In this document: positions 1-64,000 of the stretch, one piece after another | How positions within the stretch are numbered: the first letter of the stretch is position 1 | Layout: every line of letters begins with the position of its first letter | Assembly: GCA_000708835.1 (NCBI GenBank) | Contig: DF237105.1 | Location: 33,783 to 97,782, forward strand | DNA length: 64,000 bases | Source: Klebsormidium nitens | Lineage: Eukaryota; Plantae; Klebsormidiophyceae | Direction: 5' to 3' | The notes under the pieces: generated by a model | Databases searched by the model: none | The model's input: the letters and a program-made list of their open reading frames with translations, nothing else | What the model was told of the DNA's origin: nothing | Made by a program: the position numbers and the translations under genes

Positions 1-35
1 TGAAATCCGTCTGACTCGTAACTTCTACTCCACAG

Positions 36-446
36 GCGTTGTTGCCGTCGGAGATTGAGGGGGAGACTTCCGCAGCCCTCGTGCTGGACGTCGAGAAGAG
101 CGATACGAGGTAGACCGTTAGCTTTTCCGTTCTTTTTACCCTGAGATGATTCGCGGTTTGAAGCTTGTATCGGGCTCGGGTCTGGTGCACTGTATAGTCT
201 CGTTGCAGACTATGGTCGATTCCTTGCAGAGTGCTGCCTCGTTTTCGCTGCTGCAGTGACTGGTGCGCATTCCCGCACATGCTTCGATACTGCTGGCTTT
301 ACGTTCCAGACCCAAACATTCATCTTAGGACCTGCAAGTTGGCCCTCATCGTGGAACAACCGCGGCCTGTAATTCTTGACCAGATTTTGTTTGGACAACC
401 ACGTTCCTTGCATCATTCCTTCGAGAGAAGCCCACAAATATCAAGG
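36..446 (+). CDS. Two putative exons (36-109, 230-446) of an unidentified gene entering from outside the window
   Basis: Acceptors tactccacag|36 and tccttgcag|230; donors 109|gtagac and 446|gtgaga. The phase 2 junction is consistent (R-VLPRFRCC...). The link to the 852-5019 gene is unresolved because the next acceptor at 849 starts with an in-frame TGA. Confidence 0.3.
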
Positions 447-851
447 GTGAGATGGTAAATCAAAGAATCGACGGAATGTTTGCACACTTTCGCTCTTATA
501 AGTAGGCGAGTTCGGTTCGTAGCTGCGCTATTTCTTTTTGACAAGCTGCTTGGTCTCTAGTTGCTCACATTTCCGCTACTAATTGGTCCTGACAAGGGGC
601 AATTCTCCTTCTTTGTCCGGCCTCGAAAGCTGGTATCATGATATTGCAAACCTCTTTCTTCGGGAAGGAAGAGCAAGCCAACCGTACTTACTTTTGCCCG
701 TTCTCACTTATCATTTGTAGTGCTCCACGGTCTCCAGTCGGCCATACGATCTACGCGGTCCGTCATATTGAATCTTGTTTAAGCCGTTTCTGGCAACAGT
801 CTTGTCAGCCATCACTATAACAGTCATCCTTTTTCTTGTTGTTTGCAGTGA

Positions 852-3800
852 TTCAACGCTCATCCCGCGACACTTGACGCCCCTTCCGTCCGCCGATTCG
901 GCCGCCCGCTCCTCATCCCCAGCACCAGCCGTGGATCCTCCGCGCGTGCCTCGGTTTGCCTCCCTCTGGAGCAATTCCCTGGCCGCGAATTCCTCGCTGG
1001 TGGTAACGGACGTCTTCCAATAAAAGACCCTCGGAATGGCGTCGCATTCCCCCCGAAGCTGATCTCGACTTTGTCCGGGCTTCACATCGACCCCCCCGAC
1101 TCGGTAAACCCGCCGAATCCGGGAGATGGGGATAAGGGTCATCCGGGCAGCCGGGGGAACAGCGACGTCTGGTTTACTGGTACCTCTAGTCCGGGAGTGA
1201 CATTCCCGCCCACCATGTTCGGTTCCGGACCCAGTAGCGAATCGGTGCAAAGCCTTTCGCCGCTCCGCCCCTTGCCCCTTCTCGACGAGCACAGGGCGTA
1301 TTCCCATCCGGAAGATTCCATGGTGTCATCACGCCAGGAGGCTAGGGCGGAGCAGATGTACCGCGACATGGCGCCTCTCCGGTTCGCGAACAACCGGCCC
1401 CGCAGCGATGTGAATATCCCCCAGGAGCCGCAGGTGACCAGAGCGGCGCTCGCGGCTTGCTCGTTCTCGAGCGGATTCTCGGGGGGGTCCCCCGCGAGCG
1501 CGAAGGTGTCGGGGGCCAAGTCCGCAATGGACGTATTCAGACGGTCCGAGGGGCTTAGTTTCATGCGCATGTACGGCGGATTCCGGAACGATTGCGCGGT
1601 GCGCGAGGCTCTGAGCGCACCCCGCGAGGGTGTGATTGTGCCCCGCGAAGTTGTGAATGTCCCCCGGGATGGTGTGAACGGCCCCCGCAACGGCGCCAAC
1701 ATGCCCCGCGATGGTGTGAACGTGTCTCGCGACGGGCTGAACGTGCCCCGCGATGTTGAGCTCAGCAATGGTGGTCATATTATGACAGCGTTCTCGAGGG
1801 CTCCCGACGGGTCACTTCCCAAGCAGAAGGAGGGCTCTCGGCTGAGTATGGCGTTCGAGCAAGAGCGTCGGACCGAGATGGACGGGGACACCGCCCTGCA
1901 TTTGGAGGTGAGGTCGTTTCTTCTGATTCATTGGGTTTGCCCTTGCGGGGAGGTGTCGAGCGCTTAAATTGCTGGGGAGGCGATGTAAAAACAGACGTGT
2001 TTGTTATTTCTTTTCAAGGACTCGTGAAATCTCCAAACTGGGGTTGAAGGGGGCTGTTGAGCCACCTAAAACGAGCAGAACTTTACTTACGTAGGTCAGG
2101 ACTTCGTCTGCCAACCTTCCTCTGATTTAGCAGATTCCATAAGCGGATAGTACAATCAACATCTTTCTTGTCGTTCCGCAATTCTACCGCACCCATCAAC
2201 TGTCTCTACGACGAGCGGCTTTTTTGAACCCTGACAGAATTGATTCCATCAATCCTGCGCACTTAATGGTCAACAAAGTAATGGTCAACAAAGTTCTTTC
2301 CTTTCCCAATGCTCCCAGCAGCTACTGCGCAACCTTTCACGATTTGCAGCGAGGTCCACTTCCTTCCGTAGACTCCATTCGACACATTTTGAAAACTTCC
2401 ATTGCTTGAGTGTTTCCTGTCGAGTTCCTTCCCTATTCGCAGTTCTACCGCTCCCAGCAGCTATTTCTACCGGGCAAGGCCCCCACCCGCCCTGCAGTTC
2501 ACGACCCCTGGCCTTTTAGTTTTTACCGCACATCTCATTCAACATGTAAGAGGAAGGTCGTAGGAACGGATTCTCCAGTTTTTAACATCTTACCAGCCAG
2601 TTTCGTCCCTTTTTTCCAGTTCTACCGCATCCAGCAGCTGTCCCTTACCGGTCAAGCCCCCCGTGCTTGGGTCCTGGATCTCTGCTATCTTTTCCTTCAT
2701 CTTAACTCTTATCGTAACACACCTACTCGGACAGCGCTATGATAGCGGGAGCTATATCCGACTTGTATCTCAAGGTGCTCTAACGAATCTTGATTTTGCT
2801 TCGCAGTTCTACCGGTCCCAGCAGCTGTCCCTACCGGCCAAGCCCCCCGGGCGCGCCGCAGCCTACGACCCCTGGGCTCGCAACCCGGGGTTCTATCCCG
2901 AGGCTCTGGATCATCGCTCGGACAAGGGCGATTCCATCTTCGTCGAGTTTTCGCCGCAGGACGACCTGTGCCCCAAATTGAATATCAATCAGCTGCCGGC
3001 GAAGTTCGTGGCGACGTTCCTCTTGGGGGATTCGAACCGGCCACGGTTCGAGTTGTGAGTAGTTCCTCTGAACCGGCCACGAATTGAGGACTGAGTCGCT
3101 CGTCTCAAATTCTCGTGGCGTCTTCACCGGCCAGACTTCTGGGTCCACTTTACTGGGTCCTGTGGAGGAACGCCAATCGCCCAGTGACTCGCATGTACAA
3201 GCTTCCTTGACTTTTTCTATCTTAACCTTCCCGGGCAATCCGATCGGTCGGAATCTACTAATCGACGTGCTCTTCCGGTTTGAAAAATTGGCAGGGGATG
3301 TCATATACCCAGTAAATGTGTTGCTTGTCCAAGCGTTCTTGCTTCTTTGATCGGCCGGGCTTCCAGTATGAATTACCACCCCGCTATGCTCCCAGCGAGT
3401 CGACCGGGTCAGGACTCGAGTAGTCGGTCATCTGTTCGAACCTAAGCGGATGGAATTGAATCGAATCGGTCGGAGTGTTTTCCTATAGTCTGTTTTTGAA
3501 GAATGTGAAATGACCAGGCACTGGAAAGTGACTGCGTACCTAGGGTTTGCGGAAACGCCAATATGTGTTCAGGGAATCGAGTCATGTTTTCGTTTCCGTT
3601 GGATTCTTTCGGTGCTGCCCGGTGAAAGTAGCGACTTGCCCCTTTGGTTCTTGGAGACGTAAGTTCTGTTCCACTCTCGCACTTAAGGTCCTTAAGCCTT
3701 CTCTTGAAATCTCCTTCTGAGTGGTCTTCACCTTTGTTGCGGGAAAGTAAACTCTTAGTTCCGAAATAATCATGATTCTGATTCGCGGTCTCCATCTCCT

Positions 3801-5019
3801 TGCAGCAACGCTGCACAGTATGCAAAACGGTTCTTCTCTTGCTACGGCGCCGTTTCCAAGACGCTGGTGCGCGAGAACAAGAACCACCCCCGCAAGTGGT
3901 TCGCGATCGTGGAGTTCAGCTACTGGACCAACGAGGAAGTGCGCCAGAGGTTGGTGGCTGGGGAGCAGATCCGACTCACCGACTTCTTTGGTAAGGTGCC
4001 CCGCTTTCCGTCTTCGTTCTCCTCTTCTTCCTGGTTCTTCTGGCTTTCCTCTTGCTCTTCGATTGATGAGAAATTGCGCCAAAGTCCTTGCCGTTTGGGA
4101 ACGGATTCGGTTTGCAAGCCCTCTTTGGAAGTTCCCTTCTTTGCTGCTGCTACTTTTCTACCTACTGTTTGCTTTCATCTGCTCTTTCAGAAACAAAGAA
4201 ACTGAAGGTTGACTCGGTTGGTGTTTGTTTTCGTCGATACTTATTCCTGTTTTATTCACATATTTTCTGAAATATACTGCAGACTTTTCGGAGGGGTAGT
4301 TGCACTTTACTTACAGACCGGATCTTGACTGTCAGCTTGCCCTCGTTTGGACATCGAGTCCGGATGAACGTCAGTGCGCTAATATTCAAGACTAGGGAGT
4401 CTGCTTCTTTTTCTGGAGTCTCAACCTGAACCGGTCGTTTCTTGCAGATGGCGAGGGTGTCTACGTGCAGCGCCACAAGGACAAGCAGAGCTATATGTCG
4501 CGCAACGGGTCGGGGCCTTCCAACGGTCTCCCCTGTCGCCCCGACTGGAAGTACACCGGAATTGACACGCGCCTCGGGAAGCCCCTTTACCGTGGGCCGT
4601 GTTCGATCTGCGGTCGGGAGAGCACCGTTCCCTTCAAACCGGTCGTCAACGGACAGCCCCCACGGTGCCGCACGTGCCTCCCCCAAGATGGGAACTTCGC
4701 TGCCCCGGGGGGGTACGCGCCCCAGGCGATGCCGCACCCCCGCTACGAGGACGCGCGTGTCGGAGGGCTGATGTCGATGCGCGAGGAGACGCTGCGGACG
4801 CTCAGTGTAGATCGTGGCGGGAGCGGGGTGTTCCTGTTCAGGGGACGCGAGGCCGGCCGCAGCGGACACCCCCACTACGGGATGGACCACCAGGGTTTCC
4901 GCGACATCGCCCGCGCGAACCAGAGCTTCGCCGGGGGTGAAGTCAGCAGGGCCTTTGCTGAGGCCACTAGGGGCCACGGTGTTGTCAGCAGGTTTGCCGG
5001 AAGTACGGCAGCTCGGTGA
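852..5019 (+). CDS. Spliced gene: low-complexity N-terminus, RRM-like domain, C-terminal CxxC-x18-CxxC zinc ribbon
   Basis: Exons (852)-1907, 2807-3054, 3806-3990, 4448-5019 have matching phases 0, 2, 1 and GT-AG sites. RRM-like AKRFFSCYGAVSKTLVRENKNHPRKWFAIVEF; zinc ribbon LYRGPCSICGRESTVPFKPVVNGQPPRCRTCL. Start codon uncertain. Confidence 0.7.
1610..1760 (+). repeat. 21-bp coding tandem repeat (about 7 copies of PRDGVNV-like heptapeptide)
   Basis: PREGVIV-PREVVNV-PRDGVNG-PRNGANM-PRDGVNV-SRDGLNV-PRDV in ORF 1071..1967. Confidence 0.85.
2175..2850 (+). repeat. Tandem degenerate duplications of a 3' splice site plus exon start
   Basis: cag|ttctaccg..ccagcagct at 2443, 2620 and 2807; weaker copy ttctaccgcacccatcaactgtc near 2181. 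Confidence 0.8.
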
Positions 5020-5301
5020 CGGGAATTGACGCGCGCCCCCAGCAGGGGGAATATCGCCGGATGAGCAGCCTCAGCAGTGCGGATTGAAGCTTCTCGCACC
5101 CTGTCGAGAGGGACGGTTTCGTTTCGGGGGGACTTGGCGGCTTCTCGGGGAAAGGGGCCTCGGAGGCAATGCCAAAGCGGTTTGAAGTCGGGTTGGGTGT
5201 GGAGGAGCGCCGGGAGGGGCTTTGGGGTTGGAACCCCTCGTCGAATGGAGGGGGCTTTGGGGTTGGAACGATGTCTGCTAACGGGGCAGTGGGTAAGTAT
5301 A

Positions 5302-5416
5302 GGGGGTCTTACCAGCAGTCTTACCTGGATTGAAGTCAACAAATGAATTAACATTTGATCCTGGTCGTTTATATGGGGGGTCTTACCAAACATCTTACCT
5401 GGATTGAAGTCAACAA
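5302..5416 (+). repeat. 74-bp-period direct repeat, 2 copies
   Basis: gggggtcttacca...tcttacctggattgaagtcaacaa at 5302 and 5376. Confidence 0.85.
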
Positions 5417-6225
5417 TTGATTAATATTTAATATTGGTCATTTAAAACGGGGGCCTTGCGTGAAGGCACCCCTTGCGTCTTGCGTCTTGCTTGTACAAGT
5501 CATGATGTCGGAAGCTGACTCACCGTCGGCTATCAGGATGGATGTTAATGGTCTGGTGTGGCGACCGGGCTATTTCCGAGGTGTGGGGAAGGTTTAGGGT
5601 GTTACACTTTAGGGTGTAGTGAGAGTGTTCAAATGTAATAAGTATTGTAATTACAGTAATTAATGTAAAGTATAAACGCACTGTTCAAATCTAATGTAGT
5701 ATTGATAATAATGTAATATAATGTAGTGTTCAAATCAGTAATTTTGGACCAGATTGCTTTCCGCATTCCCTTTGCACTCAAAACAAGCTGGTTGATATCC
5801 TTGTTTCGTACCTGAACTGGAAGATTTTGCAAAGGAACGCCCACTTCATTATACCTTTTGGAGGTCAGCGTTGCTTCCAATCGCGGTCCTCGGTAATGAC
5901 AATCTGCTTGCAATAGATATGAGCAAGAGTAAAAGTCATCATGACGAAGGACTCCTAAAATGCACCCTTCGATCCAATCGAAGTCTATGGTAAGTGATCG
6001 ACCCTGAAAGCGCTTATCTATACACTCCGATTCACAACTTTCGTAACCTAATCCGGATGACGTGGCAATTTGACCGGCCGGCCGGGTTACGGTTAACATG
6101 AACTTCAGTTGTATTCTCAAACCCAACAAATTTGAGGAGAACTCTATATAAGATTAAATAGCCACCGATGCGCCAGCATTTGTGCCAGTGTTGTGCCTTT
6201 CAACCCTTTGCCTTCGCCCAAGTCC

Positions 6226-6295
6226 GTGGCCGAGCTGAGCGCCTAGCGCGAGGTCGCGGGTTCGAGCCCCACTCCATGCATTTTTTTCTTTTTTG
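6226..6295 (+). other. tRNA-like Pol III box element (SINE-head-like), not a complete tRNA
   Basis: A-box-like tggccgagctg at 6227, B-box ggttcgagccc at 6259, T-run at 6281. Spacing is too short for an anticodon arm. Confidence 0.45.
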
Positions 6296-7469
6296 CATGC
6301 TTCACTTTTTGATGGGCAAAACTCGCGTGCTCGATAAATAGGTTCGTTACCAATGAATTGGGGCTGACAAGCGACTCCTAAGATTTATATTTGCAAAGCT
6401 TTTGGGCCCCCACAAAACTCCATAAGCTTTCCTTCCATTTTGTACGAGGGCCACCGGCTGTCGGGAACGGCTTTTTCAACAAAAGCCGTGGGGGCAACAC
6501 AAACAAACCTTTGTGCTTACAAATCACAATTCAAAGTGACTCCAATCCATTTGAAGTTGCCAGGACTACAGCATTACCGCATGGGGGCAACCCACAGATG
6601 GGGCAAAAATAAAGCCATTCGGCAAAAGTCATAGCATTTTACAGACATTTTTGTGCCGACCACGTCACATCACCTTTTGAGGTACTTGCACCTCAAACAT
6701 GTCTTTTTGGGAGTTGGCTAAATTTTGAAATTTATAAACCATCACTGACCGGCCTCAATCCCTTGTAGGGTTAAAAAATTTGCGTTAAAAAACTTCTGAA
6801 TCATCGGGCTGTATTCATGTTTTTAGCAACCACAAAACCATTTCCTGCAACACATCACGATGCCCACTGGATGCTACCACCCATAAAATAAGTGACTTAG
6901 GCGTTGTTGACCCGAATAAGCCCGTTTGATGCTTCCCACTCGTCGCCAACTGAAACATAACAACCTGCATGAAGGAGCGTGAAGCTTGCCTTAGTAGTCA
7001 AAAGCATACTCCCTTTCTGCCAATATGTTTCCAATAAGCCGAGACCACGTTCTAGGACAAGGGCTGGAGGTCGGAAAGGGCAGATTCGATCGTTATGGAT
7101 GTACAGGTTGGCTGCTTCCATCCCTAAAAAGGTAGTAGACTGTATATACCTCCATTATCTTCAATCCGGCATGTCTTTGACCAGCTCAACAAGATGGGAC
7201 TCAACCACAATCAAACTAGACGATGCTCATGCCGACAACAAACAAGAATTACGGTAGAGCTGATAGCACGAGAGAAACGAGGAGCGTTTCTAAGCCTGTA
7301 CCCTTTTGGCTACTGTACACACCCCAACTTTTCTTGCATGCACGCAGTGTGCTGGTGAATATAGCCAGTGTAAGAAGCTCTCAATGAAAGCAAAGTTGCC
7401 CTCCACTCTTGCCAGTATCTGGAAGCATCAAAGACAACTCTGAAGACCGGGGGGGGGGCATGCTTACCT

Positions 7470-7860
7470 TACCAGTTGCGGATGTCGTCGTGAAGCCATA
7501 GACGGCACCATGAACAGTGGCATTCGTGACTGACTAACCGCTTCCCACGATGTATGTTGACTTGCCGGCCAGGTCATAGGTGTAATTGCCGATCCGGGTG
7601 CCATTGGCGGAATAAAGGTTAGCCGAAATTGTGTTTTTATCACTAATATCTGCTCCGGCGGTTAGCACATGCATGTACAAGAGTGCGTCATTAATCCACA
7701 TTTCGTCGGCGGCGCCGAAACCATCTGAGCTAGATGTGTTTTCTTTGAACATCCCTCTCGAGTTTTCTCGCACTACGGACTGGATCGTTTTCTGAGATTT
7801 GTAAAGCCAAAGAAACGTGCACGGTTTAAAAGGATCGGACGGCTTGAAATGATACTTGAC
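7470..7860 (-). pseudogene. Fragment of an unidentified Ser/Thr-rich protein with an in-frame stop
   Basis: The frame of ORF 7534..7773 extends upstream (VKYHFKPSDPF...) and past the TAG (SVTNATVHGAVYGFTTTSAT) to a gtaag donor. Confidence 0.3.
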
Positions 7861-8233
7861 AAATCAGCATCAATGAGATGTCACGCAGCCGGTCTTTCAA
7901 ATGTTACCACCCATAAAGAACTGTTTAAGGAAAGCACAATGTATAGCTCACCATGACTTTACACCTCATCTTTTATAATCTAACCTAGCAAGGAAGCCAA
8001 ATGAGATGGCCACTCTTTAATTTAAACTTGCATGCGCACCTTCCCTGCTTCGCTCCAATCTCCTTCGGAGAGAGGCTCTTCGCTCCCCGAAGGGAATTGG
8101 ATCTTTTGCAAAACTGCGGCACGATGTTATGGTATGAGTAACTACTTTGTCAAGTGCTTCCCACCGAACCCACCAGCTCTCACAACATTTACGAGGCATG
8201 GAAAGCGCTTCTACATCGCTTGAGGGCGCTTGA

Positions 8234-9345
8234 TTGGGAGGCACCGGAGGTTGGGGTACTGATGACATGGAAGGCAAATTCCATGAGCTGCACCGCATGA
8301 TGCAGCCGGAGCGCAGCTACTCCCAAGTTCCCGAAGGATTGATGGAGCTGCTAGGGGCGCGGGCCGCCGAGCTGTACAGCAAGGCCGCCGACCAGGGCTA
8401 CGTGAGGGGGCATTGCAACCTAGGCGGGTGCTTCGAGCACGGCAGGGGCGTGGAGAAGGACTAGGCGCGCGCAGCCGAGCTGTACGCGAAGGCCGCCGAG
8501 CGGGGCTATGCGACGCCGCAGTGCAACCTGGGCTGGTGCTACCAGCACGGCAGGGGCGTGGAGAAGGACGAGGTGCGCGCTGCCGGGCTGTACGCGCAGG
8601 CCGCCGAGCAGGGCCTCGCGAGGGCGCAGTGCAACCTGGGCGTGTGCTACGAGCACGGCAAGGGCGTGGAGAAGGACGAGGCGCGCGCCGCCGGGCTGTA
8701 TGCGACGGCCGCCGACGAGGGGCAACGAGGGCACGCGGCGTGAGCTCCAATGAGCCTCGCATTGTGGTACCGACATCAAAATGCCGCTGGGCCCGGAGCA
8801 CCCGGACGTGGCGGCGTCGCTCAACAACATGGCGATCCTGCTGGCCAGCCAGGGCCTGTGCGCGAATGTGCTGCCGCTGTACGAGCGCGCCCTGCGCATC
8901 GGGGCAGGGGGCGGAGCACCCGGATTTGGTGACCACGCTGAACCACACGGCGGGCCTGCTGGAGAAGCAGGGCGAGTACGCGAAGCCGCTGCCGCTTTTT
9001 GAGCGCGCCCTGCGCGTCAGGGAGGGGGCGCTAGGGCCGGAGCACCCGCATGTCGCATCATCGCTGAACGACATGTCGGGGTTGCTAGAAAACCAGGGTA
9101 AGTCTGCAAAGGCGATGTCGCTGTACGTGCGCGCCCTCCGAATCGGGGAGAAGGCGCTGAGGCCCGGGTCACCCGGACCTGGTGACGTCGCTGAACAACA
9201 TGGCGGGTCTGCTGCCGAACAGGGGCGAGTTCGCGAAGGCCCTGCCACGTTTCGAGCGCGCTCTGCGTATCGGGCAAAAAGTGCTGGGGCCAGAGAACCC
9301 GAGTGTTGCTATATCTCGTCAGAATCTCGCCATTGCCCGACAATA
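8234..9345 (+). pseudogene. Sel1-like repeat + TPR (kinesin-light-chain type) pseudogene
   Basis: Four 108-bp Sel1 units at 8357, 8465, 8573, 8681 (AAELYxKAAxQG..AQCNLGxCYEHGxGVEKD) with TAG at 8462. About five 126-bp TPR units (LGPEHPDVAASLNNMA..LPLYERALRI) with frameshifts. Confidence 0.9.
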
Positions 9346-9589
9346 AGCGGCCAGTTTGGACGAGACAAGACAACATTATTAGAATTCGTGTTGTTGCATG
9401 CTGTGATAGCGACAGTTCAAAGGAAACACCGGTTGGCGCTCGTGCGGCTCATAGTATATATTTTCAGACATTACATGACAAGAGCAACATGGGGACGCAA
9501 GACAAGAGCGTGATGATGAACCTCGATATGGCTCCTTCCATCGGTGTATACTAGGAAGGACCACGACTCCTCAAAAAGCTCCAGACGTT

Positions 9590-9840
9590 GTCGTCTTGGG
9601 GTTTTAGGAGGGTAATATTGTCTCTGAGCAAGAACGACTACCCGTCTCATTGCTACTTTGTGATTTTACTAGGAAATCGAAGAACGCAATCGCTCGACTC
9701 GTTTGAGCTTTACCTTTTTGACGATAATCATGCTTTGCACCCCTAAAGAAGTCAATGACGCTTATGTGCGTGATTGAAAACAATTCGTTGGATAACTTGT
9801 ATTTTACGCAATACGTATGTACAAGCGGGAGCCACATGAT
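9590..9840 (-). pseudogene. Possible decayed DNA-transposon ORF fragment
   Basis: RGAKHDYRQKGKAQTSRAIAFFDFL..ETILPS loosely recalls HGN.G..K....T..A.A.L..LP segments of DDE transposon proteins; recognition is weak. Confidence 0.2.
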
Positions 9841-11914
9841 GCATTCCTACTACATCCGTCCATTACACGCCGCTACACAAACGTCGAGCAGGCTACCTGC
9901 TTGATAAATAAGTCTGCTGCAGGTCCTTGAGATTCCTTTCTCCGAGTTTCATCCCTTTATATCGAAACAACGTCAAGCACAGCAAGTTTGGGTGTCCATG
10001 GCCAATGGAAGTTTTCGATCGCGCACACTTTGTGGAAAATCGAAGTCGAACATAGTCCTGGCTCTTTATGTTGGCATAGTTACTGCAAGAAATACTTGAT
10101 TGCATTAGTCCTGGATTGCTCCCATCACGTCTCCAATACGGCCGAATAATGAGGCACTAAATGGATATCAACACGTTTTAAAGATACGTATAGACTTTTT
10201 GATGCGTGTACTACTGCGGATATTCAAAGAAATGACATATTGATTTTCCATGTGAGCTCAAGTAGTTCGGTATAATTACAGGCCCACTAACACACAGCTC
10301 AGGTTTACTCAAATCCCTTTGAGTTTTGGCAGAAAATTGCCACCTTGCTCTGATATTCCTGACTGTACATTTGCAAGATTCATAGATCTCTGACAGATGG
10401 AGTAATCTGGAAGAAGCACTATACCCAGCTTTTGGGCAACTGCAGAAACGCTTGACGGAATTCGAGCCCGCACTGAAAGCAGGGCAAGTCTGATACACAG
10501 CAACTTCAGAAGACTTCAGCGACAAAATAGTTTGGAACAATACCTCAATTTTTCCAAACAAGATCCCTTAGGGCGACTCCAGCACAAGGTTTGTCTCCAG
10601 CTGCCCCTGCCGCATCCAATTGCATCTTGACGGCGCAGCAAGTGGCTGAATCGATTTGCTGCCTGATCAACACAATGCAGGATGCCGGATGTCTGGCTCC
10701 TTGCAACAGCTAGATAAGAGTCAAGTCAGATACACTTGCACGCAGTACCTGCTGTAAACAATTGGTAATATTGCTGTATGTGGCACCTAATACCAACTGT
10801 CATGAAGATTAAACTGCAGTACCTGAATCAAAAAGCGCGGATGAAAGTTCAAAGGAGAATGAGCTGGGCGTTTCTTTATGTTCGTCAGGAAGAAACGATA
10901 TTGGTCTCCTCAAGCTTCTCATCATTTCTCAGCTGTACCCGTTTTTGAGCTGGGGGATGTGAAGTAATCCTTTTTTGGGTTTATTTTCTCGATGACTTTC
11001 ACCAACGGTTTGGTCCCCACAAGCTGCTTAGGCCCAACCTTATGAACTTTGCCTATGGAAACCTTCCCCACAAGGTCTCGCGATTTTGGTCCTGAGCGAA
11101 CAGGCGCCGTGCATTCCTTCAGGAGACCTTGCATGTGGGTCGGACTTTTCCCCAAACCTGCCCAAATGTTAATGAATACGCAAGCAGGTGTCTACAGCTT
11201 GCTGATTCTCGAGTCATTCAACCGATGCTCACTGCACAATCTCCGCCATTGAGGCTAAATTTCACAGTTCACAGGGGGCAACCTTAGGTCTTCTCTTGGT
11301 CCCGCATGATCACCGTCTTACAAACCTCTCAAACTGAAAGCAAAGGTGCACCAAGCGAATGCATGCGGCTATACTGACGGTCCTTTATGCGCATGCAAGA
11401 TCTGTCAGCTGAAGGTTTCCACATTAAACTTGTGCATGTGGGAATAAGTAAACACAAGTCACCTTGCGGAGCATCAGAATTTTACCCTAGATTGAAATCA
11501 TGTGTATTCTTGTGGGGCTTATGACCAACTAATGCGTACAATCAAAAACAGTGCGTTGGCCAAGCCAACTCAATGTCAGAATACGTTGTTGACACACGGC
11601 CAGATAAATGGATAGGGTTTGGAGTCAAACATGACACAATGTAAGCCACGTGTGACAAGCACATGCTGCATTGAAGGTGATCATGTCAGCGAACAACCCT
11701 GGCCGTACGATATCGTACGTAAACCATACCATACGCTGAGCATGACGTGACACAAATACATTATTCTTGCATTAGCAATACAGGGTCCAAATCTATTTAG
11801 CATGTGGAGCTCGGGGCTTAGTTTTGTTGCTACAAAACGTCCACGGTGGCAGCAGCGTGGCAGTATCGACGGTGGCCGTGGCGCGATCACAATTTTGATC
11901 GAATTTGACTCAAA

Positions 11915-12210
11915 ATCCGAGCCGAGCCGAGCCCGAGCCGAGCAAAATCGGACGGTTGTGAGCCCGGGCTGGCCGAAGTGCGAGGGTGTCCGAGTGTACG
12001 CGCGCAGAACGCGGAGTTTCGCGATGACCCGAAGCAGTCGTATTCACCCGGCGCTTCTGCATTAATTTTGCGAAACGCCGTCGGACGGTTGAGAGTCGGG
12101 GCTGGTCCGAAGTGCGTAAGTGTCCGTCTGTGCGCGCTGATCATGGGACGTACGGACCATTTAGAAACCGGGCTGTCCGAAGTGCGTGGATGTCCCAAAG
12201 TGCGCGCAGC
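11915..12210 (+). repeat. (ccgag)n microsatellite followed by three degenerate gggct..ccgaagtgcg..gtgtcc..gtgcgcgc repeats
   Basis: Copies near 11950-12005, 12083-12137 and 12170-12210; TE subterminal-like. Confidence 0.6.
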
Positions 12211-12510
12211 TCACGGAAGTTTGGGCCGTCTTCAATTGAAATAGCTCTATTTCATCTCGAGTAGGTGGTAGGCCCGGACGTCCTATAGCTATCATATTTG
12301 AACGCAAGTGACTGCGTTTGACCAGAAATTGTCAACAATATCGAGATTTCATCAGAGGGATGGAAGAGCAAGTCATCCATATAAGCGATACCACTTATCT
12401 GTCAAACCTTTTGCATGAGATATCGAGCCCTTGTAAGCGTTTGCTGACGATCCATGTGTCCATGAGGGGATTTTGGAAAGGACCGGTGTGCCCAGAATCT
12501 ACCAGGCAAA

Positions 12511-12879
12511 TTATCTGCTGTGAGGAAGCGAAGCCAATAAATGTTTCTGTGTCTTGTAACGGTCGATGTTATTGCTAAAGTATTTGTCCATATTCCTCAA
12601 CACCAGCTCAGCACCCGTCCTGGTGCGTACAACGTCCAAAGAAACAGCAATCACCCTTTCCTCGAGTGCTTTAAATGTGCGTCTGAATGCTTTGTGTGGA
12701 TTGTTGTTCCGGTATTTTCTGTCCGTTTTGGCCACCGCTATGTATCCTACATGGTTTAATTTGTCTAAAGTGTACTCAGCTTCACGGATGTTACTGTGTA
12801 CCAAAACATCTGCATACAAGATGGAGCCCTTCAAATACCAACTGAAAGCATCATATGTTTCACCAGGGAAGAAGTTCAT
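12511..12879 (-). CDS. Intronless 122-aa hypothetical protein
   Basis: ATG-started ORF with globular-looking composition; no family recognised. Confidence 0.35.
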   Translation of the reverse strand: MNFFPGETYDAFSWYLKGSILYADVLVHSNIREAEYTLDKLNHVGYIAVAKTDRKYRNNNPHKAFRRTFKALEERVIAVSLDVVRTRTGAELVLRNMDKYFSNNIDRYKTQKHLLASLPHSR

Positions 12880-13203
12880 TTTCTATTCGGTGACGGAAAT
12901 CTTTTGATGTAGACGCAGAAAAATCCACAAATTACTATTCGCCCAAGTCCTCCAGAGTTGCCACCCCAAGTTTGCAGGAAGGGCGATTCATGTGCTTCCT
13001 CGAGAGGTCGTTTTACTCTTTACTCTGAATAGTAGGCCCCTGCTGGAGGCGCTACTTGGGACCTGATTGTCGCCGACTAGCAAAACAAACAGGGACGAGC
13101 GGGCCTATCGTACTCGTAAGACACAATGCTCCTCCCAAAACAGCGTCGTAATCCCCATCTTACAAACAGATGCCTTGTAATACATTGCACTTTCCAAACC
13201 CTT

Positions 13204-16200
13204 TTATGGCGCCATCTCTAGTGGTCGTAGAACATCCATGGCCGACTGCATCCACACATCCTCCATATACTTGGCCGCCTCGACCTGATTCATGTCCTGA
13301 CCGTCAAACCCCCCGCTGGCAACAAGGTTGTCACCAGCCCAGAAGCATCCTCCCCGCAAAGTCAATCGGCTCCTCCACCCCCCACCTCTGAACCGGCGCG
13401 GTGTCGCCACTCAGGGCCGCAGTGACGTCAATGCTCCTGGGGCTCAAGCCGTCCCCCTCAGAGGGATTCACGTTGCTCTTGTTCTGCCCCAAGGGGAGCA
13501 GGGGCATGCTCGCATCGATGCGGACCAGTGCTGCGGCTGCCGCCGCTGCGGTGAACGAGTTTGAGCGCCCCACGCTGCTCAGCATCGCCGCCCGCTGAAA
13601 AGAGTTGGACCGCGCGAGGGCCGCGGCCAGCGAGCCCGTGCTACCGAACGGACCGGGGAGGGAGGGCAGATTCTCCTGCTGCACGCAACTCCCCTCAAGC
13701 TTCGTCAGCTCCTCGAGCACCGCCTGCATGTCATCCTCTGTCGGCAGCCCCTCGCTAAACTTCCTGGCATGAAGTCCCCCCCCTGCCGGGGAGCAAACCT
13801 CCACCCCCCCAGGCTGAAAAATGCGGTGCGCGGCAGGCAGCTCAAGTGGCGCAGGGGGCTGCAGCTCCCTCTTGCGCTTCCCCCCCGGCCCAGACCGGCG
13901 GGCATTGTTTCCTGGGGGAGGGTTTACGAAACCGGGCTCCTCAGCGTCCGCTTCCAGCCAGTTAAAGTAGGCCCCGAGCGTCGCGCGCGTGCATGGGGTC
14001 AGTGTGGCAAGGAGGTCGCAGTCGAGGCTTGAGCGCAGGTAGCGGATCTCGAGGAGCGAGTGCCGGACCTTCGCAAAGAGGCTGTCGAGGACGGCGACGC
14101 AACCGTCGATGCCGAATTCCTTGGTTCGGGAAGCGTACATGCCAGACAGCTCCTTGGGCCACCAGGCAGGCTCCTGCAAAGGAGGTTTGTAGAAGGGTCA
14201 AGGCTTGGTTTCCCAATGGTTTTAAACAAGCCTTACCTAATGGTTTTGAACTGCGAAATCCTGAGGGTTGGAAAAAAATAAAGTGTGAAATCCTGAGGGT
14301 TGGAAAAAAATAAAGTGTCGGCAAAGGTACAAAGTGGATGCACTTTTGCACGGGGACACAAGCCAGAAAGACACTCGGTATGCAGTTTGAGAACGGTCCA
14401 CTGAAAGCTTGCGAGGTTTTGAGGGTACGTCATACAGACAGTTGGGACGGTATCTGCTCGCATGCACACATGGAAGGGTGAAATTTGAATGCACTTTGCG
14501 AAAGGTAGGAAAACAATCTGCATTTTTGGGTTGTAACTGCAGGGCGAAGTGGGCATATGCAAAGGGGACTACGAAAAAGCTGGAGCTGAGTAGAGGACAA
14601 CTGGAGCCTTTGAGAAAGTCCAAGCAAACCATAGTAGGGGACAATCAATGCATGGAAGATGAATCCAGTTTGTCGCAAAGAACCAATACCAGGGAGTGAC
14701 TTTGAAGACAACAGCTTGATTGAAAGGACCGGAGTAAATTACATACAATAGAACTCAGGTTTCAGTAGATGGTGGGGGTCTTCTCAAAAAGCCCAGTATT
14801 CAGAGCACTGAACCTTGAGCATATGCCAGGCACCGGAGCTGACTAAGTCACTAACCCCACAACATGGATGGAGCAGCAACTTCAGCTTAAAGACATTCTC
14901 ATGGACTTAAAGCAAATGAATGCTCGAGACACTATAAAGGTGGCCCGCCAATTCTGAGGCTAATTGATGCTTGCATGCATCAAGGACCAGTCCCAGCTTC
15001 TATATTCTCAAGGCAAATTCGTCAAACACCAGGATTGTTCTGAGCGAAAAGTCAAATGCAAGCCAACATACATTTCACACCTGAAGCACAGGGCCGAAGA
15101 ACAAGATTGGAAGCAAAGAACTAGTATGGACCATCCCTTACCTTTGATTTGGACCTGGGGGCATTGCCGTTGGTCACCTTGGCGATCAGGCGAGCAACCA
15201 GGGGATGAAGCTCCCGGAATCTGCTCTTGCTCTTTCCAGTGGCATTGCTCCTTCCGAATAGCTCAGCACAAGGCTTGGGGCTCCCCTTCCGATCAACAAT
15301 CTCGATGGACCTGAGGATGGGGTAAAAGAGTCAACAACTTGTATGCAATGAGGTAAGGACATTAAAGGTGAATAGGCAAGAATCCTTTAAGCAGAGAGCT
15401 CCTCATAACCTTCTGATTCAAGAGGAACCCTATGGTTGCAAGTGAACACAGGTGCACTGGCACGCTTGTAAAAGAACAGATTCCTGAGGGACACGAGCAC
15501 GATGTATGCAAAGCCCGAGTAACTCGGGCTTTGCATCAAGATAGTAGACGGAGCAGTTTCCACTGTGTACTTAGCAGACACAAATATTGCAACAGACCAA
15601 GGTGGTTCTTAGATCTACATTCGATTCTCCAAGCAACTACTCTCACACACCACATCAAACTGGGATGATTTTTCAGCCATGACAACATCCCGAAGCCTTA
15701 ATTCTGCTGCTTTCAGAACAACCGTGTTTTGATACAAGAAGGGTGCGAGATAGGCTTGCACTATGTAGAGATGGTCTATGAGCAAGAATGGAACCTCAAA
15801 GGAGCAAATGCCCCTTGGTCTCATTGGTGGACAGGCCCATTCTGATCAACAGAAATATAACTGCATTCTCACATTTGCCCTTCCTTTTGAGCGACACGGG
15901 CCACATCGTCTCTGGTCTTCTGCAGCTCCTCCTGGTAGTTGCCGGAGCATCCTGCCAACTGCGTCCCATCCTCAAACTGGACACAGAATACCATGCAGCA
16001 CACACCACAGTCCTCCTCAATCTTGGGATTGAACAGCTGCTTGACGGCAGCCTCAAGCACCCTCCTCTTACTAACAGTCAGGCGCGTCGCAAGCTCTCTG
16101 TAATCCATCTCCTGCTCGATTTTTGACACAAGATTGAGAGCTCCATTCGGCGAGCTTCTCGTCATTCTTGGCTGGTCGGGGTCCATTTTGGGATGGCGGA

Positions 16201-16273
16201 GCCCCCGCACAGGCGGAGGACTCCATGACCCCGACCCTTCTCTCTTGTGGAATGCCAGTTTTGCAGATGGCAT
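13204..16273 (-). CDS. Multi-exon gene of unknown function, probably frameshifted at its 3' end
   Basis: Large GC-rich exon after acceptor cctcctttgcag near 14174 (EPAWWPKELSG...); further exon near 15140-15310 (SIEIVDRKGS..RSKSK|gtaag); donor gtgaga near 15872. Confidence 0.45.
14254..14318 (+). repeat. 32-bp tandem duplication
   Basis: gaaatcctgagggttggaaaaaaataaagtgt occurs twice. Confidence 0.9.
15506..15536. other. Perfect palindrome/hairpin (14-bp arms around taa)
   Basis: atgcaaagcccgag-taa-ctcgggctttgcat. Confidence 0.9.
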
Positions 16274-16482
16274 TCAGAAGGCTCCTGGCGTGTTGAACAG
16301 AATGAAGTGCTAAGGTATTGAGAATCTTCCGTTGACACTTGCACTGCGAGAGTGGATGCTTTTAGTAGTATAAATTTGACAATCAAAATTCGGTCCGCTG
16401 ATTGCTGTCCATGGTAAGATTAGTGAAGCTACCCACGCTAGAAGGATGACACATGGCGCCTGCATCACCGCGCATCGTGATG

Positions 16483-16788
16483 TTACGGATTCTCTGACGA
16501 CCTTTTTGCCATTTTCAATCTGAAGATCTCCGTTCGGTCCCACCAAATCTGATTTCCAGTCACCAGCTCCACAAAACCGCCCCCTTGCATGTGAAAGGAG
16601 ATTCCCATTGACCCTTTTTGCCCTGTACCTATGTTTCTCTTATACCGTACTTGGCCGCAAGTTTTAATGTGTCGTGTTATTAGTTGTACCGAGTACTTTT
16701 CATATGGGTTTACTAAAGCAGTGATCCAAATTGTAACACGTGGCTTCGCAAGGACCGAGACATATCTAAACAATCCGACAAGATCCAT
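16483..16788 (-). CDS. 101-aa hypothetical ORF
   Basis: ATG-started, protein-like composition; no motif recognised. Confidence 0.25.
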   Translation of the reverse strand: MDLVGLFRYVSVLAKPRVTIWITALVNPYEKYSVQLITRHIKTCGQVRYKRNIGTGQKGSMGISFHMQGGGFVELVTGNQIWWDRTEIFRLKMAKRSSENP

Positions 16789-17510
16789 TTCGAGCTATAT
16801 GAACCGTTAATTAAGATACTGACTTGGCGGCGTGGCCGAACTTTTCGAAGTGTTGTGCGTGGGAGGACAGAAGCGACTCCGGATCAGTGAGGCTTTCTCC
16901 TCGGAAAAGGAAAAGACGCCATTGAAACCCACAATTCCTCCCAACTTAACCCTTGTTTTAACTCAATTTCCCACAACTTGCCTCATCGTATCCATGAAGC
17001 TGACCTCGATTGTATTGGATGCAACTTATAACTATAATGATTCTAGGACGTTCGATGACTTGGGTCCCGATTACAGTCAACTTGAGCCATTAGATGACCC
17101 AAGTTATAACTGTGGGTTTTTGAGACGTTGGATGACTTGGGTCACAATCGCAGTCATCAGCGTCAACCGGGTTCAGAGTTGTATGGCCGCTTTTATCACC
17201 CACCCATGGCTCCTTACGGGACTTTAAAAATTGAATTGATTGATCACGCCACGTGGTAGACCGTAGAAGAATCATTGGGATAAAGTGAAGCCCGTCGGCT
17301 GATACCCCACTTTTTCAGCTGCCCAAGCTAGAAAGGATACACGCACTACCTCAGGATCATACTCTTCTTCAAGCACTTTTTGCCAATGCAATCTGGATAT
17401 ACTGTCACCTTTGCCTTCAATCTACTTTTCCAGAGTAAAGCGCTGCAATATCTTTTGAGATCCTGAAGAGTAGGGCCTTTCTTGAAGGGTGGCCTCTGAA
17501 CCCCCTGTGA

Positions 17511-19561
17511 GTGGATGGTTGGAAATGCAGGAGGCAGCCACATCCGAGCAGGGAGAGAGCCACGTTGCAACTGAAAAGCAGGGAAGGAATGGAGCTTGCA
17601 AGTGGGCTGCCTAAACTCGTGTCTAGCGTGGTTCTGGATTCAGAGAAGTCAGAAAGGCAGGCGGCACAGGATGGGCAGTCTGTGCCCTTCACTTCCAGCT
17701 GGAGCCCCCTGGCTTTGTCTTGCCCGCTTACCACATTCGGGTCACGAGTCAGCATGCCCAAGCCACGTTCTCTCCTCAAAAGTGCGAGTGCAGGTGTGCT
17801 CCCGCCATTATGGATGCAGGGGCCTGCCAGTTTACCCAGCATAGCGTGCAAAAGGCTCACAATGCAGGGGGATTGCAGGAACAGCACAGGCGAAAGCAGG
17901 TCACCAGTCAAGGACCCCGCATACATCAGCCGGCTGATCCACGCAGCGAGCTGGGACGTAGGCACCCAGCTGCTATTGCAGCCTGAGGCAGCAACGGCGT
18001 TCGCAGAGGTGGACGTGGGCCAGCCCGGGGAAGCAGTCCGGCCCGCAGGGTCCCGTAAGCAGGAAAGCTCGCACTTGTCCCTGCTGAGCGCTGTCCCCTT
18101 ATCATGCGCTCAGCCAAAAGCGCCTCAGCAGTCACTCCAGCTGGAGGTCAGCTGCTCACACGCAGTAGCAGGACCGCAGATGGAGGAGCCCCCTCTGTGG
18201 CCCATGGAAACGCTGCGTCGAGCATTGAGCTGGGGCAAGGACCGCATGAACAGCGGGTGGTCCACATACAGCAACGCTGAGTTCTGCAGGTGAGGGTGCG
18301 CCTGATGATGTAGGGACAATTCAAAGGTGGTGGGACTATGTCTGGAAGGGGTGCACTGGGGCGAAGTATGCACGGTCTCGTCAATTGCGGCCTTTCTAGA
18401 ACACTGGCGCTCAAATTAAATTGTCCAGTTCTCTCGCCTCCTCCCTGGGCGCCTCCGCCGCCTGCCACAGCGGGAACGGGCGGTAGCCCAGGAAGGCGAG
18501 GCAGCGCGCCGCTGCCGTCACTGTCTCCGGAAGCTCTGTCTCTTCGACGGGGGAGGGGTTTGTAATGTTGACACTACTTGCTGGACTCCCGGTTACAATC
18601 GCCGGGAGCTTTACTGGAAGCTGGCTATTCACACTATCTACAGGCTGTAAGATATGTACAGTATCTACAGGGTTATGTACAGGGGTGTCAATGCCCCCCT
18701 CGCTGGCGCTGTTATCTACAAGCTCGAATCCGGCGGGGGTGAGCTCTGGGTAAGACTCTCTAGGCTTCCCTGAGGCGCTTGGGCTGCTGGCCGCGGCCTT
18801 GCTGGAGCCCGGGATGCTTAGAAGGTTCGGCAGGAAGCCGCAGGCAGTGTGAGTCTGATCACAGACTCTGGCAGCAAAGCTCGGATATCACCTGAAGATT
18901 TGTGATTTGGGGAACGGCAACAATGACATGCTCCTTGCATGCTGTTTCTGTGCAGAATCTGTTACACAATAGGTGCCGAGGAGCCCCTTATTGAGATCGG
19001 GTGTGACTGTCGAGATGGCCTCAACCTGGTGAGCTGCACCCCTTTCCTTCCTTTATGCCGCGTGTGCCACACACCATGGTGCTGTGCTGCTTGCACTCCC
19101 TGGGCTGTTTGCTTGCATCATTCCTTGGATCCCAAAGAAGGTCTCAGGTGAGCAACCCTCACTCATCTTTCCCCATTGCAGGCCCATCGCACGTGCATCA
19201 CCCATTGGTTCACAAGTCGGGGTAACAACAAGTGCGAGATTTGCACTTGCGAAGCGGCCAACATTCCTGCACCACTCCCGGTGAGGTGCCTTGACGGACC
19301 CAAAAGCGATGAACCAAGGATAGAAAGGACATGGTTTGCGTACTCTTATCATTTTCAGACTGAGAGGGAGACTCTTGCGGTTTTCAATGCACGGCACTCG
19401 TGGCACTGGTGCCGTTCATGGTGTTGTTGGTTGCTCGCAATGTTGTCTCTAATAAATCTCTGCTGTCTGCGTTCTAGCTTCTACCTCAGGATCCCTCCCG
19501 TCCTGCCCCCTCCGAGCCGGAGCGCGCGCCTCCTACCCCAATACGCAGGGAAGCAGTGCGC
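17511..19561 (+). CDS. RING-CH (RINGv/MARCH-type) zinc-finger protein, putative E3 ligase
   Basis: Exons ...-18289, 18956-19028, 19182-19280, 19490-19561 (phases 2, 0, 0) splice to CRICYTIGAEEPLIEIGCDCRDGLNLAHRTCITHWFTSRGNNKCEIC. A hydrophobic stretch near 19830-19900 may be a further transmembrane exon. Confidence 0.85.
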
Positions 19562-21351
19562 GTGAGTGCAAGCCCGACCTTCGTTTCTTGACCTAGGGAC
19601 GCCAGTCACGCCAGTCACTTCAGCAGGGCACCTCGGTTCTCAAGGTCAAAGAACCTTTCATGGGCGCCTTGGTGCAGCTCGGTTTGCTCTTTCTTGGGTT
19701 GCGTATTCTGGACTCATGCGGCTGAGTGCAGGCGCCTGGGGTTCCTGTCAGGCGCCGAGAGTCCAAACAGAGCTCCAGTAATGACTTGGATGGCACTGCG
19801 TGCGCTCTCAAGCAGCATCTCTTCGCCTTTGGGGATTCGGCGTCTACTTGCAGTTCTTCAGTTTCATACTGCTGGCCTCCACTCTTGTGAAATCTTGCTA
19901 CCCGAAGATCCGCGCCCAACAGAAATAGGCCCAGCTTTAGGCCTGCACATCAGAGTTGAGGTTGGATTGCTAGCCAACTGGCACCTTCCTGCTATGCTAC
20001 CGCAGCCATGGACATTAGAAGCTTTGGACCATTGCTGCCGTCAACTAGACTCGCAAGATCATAACTGCGATGTTTCGCTCCAAGATTGTACGAAATTTCA
20101 ATACAGAATGCGCTGCAAACTCAGCACTTATACTTGGAGAGTGACTTAGTGTTTCCCACAAGCTTCTGCAGTGCACAAATTTTCAAGACGTGAAGGACTA
20201 GTCATTAAAGCACTTTTGAGGAAGCTACATTCTGCGGCTGTACTTCAAGCTGTTTGTGACATACTATGCTGCTTGATGACCGTAGTTGGCCTTCCAAAAA
20301 TTTAGTCTGGCTAATCAGGATTGATTTTTGTTGTTCTTCTACTTTTGTGCAAGTTTATCGAGAATTCTGTTGTCGTATCTTGTCTTGTCTTCGTTACGTC
20401 GTATAATCTTCCTTGATCTCCACTCTTGTCGTCATACTTGCGTACATGCCACCATCTCACTCTTACATATGTAGGTGGCTCGGATCTACTCCATTTCCGT
20501 ATCAGCGGCCGTCCTTGGTGTTCTCTCGGCTGCTGTCATCATTGTAATCGTATCGAGGTCCTGAGCCCAGTGTCCAAGTGTAGAGAGGACTTGAAATGGC
20601 AAAGAAGAACGGGCTGTCTTCTTACAGGCTGGTTGTCGAGTAATTTGATGCATCTTGTGGTACGTTCTCTAGTACAGTTTGGTCAGAGAAAAATTTGGCA
20701 CACCCCTAGCCGTATTTGGATGTGTGAACTCGATTGCCGCACAGTACATTCTGTTCTAGCCCGGTCTAGCCTGCGTCTTGAATTCCAAAGGCCTTCCGCA
20801 GGCTGTGACTATCGAGATGCATATCCAAGCTATCTTATGAGCTGCGTTGACGTCTCTGTTCCACACCATGCGACACTGCGGGGTTGTACACACTCGCACA
20901 TTGTAGGGCGTCCGTGGCTCTGCTTCATCCTCGCCGTTCCTCCTTCGCGCACCCGTTTCATGGTGCGGACATTGAAATCATCCACCTCTTCAAGACAGAC
21001 GCTACAAATCATGCTGGTCCGGAATTCTCCACCAGCACAACTTGCACCCCGTGGTGGCTCTGCAAGAGCCTATTTTAGGGTTTTTGGGGTAGTCTCTGGA
21101 ACCATTCCTTGCAAAGTGCACAGGAAAAACTTGCCATTTCACAACGATATTTCCTGAAGCTGAGCTTTCACAGCACTGGGTCTCTTAGTGAAGAAGGAGC
21201 AGCAATGAATGTCAGCATTTTACTGATAGCACAGTTTCACAGAGCACAAACGCTCTATGGCAATGTGTGTTTAGTATGGAGCATTCTTGAAAACAAGAGC
21301 AAGCGTTGACTGGAGCCCATCATCCGAGAAATGCACTTCTCTCAAACTTGC

Positions 21352-21690
21352 TTACGTTGCAAGATTCCGAACTGGTGAAACTTCTGTTCTTGCATCCCTG
21401 TAGCTTTTCAGAAAGTTCATCATCGGGGCCCTCAGCTCCTCTCTGATCGCGCAGTGGTCCTCTATGAACTTCTGTAGCTTGTCATTGCTCGCCAAATACT
21501 GATTAAGGCTCGCCTTCATCGCGGTCGGGGTTTCGCCAAGCCCACCGCGCATGTACCAATCGACAGCCCCCCTAACCAAGTAGGAGAGCAATTGTTCCAG
21601 CGACCCCTTCTCCATCATCCTCTGCTTCAGCTCGAGATCGACGAGTCTGTGCCGCGCGTTCGTTGGATCGAACCTCTGTGTTGGAGAAAA
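21352..21690 (-). pseudogene. C-terminal fragment of a D5-like primase-helicase
   Basis: RFDPTNARHRLVDLELKQRM..LEQLLSYLVRGAVDWY..GETPTAMKASLNQYLASNDKLQKFIEDHC aligns by eye to ERLIDYQLNEKI..QMLAWLVRGSIAWY..GELPRKMQEALKGYVEANDHLENFIADHC of ORF 57074..58489. Confidence 0.8.
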
Positions 21691-22656
21691 CCAACATTTC
21701 GGCCGAACGGTTTCCCACCATTCCACCCAGAATCCAGGCCATCCTACCTGAGTTGCACCCATTATACTATCTTGTTTGTTAGAAACACCAGACTACTTTT
21801 GTTTGTTTTGAGGAGGACAGAAGGACAGCTATTGATTCCGTGAATGAAAAATTAGAACGCCAGTGTCTACGGCATGTCTTTTGCCGCCCATGGCATGTTT
21901 CTTGTTCCCTGTGACGTAGTTTGTGAATGAATACAAAGTGCTGACGACACCGATGAGTTTTTGCGTGATGACGATGAGGTGGCGCTGGGAGTGGAGGGCT
22001 GCGAGGAGGACGGACGCGAGTGGTGGTGAGAAGGCATGATGGGGCAAATCGAGCGAAGACTTGTGCTCTACCGGACGAGGCCGTGACAGCAAGTGTGTGG
22101 ATGGGACGCCGTGAGGAGCTTACCCGTTCTGGAGAAGATGCCTCTTTTTGCTTGTGCTCGACACCTCTTCTCTGACTTGACGTGCTCGGCAAGTGGGCGG
22201 TCATGTTGTCGGGAGGTGCCTGCAGAAGAGTACGCACTACGTCAGGACCCCCCTTTTCAGGTGTCCTCTGGAGTGGAACTTTGGGTCAGCCCCTTCCCAC
22301 ATGGCACGTTCTGATTTGTCGAGAGTGATGGTGTGCTACGCTGATGTGTTTTTAGAATGTCTGTTGCTGCCTGTTATAGTTTCCCTGGAAGTTCGGGCAA
22401 AGTCAACCACGGCACCTCACCTGTTGCGCAGGGCTGCCGCTGTGGTGGTTCAAAAGAGAGCCGCTGTTGCAGGTTCGGCTCGAGTCCGGCACCTGGCGCA
22501 CAATGGATGACATATAAGGAAGTCTCGGGGGTGCGATAGAGCATGTTGGAGAATCTGCAGTCACGCAGTGTTGTGTCCGTGCCGTTAAGCGATAGAGAAG
22601 TGGGAATAGAGAAGGAGTTAAAGACTCCGTGCTCAAGGCAAGTGAAAGTCAGCACG

Positions 22657-23428
22657 ATGGCCCAAGTCAGGACCAAACCTTTACGAACCATTCAACATAT
22701 CAGGTTGGACGGCGCAACCCAGAAAGCTTCAGTAAATGGCGTGGTGCAGGCGGTTAGTAGGTGTGATCAAGCGCATATTACGCAGACATATACACGACTG
22801 GCTTGCGAATTCCCAGAGTTCAAGGCACCTGGTGATAGGGTGCAAAAGGTACGGATAAATGGCGTTGGTAGATTGACGCCAGTAGCTGACATGACAACTC
22901 TTATTGAGATAGCCTACGTCCTTCCTGGAAAGGTGGCAACGGCGTTCCGGAGATCCTTGGCCAGCATGATTTGCCGCATGATTCATAGAGGAGATCGAGC
23001 GCCGACACACGAACCTCTCAAAAACCGATGTTCAGGTGGGGCGGTTGACGAGTATGGAGCAGCATCTCATACCGTTCAAGAGTCTGTTGTGGGACGAAGC
23101 AAAATTCGCGGAGCTTAAAGAAGCTGCCAGTGAAAAGAGTCTCATGGGGTCTGTCTATCTGGTGACTTCTACAGACATGAACGTGGTAAAGACAGGGTCG
23201 TGGCGAGGTACCATCCCAGCCCTGAGGAGTCGTTATGCTACTTACTACGGTCAGAACATACAACTATAGGCATTTGCCACAGAGAATTGCCGTTTGGCAG
23301 AGGCATCCTGTCATCGGGTCCTGGCTCCATACCGAGTTTCAATCGAGCTATTTCAACCTGGGCACATCGAACAATATCTAGAAACACTGAAGGACGTCTG
23401 CGAGGAGTGTCTCATCTATCCTGGTTGA
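22657..23428 (+). pseudogene. NCLDV-type DNA-binding domain (KilA-N/Bro-N-like) fused to a T5orf172/GIY-YIG-like domain, two frameshifts
   Basis: TPVADMTTLIEIAYVLPGKVATAFRRSLASMICRMI; second frame GSVYLVTSTDMNVVKTGSWRGTIPALRSRYATYYG; third frame AFATENCRLAEASCHRVLAPYRVSIELF. Intronless. Confidence 0.7.
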
Positions 23429-24195
23429 CATCTGAGCTGGACATAGTCCTGGTCAATTGATAGGACTTTGAATGTAATATGTTCAGACTTTAGTCGCTTA
23501 TTTGTACTGAATTGAGGCATCTGACGGACCTGAGCTGGAATGGATCAAAGAGTGAGTAACGACCAAAAAACGCAGCTCATAATCTGACAGAATGTTTACT
23601 TGCATCAATCTGGCGTGATAAAGCAAATGGGTTGGTTGTGAATTCTGTGAATGCCTAAGTGTCAAATGCAGGAGTATAAAACTACATTTACAACACACAG
23701 GGATCTGTGCCAACAAAGTAGTCAGATAGACGGAATCCACGATGACTTCCACAGCTTACCTGATCCTCAGCGCCGCCTCTATTTTGCTCCCGCAATCTCC
23801 GTTGTCGACACCCCATCCAAGGCAAGCTACTCATGTCTTCGATGGCCATGACAACAGAAAACTAATGTTTCTTCAGCATACTCCTTGCTTGCCGCCTCTT
23901 CAACAAGATAAAACAAAATGCTCAGTATTGAGTGTTCTGAGTTGTCTGTGTCAAGGCCTCATATCGGAGACCAAGTTAAATAGCCCGAGTGCTTGCAGTC
24001 TGCTGTGGAGGCCGTCATACATACACTCACATTAGGTGTGCTGACCGGGACGGTAACGTTTGTGCCCCAAGAAATGGCGGGACTGAGGAATCTGACCGCC
24101 ACGTACTACATTAGCACGCGTGTCAGTCAGTATTGTGAGTCAGCAAGTGACCACGTGATAAACAGGACATCTGGCAGTCACATGCTCCGTTGAGA

Positions 24196-24352
24196 AAACC
24201 CTGTTGGACCTGGGAGCTCAACAAACCCTGTTGGACCTGGGAGCTCAACAAACCCTGTTGGACCCGGGAGCTCAACAAACCCTGTTGGACCCGGGAGCTC
24301 TACAAACCCCGTTGGACCCGGGAGCTCAACAAACCCTGTTGGACCTGGGGCG
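24196..24352 (+). repeat. 27-bp minisatellite, 6 copies
   Basis: aaaccctgttggacc(t/c)gggagctcaac at 24196, 24223, 24250, 24277, 24304, 24331. Confidence 0.95.
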
Positions 24353-24867
24353 CTCAAACCTTTACCTTGCCCCGAAAAGGTGATTGCTAGCTGGTCTTGG
24401 ACTTCAGGTTTCCACGTACACCAGTCAAACTGAGATGTCAAAATAAGGCACTGCTAGTTGGACTTGGGCATGAGGTTCCCCAAGTCATTGGTATGTACCG
24501 GGGGGACTCGCGCAGAATGCCCAGCATTGAGCAGGAACTTTTCCGAGTGAATCTAGGGCACGTTCAGTGGTCCCGGTCTCTGTTCGGTATGCCACGTGGC
24601 ATGTGTGCTCCGGAAGTTCAGGGGTTCAGCTTGGGGTCAGTGCCCGGTGGGTCGAGTCGGGTTCGAGGTTCCGCCGTTTGCGGCGCGAGTCGAATTGTAG
24701 CGGGTTTGGATTTAACCGAGGTCTAACCTGGTCCGGATGTCGGTTCCCAAGTGTCTTCCGAGTCAAAATTTATCCTGGCGGGGGGGTCCATCGGACGGTG
24801 GAAAAATTTCCGGAGGCTTCCCCCGGGCCGTCAGATAACTACGATTTCACCAGTCCCTAATAGGTTT

Positions 24868-25052
24868 CCTGGTGTGGACGGGCATAGGACGGGAGCCACT
24901 GTCGAAAAGTCAGCTGTCGGTCCTGTCTGTCCAGTCTGGTGGCGCCGTACATTACAATAATATTTCATATTGCCTGGTGTGGACGGGCATAGGACGGGAG
25001 CCAATACCTATGAGAAGTCCTGTCTGTCCTGTCTTGCTGTCTGGTGGCACCG
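24868..25052 (+). repeat. 105-bp-period direct duplication
   Basis: cctggtgtggacgggcataggacgggagcca is identical at 24868 and 24973, each followed by gtcctgtctgtcc..gtctggtggc. Confidence 0.85.
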
Positions 25053-26944
25053 TAAATGATGATTTTTCCGACTATCTTCAGTCGGCATCAGTGGCCGGCA
25101 TCTTTGAGCCTTCTAGAACTTACATCTGTTGGTGCGAGTCAGGTTCCGAAAATTTCTCGCACCCTTTTCCGAAAAATCTCTAAAGTGGCCCGAAATGATC
25201 TCTTCCGGAAATTCTATGGTTCTACGGTCTACCACTGCATTTTCGGCAAGGTGCTGAGCTTGGCAATTAGCGAGGTGGGTGGCATTGGCGACTGTTGGCA
25301 CACCAATGCCAATGGTGCCGAGCTGGTGTTGGCGCACCATGGCGGTCAATGGCAGCCTTCCCGAAGGCCTGCATGACTGCCACGTAGTATTCATTCCAGC
25401 CGGCCCCAGCTGGAGAACTTTCCAGAGACAGGTTCCAAGCTGGCGGCCACCTGCACCCTTCCAGGTTCTTCTCTGGTTGGCATGTTCCTGCACACGAGCT
25501 GGTCCTAGACTGCTGGAGCTCAAAACAAGAGCAGAAAGTGAAATCCAAAATAGTTGTCAACCTGAGGCAGAAACGAAGGTGAGTTCTCTGCGACTACTTG
25601 CTGTGGGATTGTTAGGTGAATTCAGAGCTTGGAAGGAGGTCCTTTTGTTGCTGGACAACTTGATCAGTAGAAAGTCATAGAGCACACCATCATGCAAGCT
25701 TAGGTGGGAGCGCTTGGAAATAAAAGGTGTCAATTCATTGGGGCTGCTTTTTAGGAGATGCGTTTCAGAAGCAAACGCACCAAGGTGCTTGCTCGAAGGG
25801 TCAACACTACTTCGACGCAGGGTCAGCGTGGGTTCAGTGTTGGGTGGGCGCTGGTTAGGTGCTGAATTAGCGTGGTTGGAATGTTAATCAGGTGCTGATT
25901 TGCCGAGCGCTGGTCAGAATTGGTTAGGTGCTCGGTCAGCGCCCGGTCAGTGCTGGTTGAGTGCTGGTTAGGCGCTTGGGTTTGTTTCAGAGGGGGTGTG
26001 CGTCTAGGGACTTGACTGGCTGGGGCACGAGTGGGCTTTAGCGTGCGTTGCACTTGGTCGGAAGGTCAAGGAGAAACGCTGGAACTGATCCGTTTTTTGT
26101 GCCCTTTGCAGCTGCCAGTGCACGAGGGGCTCGGCGCTGCGAGGCTGAGCAAAAGAAGGCCGCATCACTTCCTGGGGAGAGCTGCGTTGCTGTCAGGCAC
26201 GCGCTGTTCATTTGCCCAGGGAAGCGCTGCTCGGTCAATGAGACAGTGACTGGTGAGTACAGTGGCTTTCGCTTTGCCAGAGTTAGAGCGTGTGGTCCAT
26301 CTCAAGTGCATCGAGCCTGGCATAGGCACTGATTGAAGAAGCACACTCTAAGAAGCTTGCTGAATATTAGTGAGCTGACCTTGCCATAGGGCAGGCTTGA
26401 ACGACCTGCCCTCTTTTTCAGCTGGCTGGTTCTGACCATCTGTTGGGCTGGTCCGGACTTGCTGACCAGTAGGCTTATACTGTGGGGGTGATTTTCAAAC
26501 CCCGTCGCTGTGCTGACTAGGCCCCATCTTTGGGTCAGCTGTTGAGCTTGAGGAAGGGCCAAGCTGTTTGGGGGCTATTACAGCTGCCGCTGCGCTAACT
26601 TCTCTGATGCTTGGGGAAGCGGGGTGGTTTTGCTGAATCAGGGCCCGCTGTCGGGCTAATGTTGTAACCATTGTCGATCGGGTTCACGATTCACTGGGGT
26701 TGATTGTGGGATTGCGCGTGGGCTCTTGTCCAAAAGGGGGGAATCAGATCGAACACTCACTGTCTATGGTCGAACAATTTGTGCATGTTTATGGTGATGC
26801 CGATGCGTACCTGTCTCGATCTGTGTCCGACGCTGTGCAGGCCATGGATAAGACGGATTCTCATGGTGGCCGTGGGCCTGAGGACAGCTCTCAAAGTTCC
26901 CTCATGTTGCACAAAGGGCTGCAGGTGAGACATCCAGTGTGATT

Positions 26945-29900
26945 GGTGTCGCAGACCCTGTCCGAGCGTCTGAGCTTTTGTCACAACGTTTGAGACCAAA
27001 GCTCCTTGATGACGTCAGCAGCCATCCCGGATAGAATCCTTTGTAGTTGTTGGCGGGGACCTTGTCCGAGCGTCCGAGTTCTTATCACAGCTTTTCAGGC
27101 AGGAGCTCCTGGATGACGTCAGCAGCCATTCCGGATACGATCCTTTGTAGTTGATGGCGCAGACTCTGTCCGAGCGTCCGAGTTCTTGTCACAGCTTTTC
27201 GAAGGGGATCTCCTGGATGACGTCAGCAGCCATCCTGAATGCCGTCCCCAGTAGTTGAAGTCTGTCTGAGCGTCCCAGTTCTTATCGCCATTTTTTCAGG
27301 TTGGAGCTCCAACCAGGTGGATTCATGGGCGCACTCAGTCCGAGATGGCAATCCTGCTTACATATCCGGGGCTAACCTGCTTCCGTGTCAAGTACAAGAT
27401 TAGCCTCTTGATACATCACTAATCGAAGAATCTTCTGCGAGCAGGCACACTTGGAGCCCAGCGCGGACGGGAGAACTCTGATAAGAAGTCTGAAAGCTCG
27501 GGACTTGTTGTGGTTTAGTAATTCAGTTTGAGAGTTTGCAATGGTCAGCAGATAAATTAACCCACTGCCGTCGCCTTCCTCCTGACGTACCTACCCGATG
27601 CAACTCATCGGTCGAAATCGGTGCCTGACCCACCTCACCTGGCAGCTTGAAGCATCTGTATCAAGCGGCTGAGAGCCTCTTTCCTTAGCCAACAATCACG
27701 TTGAAGGTTCTTTGTTTGCAGGCCCAGGAGATCCGCCAGCCGCGCAGACCTGCTCTACATGGCCTCATCGACCCTAGCCACTTCCGCGACTTCCAACGCA
27801 GGCTGAGAGAGGAAGTGGAAGCTTCGCAGCAGCTTAAAGCAGCCACCAACGACTCGCAGGTTAGTGTAAAAGGCACCCATTATTAGCAATCCGGCTTGTC
27901 ATGATAGTTGCTGACGTCACGAGGCAGGCCCAAGCGCAGAAGGTGGGTTGAAATCTTGGACACTCGGACGAGGGCCTCTCCACAGTTGCAGCGCATCTTG
28001 TTAAAGCAGTAATTTAAGCCCTCAATTGCCCACCGCACCAAGCACCGCCAGGGAAGAGATCGGCTTGCAATCCTGGGTCGCTGCCAGGCAGATGCGCCTC
28101 GAAAGCTCGCCCTCGAGGTCCTCGCATTCCTGGTCATCATTCAGAATCTCCTTGAAGAAATCTACCAGACCGTGCCCTGACCAGCGCAAGAACCCCCCCC
28201 AGAACAGCGACGGCTAGGATAAAACCCCAGATCTTCGCATGCGCCCTTGCACCAGAGTTCTGCAATCGCAGAAGCTGCCGCTTTTTGGAACTTGGCTGCC
28301 ACCGCTAGAGTCTCTCGATCAGTTTTGAGGTTCGAGCTTAAAACACATTTTCATCTTGCTCGTCATTCGACCCAATCGTGCACCACTTGTTGTACCATTC
28401 CATCGATTGAAGCTGCCATCTCCCTGTGCGCTTTGCTCCTAAGCTGATAACCCTCTCATTGCCTTGTAGGACCCCGGCCCTTCCAGCGACCCGCACCCCG
28501 CCGGCGCTCACCATCCAGCAGCGGAACAGAGATTCCGCCGGAAGAGGGCGGAGTCGAGCAGGGAGAATTCTCCGACGCCCGTGGGTACTGGGATGTGGGC
28601 CCCAAGCCCGGACCTATCAGTGAGTCGCAATTGGCACATGTTGTGACACTTGGGGAGAGCTTCTGGCTTCGATTGTGCGCGTCCAATTTGCACAGATAGC
28701 CGCACCTCAAGGGAATAGCCGGTGGTCTGAGCACCGGTAGTGCCAAGTTGTTCGTATCTTGGCTTGCCATGATGTTGCTGACGTCAAGAATCAGGCCCCA
28801 ATCCAGAAGGCACGTCAGAAACTCGGACATTCGGACAGAAGTGTTGGCAGAGTGTTCCCCAGCCCATTTTGCCATTTTGCCACTGCTGACATCATGAAGC
28901 AGGCTTGATGTGAAAGACCTATCCAAAACACCCGGATCGACGGGGCACGCTCTGTCTGAAAGTCCGATTTCTAGACACACCTTTCTGTCGTGAGATTGTT
29001 GATGACGTCAGGAGACATGCCCTGACAGGAACTCGCTGCATATGTTTCCGGGGGTGGACCCTGTCCAAAGTGTCCAACTTTTGGTCACCACCATTTCAAC
29101 ATGAACATTTCTCGATGATGTCAGCAACACTTGCTCAAGCAGTCTGATATCGTGATGTTGCACGAGCACTTGCCGGTCCACCTGCCAACATTGGGGGCTT
29201 TCTTGTGACCTCCGCCTGGATTTTCCGCCTGTATGGCGGAGTTTCAATGATACCTTTGCTTACGTGCAGGAGAAAGGCAACTCAGAGGGCAGCCCCCCGA
29301 GCCCTACAGAGAAGATGACAAGCAGCTTCCCTGTCAAGGGGTCGGGCGGCGCCCCTGGCGAATCCATGGACGTTGACGGTCGGCCACAGCCATCGAGCGC
29401 ACATCACAGCCAGGTGCCTCTAGCGAGTGCATGCGGTTGCTTGAGAGAACCAAGCAAGCGGACACATTTGCATACACCCCCAGAAGACTTCTAGAATCAG
29501 GTTGTATGTGTATATGTGCGTCAACCTCTTGGGGTTCTCGCCAAGAATTCAGCGCTGCTTATCATCAACGAAGATGTTCTGGTTGCTGTAAAAGTAAGCG
29601 ACTCCAGCGACTGTCAACGGAAGCTTCAAGGATGGCAACCGCGCTCGTATAGTATGTCAATTTGGGGCCTATGTCAGTTTGGGACGCTCAAGATCAGGGT
29701 TCAGTCCATCAATGGGTATCGTTCTTTCTGCAGATTTCGGGTCGAGAAATCTGATACTGACATCACAATTTCAGCGGCTCATGACTGAGAAAACGTGATG
29801 AACTTCTAGGGATGGGTGCTGACGTCATCAGACAAGTTCGTTCCCAAAGGGTGTGCCACAATCTCGGACACTAGGACACGGCCCACACCCACAGTTGCAG

Positions 29901-30130
29901 CTGTTTTCTCTCCGGGAGGGGTGCTGACGTCAACAGAGTAGCTGGTTCCAAAAGTTGTGCCACAATCTCGGACACTCGGACACGGGTCCACGCCCTCAGT
30001 TGCAGGCGCTTTCTCTTTGGGATGGATACTGGCGTCAACAGAGAAGCTCATTCCCAAAAGGTGTGCCACAATTTGAGACACTCGGACATGATCTGCACCC
30101 TCAACTGCAGCGCTTTCTAACTGTAATGGA
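26945..30130. repeat. About 104-bp repeat family with TGACGTCA core, in both orientations, largely intronic
   Basis: tgacgtca at 27010, 27114, 27218 (+ sense units) and 29820, 29925, variant 30030 (reverse units); scattered copies near 27910, 28780, 28890, 29005, 29118. Confidence 0.8.
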
Positions 30131-30909
30131 AGATGTGCCGCAACCTTGGATACTCGGGGCTGCCGAGGAGGGCCCAGGCGTTTTGCACCAGAGGAGGTTG
30201 AGGGGCCTGCCGAGGGAGGCAGATGTGTAATGGAGCGCTACATTTTTTAATAACCATCTGCTGACAAACGTCATGCATACCCTCTCAGGCGAGCCTTGAT
30301 AGCGACCGGCAGGCGCCGCGCCTCTTTGGCGAGGACGAGTCGCAGAAGGCGGAGTCGGAAGGGGAGGGCGAGGACATTGAGGGGGCGGAGTTCGAGAGCG
30401 CAGACGAGACCTCGGACGAGGAGACCACCCAGGATCGCGCAATGATCGACGACGCCCCTCTGGAAGAGGAGAGGGAGGTGGTGCAGCACGGCCGGTTCAA
30501 CGCCGCGATGGAGACAGACTCCGAGACAGAGGGCTTCTCCGAAGTGCTGGCGAGGCTCAAGCGGCGCGCGCCTGATGTGGCGACCAACCCGCACAAAACC
30601 AGCCGTCGCCGCCGCGTGCTCCTCTCACCCTCTGACTCCTCGGGCGAGGAGAAGGACAGTCCGTCCCCGGTTCGCAGCCAGGGCGTGAGCGCCGAGCACC
30701 CCCCCGTGCCAGAGGAAGGGTCTGCGCTTGGGACGGATCGCCCGATGCTAGACGACCTCCCTTCGGCGCCCGAGGACGACGGCTGGTCCGACGACCTCCC
30801 GCCAGAACCCGAGGACGACGGCAGGCCGGACCTGTTCGACCTGAGCCTGGAGGACGACTTTGCGAGAGCGTGCGTGATCGTCCCGCGTCCGCGCTGGGCC
30901 AGCCGCCAG
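27722..30909 (+). CDS. Multi-exon gene for an acidic, Pro/Ser-rich, largely disordered protein
   Basis: Exons 27722-27859, 28470-28619, 29270-29413, 30289-30909 are all multiples of 3 and phase 0, with GT-AG sites and an open frame throughout. Both ends unresolved. Confidence 0.65.
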
Positions 30910-31003
30910 GTAAGCACCTCCTCCCTTCCTCTGACTCGCATTTGGACAGAACTTTAGTTTTCGAATCCGGGGCACTCAGCAAACCGCATCAAGGTCTGAT
31001 TGC

Positions 31004-31405
31004 ATGCCCAGAGAAGCGAGCGCGCAAATTGCAGGCAAAGTTGCAGAAGACATGAGGGCGTTTGACAAATTGGTGTACATCAATCGCCATTTAACCGCCG
31101 ACTTGGAAGCTGGTGTTCGTGTACATAGCCATTCAATCTCCGACTTGGTTGCTGATGTACACGAAATCAGACGGCGCGTTTTGAGATTTGGAAGCAATGA
31201 GAAAGTCGGACAGCCCTGGGCGGTTTGTGCAGTGATCTTTTGGGTTGGCAAGAGGGCAGGAAATGTACATGCTCGGAGAATCACTGTCTCCTTGCATGAG
31301 CGGCTAGTGCTCGTCGCGCCCTTTCTAGAATGCCTGCCGATGTACACAGATCTTTCAAAGCACGTTCGAAGTTTTGAGACGCGGCACCTGCATTCAACAA
31401 AGTAG
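31004..31405 (+). CDS. Possible globular exon or separate small ORF
   Basis: 133-aa ORF (MRAFDKLVYINRHL..CAVIFWVG..); not in phase with the 30909 donor. Confidence 0.3.
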   Translation: MPREASAQIAGKVAEDMRAFDKLVYINRHLTADLEAGVRVHSHSISDLVADVHEIRRRVLRFGSNEKVGQPWAVCAVIFWVGKRAGNVHARRITVSLHERLVLVAPFLECLPMYTDLSKHVRSFETRHLHSTK

Positions 31406-32553
31406 TCACTAAGAACGGGCGCAAGTGTTTTGCTCGTTTATCAGGCTTCACTTGACCCCGCACACGGAATGCTCAAGAAAGTCATAGCTTTTTGTGCAGT
31501 GCTGCGAGTATGAGAGAATAACGGTCTGATTCCGTATTTTTCACTTTCTCGAAGACCGTAGCTGCCGACGGTGCCCCGACCGCCCTTGACGCGGCCGGGC
31601 TAATCTCGCTTGAGCCGCGCACTTCGCCGTCCGGCCCCTCCCCAGCGCCGTGGCTGCCCAGAGCGCGATAAGGGCAGCCCAGTAGGAGCAGAACACGCTT
31701 GCTGCACCCCAGGACTTGGGGGGCACGACCAACTCCGGTTCCGCCCCTGCCCGCTTCGCCACGCCTGCTGCGCCAGAGTCGGACGTGGCTGCGCCCCGCC
31801 CCCCTTTGCCCTCCTCGACCGCCCAAGCGCCCTCTGATTCCGTCCTCATTCCCCAGGGCGTCGCAGTGCAAGAGACGGTGCCTCCTTGTCAGGTAGGCTA
31901 CGGTTTTAGGGCTATTTTAGCATGGCATCCCTCTATTTGTCTATTGCTAAGCGAAAACTTGTGCTCTGTCGATGTCAGGAGAGATTCTCGTAACTGGCGC
32001 AAAGTTGCAAGACCTTCCTTAGTCGAGGGGGCCACTACGTTCTTCACAGATCATTGTAACGTCTGGTGACATTTCGCACTACTTTGAAAGACGGTCATTG
32101 TTATCGAGCCAGCCTGGCACGTGAAAAGGTAGGATGTTATAGCATGCGAGACTCCCGTCAAGATTGATGTGAGTTTGCAATACCAAGTTGAAGCATTGGA
32201 ACACAAAGTGGCAGTACATTCTGTGACTCACCAGGGTAGATGCCTTCGCAATCGCAGAGGCCCTGAGCATCTCCCAAACGCATGCGCACATGCTGCTGGA
32301 CACTCTTGCGTGTGTCTTACCAGAGGACGGCCCGGATGCGGACCCCCTAGCCAGACGGCCGTTGTTCCACTTGCGACGCTCTCAATCTCAGAAGCTACAG
32401 CTCTCTTCGAGCATGCTGCCAGTCTTGGTATGGAAGGAAGCTTCTTAGAAACCGTCGAGATGCTTCTCTGAGTAGAACTCGTGTATCGAAATGGCACAGA
32501 CAATTGAGAATGCTTCGACGAGGAATACTTTATCCGGAATATTACGGGCGTGC

Positions 32554-33114
32554 TTACTTGCGCGTGGTGCTGCAGCCTTGATCCAGGTCGTACTGCACGC
32601 TTCGACCGACACCTATATACCGCTGCTTATGCTGGCCCGCTGAATACTCGGCAAACTTATGCTTGCAATTCCCACATACAGCTTGACTAAACGCTCTATA
32701 AGTACAATACGAACATTCTTTCAAACGCTTCCTCCCGCCACTGCCGCATTTCTCACAATTAACAGCCGTCGGAAGCACCTTATTCGTACAATGCAACTTC
32801 CATGGGCACAAGATCATCTCCAGGCTCTCCAACCCCTGTTTTGAAGAAGGCGAATTTCCATGCGACTCTTCATCTACAGGGCCCTGTACTATGACCGCGT
32901 ATTTCAATTCACACGCCTGTACAACGCTGATTACATCCCGTTCTAAGGAAAACGGCGTCAGTACTTCAACGGAGAACCCGGCCTCTTCCCCCTCCCAACT
33001 AACGACTTTGCCCGCGCATTCCCGAAAACGACCATCAAGCGAAGTCGCGTGCACCGCGTCACCTAGCAAAGCCAGCGGTCCGTACCTGTCCACATCATCA
33101 GCAGGGGAAGCCAT
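32554..33114 (-). CDS. Intronless protein with C-terminal Cys-rich double zinc-ribbon-like region
   Basis: MASPADD... ending CPWKLHC..NCEKC..CSYC..CGNC. Confidence 0.5.
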   Translation of the reverse strand: MASPADDVDRYGPLALLGDAVHATSLDGRFRECAGKVVSWEGEEAGFSVEVLTPFSLERDVISVVQACELKYAVIVQGPVDEESHGNSPSSKQGLESLEMILCPWKLHCTNKVLPTAVNCEKCGSGGRKRLKECSYCTYRAFSQAVCGNCKHKFAEYSAGQHKQRYIGVGRSVQYDLDQGCSTTRK

Positions 33115-34339
33115 TATTCGAAGAACGCTCAGACAGCCGGAGCTCGAGGCGCTTGCATAGAAGAAAGAAGAATGAGGCGACAGGAGCATGGAAGCAGTTC
33201 AGCAACTGACAATCTCGAAACCGAGTACACACCACACCACATATCGAGCTATTGTCACTAAATATCAGCCCATGCAATAGGACCAGCGCAGATGCAATGT
33301 ACGGAACAATCATGTGACACTGATTTTGTGCGAGGACTACCGTACATGCACAAAGCCCGCACGTATTTTGACATCCAATGCAGGTCGCACGCAAATATTC
33401 GATGCGAAGAGCTCTAACTGCGCCATGCAAAGGGGCCTAGTCTGCTTATAAGTTGCACACGATTGGCCCAGTTTTATATGCCGTACCGTACGTTTTATCG
33501 TCGAACCCAGCCAATCCAAGCAGGTCGAACCGCAGGCCCGCAGAGCAGCGCCGAAACGGCCGATTCCTGTGGTTGCTTTCTCTCCCTTGGAGACAGGCAA
33601 GCCAATATAGGGTTGCACTAATTGGCGACCTTGCAGAGTTCTGATCGAATCAAAATATAGTGGAGCGTTGCAATCCGCTTATAAGGCAAGCATGCCATGT
33701 ACATAGGAACACAAGTCCATCTGATTGAGCACAAGTTACCGGACACATGAAGCGAGCCTTCTATGTCGGCCTCTGTACCAATCATTTAGGGAAATGACCA
33801 CTGAGATCATGTATCTTGTTGCACGAGTCAGCGAGTTGACTTAGGAAGAGCGATCCACGCCCTAGCCATGTGGATACAATCATCCCTAGCTTGTTCTACT
33901 GTTTTGAGCTTCGGTAAACTACTCTCGGGTTTCTCAATTTACACTCCCTTCTATGTTCGATCCTATTGACAGGTTATGCATCATATCGTAACCTATTCTA
34001 ACAATCTCCAGAGACTTGAGCCATTGGAGGTCACACAATTATCATACAGCAAGGCCGACAATGTCCCGCTTGGACGCGTCTTGCATAAGATCTCATAGGT
34101 GCATGGGCCTGCTCCGAGTGGCGAACTTGACGGCGCTGCAGTGCCCTAGACGGGCATGATCGAAGCACAAACCGTTCGGCTATACTCTTCGCCAAACTCT
34201 TCACGACCTGACACCTGTCACACTAAATGCGTAAGCCCCGGATGCAAAGGCATGGCCCCCAAGAGCTACTTGACACTCACTCGCTAGCGAAGCACGAGCT
34301 CCCGTACTGGTGTCCGCCAGGACCCTCCACAGGATCTTC

Positions 34340-37300
34340 TCAAGCGGACACCTTGTTCAGAAGCTCTAAGAATGCGTCTCGCTCCTTTTTCTGCTCCTGA
34401 GGAAGCGCGTCCAGCCGAACCGTTTCAAAATCACAGAGGATCACTTTCCCGTCCTTCACCAGAAAGTTGTTCAGGTTGAGGTCACCATGCAGGAGCCCAG
34501 CAGCGTGGAACCGCTCGAGCGCGCTGGTCGCCCTATCGATGATGCTGCGCGTCATTCTCACGTGCTTGAGTGGCTCCCCTGCAGATTCGAAGAGCATCTC
34601 ATCTTCCAGATCAAAAGCTTTCCCGCGAGAAGTAGGCCGACAGTAGATTGAGAGAAAGCTGTCCATGAGAGGAGTTAGAAGCAAAGGGAGGGATCGTATG
34701 TGTTGCTCATTTTGCGGAGAAATCTCTGTCACCTCTTCTTCCACACCTGATCAGCTGACAATAGGTATACAAAAGCAAAGAAGGGTAAGACGTAGACAGA
34801 CTGCAGACTTGAAACCCTGATGTCTGCGCTAATCTGCCAAAGTATTGCTTGCCCACAACCAGCAGGTCCCTCAACGGGGCAGAGAATCCACATCAGAGCT
34901 TGCATGCAGCGAGCGGGTCAATCAAAGTGACTCACCTTCGTAGGATAGCGCCAAGAAGGGGACGAGCGTGTGGGGCAGCAGGCCGCAAGACTTAAGCCTT
35001 GGGATCGTTTCACCCTGGAGCGACTGGAACTCTGCGCTCTTGTACACAAGCAGCTCCAGCTTCAGCGCTTCCGTTGCCTGAGGCCTCCTCGGCTCGAACT
35101 TCTTTACCGCAACTCGCTCGCCACCGATGCTCCCCTACGAACAGGTTATGGAGCATTTCACTCCAACCTGAGGCTGTGCTTCAGGCCTTAAGTGCATCAT
35201 CTAGCCTGCATCTCCATTTGTCAAAGGTTGAAGAGTTCTGGTTTAAGATGGGCTAGGACAGGACACTTGGAAAACTTGCGCTGCCGATTGCATAGAACCT
35301 GCGCTGCTGATTGCAGAGAACCTGCCCTTTAAAGCTTGCACCCGGCCGGCCTGACAAGGCGGGTTTGCAGAACATTCAAGGACAGAGCCTGCGCTGCTAC
35401 TCACCCAGCAGATGTTCCCGTTTCTGCCGCATGCGACGATCTTGGGGGTGAACCCAATTTCCTGGTAGGGGACCACTTTCAGTTCCACCTTCATGCCCGC
35501 CTCGTCCCCCTCCGCCTCTCTTTCCTCGGCCTTCCGCCCCCCCTCGGCGTCCCCTCCCTCTGGCCCCCGCCCCCAGTCGTCGTCCGCCCCCTCTGGCTCC
35601 TGCCCCCCCTCGGCGTCCCTCCTCTCTGCCTTTCGCCCCCACTCAGCCTCCCCCCCTCCTGCTGGCTCCTGCCCCCCCCTTTGGCTCTCGCCCCCCCATT
35701 GGCTTCCTTCCCCCCCGGCCCCTGTCCCNNNNNNNNNNNNNNNNNNNNCCCACTTCGGCCTCCTTCCCCGGCCCCTCGTCCCGCCTCCGGCCTTACCCCC
35801 GTCCTTCCTGCCCCCCTTACGTCCACTCCCTCCCTCCTCGGTCGTCCTCCCCCCGTTGGCTTTCCTCCCCTCTCGGCTCCTGGCCCCCCTCGGCATCCCC
35901 CCCCTCTGGCTCTCGCCCCCGTTCGACCTCCTCCCCTCCCGCAAATGCCTCCTGCCCCCCCTCAACCTCCTCCCCCGCATCCACTGCCTCATGTTTCCTC
36001 TTTCCCTTGGACGGAGTATTGGAGCTAGTCGCCTTCTGGTGAAAGATCTTGGGCTGCCTGCGATTGAATATTGGTAAATGGTGGTTCGATTGCAGTATGT
36101 GGCGAAGAAATTGCATGCCAGCAATCGAGCTCTGCCTCCATTCTTGTGTCTTAGAACTCAGATTGAAAGCCACAAAGGCACTACCGCAGACAGCAAACTG
36201 GAAGCTTCAAAAGCCAGAGTGGTCCGCATGCGAGCGTCCGAGTCTGGCACAGTGGAACAGTGCTTAAGCGGATGCAATTGCCTCCCGGACACGGGCCAAG
36301 CTCGCCTCACGAAGGGGTATGTCTGCGCAACAAGTACCCACTGCATGGAGAGGACAGCTCTTCAAGCACGAGGGACGGCTGCTCACCGCATTCTGCCCCT
36401 TTTTGTCGGGGGCAGGCGGACTTCGTATGGATAGCCCTTTTCGGGCGTGATCGGGACTTTCTCCCGTTTGAGGCCGCCCTTGAGATCCCTGTCCCTCCAG
36501 CAGATGTACAGGAATGTCGCCCACGCCGCGAAGGCGGTCGGGGACTGCTCGTCCTGCCAGAAGATCCGGGAGCAAAATAACGTCTTGTCCGCCACGTTGT
36601 GGTGTCTTCTGAGGAACACAGTCGCAAAGTAGGTCGTTAAGGCTCCGAAGGCTGCCTCGTCCTCTATCATGTCCCCAAACAGCTGCTGCACCGCTGCAGC
36701 CACCTTCTTGTGATCCCTTTCGTCGTTCATCAGCACCACGACTGAGTCCCCCCGCTGAAGCAGCAGCTGCCAACCCCCCTTGGCCTCCACGTCAGCGAGA
36801 ACTGCAGAGCTCGGGTCAGTGCGCTCCTGCCCTAGGAGAGGCTTCGCAGCTACCACCTCATCAGTGTCCGATGACGACCGCCCCGATCCTCCAGAAACCA
36901 GGTTCGCACGAGACCCGAGCGACTCGGCGAGCAGGTTGGCGACCTTGGCGACCGATGTCATAAGGGGGGCCTCCACGTGGCCTTCCTTGGCTGCCTCCGA
37001 CATCTCTGTAACTCCAAGATCGCGAGCTGGGATGACGAAATACTCATCATCCAGGCGCTGCACAAAAGTGCTGACTTCACCATCGAACTCAAGCCAATCG
37101 ACGACCTTTTCAGGTGTTCTTGAATGCCGGGGAACTGTTCTCGAGTGTGAGCGCCGGGGGGAGGCAGGGTCCCGTGGCGGTTGCTGAGTGGGTAGCTGCT
37201 GTGCAGCCTGCTTTGCCGTGTAGTACAGGCTGAAGGCGAGCAGTGTCCTAACCTCTTTTAGCAACTCCTCGTCATCCTGAGTAGCTTCCAACAGCCTTCT

Positions 37301-37405
37301 AGCAAGCGTTGCCTGGGAAGGGCTGCTCAGCAAACCTAGCGCCGCTTCCTTTTCCTTGTCATGTAGTCTAGTCAGACCCATGATGCGGTCTACAAGGTTA
37401 GCCAT
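34340..37405 (-). CDS. Crinkler-like PD-(D/E)xK restriction-endonuclease domain + Gly/Glu linker + protein kinase
   Basis: Exons 37405-36387, 36057-35405, 35134-34936, 34578 (or 34746)-34340 with phases 2, 0, 1. REase-like D..ADVEAK and QQLFGDM..FGALTTYFATVFLRR; kinase ACGRNG, VAVKK, E.LVY..LQG..IPRL, HGDLNLNN, DFE. The linker contains the N gap and a stop/frameshift that may be an assembly error. Confidence 0.75.
35729..35748. other. Assembly gap (20 N) in a C-rich low-complexity tract
   Basis: N run. Confidence 1.
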
Positions 37406-37512
37406 TGCTCCTGAGGCGGATGCTCTAACGCCCTGATAATCATACCTCCACCGTTGGAGGAGGATCAGGTCAAGCCTTTACAAACTTAGCCGGAGAGCTC
37501 GACCAAGCTGCA

Positions 37513-37539
37513 TTTCAGGGGGATTGCGTCCCCCTGAAA
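37513..37539. other. Perfect 11-bp stem hairpin
   Basis: tttcaggggga-ttgcg-tccccctgaaa, about 110 bp upstream of the REase-kinase ATG. Confidence 0.85.
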
Positions 37540-37557
37540 GCCAGGCTTCACAGGCCC

Positions 37558-37869
37558 ATCCGATGTACCAGCTTGGGCGATGGGCGCCCAGTGCAATCTC
37601 CCTTGCCTCCAATGCATCCTCAACTTGTTACCCCAAGACGCTCCTTCCGTATCCGATCCCGAACCGAGTTGCATTGGGGTACAACTGGCCATCGAACCAA
37701 ACGTCGCCGCATCGATACACTGACCACCTGATTTGTGTTTGTAGGTGGGTTTTTCCCACCGTTTGTCTGCCCTAGAGGCGTACGCTAGTCTGCGAGTTCC
37801 AGCTGATGAGCCGCACGTGCAAGACGGTATTTTCCGAAAAAAAAAAAAAAAAAATCCGATGTACCAGCT
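37558..37869 (+). mobile_element. 280-bp retroposed insertion (SINE or 5'-truncated LINE) with poly(A) and 16-bp TSD
   Basis: atccgatgtaccagct at 37558-37573 and 37854-37869; A-run 37837-37854 directly before the second copy. Confidence 0.85.
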
Positions 37870-38659
37870 GAGGACGCCCGGGTCGATTCACCGGCCAGGG
37901 GGTCGGGATTTCAGCAAGCCAAGGGGTGTGTGCCATGTGGCATAAAGTCTGGGCCACTCACAGGCCGCCAAGTCAGACCGCCCCCGGGCAGGCCGGCCAT
38001 ACCCAGCACTTTTTCGGTCTTCGTACTGTCGGTTCCTACCCGAAATGCATGGGACCTTCAAGAAGTTCCCCCGGGCGCTGCCGGCCCGACCTTTACCGCG
38101 CAGTTGCGGTCTGCTGGCAAACCGTTCTCAGCTTGGATGCGAGCAACCCTGCCTAGTTGCCAGCTTCCACTCTGAGCTTCCAAGACTCGGAGTTGCCAGG
38201 GAAGAAGTTGAGCAGTGGCGGCCATTGGCGGATGTCTGCAGTCATGGCGGCCCTTGGCGGAAATCAGCATGTCTTGGCGCTCCTTGCCAGCAAACCTCAG
38301 AAGTCCATGATGCCCCTGGCCACCACGTGGCTAAGCATCCTTGACATCTTGAGATGTTTCCAGAGACATCTTGGCAGAGCAACGAGTTTTGGCGCCCCTT
38401 GGCCAAGTGGCGTGGCTGGTTCTCACTTGGGCAAGCTCACAAAGCGGAGTCTCAACATCTTCAGAGGTCGCAATCTAGAGAAACAGAACTTGAAGAGAAA
38501 GAGGCGGGCCAGAGGGGACCAGGGTCTCGGCAAAGATAAGGTGAGTCTACTTCTCGTGCACGTTGAGGTCCAGGCAGCTAGGGAGATAATCTGGCGCTTG
38601 CTTTTGAGCTGTACCCCTTAGTGGCCTGGAAATCAACCTAAATGAGCCTGCTTTCATGG

Positions 38660-38880
38660 CGTTCAAGTCCTGGGAATCGGCGGGCGTCTGCTGAAATCAG
38701 CGGGCATACACTGAGCTCAGCGGGCGTTCTGGTCCGCTTAACAGCCGGGGGTTTAGAACGATAAATTAGTGGGGGTTTGGCTCAAGTCAGCGGGCGTGCT
38801 GGTCTGCTGAACAGCGGGGGACCTGGAATGCTATTCCAGCGGGGTTCCGCTGATCTTAGCGGGCGTTCTGGTTTTGCTGA
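38660..38880 (+). repeat. Degenerate repeats cagcgggcgt.ctggt..gct
   Basis: 4-5 copies visible. Confidence 0.6.
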
Positions 38881-39399
38881 TATTGGCAGGAGTCCGCGGT
38901 AATCGACACCCCTCTGTTGCAAAACTTGTGCCTAGGGTTGATTTCAGCTTTTGCCTCCTGCGGCTTTAAAAAAATTCAAGGAGGGGGCTGATCTGCATGC
39001 ATGCGTTTGGAGTTTCAAATTAGACCCAAAGAAGGGAGCTTTTTGCTGGGGGACCAATTGAGAGGCCAGTGTTTCAGGGTCAAGGTCAGGGCTCTTTTGC
39101 AGCCCGCAGTGGAAGTTTCTTGCCGGGTGTGGACTTGGTGGGTCTTGTTTGCGAAAAACGCTGATTGCATGGCTGCAAGGCGTTGAAAACGTGTTGCGAG
39201 GCACTGACGCAACGTTCCATGCATTGACTTGGCAGACCATGATTTTGTTTGAGGCTTCGAGCGTGATTGACCAGCCCAAGGTCACCTGAAGAGAAGTCAA
39301 CCAAGCAAACGGCAGAGTGGCGGAGAGCGGCGACTCACCATACGCCAAGATGCAAGTGAGTGGGGGCTTTGGTTGCTACAACCAAGTCAGTCAGTAGGC

Positions 39400-40880
39400 A
39401 CGCTTCAAAAAGCTGATTGTATGCACAACATTTGATTGCGCCCCTCATCCGCCGTGGCCGCCGCTTTGCTCCCTCTGTGGTTGTAGAAGTGATTCAGTCA
39501 ATCTGCACGTTTAAGAAAAGGCTTTTGTCCAAGACCGAATGGGCATTTTGACTACGTCTCCGGCTGTGGGCAAACCTTCACTCAGTCTGCACGTTTTCTG
39601 AGGGGGGTTCTCTGACATGCGCGTTCTGGTGGGGCAGAAAGTTCCAGAATCCAGGCAGGCGCGTCCTGATCGGGCTGCGCCACTGGAGTTCCTCAACAGA
39701 TCGAGGGTTGGACAGCACGTGAATGAGAGTTTTTATAGTCGTCGTCAGGACCCACTGTAGTTGACAGAATCCGTCAAGTCAGTCAGTTTGCTCGTTTCAA
39801 AAGAGCTCAATGTCTAGATGATTCATGCATTTTGACTGCGTTTCTAGTCGTGTCCCTGTTTCTGCGCTTGTTGTGATTGATCGCAAGAAGGCAGTCAATT
39901 TGCACTGCCTTCAAAGTTCAGACGTTTAGTACCCTGGTGCCTTTTGACTGCACCCCAAGTCGCGCCCGGGCCCGCGCTCCAATGTACAGTTGATTGAGAG
40001 ACGTGTCCCGCTGTTTGGACGGAAAGAACTCATTTCATGCCTTCTCTGTGCTGCAGGCGCCAGGAAGTTTGGACGGCCTTGCATATTCGGTTGCGCATGC
40101 TGAGGTGCAACCGGACTTGCCTGCATTTAACGTGGGCATCGAGAGGCCGCTGGTTCAGGTGAAGAGCTGCCCTGTTAAAGCGCAAAAATGAGTCCAAAGT
40201 TACCCTTGTCATGGATGGTTGTAAACTGCGCCACTTGTGATTGATTGCAAGAAGGCAGTCATTTTGCACTGCCCTTGAAGCTCATATGTATAGTACTGTG
40301 GTGCCTTTTGACTGCGTCTTGGCCGTGCCCCCGACTCTGCGCTTTGTGTGATTGACCGCAAGAAGGCAGTCAATTTGCACTGCCCTTGAAGCTCAGATGT
40401 ATAGTACTTTGGTGCATTTTGACTGCGTCCCAAGTCGCGCCGTCCCTGCGCTCCAATGTACAGTTGATTGAGAGTACGCATTGAAAGAAGGCAGTCAAAT
40501 TGCACTTTTTGGAAAAGCTGATTGTCTAGTATGACCGTGCATTTTGACTACGTCTCTCAGCCGGGGGCAATCCTGCGCGCCTCTGTTGTTGAGAGAACCG
40601 AGTCAGTTAATCTGCACGTTTTGGAAAAGCTGATTGTCTAGTTTGACAGTGCATTTTGACTGCATCTCTCAGCCGTCGGCCCACCTGTGTGCCTCTGCGT
40701 TGGATAGAAACGAAGGCAGTCAATTTGCACGTTGATGAAAAGCTGTGTGTAAAGACTCACTGTGCATTTTGACTGCGCCCCCCAGCCTTTTCCTGCCTCT
40801 GCTTCTGCCGCACATGGGTGATTGAAAGGTTCAGTCAGAATGCATCATTCTACAAGCTCAGATGTAAAGATTGCTGGTGC
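39400..40880 (+). repeat. Array A1: about 10 units with inverted arms agtcaatttgcac-N31-gtgcattttgact
   Basis: Units near 39495, 39780, 39895, 40255, 40368, 40494, 40607, 40718, 40833. Arms and spacer length are conserved while spacer sequence drifts. Confidence 0.85.
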
Positions 40881-42976
40881 ATTTTGACTGTGCTTCTCAG
40901 CCAATCCCTGTCTGTTGTGGATTGAAGAGGGCCGTGGGGGTTCCTGATGTATTGCTGCACTTTCCTGCAGGATGCTCTTCTTTCCAATGCATCTCGCAGC
41001 GATGCTCTTCCGACGTCTGCAATCAGAGCTTTTGTGGCGAGCGCGTTGCGAAGCTTCCTCACGAAGTCAAAGAGGGGCCACCGCATCTTCCGGAAGGTGG
41101 CGGGGCTCGTGTGCCGGCGTGCCAAGAAGGAGCTCGGGCTCGTCGGCCTTCTCTGGACAAAGGCGGCTTGGGTTGGGGGCCTGCGTGCAGCTATGGCAGG
41201 TCTGGAGGGTCTGGCGAGCACTCCAGATGCGGGCCTGCAAGACGGCTTCGGGAAGGTTCTGACGTCGATCAAGCAGGCCCACCTGGAGGGGCTGCAGCAA
41301 CCAGCGAGCGCCTCCCATGGAGCGCGCAGGACTACCGCGAGCCCAGCGCCAGCGAGCCCAGCTGCCACGAATGAGGCCCGACCCCCAGCTGGTGGCGCGT
41401 CTAGGAAAGCGAGGAGAGCGAAGGAGGAGCTGGCCAGCTACCTCTTAGGGGACAAAGGTATTAGTGACACATTGATCAGGCCAACTTTGATCGAAGCACC
41501 TGATTGGCCCTTTGCGAGAGTCAGCCGTAAGCTTTGTCTGGGGCACTTTGGCTTACGCCCGAGACTTTTTGGCACGTTGTAATCGATAGCAGACACGAGT
41601 CAAAACGAGTCAAAATGCACGCTTTTGGAGGTATGATGTGTAGTCGATTGGTGCAAATCGACCATGCCATGATGCCCGAGGCTTTCTGGCACGTGGATAG
41701 CAGACACCATTTAAAATGCACGGGCTTTGAAGCTTTGATGTATACTCAATTGGTGCAAATCGACTGACGACCCCACCGCGCGAGGGTCCAGAGATAACGA
41801 GTCAAAATGCACGCTTTTGGAGGTCTGATGTATAGTCAAGTGGTGCGAATTGACTGCCGACTGTACCCAAGACTTTTTGGCACGTTGTAGTTGATAGCAG
41901 ACTTGAGTCAAAATGCACGGACCTTAAAGCTTCGATGTATAGTCAATTGGTGCAGATTGACTGCCGACCATGCCTGAGACTTTTTCGCACGTTGTAGTTA
42001 ATAGCAAAAGGGCTCTCGAGTCTGCAACGGTAAAGATTCCCAGAGCTCCTGTACGAGTCAACCAGGACTTCACCTGTTGTCGTTTTTGACCCCAACTCTT
42101 TGCTTTACCTTCAGTTCCACACAGTCTCCTGTGCGGGGAATGCAGCGCCCCCGCGACCTTTGCGATGCGCGGGGTCAAGGATGGGGGCAGCCTCAAGTAC
42201 TTCTGTGGCATGCATCGCGAGCTCACGGGCTGCTTCAAGATTGACAGCACCCGGGGAGGTGAGCCCTGTGCGACAGCCGTTGGGCCGGCGGGCATAACTA
42301 GACCTTTGCATCTTATCATTGGGTCGCAATAGTTTTGCCACCAACTATGTGAGAACACAAAGTCTGTGGGCATTGTCCGCCGTTGTCCATAAGCAAGCAT
42401 GCATCCTGCATGTGAGCGCTCATCACAAAATCATGTGCCCTTTCCCAGAGTGGGCACGTACCTGTGAAGTGCACAAGTTGGAGGCGGAGCTTGTGCGGGC
42501 GCTTGATGAGGAATCACAGCTTAAGGGCAATCGTGGTGAGGGTTTGTGGGCCTCCTGTGCCGTAGGAAAGTTTGCCTCTTGCTTTGACGATCTGCCAGAC
42601 TCTCTCTTCGCAGCCTCCCATTGACCCTCGGAATGCTTGTAAAGCTCGAATCTTTGTCGAACTTCTTGCTGAATCTGCTTGTGAATCCTCCAGGTGTCAT
42701 GCAAGATCCAATGACCATTTCTTTTCACCACAGGTTGCAAAGGATGGGACCAGAGCGATTACAGGTGGGATCCAGCGCCCAAAAGCAGAGCCCTGATAGG
42801 TGAGTCATTCTCTGGACTCAAGTGTGGTCTCCACTGTTTTCCATCCGTGGCAGACTTGATTGGATACTGACCCAGCGTGTATAAATGCCAGAAACAATAA
42901 GTAAAAGTTTGCTAGCCTGCTCTCATTTCATGGTCGTGTAGGTGGACAAGTGGACCTCCGGGCTTATGGCTGGTGA
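40057..42976 (+). CDS. Multi-exon ORF1 containing an EsV-1-7-like Cys/His motif
   Basis: Exons 40057-40158, 40971-41457, 42115-42258, 42449-42535, 42734-42799, 42942- (phases 0, 1, 1, 1, 1); LCGECSAPATFAMRGVKDGGSLKYFCGMHRE. A probable upstream exon ends at gataag|gtgagt near 38540. Confidence 0.6.
41545..42010 (+). repeat. Array A2: 4 units agtcaaaatgcac-N30/31-gtgcaaattgact, inside intron 41458-42114
   Basis: Units near 41608, 41709, 41800, 41907. Confidence 0.9.
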
Positions 42977-45900
42977 AAATCATTTGTCCACTCGCCCTTT
43001 TTGCAGAAAGCTCTTGATTATCGGCGAAATCGAGAGCAATCCGGGATTTCCAGCGAGCGATGGGGACCGTTCTCCAGCATCAGGAGGGGACCCGCCAACG
43101 CCTGGTCTCGGCGTGGCCGGAGTGGTCGCTCAGCCGCCTCTTCACGATGTGAGCAAGCACCCCTCCGGGCCCAGTGTCCTTCAGCTTGATTGTTGTCGAT
43201 GGCTTGGGGCCAAGACAATCTGCACTGAATTGAAGGAGCGAGTGTTCATGAGAACCTGTGGTGCAGATTGACGGCACCCACTGGATATTTTCGATGAATC
43301 AGCCCCCAGACAATTTGCACTGGCTTGAAGAAGTGACTGGTTAGGACCCGGGGTGCACTTTGACGGCAGCAGTCGTGTAGTGATTCGGGATAAGGGCCTA
43401 GACAATCTGCACAAGCTTGAAGAAGTGACTGTATAGAACCCAAGGTGCCGATTGTCAGCCCCGAAGCTGGTCAGCTCGTGGGCCTGGATCACATCATCCC
43501 ACTTACGGGATAAGGGCTTGTGTATAGGTGTCCGCAGAGGCAGAACCGCCGAGAAGGAGGAGGAGACTCGTCAAGGTCTCTGAGCTTAGGAGCGAAGCCC
43601 CTGCAGGCCTTCGCACAAGCAGCGCGCCTGAACCCATTTTGGGCGCCCCAACTCAGTGAGCACCTATGCTGGGATCCATTCACGACATGCATTGTGCATG
43701 AAGTTGCCGCATCAATCTCTAGGAGCTTGAGATCGTCACAGTGGGACTCTTTAAGGGATCGATTGCACGTGCAAAGAGTCCTAAGTCTGTATGACGGACC
43801 CTCTAATTCTGCAGACTCTTTTCGCTGTTGCAGCGATGAAGCTGAGGCCAGACAGCAGGAGCTGCTGGGAAGGCAAAGCCCAGGACCCACAACGCCCGAC
43901 CAGGTAAGCCTATGGACCTCTTTTCCATAGAAGACCGGTTCTACTGCACTCTCTGCTAAGATCACTAGGCGTTCTGGTCTTCACTTGCATGGGTGTGCGC
44001 ACAAGACAGGCCCTGGCACGACCATGGAGGCTTCACGAGGGGCACACTTCTACCAGACTCCGAAGTCGGCCAGTTGAAGTGGGCTGCGAGCCTAGCCTAC
44101 CTCACACATGGCTCCTGAACGCCGCGGTTGCTGATGCTCGCTCAAAGCTCACCACTGAATATGCAATCTCTTGGCCTCTCAGGCGCGGGGCGAGGAGAGC
44201 GCGCAAGCAAGGACGCCGACCCCGGGAGACCTGCAGACTGGCCGGCCAGCGTCAAAGCAGCGGCGGTAAGCTCTCTGACTATTTTGGGCACTCGTTTCTG
44301 TCACAAAAAAAGGACTCTTGTGCTTTCAGGAGCCGTCGGTTGCGCTGGCTTTGGAAGTACGAGCGGCAAGGCCCCCTTGGGGAAGCGATCTGTCTCTCCC
44401 GGAACTACTCCTGAGCATAGGCCTGAGCATAGGGCTTTGTGAAGGTCTGGCTGATTTTTACTTTTCTGCGACCGCTCAGAGCTTCTAGAGACAAACATTT
44501 GGGCACCCTTCGCTTGCACGAAATCTCTAGAATTTTGACACTGATTTGGCTTGGGGTCAAAAGCGCCCCTAGCTGAAGGGGCTTGGTTGCAAACTTCGTG
44601 CTATGGCTTCTCAAAAGTCCGGCTGGTGTTCATTTTTGTGCGACCTCTTAGAGCTTTTAGAGACGACCATGTGGACAAACGTATCTTGAAATGTTGTACA
44701 GTTCTGATGTAGAAGCGGCCGCAGGATTTTTACCTTGGTCGCGGTGGTAAATACAGCCTCTAGCTGAAGAGGTCTGGTTGCGAACTCGCCCTTGGGCTTT
44801 GCGAAAACTTGTGTGGCTGGTCTTCGTTTTTGTGCAACCGCTTAATGATCTCGAAGGTGAACATAAGGCACTCTTTGCTTGCCCCCGCTGATATGCGCTT
44901 TCTTCTTGCGCATTTTCAGCAGAAAGGCAAGGGCGAACCCTGTCCCCATGGACGAGGCGGCTCGGGATGCCGGTCGAGCGGCTGTGGCAGCGCATCTCCA
45001 AGCTGTGGGGGCGTTGAGGCCCTCAAGAACACAGCGTGAGGGGCAAGCCGTTCATCAAACGGAGCTGGGTGATTTCGAAGGCCCGTCTTGTGCTTCCCCC
45101 CCGGTAAGTTGCCATGAAGAATACTCTCATCTGCAGCGGCCGGAGTAGACTTTTTTGTGTCCCCATTGATTGCTGCTATTGACGTTGCTTGATAAGCATG
45201 TGCGACTTTTGACTTCAACCTCAATGCTCCACCAGACCTTGGCTGCTTTTGGGGGCGCGGTTGGGTTGGTGTTGGGTAGACCTGCTTTGGGCACCTAGTT
45301 TCGGGGCCGTAGTCAAGCTGATTAGGGGGTGCAGGCAGGCTGTTTTGGGGGGCGCGGTTAGGTCGGTTTCAGGTCTGCTGCACATGGGCCTGGTTTTCGG
45401 GGCTGCCGCTCAAGTTGGTCTTGGGGACCACGTTGGTCAGGCTGGTTTTGTGCCACAATCAGGCTGGTTTCGGGTCTGCTCTGCCCTTGGTTTGGCTGGT
45501 TTCGGAGCTGGTTTTGGGGCAAACTGTTTTTGGGGGCGTGGTCAGGCTGCTTAGTTTTGCCGTGGTCAGGCTGGTTCCGCGTTTTGTTGGTTTGCTTGGG
45601 GCTGGTTTGGGCTTATTTGGGGCCGTACTCAAGCTGATTTGGAGATGCAGTTAGGCTTGTCTTTATGTTGGCAAGCAGCCCGGTGTAGTTAGAGCGCTTT
45701 CTTCTGAAGCTGAGTTCCAAGTGCTGTCAAACATGCGGCCTTGCTGGCAACAGGAGCGTTGTAGGGTTGCAAGCCTCATTGCTGCATGGCTTGCTTTTCT
45801 CTCAAACGTGTAAGTCAATCCTCTCTGATGATTGGCTTTCTTGGCGCAGGGGCTGGTGACTGACGCTCCCATCCAGAACGTTGGGTCCTTGGTCGACCGT

Positions 45901-48900
45901 CTGAAGGCCAAGCGGGATGCTGAAGAGGCGGCTGCGCGAGAGGAGCGGCTCAAACGCTATGGGCGTACGCGACCCCTCGGGGCTACACGTGGGATGGGAG
46001 ATGCCTCGGCCCACACCATGGACCAGGATCCGAGCCCCCCTTCCCCTCCACGCTCTTCCGTCCTCCGGTCCCAAAATGAAGTCCCCGGCCCGAGCGCAGC
46101 GCAGCCCCCCACAGCAGCCCCCTCTCTACAGGTTGTGGAAGACGAACGGGCTCTGCCGTCGCCGCTGGCCGACCAGCCCCCTGTAGTTGATTCGGGTTTG
46201 CCTCCCTCCCTGTCGCAACCCCATGATGACCCCCCCCTCCCCCGCNNNNNNNNNNNNNNNNNNNNATCGACATAGCCCCGCTCCCTGACGAAAACCCACG
46301 GCCCGAGGTCCCCGGTCAGCTCCCTTCAGTGAATCCTTCCCCTTCCCACGCCCACCAAGAGCAGGCGCATGCGCCCGACCCGCCAAATCAGCCCCCGCCA
46401 ATGGAGACAAGTCGGCCCACTGCAGCGGAGCCGTCCGCAGAGACGTCGTCTGCGCTTCCGCCCACCGAGCCGCTCACGCAGCTGCTTGGGGATCCCCCTC
46501 AGGCTGCGTCGGTCGAAGACAGCGGGCCCGGCTGGTTGCGAAAACTTGTGTTGGCGCTCCGGCAGCAGCGAGCAAAGGGCCATGCGATCGTCGTGGCTCA
46601 GGACGTAAACGGGGAAGGGGCAAAGCGCTGGGGCAGTTTCAAGGACGTCGCAGCCCTGGCGGCGTTTCGAAGGTCGCTTGGGGGACCGGCTCACCTGTAC
46701 GAAGTCATTCAGGACGACGCCTGCTGGCGCGTCTACTTTGACCTGGACTTCTCGGTCGCCACCAAGGATTCCAACGACTTTGAGCGGCGCCTGGCAGCAT
46801 TTCACTCCGTCCGAGACCGGTTCCTGACCTCGGTGCTCAATGTCCCCGAGAGTGCGCTCCGATATCAAGCGTGCGAGGCGCACGGGCCGGCGCGGCCCCC
46901 GAAGCAGGGCTTTAAGTTCAGCGTGCACGAGGTGCCGGAGGGGTTTCACCTGAGGGGATCGGACGCCAGGAGGGCGTTCGGGAAGGCCCTTGGGTCCTTC
47001 TTGGAGAATCCCCCAGACGATCTGAAAGCGAGTGTCGAGCTCATGCGGAAAGAGGGCGGGTCCGACTATCTGTGGGACGGATCAGTCTACGGGCGGCGCC
47101 GCTGCTTCCGGCTGCTAAGGTCGTCCAAGTTTGGGGATAATTTCCGTCCCCTCGTCCCATCGGAGGGCAGCTCCGAGGCGATCGTGGACCACCTGGTCTG
47201 CCTATACTCAGAAGCGGAAGTGGCTGGTTCCACCGAGGTCAGAGCCGCCCTCCTCGGGGAGTGGGCGATCGCGAGGCTCGCCCCCGCTGCCCGGCCCCGC
47301 GTGGGGTCCTTCCGACAGAGGGCGCTCACCCTCGAAGAGACGAGGACCTCACAGGGCCCCGGCGCCGAGGACCTTTCGGAGCAGGAGCGGGCCATTCTCC
47401 TCGCCCGCTACCAGGAGGACCACGCAGGGGCCGAAATTAGCCGGGTGGTCCAGGAGCGGCCGGGAGTCTTCTTCGTTCACTTCCAGGCGCCGGAGCCCAC
47501 GTGCTGCATTGCGGGAAGGCGCCACACATCACCAGGCAACCAGAATCCGTACCTCATCTACAAACGAGACGAGCCGCGCATCGCACGCTATCAGTGCTTT
47601 GCAAACAGCTGCAGGTGAGTTTTTGAAAGGTGAGCAGAGACTTAATGGCGCTTCGCAAATTCCGTCAATTTGCGCAACCGTTCTTCAGAGAATCGGACAT
47701 CAAGAAGGTGCAGATTGTCGAGCCTGGTGTCTGTACGGCAACCTGTCAGTTTCAAGTGCGATCGAGCTAACAAGATTGATCTGAGCGACCCTATCTGGGC
47801 TCAGGTTTTTTGGGGGCCAGTCTCAGGGCCGCGGTCAACTTGTTTGGTGTGCAGTAAAATTGACGGCCAGAAGTCAAGCTGCTTTAGAGCCTGATGTGGG
47901 TTTTGCCGTGGGTGTGTCAGGGGGCCTGCTTTTGGGCATTGTTTCAGGGGCAGCATATGGATCTGTCTTCAGGGCAGCTTTCATTGTTCGGTTGTGTTTT
48001 TTAGGATTGATCTGCTGCAGAGGTTAGGCCGGTTCAGGGGCTCCTGCGCTGGGGCCTACCTTGTGGGCCTCCTTTGGGTTTGGATCTGCCTTGCTCGAAA
48101 TCAGGCTGATTTCGTGTGGTTGAGTAGGGCTGGTCCGATGCTTGGTGCGAGCCTGATGTAGTCCTAGACTACTGTTACAGCGCCGGTTGACATGAGGCTT
48201 AGTCGAGGAGATTTCGGGGGCACATCAGGCCTTAACAGATTGAGCGGCCGGAAATTACTTCAGCGTGGGCCTCAAGGGGTGTTTAAGCTGAGCCTGAGTC
48301 TTCGAAGAAGATTCTACACGTTCTCAAGCCCATCTTACGCTTCCTTTTTGCAGGGGCGAGTGCCGGATGCTGCCCCTGGACATGCTCACCACCCTCGGCT
48401 GGACGGAAGACTACGAGGAGGACCTGGGGATGCGACCCTACCCCGTCTTTGAGATCGAGCACGTCCGCAAGCGGACAATGCTTATTTCCGCCAAGAAGGG
48501 GGTGGGGAAGTCAAAAGCGTTCATGGATTGGGAGGTGGCCATGGTCGGGAGGAACCCCGGGCCCTCTTTCCTCCTGATCGGAGCTAACATCTCGCTTTCT
48601 CAAAAGTATCACCAGGACTTAGTCGACGCGGGCGTGAGGGACGTCGTGCTCTACCAAGAGGCGCCTCCGGGGCCTATCAACAACCCCCGTGTCGTCTGCT
48701 GCATCAACTCTATCCATCGCGTGCAATTCAAGATGGACATCGTGGGGATGGACGAGATGGACATGGTGCTCACCAACCTCAACTCCGAGGTCATGTCCCA
48801 ACGGGGCAGGGTGCTGTCCTGCCTCGAGGCATTCGTCGCGGGCGCGAAGGTCGTCATCGGCATGGACGCCAACATCGACTGCGCGCGGGTCATGGAATAC

Positions 48901-51900
48901 CTCTTCATGGCGCGCCCGGATGCGGTCCTCCAGACCATCCGAAACAGAGGCTTGTATCCAGCGGCGAGGCGCGCGACCATCCGGGTCTTCTCGCAAGCGA
49001 GCGGTTCGCTCGAGTGCATCGGCACCGCCGTGCAGGATGTGTTGGACCGTGTCGCCCGAGGCACGAAAGTTGTTGTGAGTTGTCTTTAATGTCTTTGGTG
49101 ACTAATCAGCCGCTCTTGCTGTAAACAACGGAAACGAGCTGGTTTATGATCTCGAAAGGGTATTATCTTCGTGCTGCTCCCAAGTTTGTTGCATGGTTTT
49201 GAGTAGACTCTCTGTTGCGTTCAAGCTGCTTGGAGTGTGGTCACGCTGAATGAGTATTTGTGGGGCTGTGGTCAGACTGATCTGCGGCTGCAATCAGCTC
49301 TGATATTCAGGATTGTGAGGCTACAATTAGCTCTGATATTCAGGAATGTGGTGGGCATGAGTTTGGAGGCTTGGTTTCGAGCTGCAAATCAAGCTGTTTG
49401 GAAGTGTAAACGCAATCAATTGGGTCCACGGGCAAGTTTTACCAGGCTGTTGTTGACTGGTCGTGGGCTTAACTTCTGACTTGCTTCCACAGGCTATGGT
49501 CAGGCCGGGACCATCCTAATGTTCCGAACGGACTGTTGGGGTCCGCTTATTTGGGGCTTGGTTTCCGGAGAGTCTTTGTTAGACAAATGAACATCCGCTT
49601 TTCACTCGTAGGAAAAAGCTAACAACTTGCTCGGCCATTCTGATGCAGTGCCCTTCGACCTCCAAGCGCTTTGTGAAACACCTCGAACATCATTTCAACC
49701 GCGAGTACCCGCCCGCCAAGTCCCACAAGCGCGGCATCTTTCTTCACGCCGACAAGAGGTCGAAGGCCGATGAGGACTTCTTCCAGAAGGCAATGGCCGA
49801 GCCCGACACCTTCTTGGAGGCGGACTGTGTGGCCTTCTCCCCAAAACTCGGCCCCGGCGTTTCAAAAGAGAAGCCGTACGCCGAGGAGACGGTCGCTTTC
49901 GCTCTTAACAGCCTCAATGGGTCTGACGTTGAGACGCTCCTCCAGCAGCACGCTCGCTTCCGGACGGTCACGAATTCCACCATCTACTACAAACAGGTGG
50001 TCTCGTCAGCAGTGGATCTGCCGCGCTCTACCGAGGCGGTCTTCCAGGCCATCGAGCGGGACGACAGGCAGATTGTCAGGATGCTCGGTGACGCCTCAGG
50101 CTTCCACTTCCTGAGGGGTTCGCGTGGCATCTGTGACCGATCCTCAGCGAGCTGCGTCTTATACGCAAACAACATCCTCGCAAAGGTGGAAAGCTATCTA
50201 GAGTTCGTGCCGAAGCTGAAGGCCGACCTAGAGAAGCAGGGCTACGAGGTGACGGTTGAGCACATCGAACCAAGGGTGGGATTGCCGAGCGCTCAGAGCT
50301 AGCATCAGATTTCTTGAGTTGCAAGCTCATCCGGTTCTGAAGGAGGGCGTTTCAGACATGTGGGTATGTGATCTGCTGTCATGTGAGATCTCATGCGGAC
50401 CTGGACTCTGACTTCGACCTGAAGTTCTACCAGACGTAGGCTGTTTTGGGGGGCGCGGTTAGGTTCGTTCCGCGTCTGCTCTAGGCACCAGGTTTCGGGC
50501 CGTGGTCAAGCTGACCTAAGGTCGCAGGCGGCTGTTTTGGGGGTGCGCTTAGGTCGATTTCGGGTCTGCTGTGGGCCTGGTTTTCGGGGCTGTTTTGGGG
50601 ACCGCGGTCAAGTATGTCTTGGGGAGCGTGGTTAGGCTGGTTTTGTGCCGCCATTGGGCTGGTTCCGGGTCTGCTCTGGCCTTGGTTTGGGGTTGGTTTC
50701 GGGGCTGGTTTGGGGCCGCAGTCAAGTTGGTCTTGGGGACGTGGTCATGCTAACCAATGTTGTGCTGTGGTCAACCTGGTTCCGGGTTTGCTCTGGGCCT
50801 GCTTGGGCCCTCGTTTGGGGGCCGTGCTCAAGCTGATTTGGAAGCAGAATCAGGCTTGTCTTGTGCCGTGGTTAGGCTTTGCAATCAGTCCGGTGTAGCT
50901 GGTGCGCTGTCTTTCAAAGTTGAGTTTCTTGAAGGTGCCGTCAGACATGCGGCTGACAACAGAGGCGTCGAAGTTGTGGCTCGGTTTGAGAGTCCGGCGA
51001 CTTGCAAACAATTTCTTTGAGGCTATACCACGTTTGCTTTCGCAGGAGAATCAAACTCTCACCCTTTTACTTTTGAATCTCCAGGGCAACCTCGAGCGTC
51101 CGCCTCCAGAGGTACCTCTCGGCTTCGACCCAGACCCGGAGCTTCTGGATGACGAAGACTGGCGAGCCAGGTACATCATCAACTCGGACCTGTACGGGCG
51201 TTTGTGCGAGAGGCCGGAGGAGCTGAGTCCGAGGGAGCAGCTCCAAGAGTACCTGTTCGAGATGGTGACGAGTGAGTACAAGGTCGACCCTAGGCGGGTT
51301 GACCACAGCTTCTACCGTCGCTTCTGCGCCCGACACGGACGATGCGAAAGAGACGAAAGAGGCTCACGCAAACTACCTCAGGTGAATTCTGCGACCCCGC
51401 GTTGCGGCTCGAGCAGAAGTTGGAGCTCTTATGCACCCTTCGCTGAGCTCTTTCTGCTGAATGTGAATGTTTGAGTTTGAAGAGTGTAGCACATATCCCA
51501 AGCCAACCAAGTCAGGTTCATCTCTGGTGCACTTCTAATGCTGTTTTTTGATGCACAACCAGGATTGTTCAAGGGGCTAGTCTCAGGGCTGCGATCCATC
51601 CGTTTGGTGTGCAATCAGTTTGACTACAGCCGGAAGTCAAGGTGCTTTGGAGCCTGATGCGGGTTTCGTTGTGGGTGTGTCGGAGGGCCTGCTTTTGCGT
51701 TGTTTCAGGGGCATACACGAAGTCTTTCTGTGCCCTCACTGCAATGAATGAACCCTTCCATTTGCTGCCTTCTGACGATGGTTGTGCTATACAGATTTCG
51801 TGAGCACCGCTTCGCCACCCTCGCCGGCGATCTGGACAGAGCGCTGGGCCAAGTCAATGAGTCGGGCGTGGTCCAGGAGTACGTCAAGGTCGTCCGCGAC

Positions 51901-52335
51901 CCCCTCAACCGCGTGCCGTTTGCGGTCCGCATCCTTGCCTTCCTAGTCGGCTGCGAAGAGGAGCAGCTGGACCATGGAGCGGAGCTGTGGGAGGTCTCGG
52001 AGGAGCGCGTGCAGGCCGCCTATGCGAGGTTCATCGGATTCAGCAAAGAGCAGCTGCAGACCATCTTCAACCTGTACGGCTTTGTGCAGCAGATCTCCAG
52101 GCGCTCGAAAACGGCCGAAACAGGGAAGAATGAGAGAAAGGCTCAGAAGCGCAATGCAGTGGGGAAAGTTCTCAGAGCGGGCCTCGGAGTTGAGCTCCAG
52201 CTGGCAAAAAAGAGCAACAACAAATTCATCTCTCCCCACCTCTTGACGCCTGCAATCTATAGGGGCTTGCATGAGCGATACGGTTCATACGATCCGGGAG
52301 TAGGGGCTGCAGAGGAGTGCATAATTAGGTTGTAA
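42966..52335 (+). CDS. Multi-exon ORF2: Pro/Ser-rich region, AEP (PrimPol/NCLDV-herpes type) primase, Zn finger, UL9-like SF2 origin-binding helicase
   Basis: Exons 42966-43148, 43528-43655, 43834-43903, 44183-44265, 44920-45103, 45850-47614, 48354-49074, 49649-50275, 51085-51381, 51795-52335, all phase-compatible. AEP motifs YEVI..VYFDLD, KFSVH, WDGSVY..FRL..SSK; Zn C..GRRH..CFANSC; helicase AKKGVGKS, CINSIHR, MDEMD, GMDA, FSPKLGPGVS. One frameshift near 51330 and an N gap. The first four exons are less certain than the last six. Confidence 0.8.
43210..43460 (+). repeat. Array A3: 3 diverged units gacaatctgcac-N(32-35)-gtgc..attg in intron 43149-43527
   Basis: Same inverted-arm architecture, and ttgaag..tgtatag spacer words as in A1, A2 and B. 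Confidence 0.65.
45245..45770 (+). repeat. G/T-rich intronic repeat, colinear with 50440-50990
   Basis: ggctgttttggggg..gcg.ttaggtcg.tttc.ggtctgctg at 45338 and 50530; ctcaagctgatttgga at 45628 and 50827. Confidence 0.8.
46246..46265. other. Assembly gap (20 N)
   Basis: N run inside the Pro-rich part of exon 45850-47614. Confidence 1.
47819..47950 (+). repeat. Intronic repeat homologous to 51578-51712
   Basis: agtctcagggc..gtttggtgtgca..gaagtcaag.tgcttt.gagcctgatg.gggttt..gggtgtgtc..gggcctgctttt shared. Confidence 0.8.
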
Positions 52336-52516
52336 AGGTGGTGATTTATTGAAGAGAAGCTGCATAGATCTAGAGAATTTCATTATGTATTGTAGGAGTG
52401 TACATATAACTCATTGTCAGTCTTTTTTCATCCAACCGCGTCGCTTGCCGCGTCCGCAAATGGTTTTGCCTCTTTAAAGCACGCCCTCTTTGTGGCTTGT
52501 TGTAGTCGCTTGCACG

Positions 52517-53492
52517 AGTCAAAATGCACGGGCTTTCAAGCTTTAATGTATAGTCAATGGGTGCAAATTGACTGCCGACCATGCCCCGAGTCGTTCAGGC
52601 ATGTTGTAGTGGATAGCTCACGTGAGTCAATATGCACGCTTTTGGAGGTTTGGTGTATAGTCGATTGGTGCAAATTGACTGCCGACCATGCCCGGGATCT
52701 TTTCTGGCACGTTGTAGTTAACAGCAGAAACGAGTAAAAATGCATGGGCTTTGAAGCTCTGATGTATAGTCAATGGGTGCAAATTGACTACCGACCATGC
52801 CCGGGACCTTTCTGGGCACGTTGTAGTTAACAGCAGAAACGAGTAAAAATGCATGGGCTTTGAAGCTCTGATGTATAGTCAATTGGTGCAAATAGACTGC
52901 CGACCATGCCCGGGATTTTTGACGCGTTGTACTTGATAGCACGCGAGACGAGCTAAAATGCACGTGCTTTGAAGCTCTAATGTATAGTCTATTGGTGCAA
53001 ATTGACTGCCGACCATGCCCGAGATTTTCTGGCACGTTGTAGATAATAGCAAAGACGAGTAAACGTGCATGGGCTTTGAAGCTTTAATGTATAGTCAATG
53101 GGTGCAAATTGACTGTCAACCATGCCCGAGACTTTCTGGCATGTTCAATGTAGTGGATAGCTCACGCGAGTCAAAATGCACGCTTTTGGAGGTCTGATGT
53201 ATAGCCGATTGGTGCAAATTGACTGCCGACCATGCCCGAGACTTGTTGGCACGTTGGTGTTGATAGCAGAGACAAGTCAAAATGCACGGGCTTCGAAGCT
53301 TAAATGTATTGTCAATGGATGCAAATTGACTGCTGCTAGTGACCATGCCAGAGACTTTCCGACTGGGCACGTTGTGATTGATAGCAGTGATGAGTCAAAA
53401 TGCACGGGCTTTGAAACTTTGATGTATAGTCAATGGGTGCAGATTGACTGCCGACCATGCCCATGCCCGAGACTTTCTGGCACGTTGTGATT
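52517..53492 (+). repeat. Array B: 9 tandem units (about 108-118 bp) agtcaaaatgcac-N30/31-gtgcaaattgact
   Basis: Units near 52517, 52625, 52732, 52842, 52952, 53057, 53170, 53275, 53393; linker gccgaccatgcccgagac..ggcacgttgt..gatagca. Confidence 0.95.
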
Positions 53493-53570
53493 GATAGCAA
53501 AAAATTTGGCATTTCGTCTGAGCAATCAGCAAATTTTTGCTCGTGCATAATAAGTTGGTTGTGTTTGCGA

Positions 53571-54086
53571 ATGGACTCGATCATCCGTTATCCACCGAAG
53601 GATCAAGCTGCCATCACAGACATGGACGAACGGGTCTATAAGTCAGTGAGGTCTGCCATCACGCGTTGCTATCTTGAGTTTGGTCGTATGCACACTTACC
53701 TTGATATTGGCTCTTTGGCCGGCTTGCGAGCCTTGACTCACCCCTATAACCTCTCCCACATCACCCGGAAAGTGGTGAGATCCTTGATTGCAGAAGGATT
53801 CCATTGCTTTTGGGACAAGTCTTGCGTACACAGCAGCTCAATGTACACAATCTACGTTGATTGGAGACGTGCATTGAAGTACGCCCAGAATGAGGAAAAA
53901 GAGGCCGGCCACCGGCCTCGAAACGTACGCGTAGATAACTCCGAGCGGAGAGGAGCCTTTCAAGCCTTCTTGAGAACGTGGCGGCAGGAGGAAGCACTGA
54001 TGACTGGGAGACAGAGAATGTCGAAGTGCCTTTCTTGGAAATGCTCGCGAATCCATCGAAGCGGCCGTCTTCACCGGAATAACTAG
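53571..54086 (+). CDS. Intronless virus-like hypothetical protein
   Basis: ATG at 53571; SLIAEGFHCF..YTIYVDW recalls small NCLDV hypotheticals (weak). Confidence 0.5.
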   Translation: MDSIIRYPPKDQAAITDMDERVYKSVRSAITRCYLEFGRMHTYLDIGSLAGLRALTHPYNLSHITRKVVRSLIAEGFHCFWDKSCVHSSSMYTIYVDWRRALKYAQNEEKEAGHRPRNVRVDNSERRGAFQAFLRTWRQEEALMTGRQRMSKCLSWKCSRIHRSGRLHRNN

Positions 54087-54375
54087 AGAATGTGCACTTT
54101 CTAGAAAAATGCATGGCCGTGATAGGCTTGATTTAAAAAAGATGTACAGCCATATTCACGTTTTCTGAGTGGGTCACATTTGCTAGCAAATATGAGGTTC
54201 GATAACTTTTCGAACACGGCTGCTACAACCTTTTTTCGACTGGAAAACATGCAAAAGCATTCAGGCAACTCAGAAAGTACAGAAAATCCCGAACAGCCAT
54301 ATTCACTTATCTGGAGGCCTGACCTCGTTTGTCGGTCCAGGTTTTTTTTCCAAGATTATGTGAGATAAACAGGCC

Positions 54376-55245
54376 ATGGATCCAAAAGGTGACGAACGCT
54401 CAGTAACCGTTCCAAGGACGCTCGAGCAGGCCACGGGCCTGACCCCGCTTCTCATCGACGCCAAAAAGGAATTTCCAAAAGACATTGAGCTATACCAAGC
54501 ACTCCACAAAAGGTACCAAGAAGTCCGGACGTTAATGGATAAGGCACGTCCGCCACCGCAGGTGATGACCGAATCCGAGTTCCGAAACTGGACGACACTC
54601 TCGCAGATCAATGAGCGTCGCGTGGAGCTCCAGAGGAAGGTGAACCGCAACATTTTAACCAAACCATCCGGACAGTTAACAACCGGAGACAAAGTGATCC
54701 TAATCCGCTATTTGGTGCTATGTTTATACAGTCAGAGCGCCACTCTCCGGAATGATTACTCCAACCTGCCAATCATACGTTTTGAGGAAATGCACGCGCC
54801 TTCGGCAAAAGCCCTGATGAGTGGGGGCGGCAACTATCTTCAGGAGTACTCGAAGGGCCAATACAGAGTCGTTTTGAAAGAATACAAGACTTCAAAAGCC
54901 TATGGAGAGCAAAAGATCGACCTTCCACAGCGCACATGCAATGTCATTGCGGAGAGCCTATAGATCTTTCCCAGAAAGTACCTCCTGAGCCGGATGCGCA
55001 CACCGGATGAACCAATGAGCCGCAATTACCTCACCAAATTTTGCGCAAGCATCTTTGACGATGCTAGAGTGGGCACATGTCTGCTTCGGAAGATCTGCGT
55101 CTCAAATGCAATGAAGGATGCACCGAGCATTGCCGACCGGGAGGAGCTCGCTAAGAAAATGCTCCACTCGAGCACCATCCAGACGCGCGTTTACGAATTA
55201 AAGTACAACCCGGATGGATCGCGGATTAATTTTGATGATGCTTAA
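54376..55245 (+). pseudogene. Tyrosine recombinase (PLV/virophage-type integrase) with one in-frame TAG
   Basis: LRNDY (R), YKTSKAYG (K), LLRKI (R), MLHS (H), RVYEL (Y). ORFs 54376..54963 and 54994..55245 share a frame across TAG 54961-54963. Confidence 0.85.
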
Positions 55246-55321
55246 GCGTCAACGTACTTTTTGCAAGTTGAGGTTTGAGCAAAGTTGCGTGCACGACATG
55301 ATCTTGGACCATCTCGTTCAT

Positions 55322-55672
55322 CTATGACACTTCGATGCCTGTGAATGCATCCATTAAAATGGTGGGTGCTTCGGACTCACTCTCTGCGTCCGAAGGGCTT
55401 ATGATGTGAGGTATATTGAAGTCGGCGTCAATCAAACGTTGAGCTGTGGTCTTGTGAAGCCTTTTTGTTCGTCCACTCACGTATCGTTGATACGCCTTCC
55501 GCAATAAGATTGCATCCTGATGTCTGTAGTAATATGCTTTCATATTTGCATTGTGTTTTTCCGGATGGATCTTTGCATATTCCCGGTGCTTTTGACAAGC
55601 TTGGCATGGGCATGGAACAACCCGAAGTATGTTAGAGACGTTTGCAATGCGCTCATTCATGGGATGGACCAT
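55322..55672 (-). CDS. Small basic virus-like protein (CPCQAC..K.YYYRH..L.RKAYQRY)
   Basis: 116-aa intronless ORF between the integrase and the primase. Confidence 0.5.
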   Translation of the reverse strand: MVHPMNERIANVSNILRVVPCPCQACQKHREYAKIHPEKHNANMKAYYYRHQDAILLRKAYQRYVSGRTKRLHKTTAQRLIDADFNIPHIISPSDAESESEAPTILMDAFTGIEVS

Positions 55673-55789
55673 GCTGGACTCAGTCCTACACTGTACATAA
55701 GATTATTTTTTTACTCTGACCGCGGCTCGGCCCGAAAGTTGTGTGCGTTCATTTGACGAGGATTTTTTTCTTTGCGTTGAACAAGGACA

Positions 55790-58489
55790 TTGGGCATGGA
55801 ACAACCCAGCGTCCAGGACACTCAAGCAACTAGAAAAATCGAGGTCCTAGGGCCTAGCAGGATTGGGGAAGAGATGCAACGGCTCTGTAACAATGGTCTG
55901 TACGCTCTGCCCGTGTGTGTCTCATGGGACTCTGTTAGGGGTTCCAAACGGGCTGATTTCCCCCACAAATATGATCACATCAAGGATTTTGAGGCATGGG
56001 AGCGGTCCATCAATTCTGCATTGAAGGAGAAAAGATACGCAAACGGTCTCGCAATAGTCGCCTCAGTCAGTCAAGTATATGTCATCGACATCGATGTGGC
56101 TGCAAAGGGAGAAAAACGACCAGGATTTGAGCTATGGCAACAGCTTGTTGAGCTCCATGGGGAGCCGGATACACTAACAGCAAAAACTGGCTCTGGTGGT
56201 TTGCACCTTTACTTCAAGCTTGATTCTCCTGGTCTCAAGTGGAAGCGGAACTTCTCAGGGGTGAACGTCGACAACAAAACTTTTGCTATTGACGGCAGGG
56301 GGATCGGGGGTGTGGTTTTTGCTCATCCAACAAGCTATGTGAACGGCCGCGAGGAGCTTGCGACATACAAGTGGCTTAATGGGCCTCCCACTTATGAGGC
56401 GTGCAAAGAGATGCCACTATGGGTCACGAAGATGGTCAACAATCATGCCGGTCTGCGTGTTACCATAAGCAAAGGTGGAAAAGAGGAATCTCCAATGGAG
56501 CTTAGGGGCGTCGAACGTCCACCGATTGCAACCCAACCAGTCGGTGATCATCAGATGTCAAACGCAGTTCGTGAGGTACAAAAAATGCTCCAAACGAGAA
56601 CAAAAGAAGACGGGAATGCGCGTTTTGGAGGCACAACGGTGCTTCCCTGAGAGGGCAACCGCGCATTTCAATTCCGCGTGAACGGTCCACGGACTTGCTA
56701 CCTTGGAAAGAGTCACAATGGATTGAACAACTTCACAGTCATCCAAGGCTGTGCTGGAGACTTCCGCAGTGTATATTACAATTGTTTTGGCACTGCCTGT
56801 CAGCACAACAACATCAAAGTTCTGGGCCAGTTGAGCATCTCGGCCGCTCTTGAGCAAGCGTCGGTGGACGAGTTCGGGATTCGAGACCAAAGGGTTACCC
56901 ATGAAAGCAATCTTGAAGCGCGGTTGCCCACGACATTCATGAGGAGCATGGTGTGTCGGAGCGACTACGGAGCCGCTTCAATGTTCACCAGGTTGTTCCT
57001 GCACGACAGGCGAATTGTGTACGATGCGGGAAACTTCTGGTTTTGGGACGGAAGAACATGAATTGCATGCGACGTGGAAGCGTCATTGATCAAGACCGCG
57101 TTCATGCACCATATGGGGGATGTAAAAGCTTTTTGGTTGAAGCGGAACGCGGACGAGAGCCGTGAAAAGATCCTCGATGGAAAACGTGCACGGGACGCTA
57201 GCTTGGTGGAACTCCGCAACGCCAAAAAAGACAGTCACTCGAATAGGACAGCCGAGGCAGCAATCATGAGGACCTTCAGAGCATTTGAGAAGGACGCCAA
57301 TGATCTTGCTAAATGGCCAGGACCCGACGTTGAATCCGTTCCAATCGCCACCCGCTGTTTGACACCGTTAAAGGCAATGTTGAAGCTTGATGGCTTTGCC
57401 AAGGAGCTTAATGCAAATCGAGACTACTTAAACACGAGCTCAGGCGCAATCCATTTGCCAACGGGCAAACTCATACCACATCACCCAAGCAATATGCTCT
57501 CGAGAGAAACCGACACCGATTATGTCGAACCTCATTATCCGTCACCGTTGATTGATGACTTCATGCTACAGATCCAAACACCGGACATCATTGAGGTCTT
57601 GCAAATGACTCTAGGCTACGGCATCACTGGACATTCAAGAGAGCAGCAGTTCGTCATTTTCTACGGACCTTCAAATTCAGGGAAGACCAAGCTTCTCGCT
57701 CTCGTAAAGGCGGCAATCCGGCTGTATTTCTGCACGATGGACCGCGATTGCGTCATCGGGGTTGGCGCAAGGTCAGAAGGCGCCGCTACTCCACATCTCG
57801 TGAAGCTCGAGGGGGCGCACATTGCAGGTCTGGAAGAGACGAAAGCAGAGGACATCTACAACGTTGCGAATGTCAAATCCATTGCATCAGGTGACGGGGG
57901 AATGAGTGTACGGGGGTTGTGCAAGGATCCCGTCGACATCACATACCGCTGTCTGCCAATCATCTGCACAAATTCCCTACCAAAGTTTGACGTTAAGGAC
58001 AGTGGTACGCTGAAGAAGCTTCGTGTGTTTCCCTTTGAACGGGAATTTGTTGAAGAACCCACGCCCGATTCCAACGAACGCTTGATTGATTATCAGCTCA
58101 ACGAAAAGATCGAAAGTCCGGAGTGGAGGAAACAAATGCTTGCTTGGCTTGTGCGAGGAAGCATTGCGTGGTATGCTAGAGGCAGTCTGCCGCAAGTTGG
58201 AGAACTACCACGCAAAATGCAAGAAGCCCTCAAAGGCTATGTAGAAGCAAATGATCATCTCGAGAATTTCATTGCCGATCATTGTGTGAAAGGAGAGAAG
58301 TGGGCAACGCATGTGGACGTGCTGAAGCAAGCATTCGAGAATTATGTTGGAAGGCGAGACCGGCCTATGACGGTAACCGAATTCAAAGGAATGATGCAAG
58401 GTGTGAAAGGTGTCACATATGCAAAGCAAGTCAAGATACTTGGGCGCAATACGACGGGGTACAAAGGGATCAGCTTACGCCGGCAATGA
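55790..58489 (+). pseudogene. Bifunctional Prim-Pol primase + Zn module + D5-like SF3 helicase with two in-frame TGA
   Basis: VIDIDV..TAKTGSGGLHLYFK; RTCYLGKSH..YYNCFGTAC; FWFWDG; GPSNSGKT (Walker A), IAGLEET (Walker B), IICTN. Three ORFs in one frame with stops at 56648 and 57059. Confidence 0.92.
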
Positions 58490-58521
58490 GCATTGTTCTA
58501 CAACACAAGCAAGTGGGGAGG

Positions 58522-58625
58522 GGGTAGGCGAGGTAGGTCAAAGGTAGGTCAAAGGTAGGTGTTCAAAATAACCCATTTTAGGGTTGTATCATGGTTACTA
58601 ATAAACTTATGGTAGGTAGGTAGGT
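58522..58625 (+). repeat. GGTAGGT-rich tract including a tandem aggtaggtcaa repeat
   Basis: ggtaggcgaggtaggtcaaaggtaggtcaaaggtaggtg..ggtaggtaggtaggtg. Confidence 0.8.
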
Positions 58626-58707
58626 GTAATAATATACATCATAGCATTGATGTTTTGCACCTCTACTAAGCGCGCAAATTGTCTCAAAGGCCAATGGAAT
58701 AGGGCGT

Positions 58708-59854
58708 CTACCTACCCGGGTGGAGAGGTTGGAGCCAAGCCCCCAGCAATGGAAGGGGATGAGCGCTCATGAGCGCTCGCTTTTGAGAGAGAGGTTGGGG
58801 CGAGATGAGAACGGAGAAGAGCTGCACCCATTGCCAACGGGCCATGCCTTTCGGGCCGAGCAGGACGTGCTGGCGTGCTACCCGTTTCCCGGCTGGGAGC
58901 AGAAACGAGGGTTGCCCTGGTATAGCAGCTTCGAGCATCCGGACGGCCGCAGTAAGAGCTCCGAAGAGAACAAGTGCGCAACGGGGAAGTCGATGACGGA
59001 GTGGGATGCCGAGCACGTTCCCGGATTGGTGAAGGGGGCCGGAAAGCTCTCGGGGAAGAAGGGAAGCGCAAGTAAGCGGCCAAAGAGGAGCAGGGGGGGC
59101 TTTGTGTTTGCGTGCCCCCACAGGTGCATTTATGGGTTCCACGTGATGCTGCGCGGAGAGAGCCCAAGGGACGCGTTTGCCGTGCTCTACACTCGGCTGA
59201 GGCGCGAAGATCTGCCAGATGTTTTGATCCACGACAACAGCTGCGCCTTGCGTAACTACTGCTTGAGTCCGCAGAGAACCGGCGCATTTTGCCAATGTTC
59301 GCTTCGTCGTCGACAGGTGCATGCTTTCACATATTCGCATGGGTGGACAATATGTGTTAAGACTTGCTTGTAGTGGTTTTTGTTGCAGAGCATTGAGTTG
59401 AGATTGTGGTGTACATACGTCATTTGCCGTTGCGTGTACATTGGGATTCATTCCGCAATTGAACAGAGGCTCCCAAAGCTGTGATTGTTGATTTGAAACG
59501 TGTACATTAATTCTTTTTCCAGGAATGAGAACTGATGTACATCTTCTTGTTCACAGGTTTCACTTCTCAAAGGCCGGCCAGGAGGTCCACAAGTGCGGTC
59601 CCTCAAACTGCCCGGACACCTATCCTTCGCTTCACTGGGTAAACACTAGTGCGGTGGAGTCGGTGAACTCCTTCTTGAAGGGGTTTCGAAGCCTGGGGTG
59701 GTATTCGGGGCTTGAGAGCTTCATGGTGATCCTGCCTTTGCTCCTCGGCGACTACAACCAGACGCTCAAGAGGGTCGACGATTTCAAGCTTGCGATTGCA
59801 ATAGCAGCAGCCGTGTGGACGGTTGGAGTGCGCACTCGACTGTTGCGAGGATAG
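58708..59854 (+). pseudogene. KDZ transposase C-terminal half (inverted relative to the rest of the gene)
   Basis: GGFVFACPHRCIYGFHVMLRGESPRDAF, IHDNSCAL; frameshift near 59268 to REPAHFANVRFVVDR; intron 59317-59556; FHF..HKC..NTSAVESVNS. Confidence 0.85.
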
Positions 59855-60001
59855 GGTAGGTGGCTTGCAAGTGTCCAACACAAACGCGGCACAATCATCT
59901 TTGGCCTTCTTTTGAAGCAACACGTAGGTAGGTGGGGTAGAAGTGTGGTAGACAATCAGCAATGGGGAGGAGAGGAGTGTTCATCGTCAAAAACGTTGCT
60001 G

Positions 60002-62394
60002 AGGTAGGTAAGTAGGGCCTGGGAGCAATTTGTTTGCCAGCCCGCACGCCTCGTCCAACTGCCGTCGCTCCTCGATGCTAAAGGGCCGTGCTCGAGCCTC
60101 CCTAAAGAGATTGACGGCTCGATCGAACGGGTCGAGCGCCTCGTGCACCCAGCCGCGCCGCCCATCGGCCTCGAATCCCGTTGCCCCCCTTGAAAAGACG
60201 GTGATGAGGTAGAGATGGTAGAGGGTGCGCGTGAAGAAGGCCGGAAACGCGAGCCCCTCGTACGCGTCCAGGATGCGCCGCAAGATGGGCGCGTCCCTTG
60301 CCAAGTCTCGCCGGTCCTCAAGAGTTGCCTCGCCCCCAAGCAAAAGCCGCCGGATCACGTGCAACGCGCCAACCCCAATTAGATCCTCGTCTGAGTCGTG
60401 CGCGCCCAAGCAGTAGAGGAGCTCCGTCCACTCCCCCACCCAGTGCAGCCACAGGTCTGGACTCAACCCTCGCCTCTCGAAGTCGGCCTGGATCCCCGTC
60501 AGCAACTCGAGGACGGCCAGATTCCGGTCTCGCACCATCGTGCGCTGGTCGGCAAGCATGCGCCGTCTGCCGTCCTCTGGAAGCGACCCCTCCGCCTCAT
60601 CCGGCCCAAAACGCTTCACGGTCTGGGGGTTCTCGTGGGCCAGCCCGTTCAAGAGCGCTCCAAACTCCGTCTTCGACAACCTCTCCCCGAGCTTCCCGTC
60701 CTGAGGCCTGTGCTGAGAGAGGCGTGCATGCGCTTCTCGCAACTCGGGTAGCAGCAAGAGCTTGCGCTTCAAGCCGCCACCCACAAGACTTGCCCCGCAG
60801 TAGTCGCGACCGGAGATGGGCCGCTTCTCGAGGAGCTCCCCCGTGGAGGTTTGGCTGGGATGGCAGAACGTGCGCCGCGCGTCGAGCGAAGAGCTCCCAA
60901 GACCCCCCGGCTTTTGTCCGCCGTCCGCGCTGGCCAACCCCACAATCCCGTCGCAAATGAGCACCTGAAGAAGAGTCCAATTTTGCGACGGTAGATCAAC
61001 GAGTGTGTCGAGCTCAGGATTGGATTAAAGTGCATGGCTCAGGATCGACCACCCAATCAACGGATTGAAATTTCATTGAATGTCCATTGAATATCGTCGA
61101 ATGTACACGGAATGTCACTGGATGTACACTCAACATCAGCAAATGTACACTGATTGTGGAAGAATGTACACTGATCATCGTCAGGTACCGACATTGCCAG
61201 GCATGTGTCGAAAGATCATGGAACGGACAAACAGCAAAGACACGATAGACAGAAGAATCCTGCGACCGCAAGCCACGTGGCTCACCTGTGGATGCGGCCC
61301 GCACAACGAGCAGCAATCCCGAAGCCCCAGCCCCACCAGCTTGAAGAAGTCGAGGCTTGCCCGACGCCACGTCTCTTCGCTCAGAACCGCCGCGGTTGGG
61401 GTGTACTCGAACGCGGTCTGATCACGCGCGAGCACGGCCCTGAAAGATTGGCCGCTTTGCATGCCCCGCAGAAGGAGCTGGAGGCTTTGTTGGTGAAACA
61501 GCGTACGTTTGGACCAGACGTAGAGCCCCAGATGCTCCCCGTCAAAGTGGACGGCATGGGCCCGGTCCAGGCACGAACAGTGGTACAGCCGCACTCGCAC
61601 CTTCTTGCTCCACGTTGACGCCTCGACGGTAGCCTCTACCCAGGCTTCCATCCATTGAGTTCCGCAAGGAGGGGCTTCAAGGGGGCAAGGGGCGCTCAGG
61701 AGGCCGCGTCGGGAGAGCTCGGCATAGTGGCAGTCTCTGAGCTCGCTAAGGGGCACCGGGAATTGGAGGCATGTGACTAGAGGGTCGTGCACAGTTGAGG
61801 CGTCGCTGGGCCTTGCCAGCTTTGGTTTAGAAACCTGAACGGCTTCCGTAGTCAGCAGCATCATATGACATTGGGCCCGCTCGTGAAGCGCGTGCGCGCA
61901 GGCGCCCTCGATCTTCAGCGAGCTCAGTGTGCAGCTCGAGCAGGCCGCAACCCAGCCGTGGATGGCCTCCTTTCCGCAAGCGTCTAACGGCGGCACCGCC
62001 CCCTCGGGCTCCGCCGGTCGGCCCCGTCCCAGGATGGGCGCACGTGCTTGCGTCTCCCAAAAACTCTTCCCCCTTCTCCTCCGCTTGCCTGCAGGCGGCT
62101 CATGTGCGCCCCCTCCTTCCTCCTGCCCCATGACTTGGGTTTTGCGGCCCTCAGGCTCCGTCTCCGTGGGGCGTGCCTCGCCGAACAGAGCCGCGTGCCT
62201 TTTGCAAAAGCACTCCTCTCCGGCACACGCTCCCCCCTCGTGTGGCCGCCTCTGAAGCAGCCCCAACAAGTACTGCTGTTCATCCGTGAGCTCCCCTCCT
62301 TCTCGAGGCACGAGGCTTCCCTGCGAGGCAACCCCTGTCGGCACCGCCCTTTCGTCCCCGATTTGCGGCAACTCCTCTTCGGACCATTGCTCTA
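60002..62394 (-). pseudogene. KDZ transposase central part (CxC domain + first catalytic Asp)
   Basis: PCPLEAPPCG..HCSC..FDGEHLGL..WRRASLDFF..CSLCGPHPQ, intron 61285-60965 (phase 0), then VLICDGIVG. Confidence 0.85.
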
Positions 62395-63355
62395 GGGCGT
62401 TCGCAGGATCCGGTAGGGCCAATTTCGGCACTTTTAAAAACAAATGATAATAAATACCAAAAAAATGAATCCTCGGTCGAATGTCGTTGGAATCGATCCT
62501 TGGTACACTCCAGTGACTTGGTACCGGTCGGTGGTGCCAAAAAGTACGGCCGTCCGCGCTGAAAAGTACACGTGTACACACGCCGTTGGAGATGTTACCA
62601 TTGTGTGACCACTTGTCAGATTCGGTCATTTATGAACCTGCGCCACGTTTCACTCTCCCATTTGATGCATACTTGGCCGAATCGTGCTCGATTTCGTGCT
62701 ACCGGTAGATAAAACGACCAGTAATCAGTGTACCGGTTTGAATTCTGAAAATTTGGTCGGGAACCGGTAGATTTTATCGGTGCCCGGTTGATGACCGAAA
62801 TTGGATACGGTGCAAAGGGCAACCCACAGAAGTCGGACCAAACGAGCAATTCCCGAGGTCGAACTTGGTCACCGGGCACTACTAGCCGAACTCTAGTTCC
62901 TGGCGTTGTCCGTTAAAATTTTGGGACCCTGACCCGGTTGATAGCGGGTCGACAAAGTTGATTCAATATAAATTTGAATAAATCCTAAAAATAAAATTAC
63001 AGCACAGAGCCCGGGTTTGGCAAGATTTGTGGAAACTTAAGAGATGGGACTCTCGGGTTACCTGAGACGATACTTGTGACCAAGTTTCAGAGGAAAAAAG
63101 TTGCTCCGGGTACAACTTCCAAAGGTTGCCCTTTTCAAAACTGCCGTCTATCGGGCACGTTTTGCATCTACCGGGCAGTTGTCAAAATTTTCGGAACTTT
63201 TTGCGGACTATTTAGAGTTCCCTTTAGGGAACCCAATGCCGAAATCGAAACTTAATTTGACCAAGTTATGTCAAAATGGCGGCCATATAAGTGCCGAGTC
63301 ATTTATTTGGATACTGGTGACAGCCTTTTGGCCCGACCTGATCGTGCGAACGCCC
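62395..63355. mobile_element. 961-bp non-autonomous TIR element (MITE-like) inserted in the KDZ exon
   Basis: Ends gggcgttcgcaggatccggtagggccaa and ttggcccgacctgatcgtgcgaacgccc (3 mismatches in 28 bp); flanks ttgctcta / gccctcta (imperfect 8-bp TSD). Confidence 0.8.
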
Positions 63356-63960
63356 GCCCTCTAACCAGGCAATTGCCGCCTTGGCAAACGGTGCCGATCC
63401 GAACGCCAGCCTCTCGCAATCCGGCACATCCCCTTTGGCGAGAACAGCTCTCGCCGTGCTTATGTGGACGCACTCTGTCAGCGATGGGCAACCGTCTCTC
63501 TTCCCTTCGCAGTGCCAGCTTCCGGCAACACTCTGAAGGAGCATGCGCCGCTTGGCGCACGAGGGGCTTCGGGGGTTGTCGACCACCGCATAGTAGGACC
63601 CCCTATCGTCCCACGAGACCCGCTCAATCTTTTCTCTCTGCCCAAGGGTCTGACTGGTTGGCAGGTCCCAGCTCGGAGCCCAACTGTCGCTCAATGCCGC
63701 CAGGATCAGCTTGTGAACGCATGGGGCGCTCTCCGTTAACCTCCCTCGATGGCACGTGCAGCAGAGCACTCCAAGAGCGTTCCACCACGCCATCTCCGGC
63801 AGCGCGTGGCACTTGTCAGGCTTGCCCAATGGCTTTGGACGGCGGGCCACCCCGTTGTGATTCCACGCTCCAAAGTAGAGAGACAGCTGCACTGGAGAGC
63901 GAGAGCTTCCAGCTGGCTCGATAATCTGGCACTCCTTCCCCTCGTCCACTCTGCTCAAGT
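63356..63960 (-). pseudogene. KDZ transposase N-terminal exon part with two SWIM-like Zn motifs
   Basis: CCTCHRGRLTESAPCVHKL and WHCEGKRDGCPSLTECVHI; same frame as ORF 61181..62629 across the MITE. Confidence 0.75.
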
Positions 63961-64000
63961 AGGCGTTCGCAGGATCAGGTAGGGCTAAAAGGCTGTCAGC
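63961..64000 (+). mobile_element. Left TIR of a second element of the same family, running off the window
   Basis: aggcgttcgcaggatcaggtagggctaaaaggctgtca matches the reverse complement of 63318-63354 at 34 of 37 positions. Confidence 0.75.

Follow-up and report, generated by a model that had tools for sequence, protein, structure and literature searches.

What do clusters of paired, inverted boxes do beside the coding parts of a UL9-like origin-binding helicase gene in a eukaryote? The question arises on contig DF237105.1 of Klebsormidium nitens (GCA_000708835.1), of which a stretch of 64 kb, hereafter the window, was analysed. The arrays proved to be low-copy repeats, three of them in introns and one past the 3' end of a spliced AEP-UL9 gene that exists in several copies.

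Anatomy and conservation of the repeat units

Each unit consists of two inverted boxes, AGTCAA-nn-TGCAC, with 30-35 bp between them, and the repeat period is about 110 bp. Allowing at most one mismatch, AGTCAAWWTGCAC had 36 matches in the 64 kb against 0.33 expected, a number reached in 0 of 100 shuffles, and 25 arm pairs spaced 26-37 bp were observed versus 0-1 per shuffle (10 shuffles). A scan with a weight matrix derived from the units returned 27 pairs; the weak pair at 14436 was dropped because the profile search did not recover it. The original prediction of about 26 units in four clusters was confirmed, with 25 clustered units (nine in A1, four in A2, three in A3 and nine in B) and a lone inverted, A3-like unit, overlooked earlier, in an intron on the minus strand (47663..47720; arm-pair, weight-matrix and profile searches). 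The 26 units are all confined to 39.4-53.5 kb; across the remaining 50 kb of the window no unit was recovered by the weight-matrix and profile searches together. On the plus strand, A1 is divided into A1a (39385..39603; weight-matrix and profile searches), where a single full unit (39496-39553) is accompanied by two half-units (39389 and 39580), and A1b (39781..40889; arm-pair search), with eight units and 31-bp spacers. A2 (41557..42009) holds four B-type units and is 70-76% identical to B over 450-500 bp, A3 (43213..43457; weight-matrix scan) has three units with 32-35-bp spacers, and B (52494..53503; arm-pair search) has nine units. Rfam gave no matches over 36-56 kb at E 0.1.

The expected spacers of 30-31 bp, or 32-35 bp in A3, were found throughout, with the first A1 unit (32 bp) as an additional exception, and the box offset is 44 bp in 17 of 25 units, which places the inverted boxes at a fixed helical spacing. 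In A1b the TT-box stands on the left and the AA-box on the right, and in B the AA-box on the left and the TT-box on the right. As anticipated, A2 and B have a 30-bp and a 31-bp spacer subtype in common and end in the same register. The spacers, which in A1 retain AAG(CT) and TGT-TAG motifs, average 59% A+T versus 47% in the window.

It had also been noticed that A1 spacers diverge while arms and spacing persist, and the six contiguous A1 units bear this out (arms 0.94, spacer 0.64, flanks 0.68). The proposed scoring of arms against spacers and linkers thus favoured the arms in A1 but not in B, where arms and spacer both scored 0.93 in the seven of nine units tested. In comparisons between arrays, arms scored 0.72-0.89, the spacer of A1 versus B 0.50 and flanks about 0.3; TGCAC, the inner part of the box, was conserved as well as the outer hexamer, and so was the strict offset of 44 bp. 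What is conserved in the arms is their sequence and not their pairing, which argues against arm-to-arm conversion: the two central arm bases are unpaired in 20/25 and 22/25 units, and the 11 paired arm positions show only one both-sided change (A-T to T-A, in one unit). A hairpin model was rejected since the predicted hairpins are weak (-3 to -12 kcal/mol, z mostly 0 to -2.7). An invertible switch of the spacer, suggested because the AA- and TT-boxes change places from A1 to B, was rejected, as both the spacers and the homologous linkers of the two arrays have the same orientation.

A spliced AEP-UL9 gene with intronic arrays

The arrays belong to a spliced K. nitens gene of about 14 kb, encoding an AEP primase, a zinc finger and a UL9-like helicase. 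Its exons, all on the plus strand, were traced with contigs from runs X15, X3, X5 and X1, none of which is recorded as RNA, and the RNA status of these contigs is tentative. The 5' region and probable first exon (37860..38540) are covered by tentative-RNA contigs, diverged genomic contigs align from 38119, and a gt donor follows 38540. The intron with A1a spans about 39357-39648 (joint 39356>39639 in X15, X3 and X5, not in X1; ends not clean), and that with A1b about 39720-40970 (joint 39714>40967 in X3; AG acceptor at 40970). A coding exon for the N-terminal extension (40971..41457), matched by tblastn to the paralogues P0165 (127-270) and P0004 (1-95) and by an identical spliced X15 contig, precedes the intron with A2 (41458-42115), whose GT..AG joint 41455>42113 occurs in X15, X3 and X5 and is absent from X1. 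The exons that follow (42116..43170; P0165 288-334 and 397-443, P0004 86-167) carry a C/H-rich motif and, near 43010-43050, a 2A-like peptide motif. A3 is intronic by paralogue alignment, its flanking exons corresponding to P0004 109-167 and 208-222. A low-complexity linker, the AEP primase-polymerase and the zinc finger share one exon (45851..47614; motifs YFDLD and SVH, PrimPol match), inside which lies a 20-N gap at 46246-46265; the UL9-like SF2 helicase core is formed by two exons (48354-49074 and 49649-50275; PF02399, OBP match, splice joints), and the C-terminal domain by two others (51085-51381 and 51795-52335; contig and paralogue alignments). The reading frame shifts near 51331, where a DNA contig from X1 has exactly the sequence of the window, and the last exon by itself is still an open frame. 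The present gene copy is frameshifted ahead of its putative DNA-binding part and would therefore need the protein in trans.

Cover by tentative-RNA contigs ends at 52460, and array B begins about 35-55 bp later. The arrays had been thought to bracket the gene, which was not borne out: A1, A2 (by a spliced contig) and A3 are intronic, with 17 of the 26 units in helicase-gene introns, and only B follows the 3' end. Other repeats also occur in the introns (45210-45739 versus 50409-50953, 73%; 47813-47952 versus 51573-51713, 81%). With its many introns and host-like transcription, the gene may have been domesticated.

The UL9-like helicase of the original prediction was verified by PF02399 (E 3.5e-14) and by the best solved match, HSV-1 OBP (E 4e-43; Z 24.8, rmsd 13.3, 526 aligned; model 414-1087 to chain 41-813), and an N-terminal AEP can now be added, splice joints placing the helicase C-terminal to it in one protein. 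The AEP has intact catalytic motifs YFDLD and SVH and a PrimPol structural match (E 1e-12; Z 19.9, rmsd 3.2, 229 aligned), and a low-complexity N-terminal extension of roughly 900 aa is present. Folded alone, the C-terminal domain matched OBP 634-805 at Z 4.1 (rmsd 4.0, 101 aligned), a score that unrelated chains equalled, and Foldseek found nothing for it at E 0.001 or better. On inspection of the sequences the RVKNL recognition motif was absent; (Q/M)KRNA(V/I), a possible counterpart noted in the form QKRNAV, is conserved in 6 of 10 paralogue models.

Relatives, copies and neighbouring genes

The K. nitens family comprises 11 gene models on 9 scaffolds, several of them partial or truncated, which form one clade (support 1.0) among 45 metagenomic relatives; a 2A-like motif is present in some paralogues. 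The top named BFVD matches were replication origin-binding proteins of Bodo saltans virus, Dasosvirus and Marseillevirus, and relatives are located in viral contigs of 234-380 kb. The gene is likely of giant-virus origin. At the four giant-virus loci examined, of five with relatives, no such arrays were found near the gene. The exact arm-pair pattern had no occurrence in metagenome contigs and none in viral contigs, and in prokaryote genomes it gave one single unit in a bacterial MAG, taken as chance. Searches for related loci gave no relative either in metagenome or in viral contigs when queried with the alignment of the helicase exons, and none with the single proteins P0051 and P0042. Within the window, a gene at 25-32 kb, weakly similar in its 5' region and missing its 3' part, also contains intronic arrays of paired boxes, with dimensions like those described above; the boxes of this second family (26.9-30.1 kb) are based on TGACGTCA, a bZIP-type site.

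Copies elsewhere, in separate contigs, show homology from 38119 to at least 54426. In an 87%-identical copy, exon 41034-41515 runs into 23-24 B-type bases where A2 begins; this joint (41515>53016) is present in all four runs, its 23-24-base side being 80% alike and flagged weak. It gives a weak indication that a diverged gene copy carries the repeat at the A2 position, and on these few bases the suspected association of the arrays with AEP-UL9 genes was upheld, the array type recurring with a second gene copy. An A2-B circle formed through the same joint was considered and discarded, since one side has only 23-24 bases and fits the A2 of the paralogue. Reads across an A2-B circular junction, which had been proposed, were not seen among those listed, and the 15 of 143 joints listed include no return from B to A2. 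No element ends were found, and no target-site duplications around the units. Another genomic copy (90%) spans 53215-53744 and joins B units 7-9 to ORF-X, and diverged B-like contigs with unlike flanks have loose ends at 52594 and 52638. Among the contigs shown, none bridges the last exon and B in another copy, and 52335-52508 has single-copy depth. On 2.6 kb there lay 83 contigs, 45 of them under 99% alike, and the repeat is therefore not abundant at 80% identity; an abundant genome-wide repeat, raised earlier as the contrary case, did not appear at 80% identity or more on these contig counts.

Downstream of B, on the plus strand, lie three intact or broken reading frames. ORF-X (53574..54086; 170 aa, intronless) belongs to no family found and is the one joined to B in the second copy. 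It is followed by a tyrosine-recombinase-like ORF (54217..55227) with in-frame stops at 54361 and 54961, whose assignment presumes that the R/K/LRK/H/Y motif order identifies a recombinase, and by an intronless Prim-Pol plus D5-type SF3 helicase (55781..58489; PF09250, PF08706, PHROGs) with stops at 56648 and 57059. The recombinase-like ORF has close relatives in K. nitens and metagenomes and, in a viral relative, a weak SAM-like match, and no relevant match to the family was found in Pfam, NCBIfam, PHROGs, PDB or phage. Another copy links the end of ORF-X to the recombinase start (89%). No tentative-RNA contigs cover 53542-56000 apart from a 0.46 trace in one bin, an absence of cover that does not equal silence. 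Remains of a KDZ-like transposon (weak CxC4 match) occupy 58.7-64 kb.

Possible roles of the paired boxes

We hypothesize, tentatively, that the origin-binding helicase of the element recognises the paired boxes as duplex DNA, in a geometry like that of HSV oriS. Protein dimers would occupy an AA-box and a TT-box offset by 44 bp, much as HSV OBP does on boxes 1 and 2 of oriS, the helicase would open the moderately A+T-rich spacer, and the AEP domain would prime and then extend. The resulting local re-replication may allow the unit to propagate as a selfish element of viral descent, or may serve to control the unit's own expression, and the neighbouring recombinase-like gene would be a candidate only for copy insertion. 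Homologous helicases and inward-facing boxes ending in GCAC are common to both systems, the oriS boxes being GTTCGCAC / GTGCGAGC (PMC12543377), and the oriS gap, counted in an oligo given in PMC13458718, is 33 bp versus 30-35 here. In 16 of 26 units one arm matches oriS box 1 at at least 6/8 positions, a post hoc likeness whose probability by chance, roughly estimated, runs from 0.03 to 0.25 with the number of registers allowed. As outlined in PMC12543377 and PMC13458718, oriS occurs as one unit, its core consists of 18 bp of A+T only, and it includes a third box, whereas K. nitens has 26 units whose spacers, at 59% A+T, are not A+T-only; also, UL9 lacks an AEP domain, and the K. nitens protein has one and lacks RVKNL. 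The hypothesis draws on boxes and spacing that persist while spacer and linker drift, on conservation of sequence over pairing, on the confinement of the units to 39.4-53.5 kb, on the recurrence of the array type with a second gene copy, on the OBP match and the oriS geometry, on the multi-copy family and on the two-box arrays of the gene at 25-32 kb. Against it speak the weak fold match of the lone C-terminal domain, the post hoc nature of the oriS likeness, the modest A+T content of the spacers, the array-free viral loci, the failure to find element ends, the host-like transcription and the possible host-factor sites in the boxes.

Other explanations must be weighed against origin-binding sites. 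The arrays could be relic minisatellites that arose at the termini of a MITE or small transposon, their boxes once bound by a transposase and now passive intron filler. The other repeats in the introns, the isolated inverted unit, the diverged B-like contigs with unlike flanks and the weakly supported KDZ-like remains at 58.7-64 kb are consistent with such an origin, as is B, which may simply be homogenised, its arms scoring as its spacer; however, the units lack target-site duplications, the A1 and B linkers are homologous in the same orientation, the contig counts (83 on 2.6 kb, 45 under 99%) show no abundance at 80% identity, and the other 50 kb of the window holds no units, so we regard it as rather unlikely. 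We consider it unlikely that the arrays are intronic and 3' enhancers for host WRKY/bZIP-type factors recognising TGAC-core boxes, which would keep the virus-derived family expressed without helicase binding, even though they sit in introns and 3' of a transcribed gene and baculovirus hrs double as enhancers (PMC4535591). The second box family on TGACGTCA also speaks for enhancers. The boxes contain TTGACT/TTGACG, possible targets of host factors, and the outer hexamer TTGACT equals the W-box; nevertheless, that hexamer is no better conserved than the inner TGCAC or the 44-bp offset, and such strictness exceeds that of typical plant enhancers.

The original prediction also offered the arrays as cis sites for the recombinase, which the in-frame stops, the intervening ORF and the 30-35 bp spacer do not support. 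Very improbable, in our view, is the related possibility that the tyrosine-recombinase-like protein encoded downstream uses the boxes for binding or as attachment sites, and that a separate viral element, made up of ORF-X, recombinase and PrimPol-D5, has its end in B. The 13-bp inverted arms resemble those of loxP and FRT, the 90% and 89% copies join B units 7-9 to ORF-X and the end of ORF-X to the recombinase, and the protein has its close relatives in K. nitens and metagenomes. Yet tyrosine-recombinase targets have inverted arms of 11-13 bp around a crossover core of 6-8 bp, which a spacer of 30-35 bp far exceeds, no spacer inversion is seen between arrays, and the 17 intronic units lie within the helicase gene. 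Moreover, the assignment is by motif only, with empty family searches, and among the contigs looked up none bearing a Yrec equalled in length one bearing an AEP-UL9 gene.

Primase-helicases that combine an AEP with a UL9-like SF2 helicase include mimivirus R8, ASFV pF1055L, OsHV-1 and mriyavirus SF2_hel, and the account in bioRxiv 10.1101/2024.02.29.582850 describes the R8/F1055L type by UL9 homology and without a DNA target. An AEP with intact motifs and a UL9-like helicase in one protein place the K. nitens gene with this Nucleocytoviricota type, as does the order AEP, zinc finger, SF2 helicase and C-terminal domain. Unlike the viral genes, it is nuclear, intron-split, transcribed and multi-copy, with an extended N terminus, and the four viral loci examined are without such arrays. 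Candidate sites in the family's own introns make the DNA target directly testable. The arrays are not a baculovirus hr. The likeness to hrs proposed earlier holds for several arrays of 3-9 repeats with imperfect inverted cores and a possible origin or enhancer role (PMC4535591), but not for the arms, split by 30-35 unpaired bases, nor for the position inside spliceosomal introns, and no gene of a baculovirus was seen. By the same source, hr cores are near-continuous palindromes of 24-28 bp that act with IE-1 and are spread around the viral genome.

Should the sites prove to be origins, they would show how, in a close relative of land plants, a gene of a giant virus could become a selfish replicon spliced by its host; should they prove to be enhancers or relics, the locus would still be a clear example of an endogenised viral replication gene that gained introns, transcription and expansion. 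That such loci form an undescribed class of eukaryotic self-replicating element seems doubtful to us: a giant-virus primase-helicase would have turned into an intron-rich, host-transcribed replicase with intronic origin arrays, a box sequence re-evolving per lineage and a possible 2A-like split, moving with the adjacent tyrosine recombinase. In a literature search that had most subscription journals outside its coverage, no description of an AEP-UL9 gene with intronic arrays was found. Giant endogenous viral elements of K. nitens (PMC12344493) and tyrosine-recombinase-rich giant repeats of Amoebidium (PMC11244446) resemble the locus in that virus-derived genes cluster in a repeat-rich region, and here broken, intronless recombinase-like and primase-helicase genes adjoin the AEP-UL9 gene. 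Those elements are described as methylated or intron-poor, whereas the AEP-UL9 gene is intron-rich and spliced.

Anatomy and conservation of the repeat units

The arrays are real and structured and are tied to an expanded, spliced and probably virus-derived family of primase-helicase (AEP-UL9) genes; their function is putative. Over the 64-kb window, the 13-base arm was matched 36 times with at most one mismatch (0.33 expected), and 25 arm pairs lay 26-37 bp apart, against 0-1 per shuffle in 10 shuffles. A weight matrix made from the units returned 27 arm pairs; a weak pair at 14436 was discarded because the profile search did not recover it. The units constitute array A1 (39496-40889, nine units), A2 (41608-41962, four), A3 (43213-43457, three) and B (52517-53449, nine), together with a lone inverted A3-like unit at 47663-47720. 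Their period inside runs is 91-125 bp, and the profile search revealed no unit in the remaining 50 kb of the window. Spacers, spacer subtypes and the common end register are as described in the original prediction.

The box consensus is AGTCAA-nn-TGCAC, in which 11 positions pair between arms in 19-25 of 25 units and the two central positions in 5 and 3 of 25. The arm with central TT lies left and that with AA right in A1, and the opposite holds in A2 and B; since A1 and B have homologous, identically oriented spacers and linkers, this swap is no inversion. Between arrays, identity was 0.72-0.89 in arms and about 0.3 in flanks, and A1 and B spacers were 0.50 identical (random gapped value, 0.39). 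In six A1 units, chosen as a contiguous run with a unit at every periodic position, column conservation reached 0.94 in arms, 0.64 in spacers and 0.68 in flanks (p ~1e-6, columns not being independent). In seven of the nine B units arms and spacer were equally conserved (0.93), as expected from recent homogenisation. Single-strand folds of the units were weak, and Rfam gave no match to the unit region. We infer that box identity and inter-box distance are under selection, as in duplex protein-binding sites.

A spliced gene family of probable viral origin

The AEP exon matches K. nitens KFL_001560170 at 100% identity and five paralogues at 74-78%. The family comprises 11 gene models on nine scaffolds in K. 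nitens, of which one is probably a split piece; members also occur in K. subtile transcript assemblies. The paralogous proteins P0165 (2047 aa) and P0004 align with window exons from 40959 onward. Six GT..AG joints (41455>42113, 45102>45849, 47609>48349, 49074>49649, 50274>51084 and 51378>51792) were found in contigs of sequencing runs X3, X5 and X15 (guessed to be RNA, RNA and DNA, respectively) and were absent in DNA run X1. The window copy is matched exactly by two spliced contigs. Array A2, spanned by joint 41455>42113, is thus intronic. A1 lies within two upstream introns with less clean joints (39356>39639 and 39714>40967), and A3 is intronic according to the paralogue alignment. Contig cover stops at 52460, and array B starts shortly after. 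The reading frame shifts near 51331, as an identical DNA contig confirms, and diverged contigs match the window from 38119. Introns of this gene also share G+T-rich repeats (45210-45739 with 50409-50953; 47813-47952 with 51573-51713).

AEP and helicase motifs are intact. The predicted model matched human PrimPol (Z 19.9) and HSV-1 OBP (Z 24.8, rmsd 13.3, 526 aligned), and the sequence also matched HSV-1 OBP (E 4e-43), which bears out the proposed UL9-like helicase. The last exon folded alone resembled OBP 634-805 weakly (Z 4.1, tied with other chains) and had no Foldseek match at E 0.001 or better; RVKNL is not present in the protein. Its fold matches are giant-virus origin-binding proteins, and relatives were found in viral contigs of 234-380 kb. 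In a tree of 54 of the 114 proteins that were long enough, the nine Klebsormidium sequences grouped in a single clade (support 1.0), the other 45 being metagenomic relatives. Mimivirus R8, ASFV pF1055L and the SF2 helicases of mriyaviruses have the same architecture (bioRxiv 10.1101/2024.02.29.582850; see also PMC5862659), and PMC12344493 reports endogenous regions from giant viruses in K. nitens. At listing level, the literature searched does not describe the gene family or its arrays. The four giant-virus loci examined were without such arrays, so acquisition or expansion probably took place in the alga. Two giant-virus contigs carry perfect 53-bp inverted repeats directly 3' of the helicase gene (L006 11885-12004, L009 11882-12025; loops of 14 and 38 nt).

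A 2A-like motif was also observed (window 43005-43050; P0004 103-128; P0165 385-410), reading LL(I/M)IGGVESNPGP in the two paralogues and LLIIGEIESNPGF in the window copy. Class A 2A peptides combine a stretch of leucines with GDVE and NPGP (PMC12338488). As D is replaced by G or E and the window copy is without the last P, activity is doubtful.

Possible roles of the arrays

We tentatively propose that the boxes are sites for the predicted origin-binding protein encoded by the gene. This protein would bind the boxes, after which melting, priming by the AEP, local re-replication and insertion of a copy would follow. In HSV oriS, OBP dimers bind cooperatively to inward-facing boxes GTTCGCAC and GTGCGAGC (PMC12543377) and box spacing matters by helical turn (PMC13458718); by our own count from the latter, the boxes lie 33 bp apart, compared with 30-35 bp in Klebsormidium. 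One arm matches oriS box 1 at 6/8 or better in 16 of 26 units, a post hoc and weak likeness, and the spacers have only 59% A+T. Resemblance to oriS or to baculovirus hrs is by analogy only, and the hr-like character originally predicted was not upheld, the arrays differing from hrs in core and context (PMC4535591). That these loci form a new class of self-replicating element appears improbable.

Alternatively, the arrays may be a relic minisatellite derived from a transposon, a reading we consider rather unlikely. In the whole DNA run, 83 contigs matched region 51900-54500 (38 at 99% or above, 45 lower), a count that covers copies of at least 80% identity and in which depth is not copy number; many more would be expected of an abundant MITE or satellite, which argues against one at that identity. 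A role as enhancer for a host factor seems somewhat less likely still. That the boxes are recombinase sites, which had also been suggested, is very unlikely: a tyrosine-recombinase-like ORF lies at 54217..55227, but the arrays failed the recombinase-site test. The label of this ORF draws on motif order, eight close relatives, four viral relatives and one sub-threshold SAM-like match.

Linkage, a second array family and neighbouring features

A 90% contig over 53215-53744 links the end of array B to ORF-X (53574..54086) at a second locus, and an 89% contig links the end of ORF-X with the recombinase-like ORF (each among the 8 of 103 pieces listed). An 87% contig carries exon 41034-41515 followed by 23-24 B-type bases at the A2 start. 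Because 52335-52508 is at single-copy depth and no contig among the matches listed bridges gene and array B in another copy, the locus may be either a single large duplicated unit or two elements that lie side by side. Genes 3' of array B are intronless and broken, with stops at 54361, 54961, 56648 and 57059.

A second array-bearing gene, at about 25.5-31.9 kb and without a match among the proteins compared, has intronic arrays (26940-30120, both orientations) of boxes TGCTGACGTCA and CTCGGACACTCGGAC, 45-46 bp apart, with a period of 104-105 bp. Dimensions are like those of the main family, whereas the sequence is unlike. In eight units, the boxes were conserved at 0.98 and 0.81 against 0.66 in the spacer. 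The 5' regions of both genes (24900-25620 and 37900-38600) align to the same first donor, and each is the other's best match among 668 windows, a weak homology (scores 175-179; mean 109-113; next unrelated 158-161). If the two are related, array architecture may persist while box sequence turns over.

Elsewhere, a minus-strand kinase-like gene (34340-37480) lies upstream of the AEP-UL9/array unit, and a SINE-like insert of about 280 bp (37557-37870) is poly(A)-ended and flanked by a 16-bp direct repeat; in the DNA run its summed depth is high. A D5-type helicase fragment, intronless, with two intronless ORFs (21352-23460) represents a second viral-like remnant. Decayed coding repeats, Sel1-like (108-bp) and TPR (126-bp), occupy 8287-9300, and KDZ-like transposon remains (58650-64000; CxC4 E 3e-4, under the Pfam cut-off) include a 37-bp inverted repeat at 63318/63962.

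Follow-up and report, generated by a model that had tools for sequence, protein, structure and literature searches.

A decayed recombinase and primase-helicase cassette in Klebsormidium nitens, a likely remnant of a polinton-like virus

A 64,000-nucleotide stretch of the genome of the streptophyte alga Klebsormidium nitens (contig DF237105.1, hereafter the window) carries a tyrosine recombinase (YR) beside a Prim-Pol/D5 primase-helicase, which raises the question of what kind of element such a pair once belonged to. The sequence-only reading had left two answers, a polinton-like virus (PLV) whose structural module was displaced by a KDZ transposon insertion, or a minimal satellite that integrates and replicates.

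A genuine but dead cassette

The locus had been described as four tightly packed, intronless genes. The frames, their order and their spacing stand (Table 1; gaps of 289, 76 and 123 bp, no introns in any of the four), but the recombinase and primase-helicase frames are both broken, which had been missed, and ORF1 and ORF3 are unproven as genes, since ORF1 has no homolog and ORF3 has weak matches only. None of the 19 near-length candidates (94-300 aa) found for ORF1 in 5.8 billion proteins was homologous (best atlas score 0.79), and it is therefore not a conserved cassette gene there, whilst the ORF3 atlas score of 0.89 is a lead only (best E-value 0.022 among 2515 locus ORFs).

Table 1. Features of the cassette and its flanks, in window coordinates
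Feature	Position	Strand	Basis and remarks
Apparently spliced gene, PRIMPOL-type AEP and UL9-like SF2 helicase	45851..52335	+	PF02399, 2.7e-14; 5l2x, E 8.7e-5
Tandem array, ~9 units of 109 bp	52514..53500	+	12-bp inverted arms and 30-31 bp spacer in each unit; left flank, putative member of the element
ORF1	53571..54086	+	171 aa; without family or homolog; perhaps not a gene
Tyrosine recombinase (Yrec) pseudogene, virophage/PLV type	54376..55245	+	Catalytic residues, motifs, homologs
ORF3	55322..55672	-	116 aa; convergent to recombinase; weakly like small unnamed viral proteins
Prim-Pol, D5_N and SF3 helicase pseudogene	55796..58489	+	897 codons; domain matches
Seven GGTAGG repeats, predicted origin (iterons)	58523..58625	+	4 + 3 around an AT-rich spacer
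KDZ-like transposase pieces	58710..60009	+ (pieces)	Right flank; bounded by TACCTACC / GGTAGGTA

The motifs that had been named for the recombinase are all present, as RNDY, YKTSK.YG, LLRK and MLHS...Y, and the window copy retains the complete catalytic set (R125, K171, R238, H264 and Y273), five residues that are invariant or near-invariant across 114 homologs. The frame is interrupted by a TAG at 54961-54963, and, compared with homologs, its helical domain at the N-terminus lacks ~64 residues after residue 17. PF00589 is matched by 23 of the 114 family members (best 5.9e-8), whilst the copy in the window matches no Pfam family; the family profile matches the PDB integrase 3nkh (9.7e-6), and the predicted structure of an intact homolog (P0004, pLDDT 95) resembles XerA, Cre and lambda Int (one built earlier on 16 sequences, with a poor pLDDT of 58, was set aside). 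By its R-K-R-H-Y set and the integrase fold of the intact homolog, the gene is a tyrosine recombinase.

The Prim-Pol/D5 assignment was borne out by matches to Prim-Pol (PF09250, 5.5e-15), D5_N (1.1e-9) and PHROG primase 1156 (1.2e-63). Two internal TGA codons interrupt this frame (56648-56650 and 57059-57061), and the breaks shown across the cassette are three nonsense codons and one N-terminal deletion. That the stops are read through in a recoded gene set, or that the pair is a contaminating bacterial prophage satellite, is hardly credible: the PHROG primase matches and the alignment of one TGA with a Trp column of homologs would suit such an origin, but the helicase frame encodes 14 Trp with TGG and itself terminates on TGA, and the deletion is inexplicable by recoding, which was rejected. 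Bacterial contamination, a danger that the sequence-only reading had itself named for the recombinase, is unsupported, as scans of GTDB confirmed 0/5 recombinase and 0/42 primase-helicase candidates, the flanks of the cassette show apparent spliceosomal introns, and the named homologs of both genes are algal. Decay may have been driven by methylation, as only the Arg changes seen in the homologs suggest; CpG observed/expected is 0.95 in the cassette against 0.83 across the window, i.e. there is no CpG depletion. The cassette is genuine but dead, and the window copy is incapable of integration, replication and packaging.

Relatives of the two genes

Close relatives are multi-copy, with 55-76% identity for the recombinase, and those with names belong to Klebsormidium nitens; 38 recombinase proteins are Klebsormidium-like, 12 of which are at least 340 aa long with all five catalytic residues. 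P0004, P0012 and P0015 are examples of intact recombinases. A tree of 147 sequences (~255-430 aa, with profile hits outside this length range left out and no bacterial outgroup) contains a Klebsormidium-like clade (14/14, support 1.0), the nearest neighbours of which are unnamed proteins without context. In IMG/VR, 0 of 75 recombinase candidates were confirmed as a related locus and 0 of 40 for the primase-helicase; tblastn against a phage collection gave no match. With P0052 and P0054, the closest recombinases from outside, 0/5 and 0/3 candidates proved to be related loci, and P0050 led to two distant virophage-like loci.

In total, 98 loci of distant relatives were retrieved (24-40% identity to the queries, 96/98 from IMG/VR), 59 with a major capsid protein (MCP) or MCP-like gene and 82 with an MCP, minor capsid protein or ATPase, a tally that is biased because IMG/VR selects viral contigs. 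Twenty-six loci combine the recombinase with a D5/SF3 gene: 17 have an MCP (8 of virophage type, 9 PLV-like), 24 have some morphogenesis gene, and the remaining two look like giant-virus contigs. The 'PLV MCP' labels are our assumption, being given to clusters named from their motifs, of which one only has Pfam support, and that weak (Capsid_N, 0.0013), whilst hhalign to an NCLDV capsid failed. One metagenome locus holds the recombinase together with two neighbours, an ATPase and an MCP of Sputnik type (1.9e-35). No recombinase of the Klebsormidium type was observed next to a capsid. Against BFVD, the viral structures ranking highest for the P0004 model were eukaryotic giant viruses and one virophage, with named phage integrases from rank 18. 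Locus context and viral structure matches support the PLV/virophage affiliation that had been proposed for both genes.

The structure ranking would also suit a piece of an inserted giant virus (Nucleocytoviricota) that carried the recombinase and an extra primase-helicase. The recombinase family is also present in giant-virus contigs (GVMAG names), the closest non-Klebsormidium primase-helicase cluster contains an Asterochloris protein, and the available text of PMC5294986 describes phycodnavirus-like inserts in Klebsormidium. We nevertheless consider a giant-virus origin improbable: no NCLDV core gene was recognised among the window frames scanned, nor any further NCLDV gene near the cassette, the low-GC3 block spans only ~6 kb, and the primase is a Prim-Pol (PF09250), whereas among the locus D5 genes the only one with its domains complete has AEP_C962R/PriCT_2.

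The replicase is chimeric, its primase half matching P0040/41/42 at 73-75% and its helicase parts P0033 at 73-82%. Elements that share a host and exchange domains could give such a mosaic, and replicase mosaicism is described for PLVs. A second helicase remnant, without a recombinase, lies at 21.4 kb in the window. Among the JGI relatives, the size of a recombinase contig equals that of one of 12 primase-helicase contigs in 1 of 23 cases, an indirect comparison that is blind to uncalled or short genes; a 77,129-bp sister contig is apparently common to recombinase P0021 and primase-helicase P0040. Such rare pairing would suit a patchwork in which the remnant of a recombinase gene and an AEP-SF3 gene with a mobility of its own came to lie side by side and never formed one unit, as would the chimerism, the lone remnant at 21.4 kb and a region that is repeat-rich and crowded with mobile debris. 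A patchwork is nonetheless very unlikely: the two genes lie 550 bp apart on the same strand, GC is uniform across the cassette (0.50), GC3 is 0.60 in the recombinase and 0.54 in the primase-helicase (0.47-0.60 in the cassette) against 0.74-0.84 in the gene upstream, and the pairing of these two genes is common in PLVs and virophages.

A candidate origin, the flanks and the presumed capsid arm

The GGTAGG cluster begins 33 bp past the helicase stop, with all seven repeats in one orientation around a 48-bp spacer of 73% AT. GGTAGGT occurs six times where 0.14 are expected, a count reached by 0/2000 shuffles. Judged by its sequence, the cluster looks like a replication origin; a rival reading takes it for subterminal repeats of the neighbouring transposon, and three further GGTAGGT lie in the right flank (59855-60009). 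At least three copies of a GC-containing 7-mer are found within 220 bp downstream of 6/19 locus primase-helicases, against 27/711 other genes (Fisher p 1e-4), and such repeats are absent at the other 13/19. The cassette offers a concrete candidate origin behind its helicase gene, in a layout enriched at distant virophage/PLV primase-helicases.

If the cluster is an origin, the published end-module layout would have the element terminate towards the KDZ-like DNA and its lost arm lie upstream. That a KDZ insertion displaced the structural module is therefore doubtful, since the origin-like repeats lie between the helicase and the KDZ-like DNA. What we take to be KDZ is so labelled from its motifs plus one CxC4 match below cut-off (E 3.4e-4); the remaining KDZ-like frames (59987-64000) are on the minus strand, an apparent inversion against the plus-strand pieces. 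On the left, units related to the 109-bp array recur at 39.4-40.9, 41.55-42.0 and, weakly, 43.2-43.5 kb (13 matches against 0 in 100 shuffles). They were not accepted as att sites or terminal inverted repeats (TIRs), as they fold no better than shuffles (z -1.8 to +0.8) and have no match in IMG/VR. The AEP/UL9-like gene further upstream has virus-like content, apparent introns and a host-like GC3, in contrast to the cassette, and is probably a separate, older element.

In agreement with the sequence-only reading, profiles from the retrieved loci (16 home-made ones, plus A9) detected neither a capsid nor a packaging ATPase when run against all six frames of the window, a search in which the Yrec profile, as positive control, matched at 2.4e-34. 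Virophage, PLV-like and NCLDV major capsid profiles gave no match in the window (Klebsormidium PC_0089 was not among them, and a decayed copy could escape), and minor capsid profiles and two ATPase profiles gave nothing significant there, the best ATPase score (E 0.68) falling inside the helicase frame. Within the window no TIR or inverted pair brackets the cassette, no att site was seen and no PLV unit of 15-30 kb is delimited. The replicase and integrase expected of a PLV are there, as a Prim-Pol-D5-SF3 gene adjoining a YR, both broken; because a double jelly-roll capsid was not found, we class the cassette as a likely remnant and not as a PLV genome. The lack of a capsid in one degraded copy is a poor guide to the family.

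Lack of a capsid and ATPase within 64 kb is also what would be seen in a capsid-less, SaPI-like satellite family of a streptophyte alga, in which a virophage-type recombinase, a Prim-Pol/SF3 protein and a GGTAGG iteron origin would let the element integrate, excise and replicate itself, borrowing PLV or giant-virus capsids, with a dead copy here. The compact set of integrase, primase-helicase and post-helicase repeats is arranged as in SaPIs (as far as PMC9371898 is available), the recombinase has expanded, with 12 of the 38 Klebsormidium-like proteins at least 340 aa long and bearing the catalytic set, one contig apparently holds both P0021 and P0040, and autonomous AEP-SF3 modules are proposed in the available part of a 2026 preprint. 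Such a satellite is unlikely, though the strongest of the alternatives: the 1/23 contig pairing (by size) argues against a fixed four-gene satellite, 5.8 billion proteins contain no near-length homolog of ORF1, the window shows neither ends nor att sites, and morphogenesis genes occur in 24/26 distant two-gene loci, the other two resembling giant-virus contigs. The two branches of the sequence-only reading part here, the PLV fragment being the more likely and the satellite the weaker, because this copy is broken, ends and att sites were looked for without success, and relatives of the two genes seldom sit on contigs of equal length. Should intact capsid-less copies with shared ends exist, phage satellites would have a clear counterpart among eukaryotes.

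A probable PLV end module and its published counterparts

We conclude that the cassette probably derives from an endogenous PLV that has lost its capsid arm, and represents the decayed end module that served integration and replication. The published systems are compared here as the available parts of their sources describe them. The order recombinase, primase-helicase, short-repeat cluster is that of the PLV 'end module' (PMC11296320), a YR accompanies AEP replicases (10.64898/2026.10.13.758929), and K. nitens has at least seven PgVV-group PLV MCP loci, on contigs BANV01000556, 572, 1558, 1713, 2520, 2626 and 2767 (PMC10120064). In the intact ancestor, the recombinase would have integrated and excised the genome at sites near its end, and the primase-helicase would have loaded on the GGTAGG cluster behind its own gene, melted the AT-rich spacer and primed DNA synthesis, whilst a capsid/ATPase arm, probably upstream, would have packaged the genome, possibly with a giant-virus helper; that arm may later have been lost by deletion or rearrangement.

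The end modules of AHEV_PLV2, CBEV_PLV1 and Gezel-14T (PMC11296320) share with the cassette a primase-SF3 gene between the recombinase and a repeat-bearing non-coding end, and primase and helicase domains swapped between elements. Unlike them, the cassette has broken genes, neither a capsid arm nor paired inverted terminal repeats were found for it, and its primase is a Prim-Pol (PF09250) where theirs is a D5-like AEP. In SaPI/PICI elements (pri-rep-ori; PMC9371898), too, an integrase accompanies a primase-helicase fusion, and short repeats flank an AT-rich core immediately behind the helicase gene, but the cassette is eukaryotic-hosted, its recombinase is of the virophage/PLV family, its repeats are unidirectional, unlike SaPI origins, and no regulatory or helper-interference genes were recognised in it. 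Transpovirons and mobile AEP-SF3 genes are capsid-less replication modules akin to PLV replicases, described as pPolB with DDE, or as AEP-SF3 alone, in contrast to the YR with Prim-Pol-SF3 seen here, and the available text does not demonstrate a self-standing YR and Prim-Pol-SF3 family (10.64898/2026.10.13.758929). In the open literature (subscription journals and bioRxiv supplements lying outside), we found no description of the Klebsormidium recombinase family or of a capsid-less YR and primase-helicase family.

As a PLV remnant the cassette is ordinary. It adds a replication module, YR and Prim-Pol-SF3, to what is published on PLV-type elements in a streptophyte alga, in the literature found capsid loci only (PMC10120064, available part). 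The PgVV (Gezel)-group PLVs of K. nitens (MCP cluster PC_0089) match the host group of the named homologs and are likened to the cassette by host only (PMC10120064); among PgVV-like PLVs, no information-processing gene is described as more widespread than YR (10.1101/2022.07.28.501842). In the green-algal PLVs Tsv-S2a and Tsv-S2b of Tetraselmis, a D5 helicase-primase adjoins the YR, as in the cassette, whilst the capsid genes lie across from it, separate from the clustered replication genes; these are complete, TIR-bounded elements that form virions with a giant-virus helper, and the resemblance drawn here is one of layout (10.1101/2025.10.09.676808).

A broken recombinase and primase-helicase cassette

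The cassette forms a block of 49% GC, with a GC3 of 0.47-0.60 against 0.74-0.84 in the gene upstream. It had been described from sequence as four intronless genes; four intronless frames are present, but both large ones are broken, ORF1 had neither family nor homolog in the family and homolog searches, and ORF3 gave weak leads only, to small viral proteins. The recombinase carries a premature TAG at 54961-63 and, compared with its homologs, is without ~64 residues after residue 17, which appear as N-terminal helices in the predicted model of an intact homolog; the primase-helicase is interrupted by TGA at 56648-50 and 57059-61.

Features of the cassette and its flanks
Feature	Position	Strand	Remarks
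ORF1	53571-54086	+	intronless
Recombinase frame	54376-55245	+	intronless, broken
ORF3	55322-55672	-	intronless
Prim-Pol/D5_N/SF3 frame	55796-58489	+	intronless, broken
AEP + UL9-like gene	45851-52335	+	apparently spliced, host-like GC3
~109-bp repeat	39386-40928, 41549-42007, 43213-43479, 52514-53500		12-bp inverted arms
37-bp inverted repeat	63318-63354 / 63962-63998		92%, inside KDZ-like region
Related third copy	62395-62422
Second D5/SF3 helicase C-terminal remnant with two short frames	21355-21792 / 22540-23266	- / +
Coding repeats	8356-9274		108 bp and 126 bp

The primase-helicase matched Prim-Pol (PF09250, 5.5e-15) and D5_N (1.1e-9), followed by an SF3 region with matches to DUF5906 (0.0012) and PHROG 1156 (1.2e-63). 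Because the window recombinase alone had no match in Pfam, PHROG or PDB, it was tested through its family, whose profile recruited 2318 proteins (E<=1e-3) and matched the PDB integrase 3nkh. In an alignment of 114 members, R189 and K235 never vary and R302, H328 and Y337 hardly do; 23 of the 114 matched Phage_integrase. The predicted structure of the intact homolog P0004 (pLDDT 95) resembles XerA, Cre and lambda Int, and giant-virus and virophage proteins rank first when this model is searched against BFVD. The family also occurs in giant-virus contigs (loci L005-L014 from IMG/VR, several of them GVMAG), four times near an NCLDV major capsid gene.

Relatives, capsid genes and descent

We found 30 relatives of the recombinase (55-76% identity) and 12 of the primase-helicase (33-76%), and those bearing an organism name are all Klebsormidium nitens, which points to a Klebsormidium-like alga as host. 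The family is algal and multi-copy. No relative of either was confirmed in GTDB; contamination or recoding as the source of the cassette is exceedingly improbable. All five catalytic residues are kept in 22 of 38 close recombinases (12 of the 22 are at least 340 aa), and 8 of 9 changes in the two catalytic Arg columns lead to Q, C, H or W, the outcome expected of CpG deamination; CpG depletion was not found in the cassette itself.

The window replicase is a mosaic: the primase half is 73-75% identical to the homologs P0040/41/42, whose helicase side mostly shares 23-27%, whilst the D5_N/SF3 part is 73-82% identical to another, P0033. Linkage of YR with AEP replicases and helicase-domain shuffling are reported, and replication modules are proposed to move alone, in 10.64898/2026.10.13.758929. 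Only 1 of 23 JGI recombinase contigs pairs with 1 of 12 primase-helicase contigs (equal length, 77,129 bp; genes that are short or were not called escape this count), and among named K. nitens proteins the single recombinase scaffold tag is unlike all seven primase-helicase tags. The 77,129-bp match shows that the pair is able to recur, and its rarity speaks for PLV modules that are loosely coupled, or for a patchwork, more than for a satellite with a fixed set of four genes. The cassette would work like a phage-satellite replicon, but a capsid-less satellite-like family is an unlikely source; a patchwork of separately arrived genes, which the rare pairing favours, is decidedly improbable.

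Among 98 distant recombinase-family loci, 59 carried an MCP or MCP-like gene (28 of virophage type, 27 that we take to be PLV-like from motifs and one weak Capsid_N match, and 4 of NCLDV type), and 82 carried an MCP, mCP or ATPase. In each of four groups (virophage MCP, minor capsid, NCLDV MCP and one ATPase cluster) Pfam confirmed a single member. Recombinase and D5/SF3 occurred together in 26 loci, with an MCP in 17 and some morphogenesis gene in 24. As the collection is virus-selected (96 of 98 loci are from IMG/VR), the tally shows which genes commonly accompany the family but not whether any of them must. In the window, the sequence-only reading had recognised neither capsid gene nor packaging ATPase, and this was borne out: capsid and ATPase profiles from the distant loci, among which the Klebsormidium capsid type is not represented, had no match in the 64 kb, and the Yrec profile, run as control, did match. 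PMC10120064 reports at least 7 K. nitens MCP loci of cluster PC_0089 and places Streptophyta among holders of PgVV-group MCPs, and PMC5294986 reports phycodnavirus-like genes in Klebsormidium; a giant-virus fragment is a rather improbable reading of the cassette.

With moderate confidence we regard the cassette as a decayed PLV remnant. Repeats, primase-helicase and tyrosine recombinase are described as a PLV end module (PMC11296320), and in green-algal PLVs D5 adjoins YR, the capsid genes lying on the opposite side (10.1101/2025.10.09.676808). Searches of the window for the capsid, ATPase and TIR of a whole PLV were negative, and no att pair was found there. In the ancestral PLV the recombinase would have integrated the genome and the primase-helicase would have begun replication at GGTAGG repeats; the capsid arm would later have been stripped, its loss upstream being more probable than loss through the KDZ-like insertion, as first proposed, and the remaining module would then have decayed.

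Repeats behind the helicase gene and the right flank

Seven GGTAGG copies lie directly 3' of the helicase stop, four and three flanking a 73% AT spacer (GGTAGGT: 6 observed vs 0.14 expected, 0/2000 shuffles). In SaPI origins, 6-12 short iterons flank an AT-rich core right behind rep (PMC9371898), and the window repeats likewise follow the helicase gene around an AT-rich spacer, by which analogy we infer a putative origin. In the fetched loci a downstream repeat cluster follows 6 of 19 primase-helicases vs 27 of 711 other genes (p 1e-4; related loci are not independent), and such repeats may be a general origin signature behind virophage/PLV primase-helicase genes. Short GC-containing direct repeats stand right behind these genes in L093, L097, L028, L051, L075 and L094, in some cases followed by an inverted copy.

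A rival reading assigns the repeats to the KDZ-like neighbour: 59855-60009 holds three further GGTAGGT copies, and 62630-63300 shows a mild enrichment of GGTAG (4 vs 0.8), although GGTAGG is absent from the latter interval. The KDZ-like transposase seems split by an inversion of 58710-60009 with TACCTACC / GGTAGGTA at its borders, a motif shared with the putative iterons. A recombinase may have made the inversion, or it may be an artefact of assembly; before it, the three copies would have opposed the seven head to head. The 37-bp inverted repeat and its related third copy suggest further rearrangement of the KDZ-like region.

The left flank and other observations

The left-flank gene combines a PRIMPOL-type AEP (PDB 5l2x, E 8.7e-5) with a UL9-like origin-binding helicase (PF02399, 2.7e-14) and, from a motif, what is probably a Zn finger; it may extend upstream beyond 45851 and could be a viral replicase that has gained introns, or else a replicative transposon. 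Its presumed introns resemble one another (45210-45739 vs 50409-50953, 73% over 571 bp; 47813-47952 vs 51573-51713, 81% over 143 bp) and had no match outside 44.4-52.4 kb, a similarity that suggests spread by duplication or by an intron-generating repeat. The ~109-bp arrays are limited to positions bracketing this gene, the last lying left of the cassette; they may hold origin-binding sites or may simply be a minisatellite within introns, and array and gene together look like an element other than the cassette.

The second helicase remnant (33-34% to homologs, best E 4.5e-15) lies beside two short frames, without Pfam match, that look like viral accessory genes, and together (21355-21792 and 22540-23266) these are probably another virus-like remnant. 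The coding repeats resemble Sel1-like and TPR repeats.
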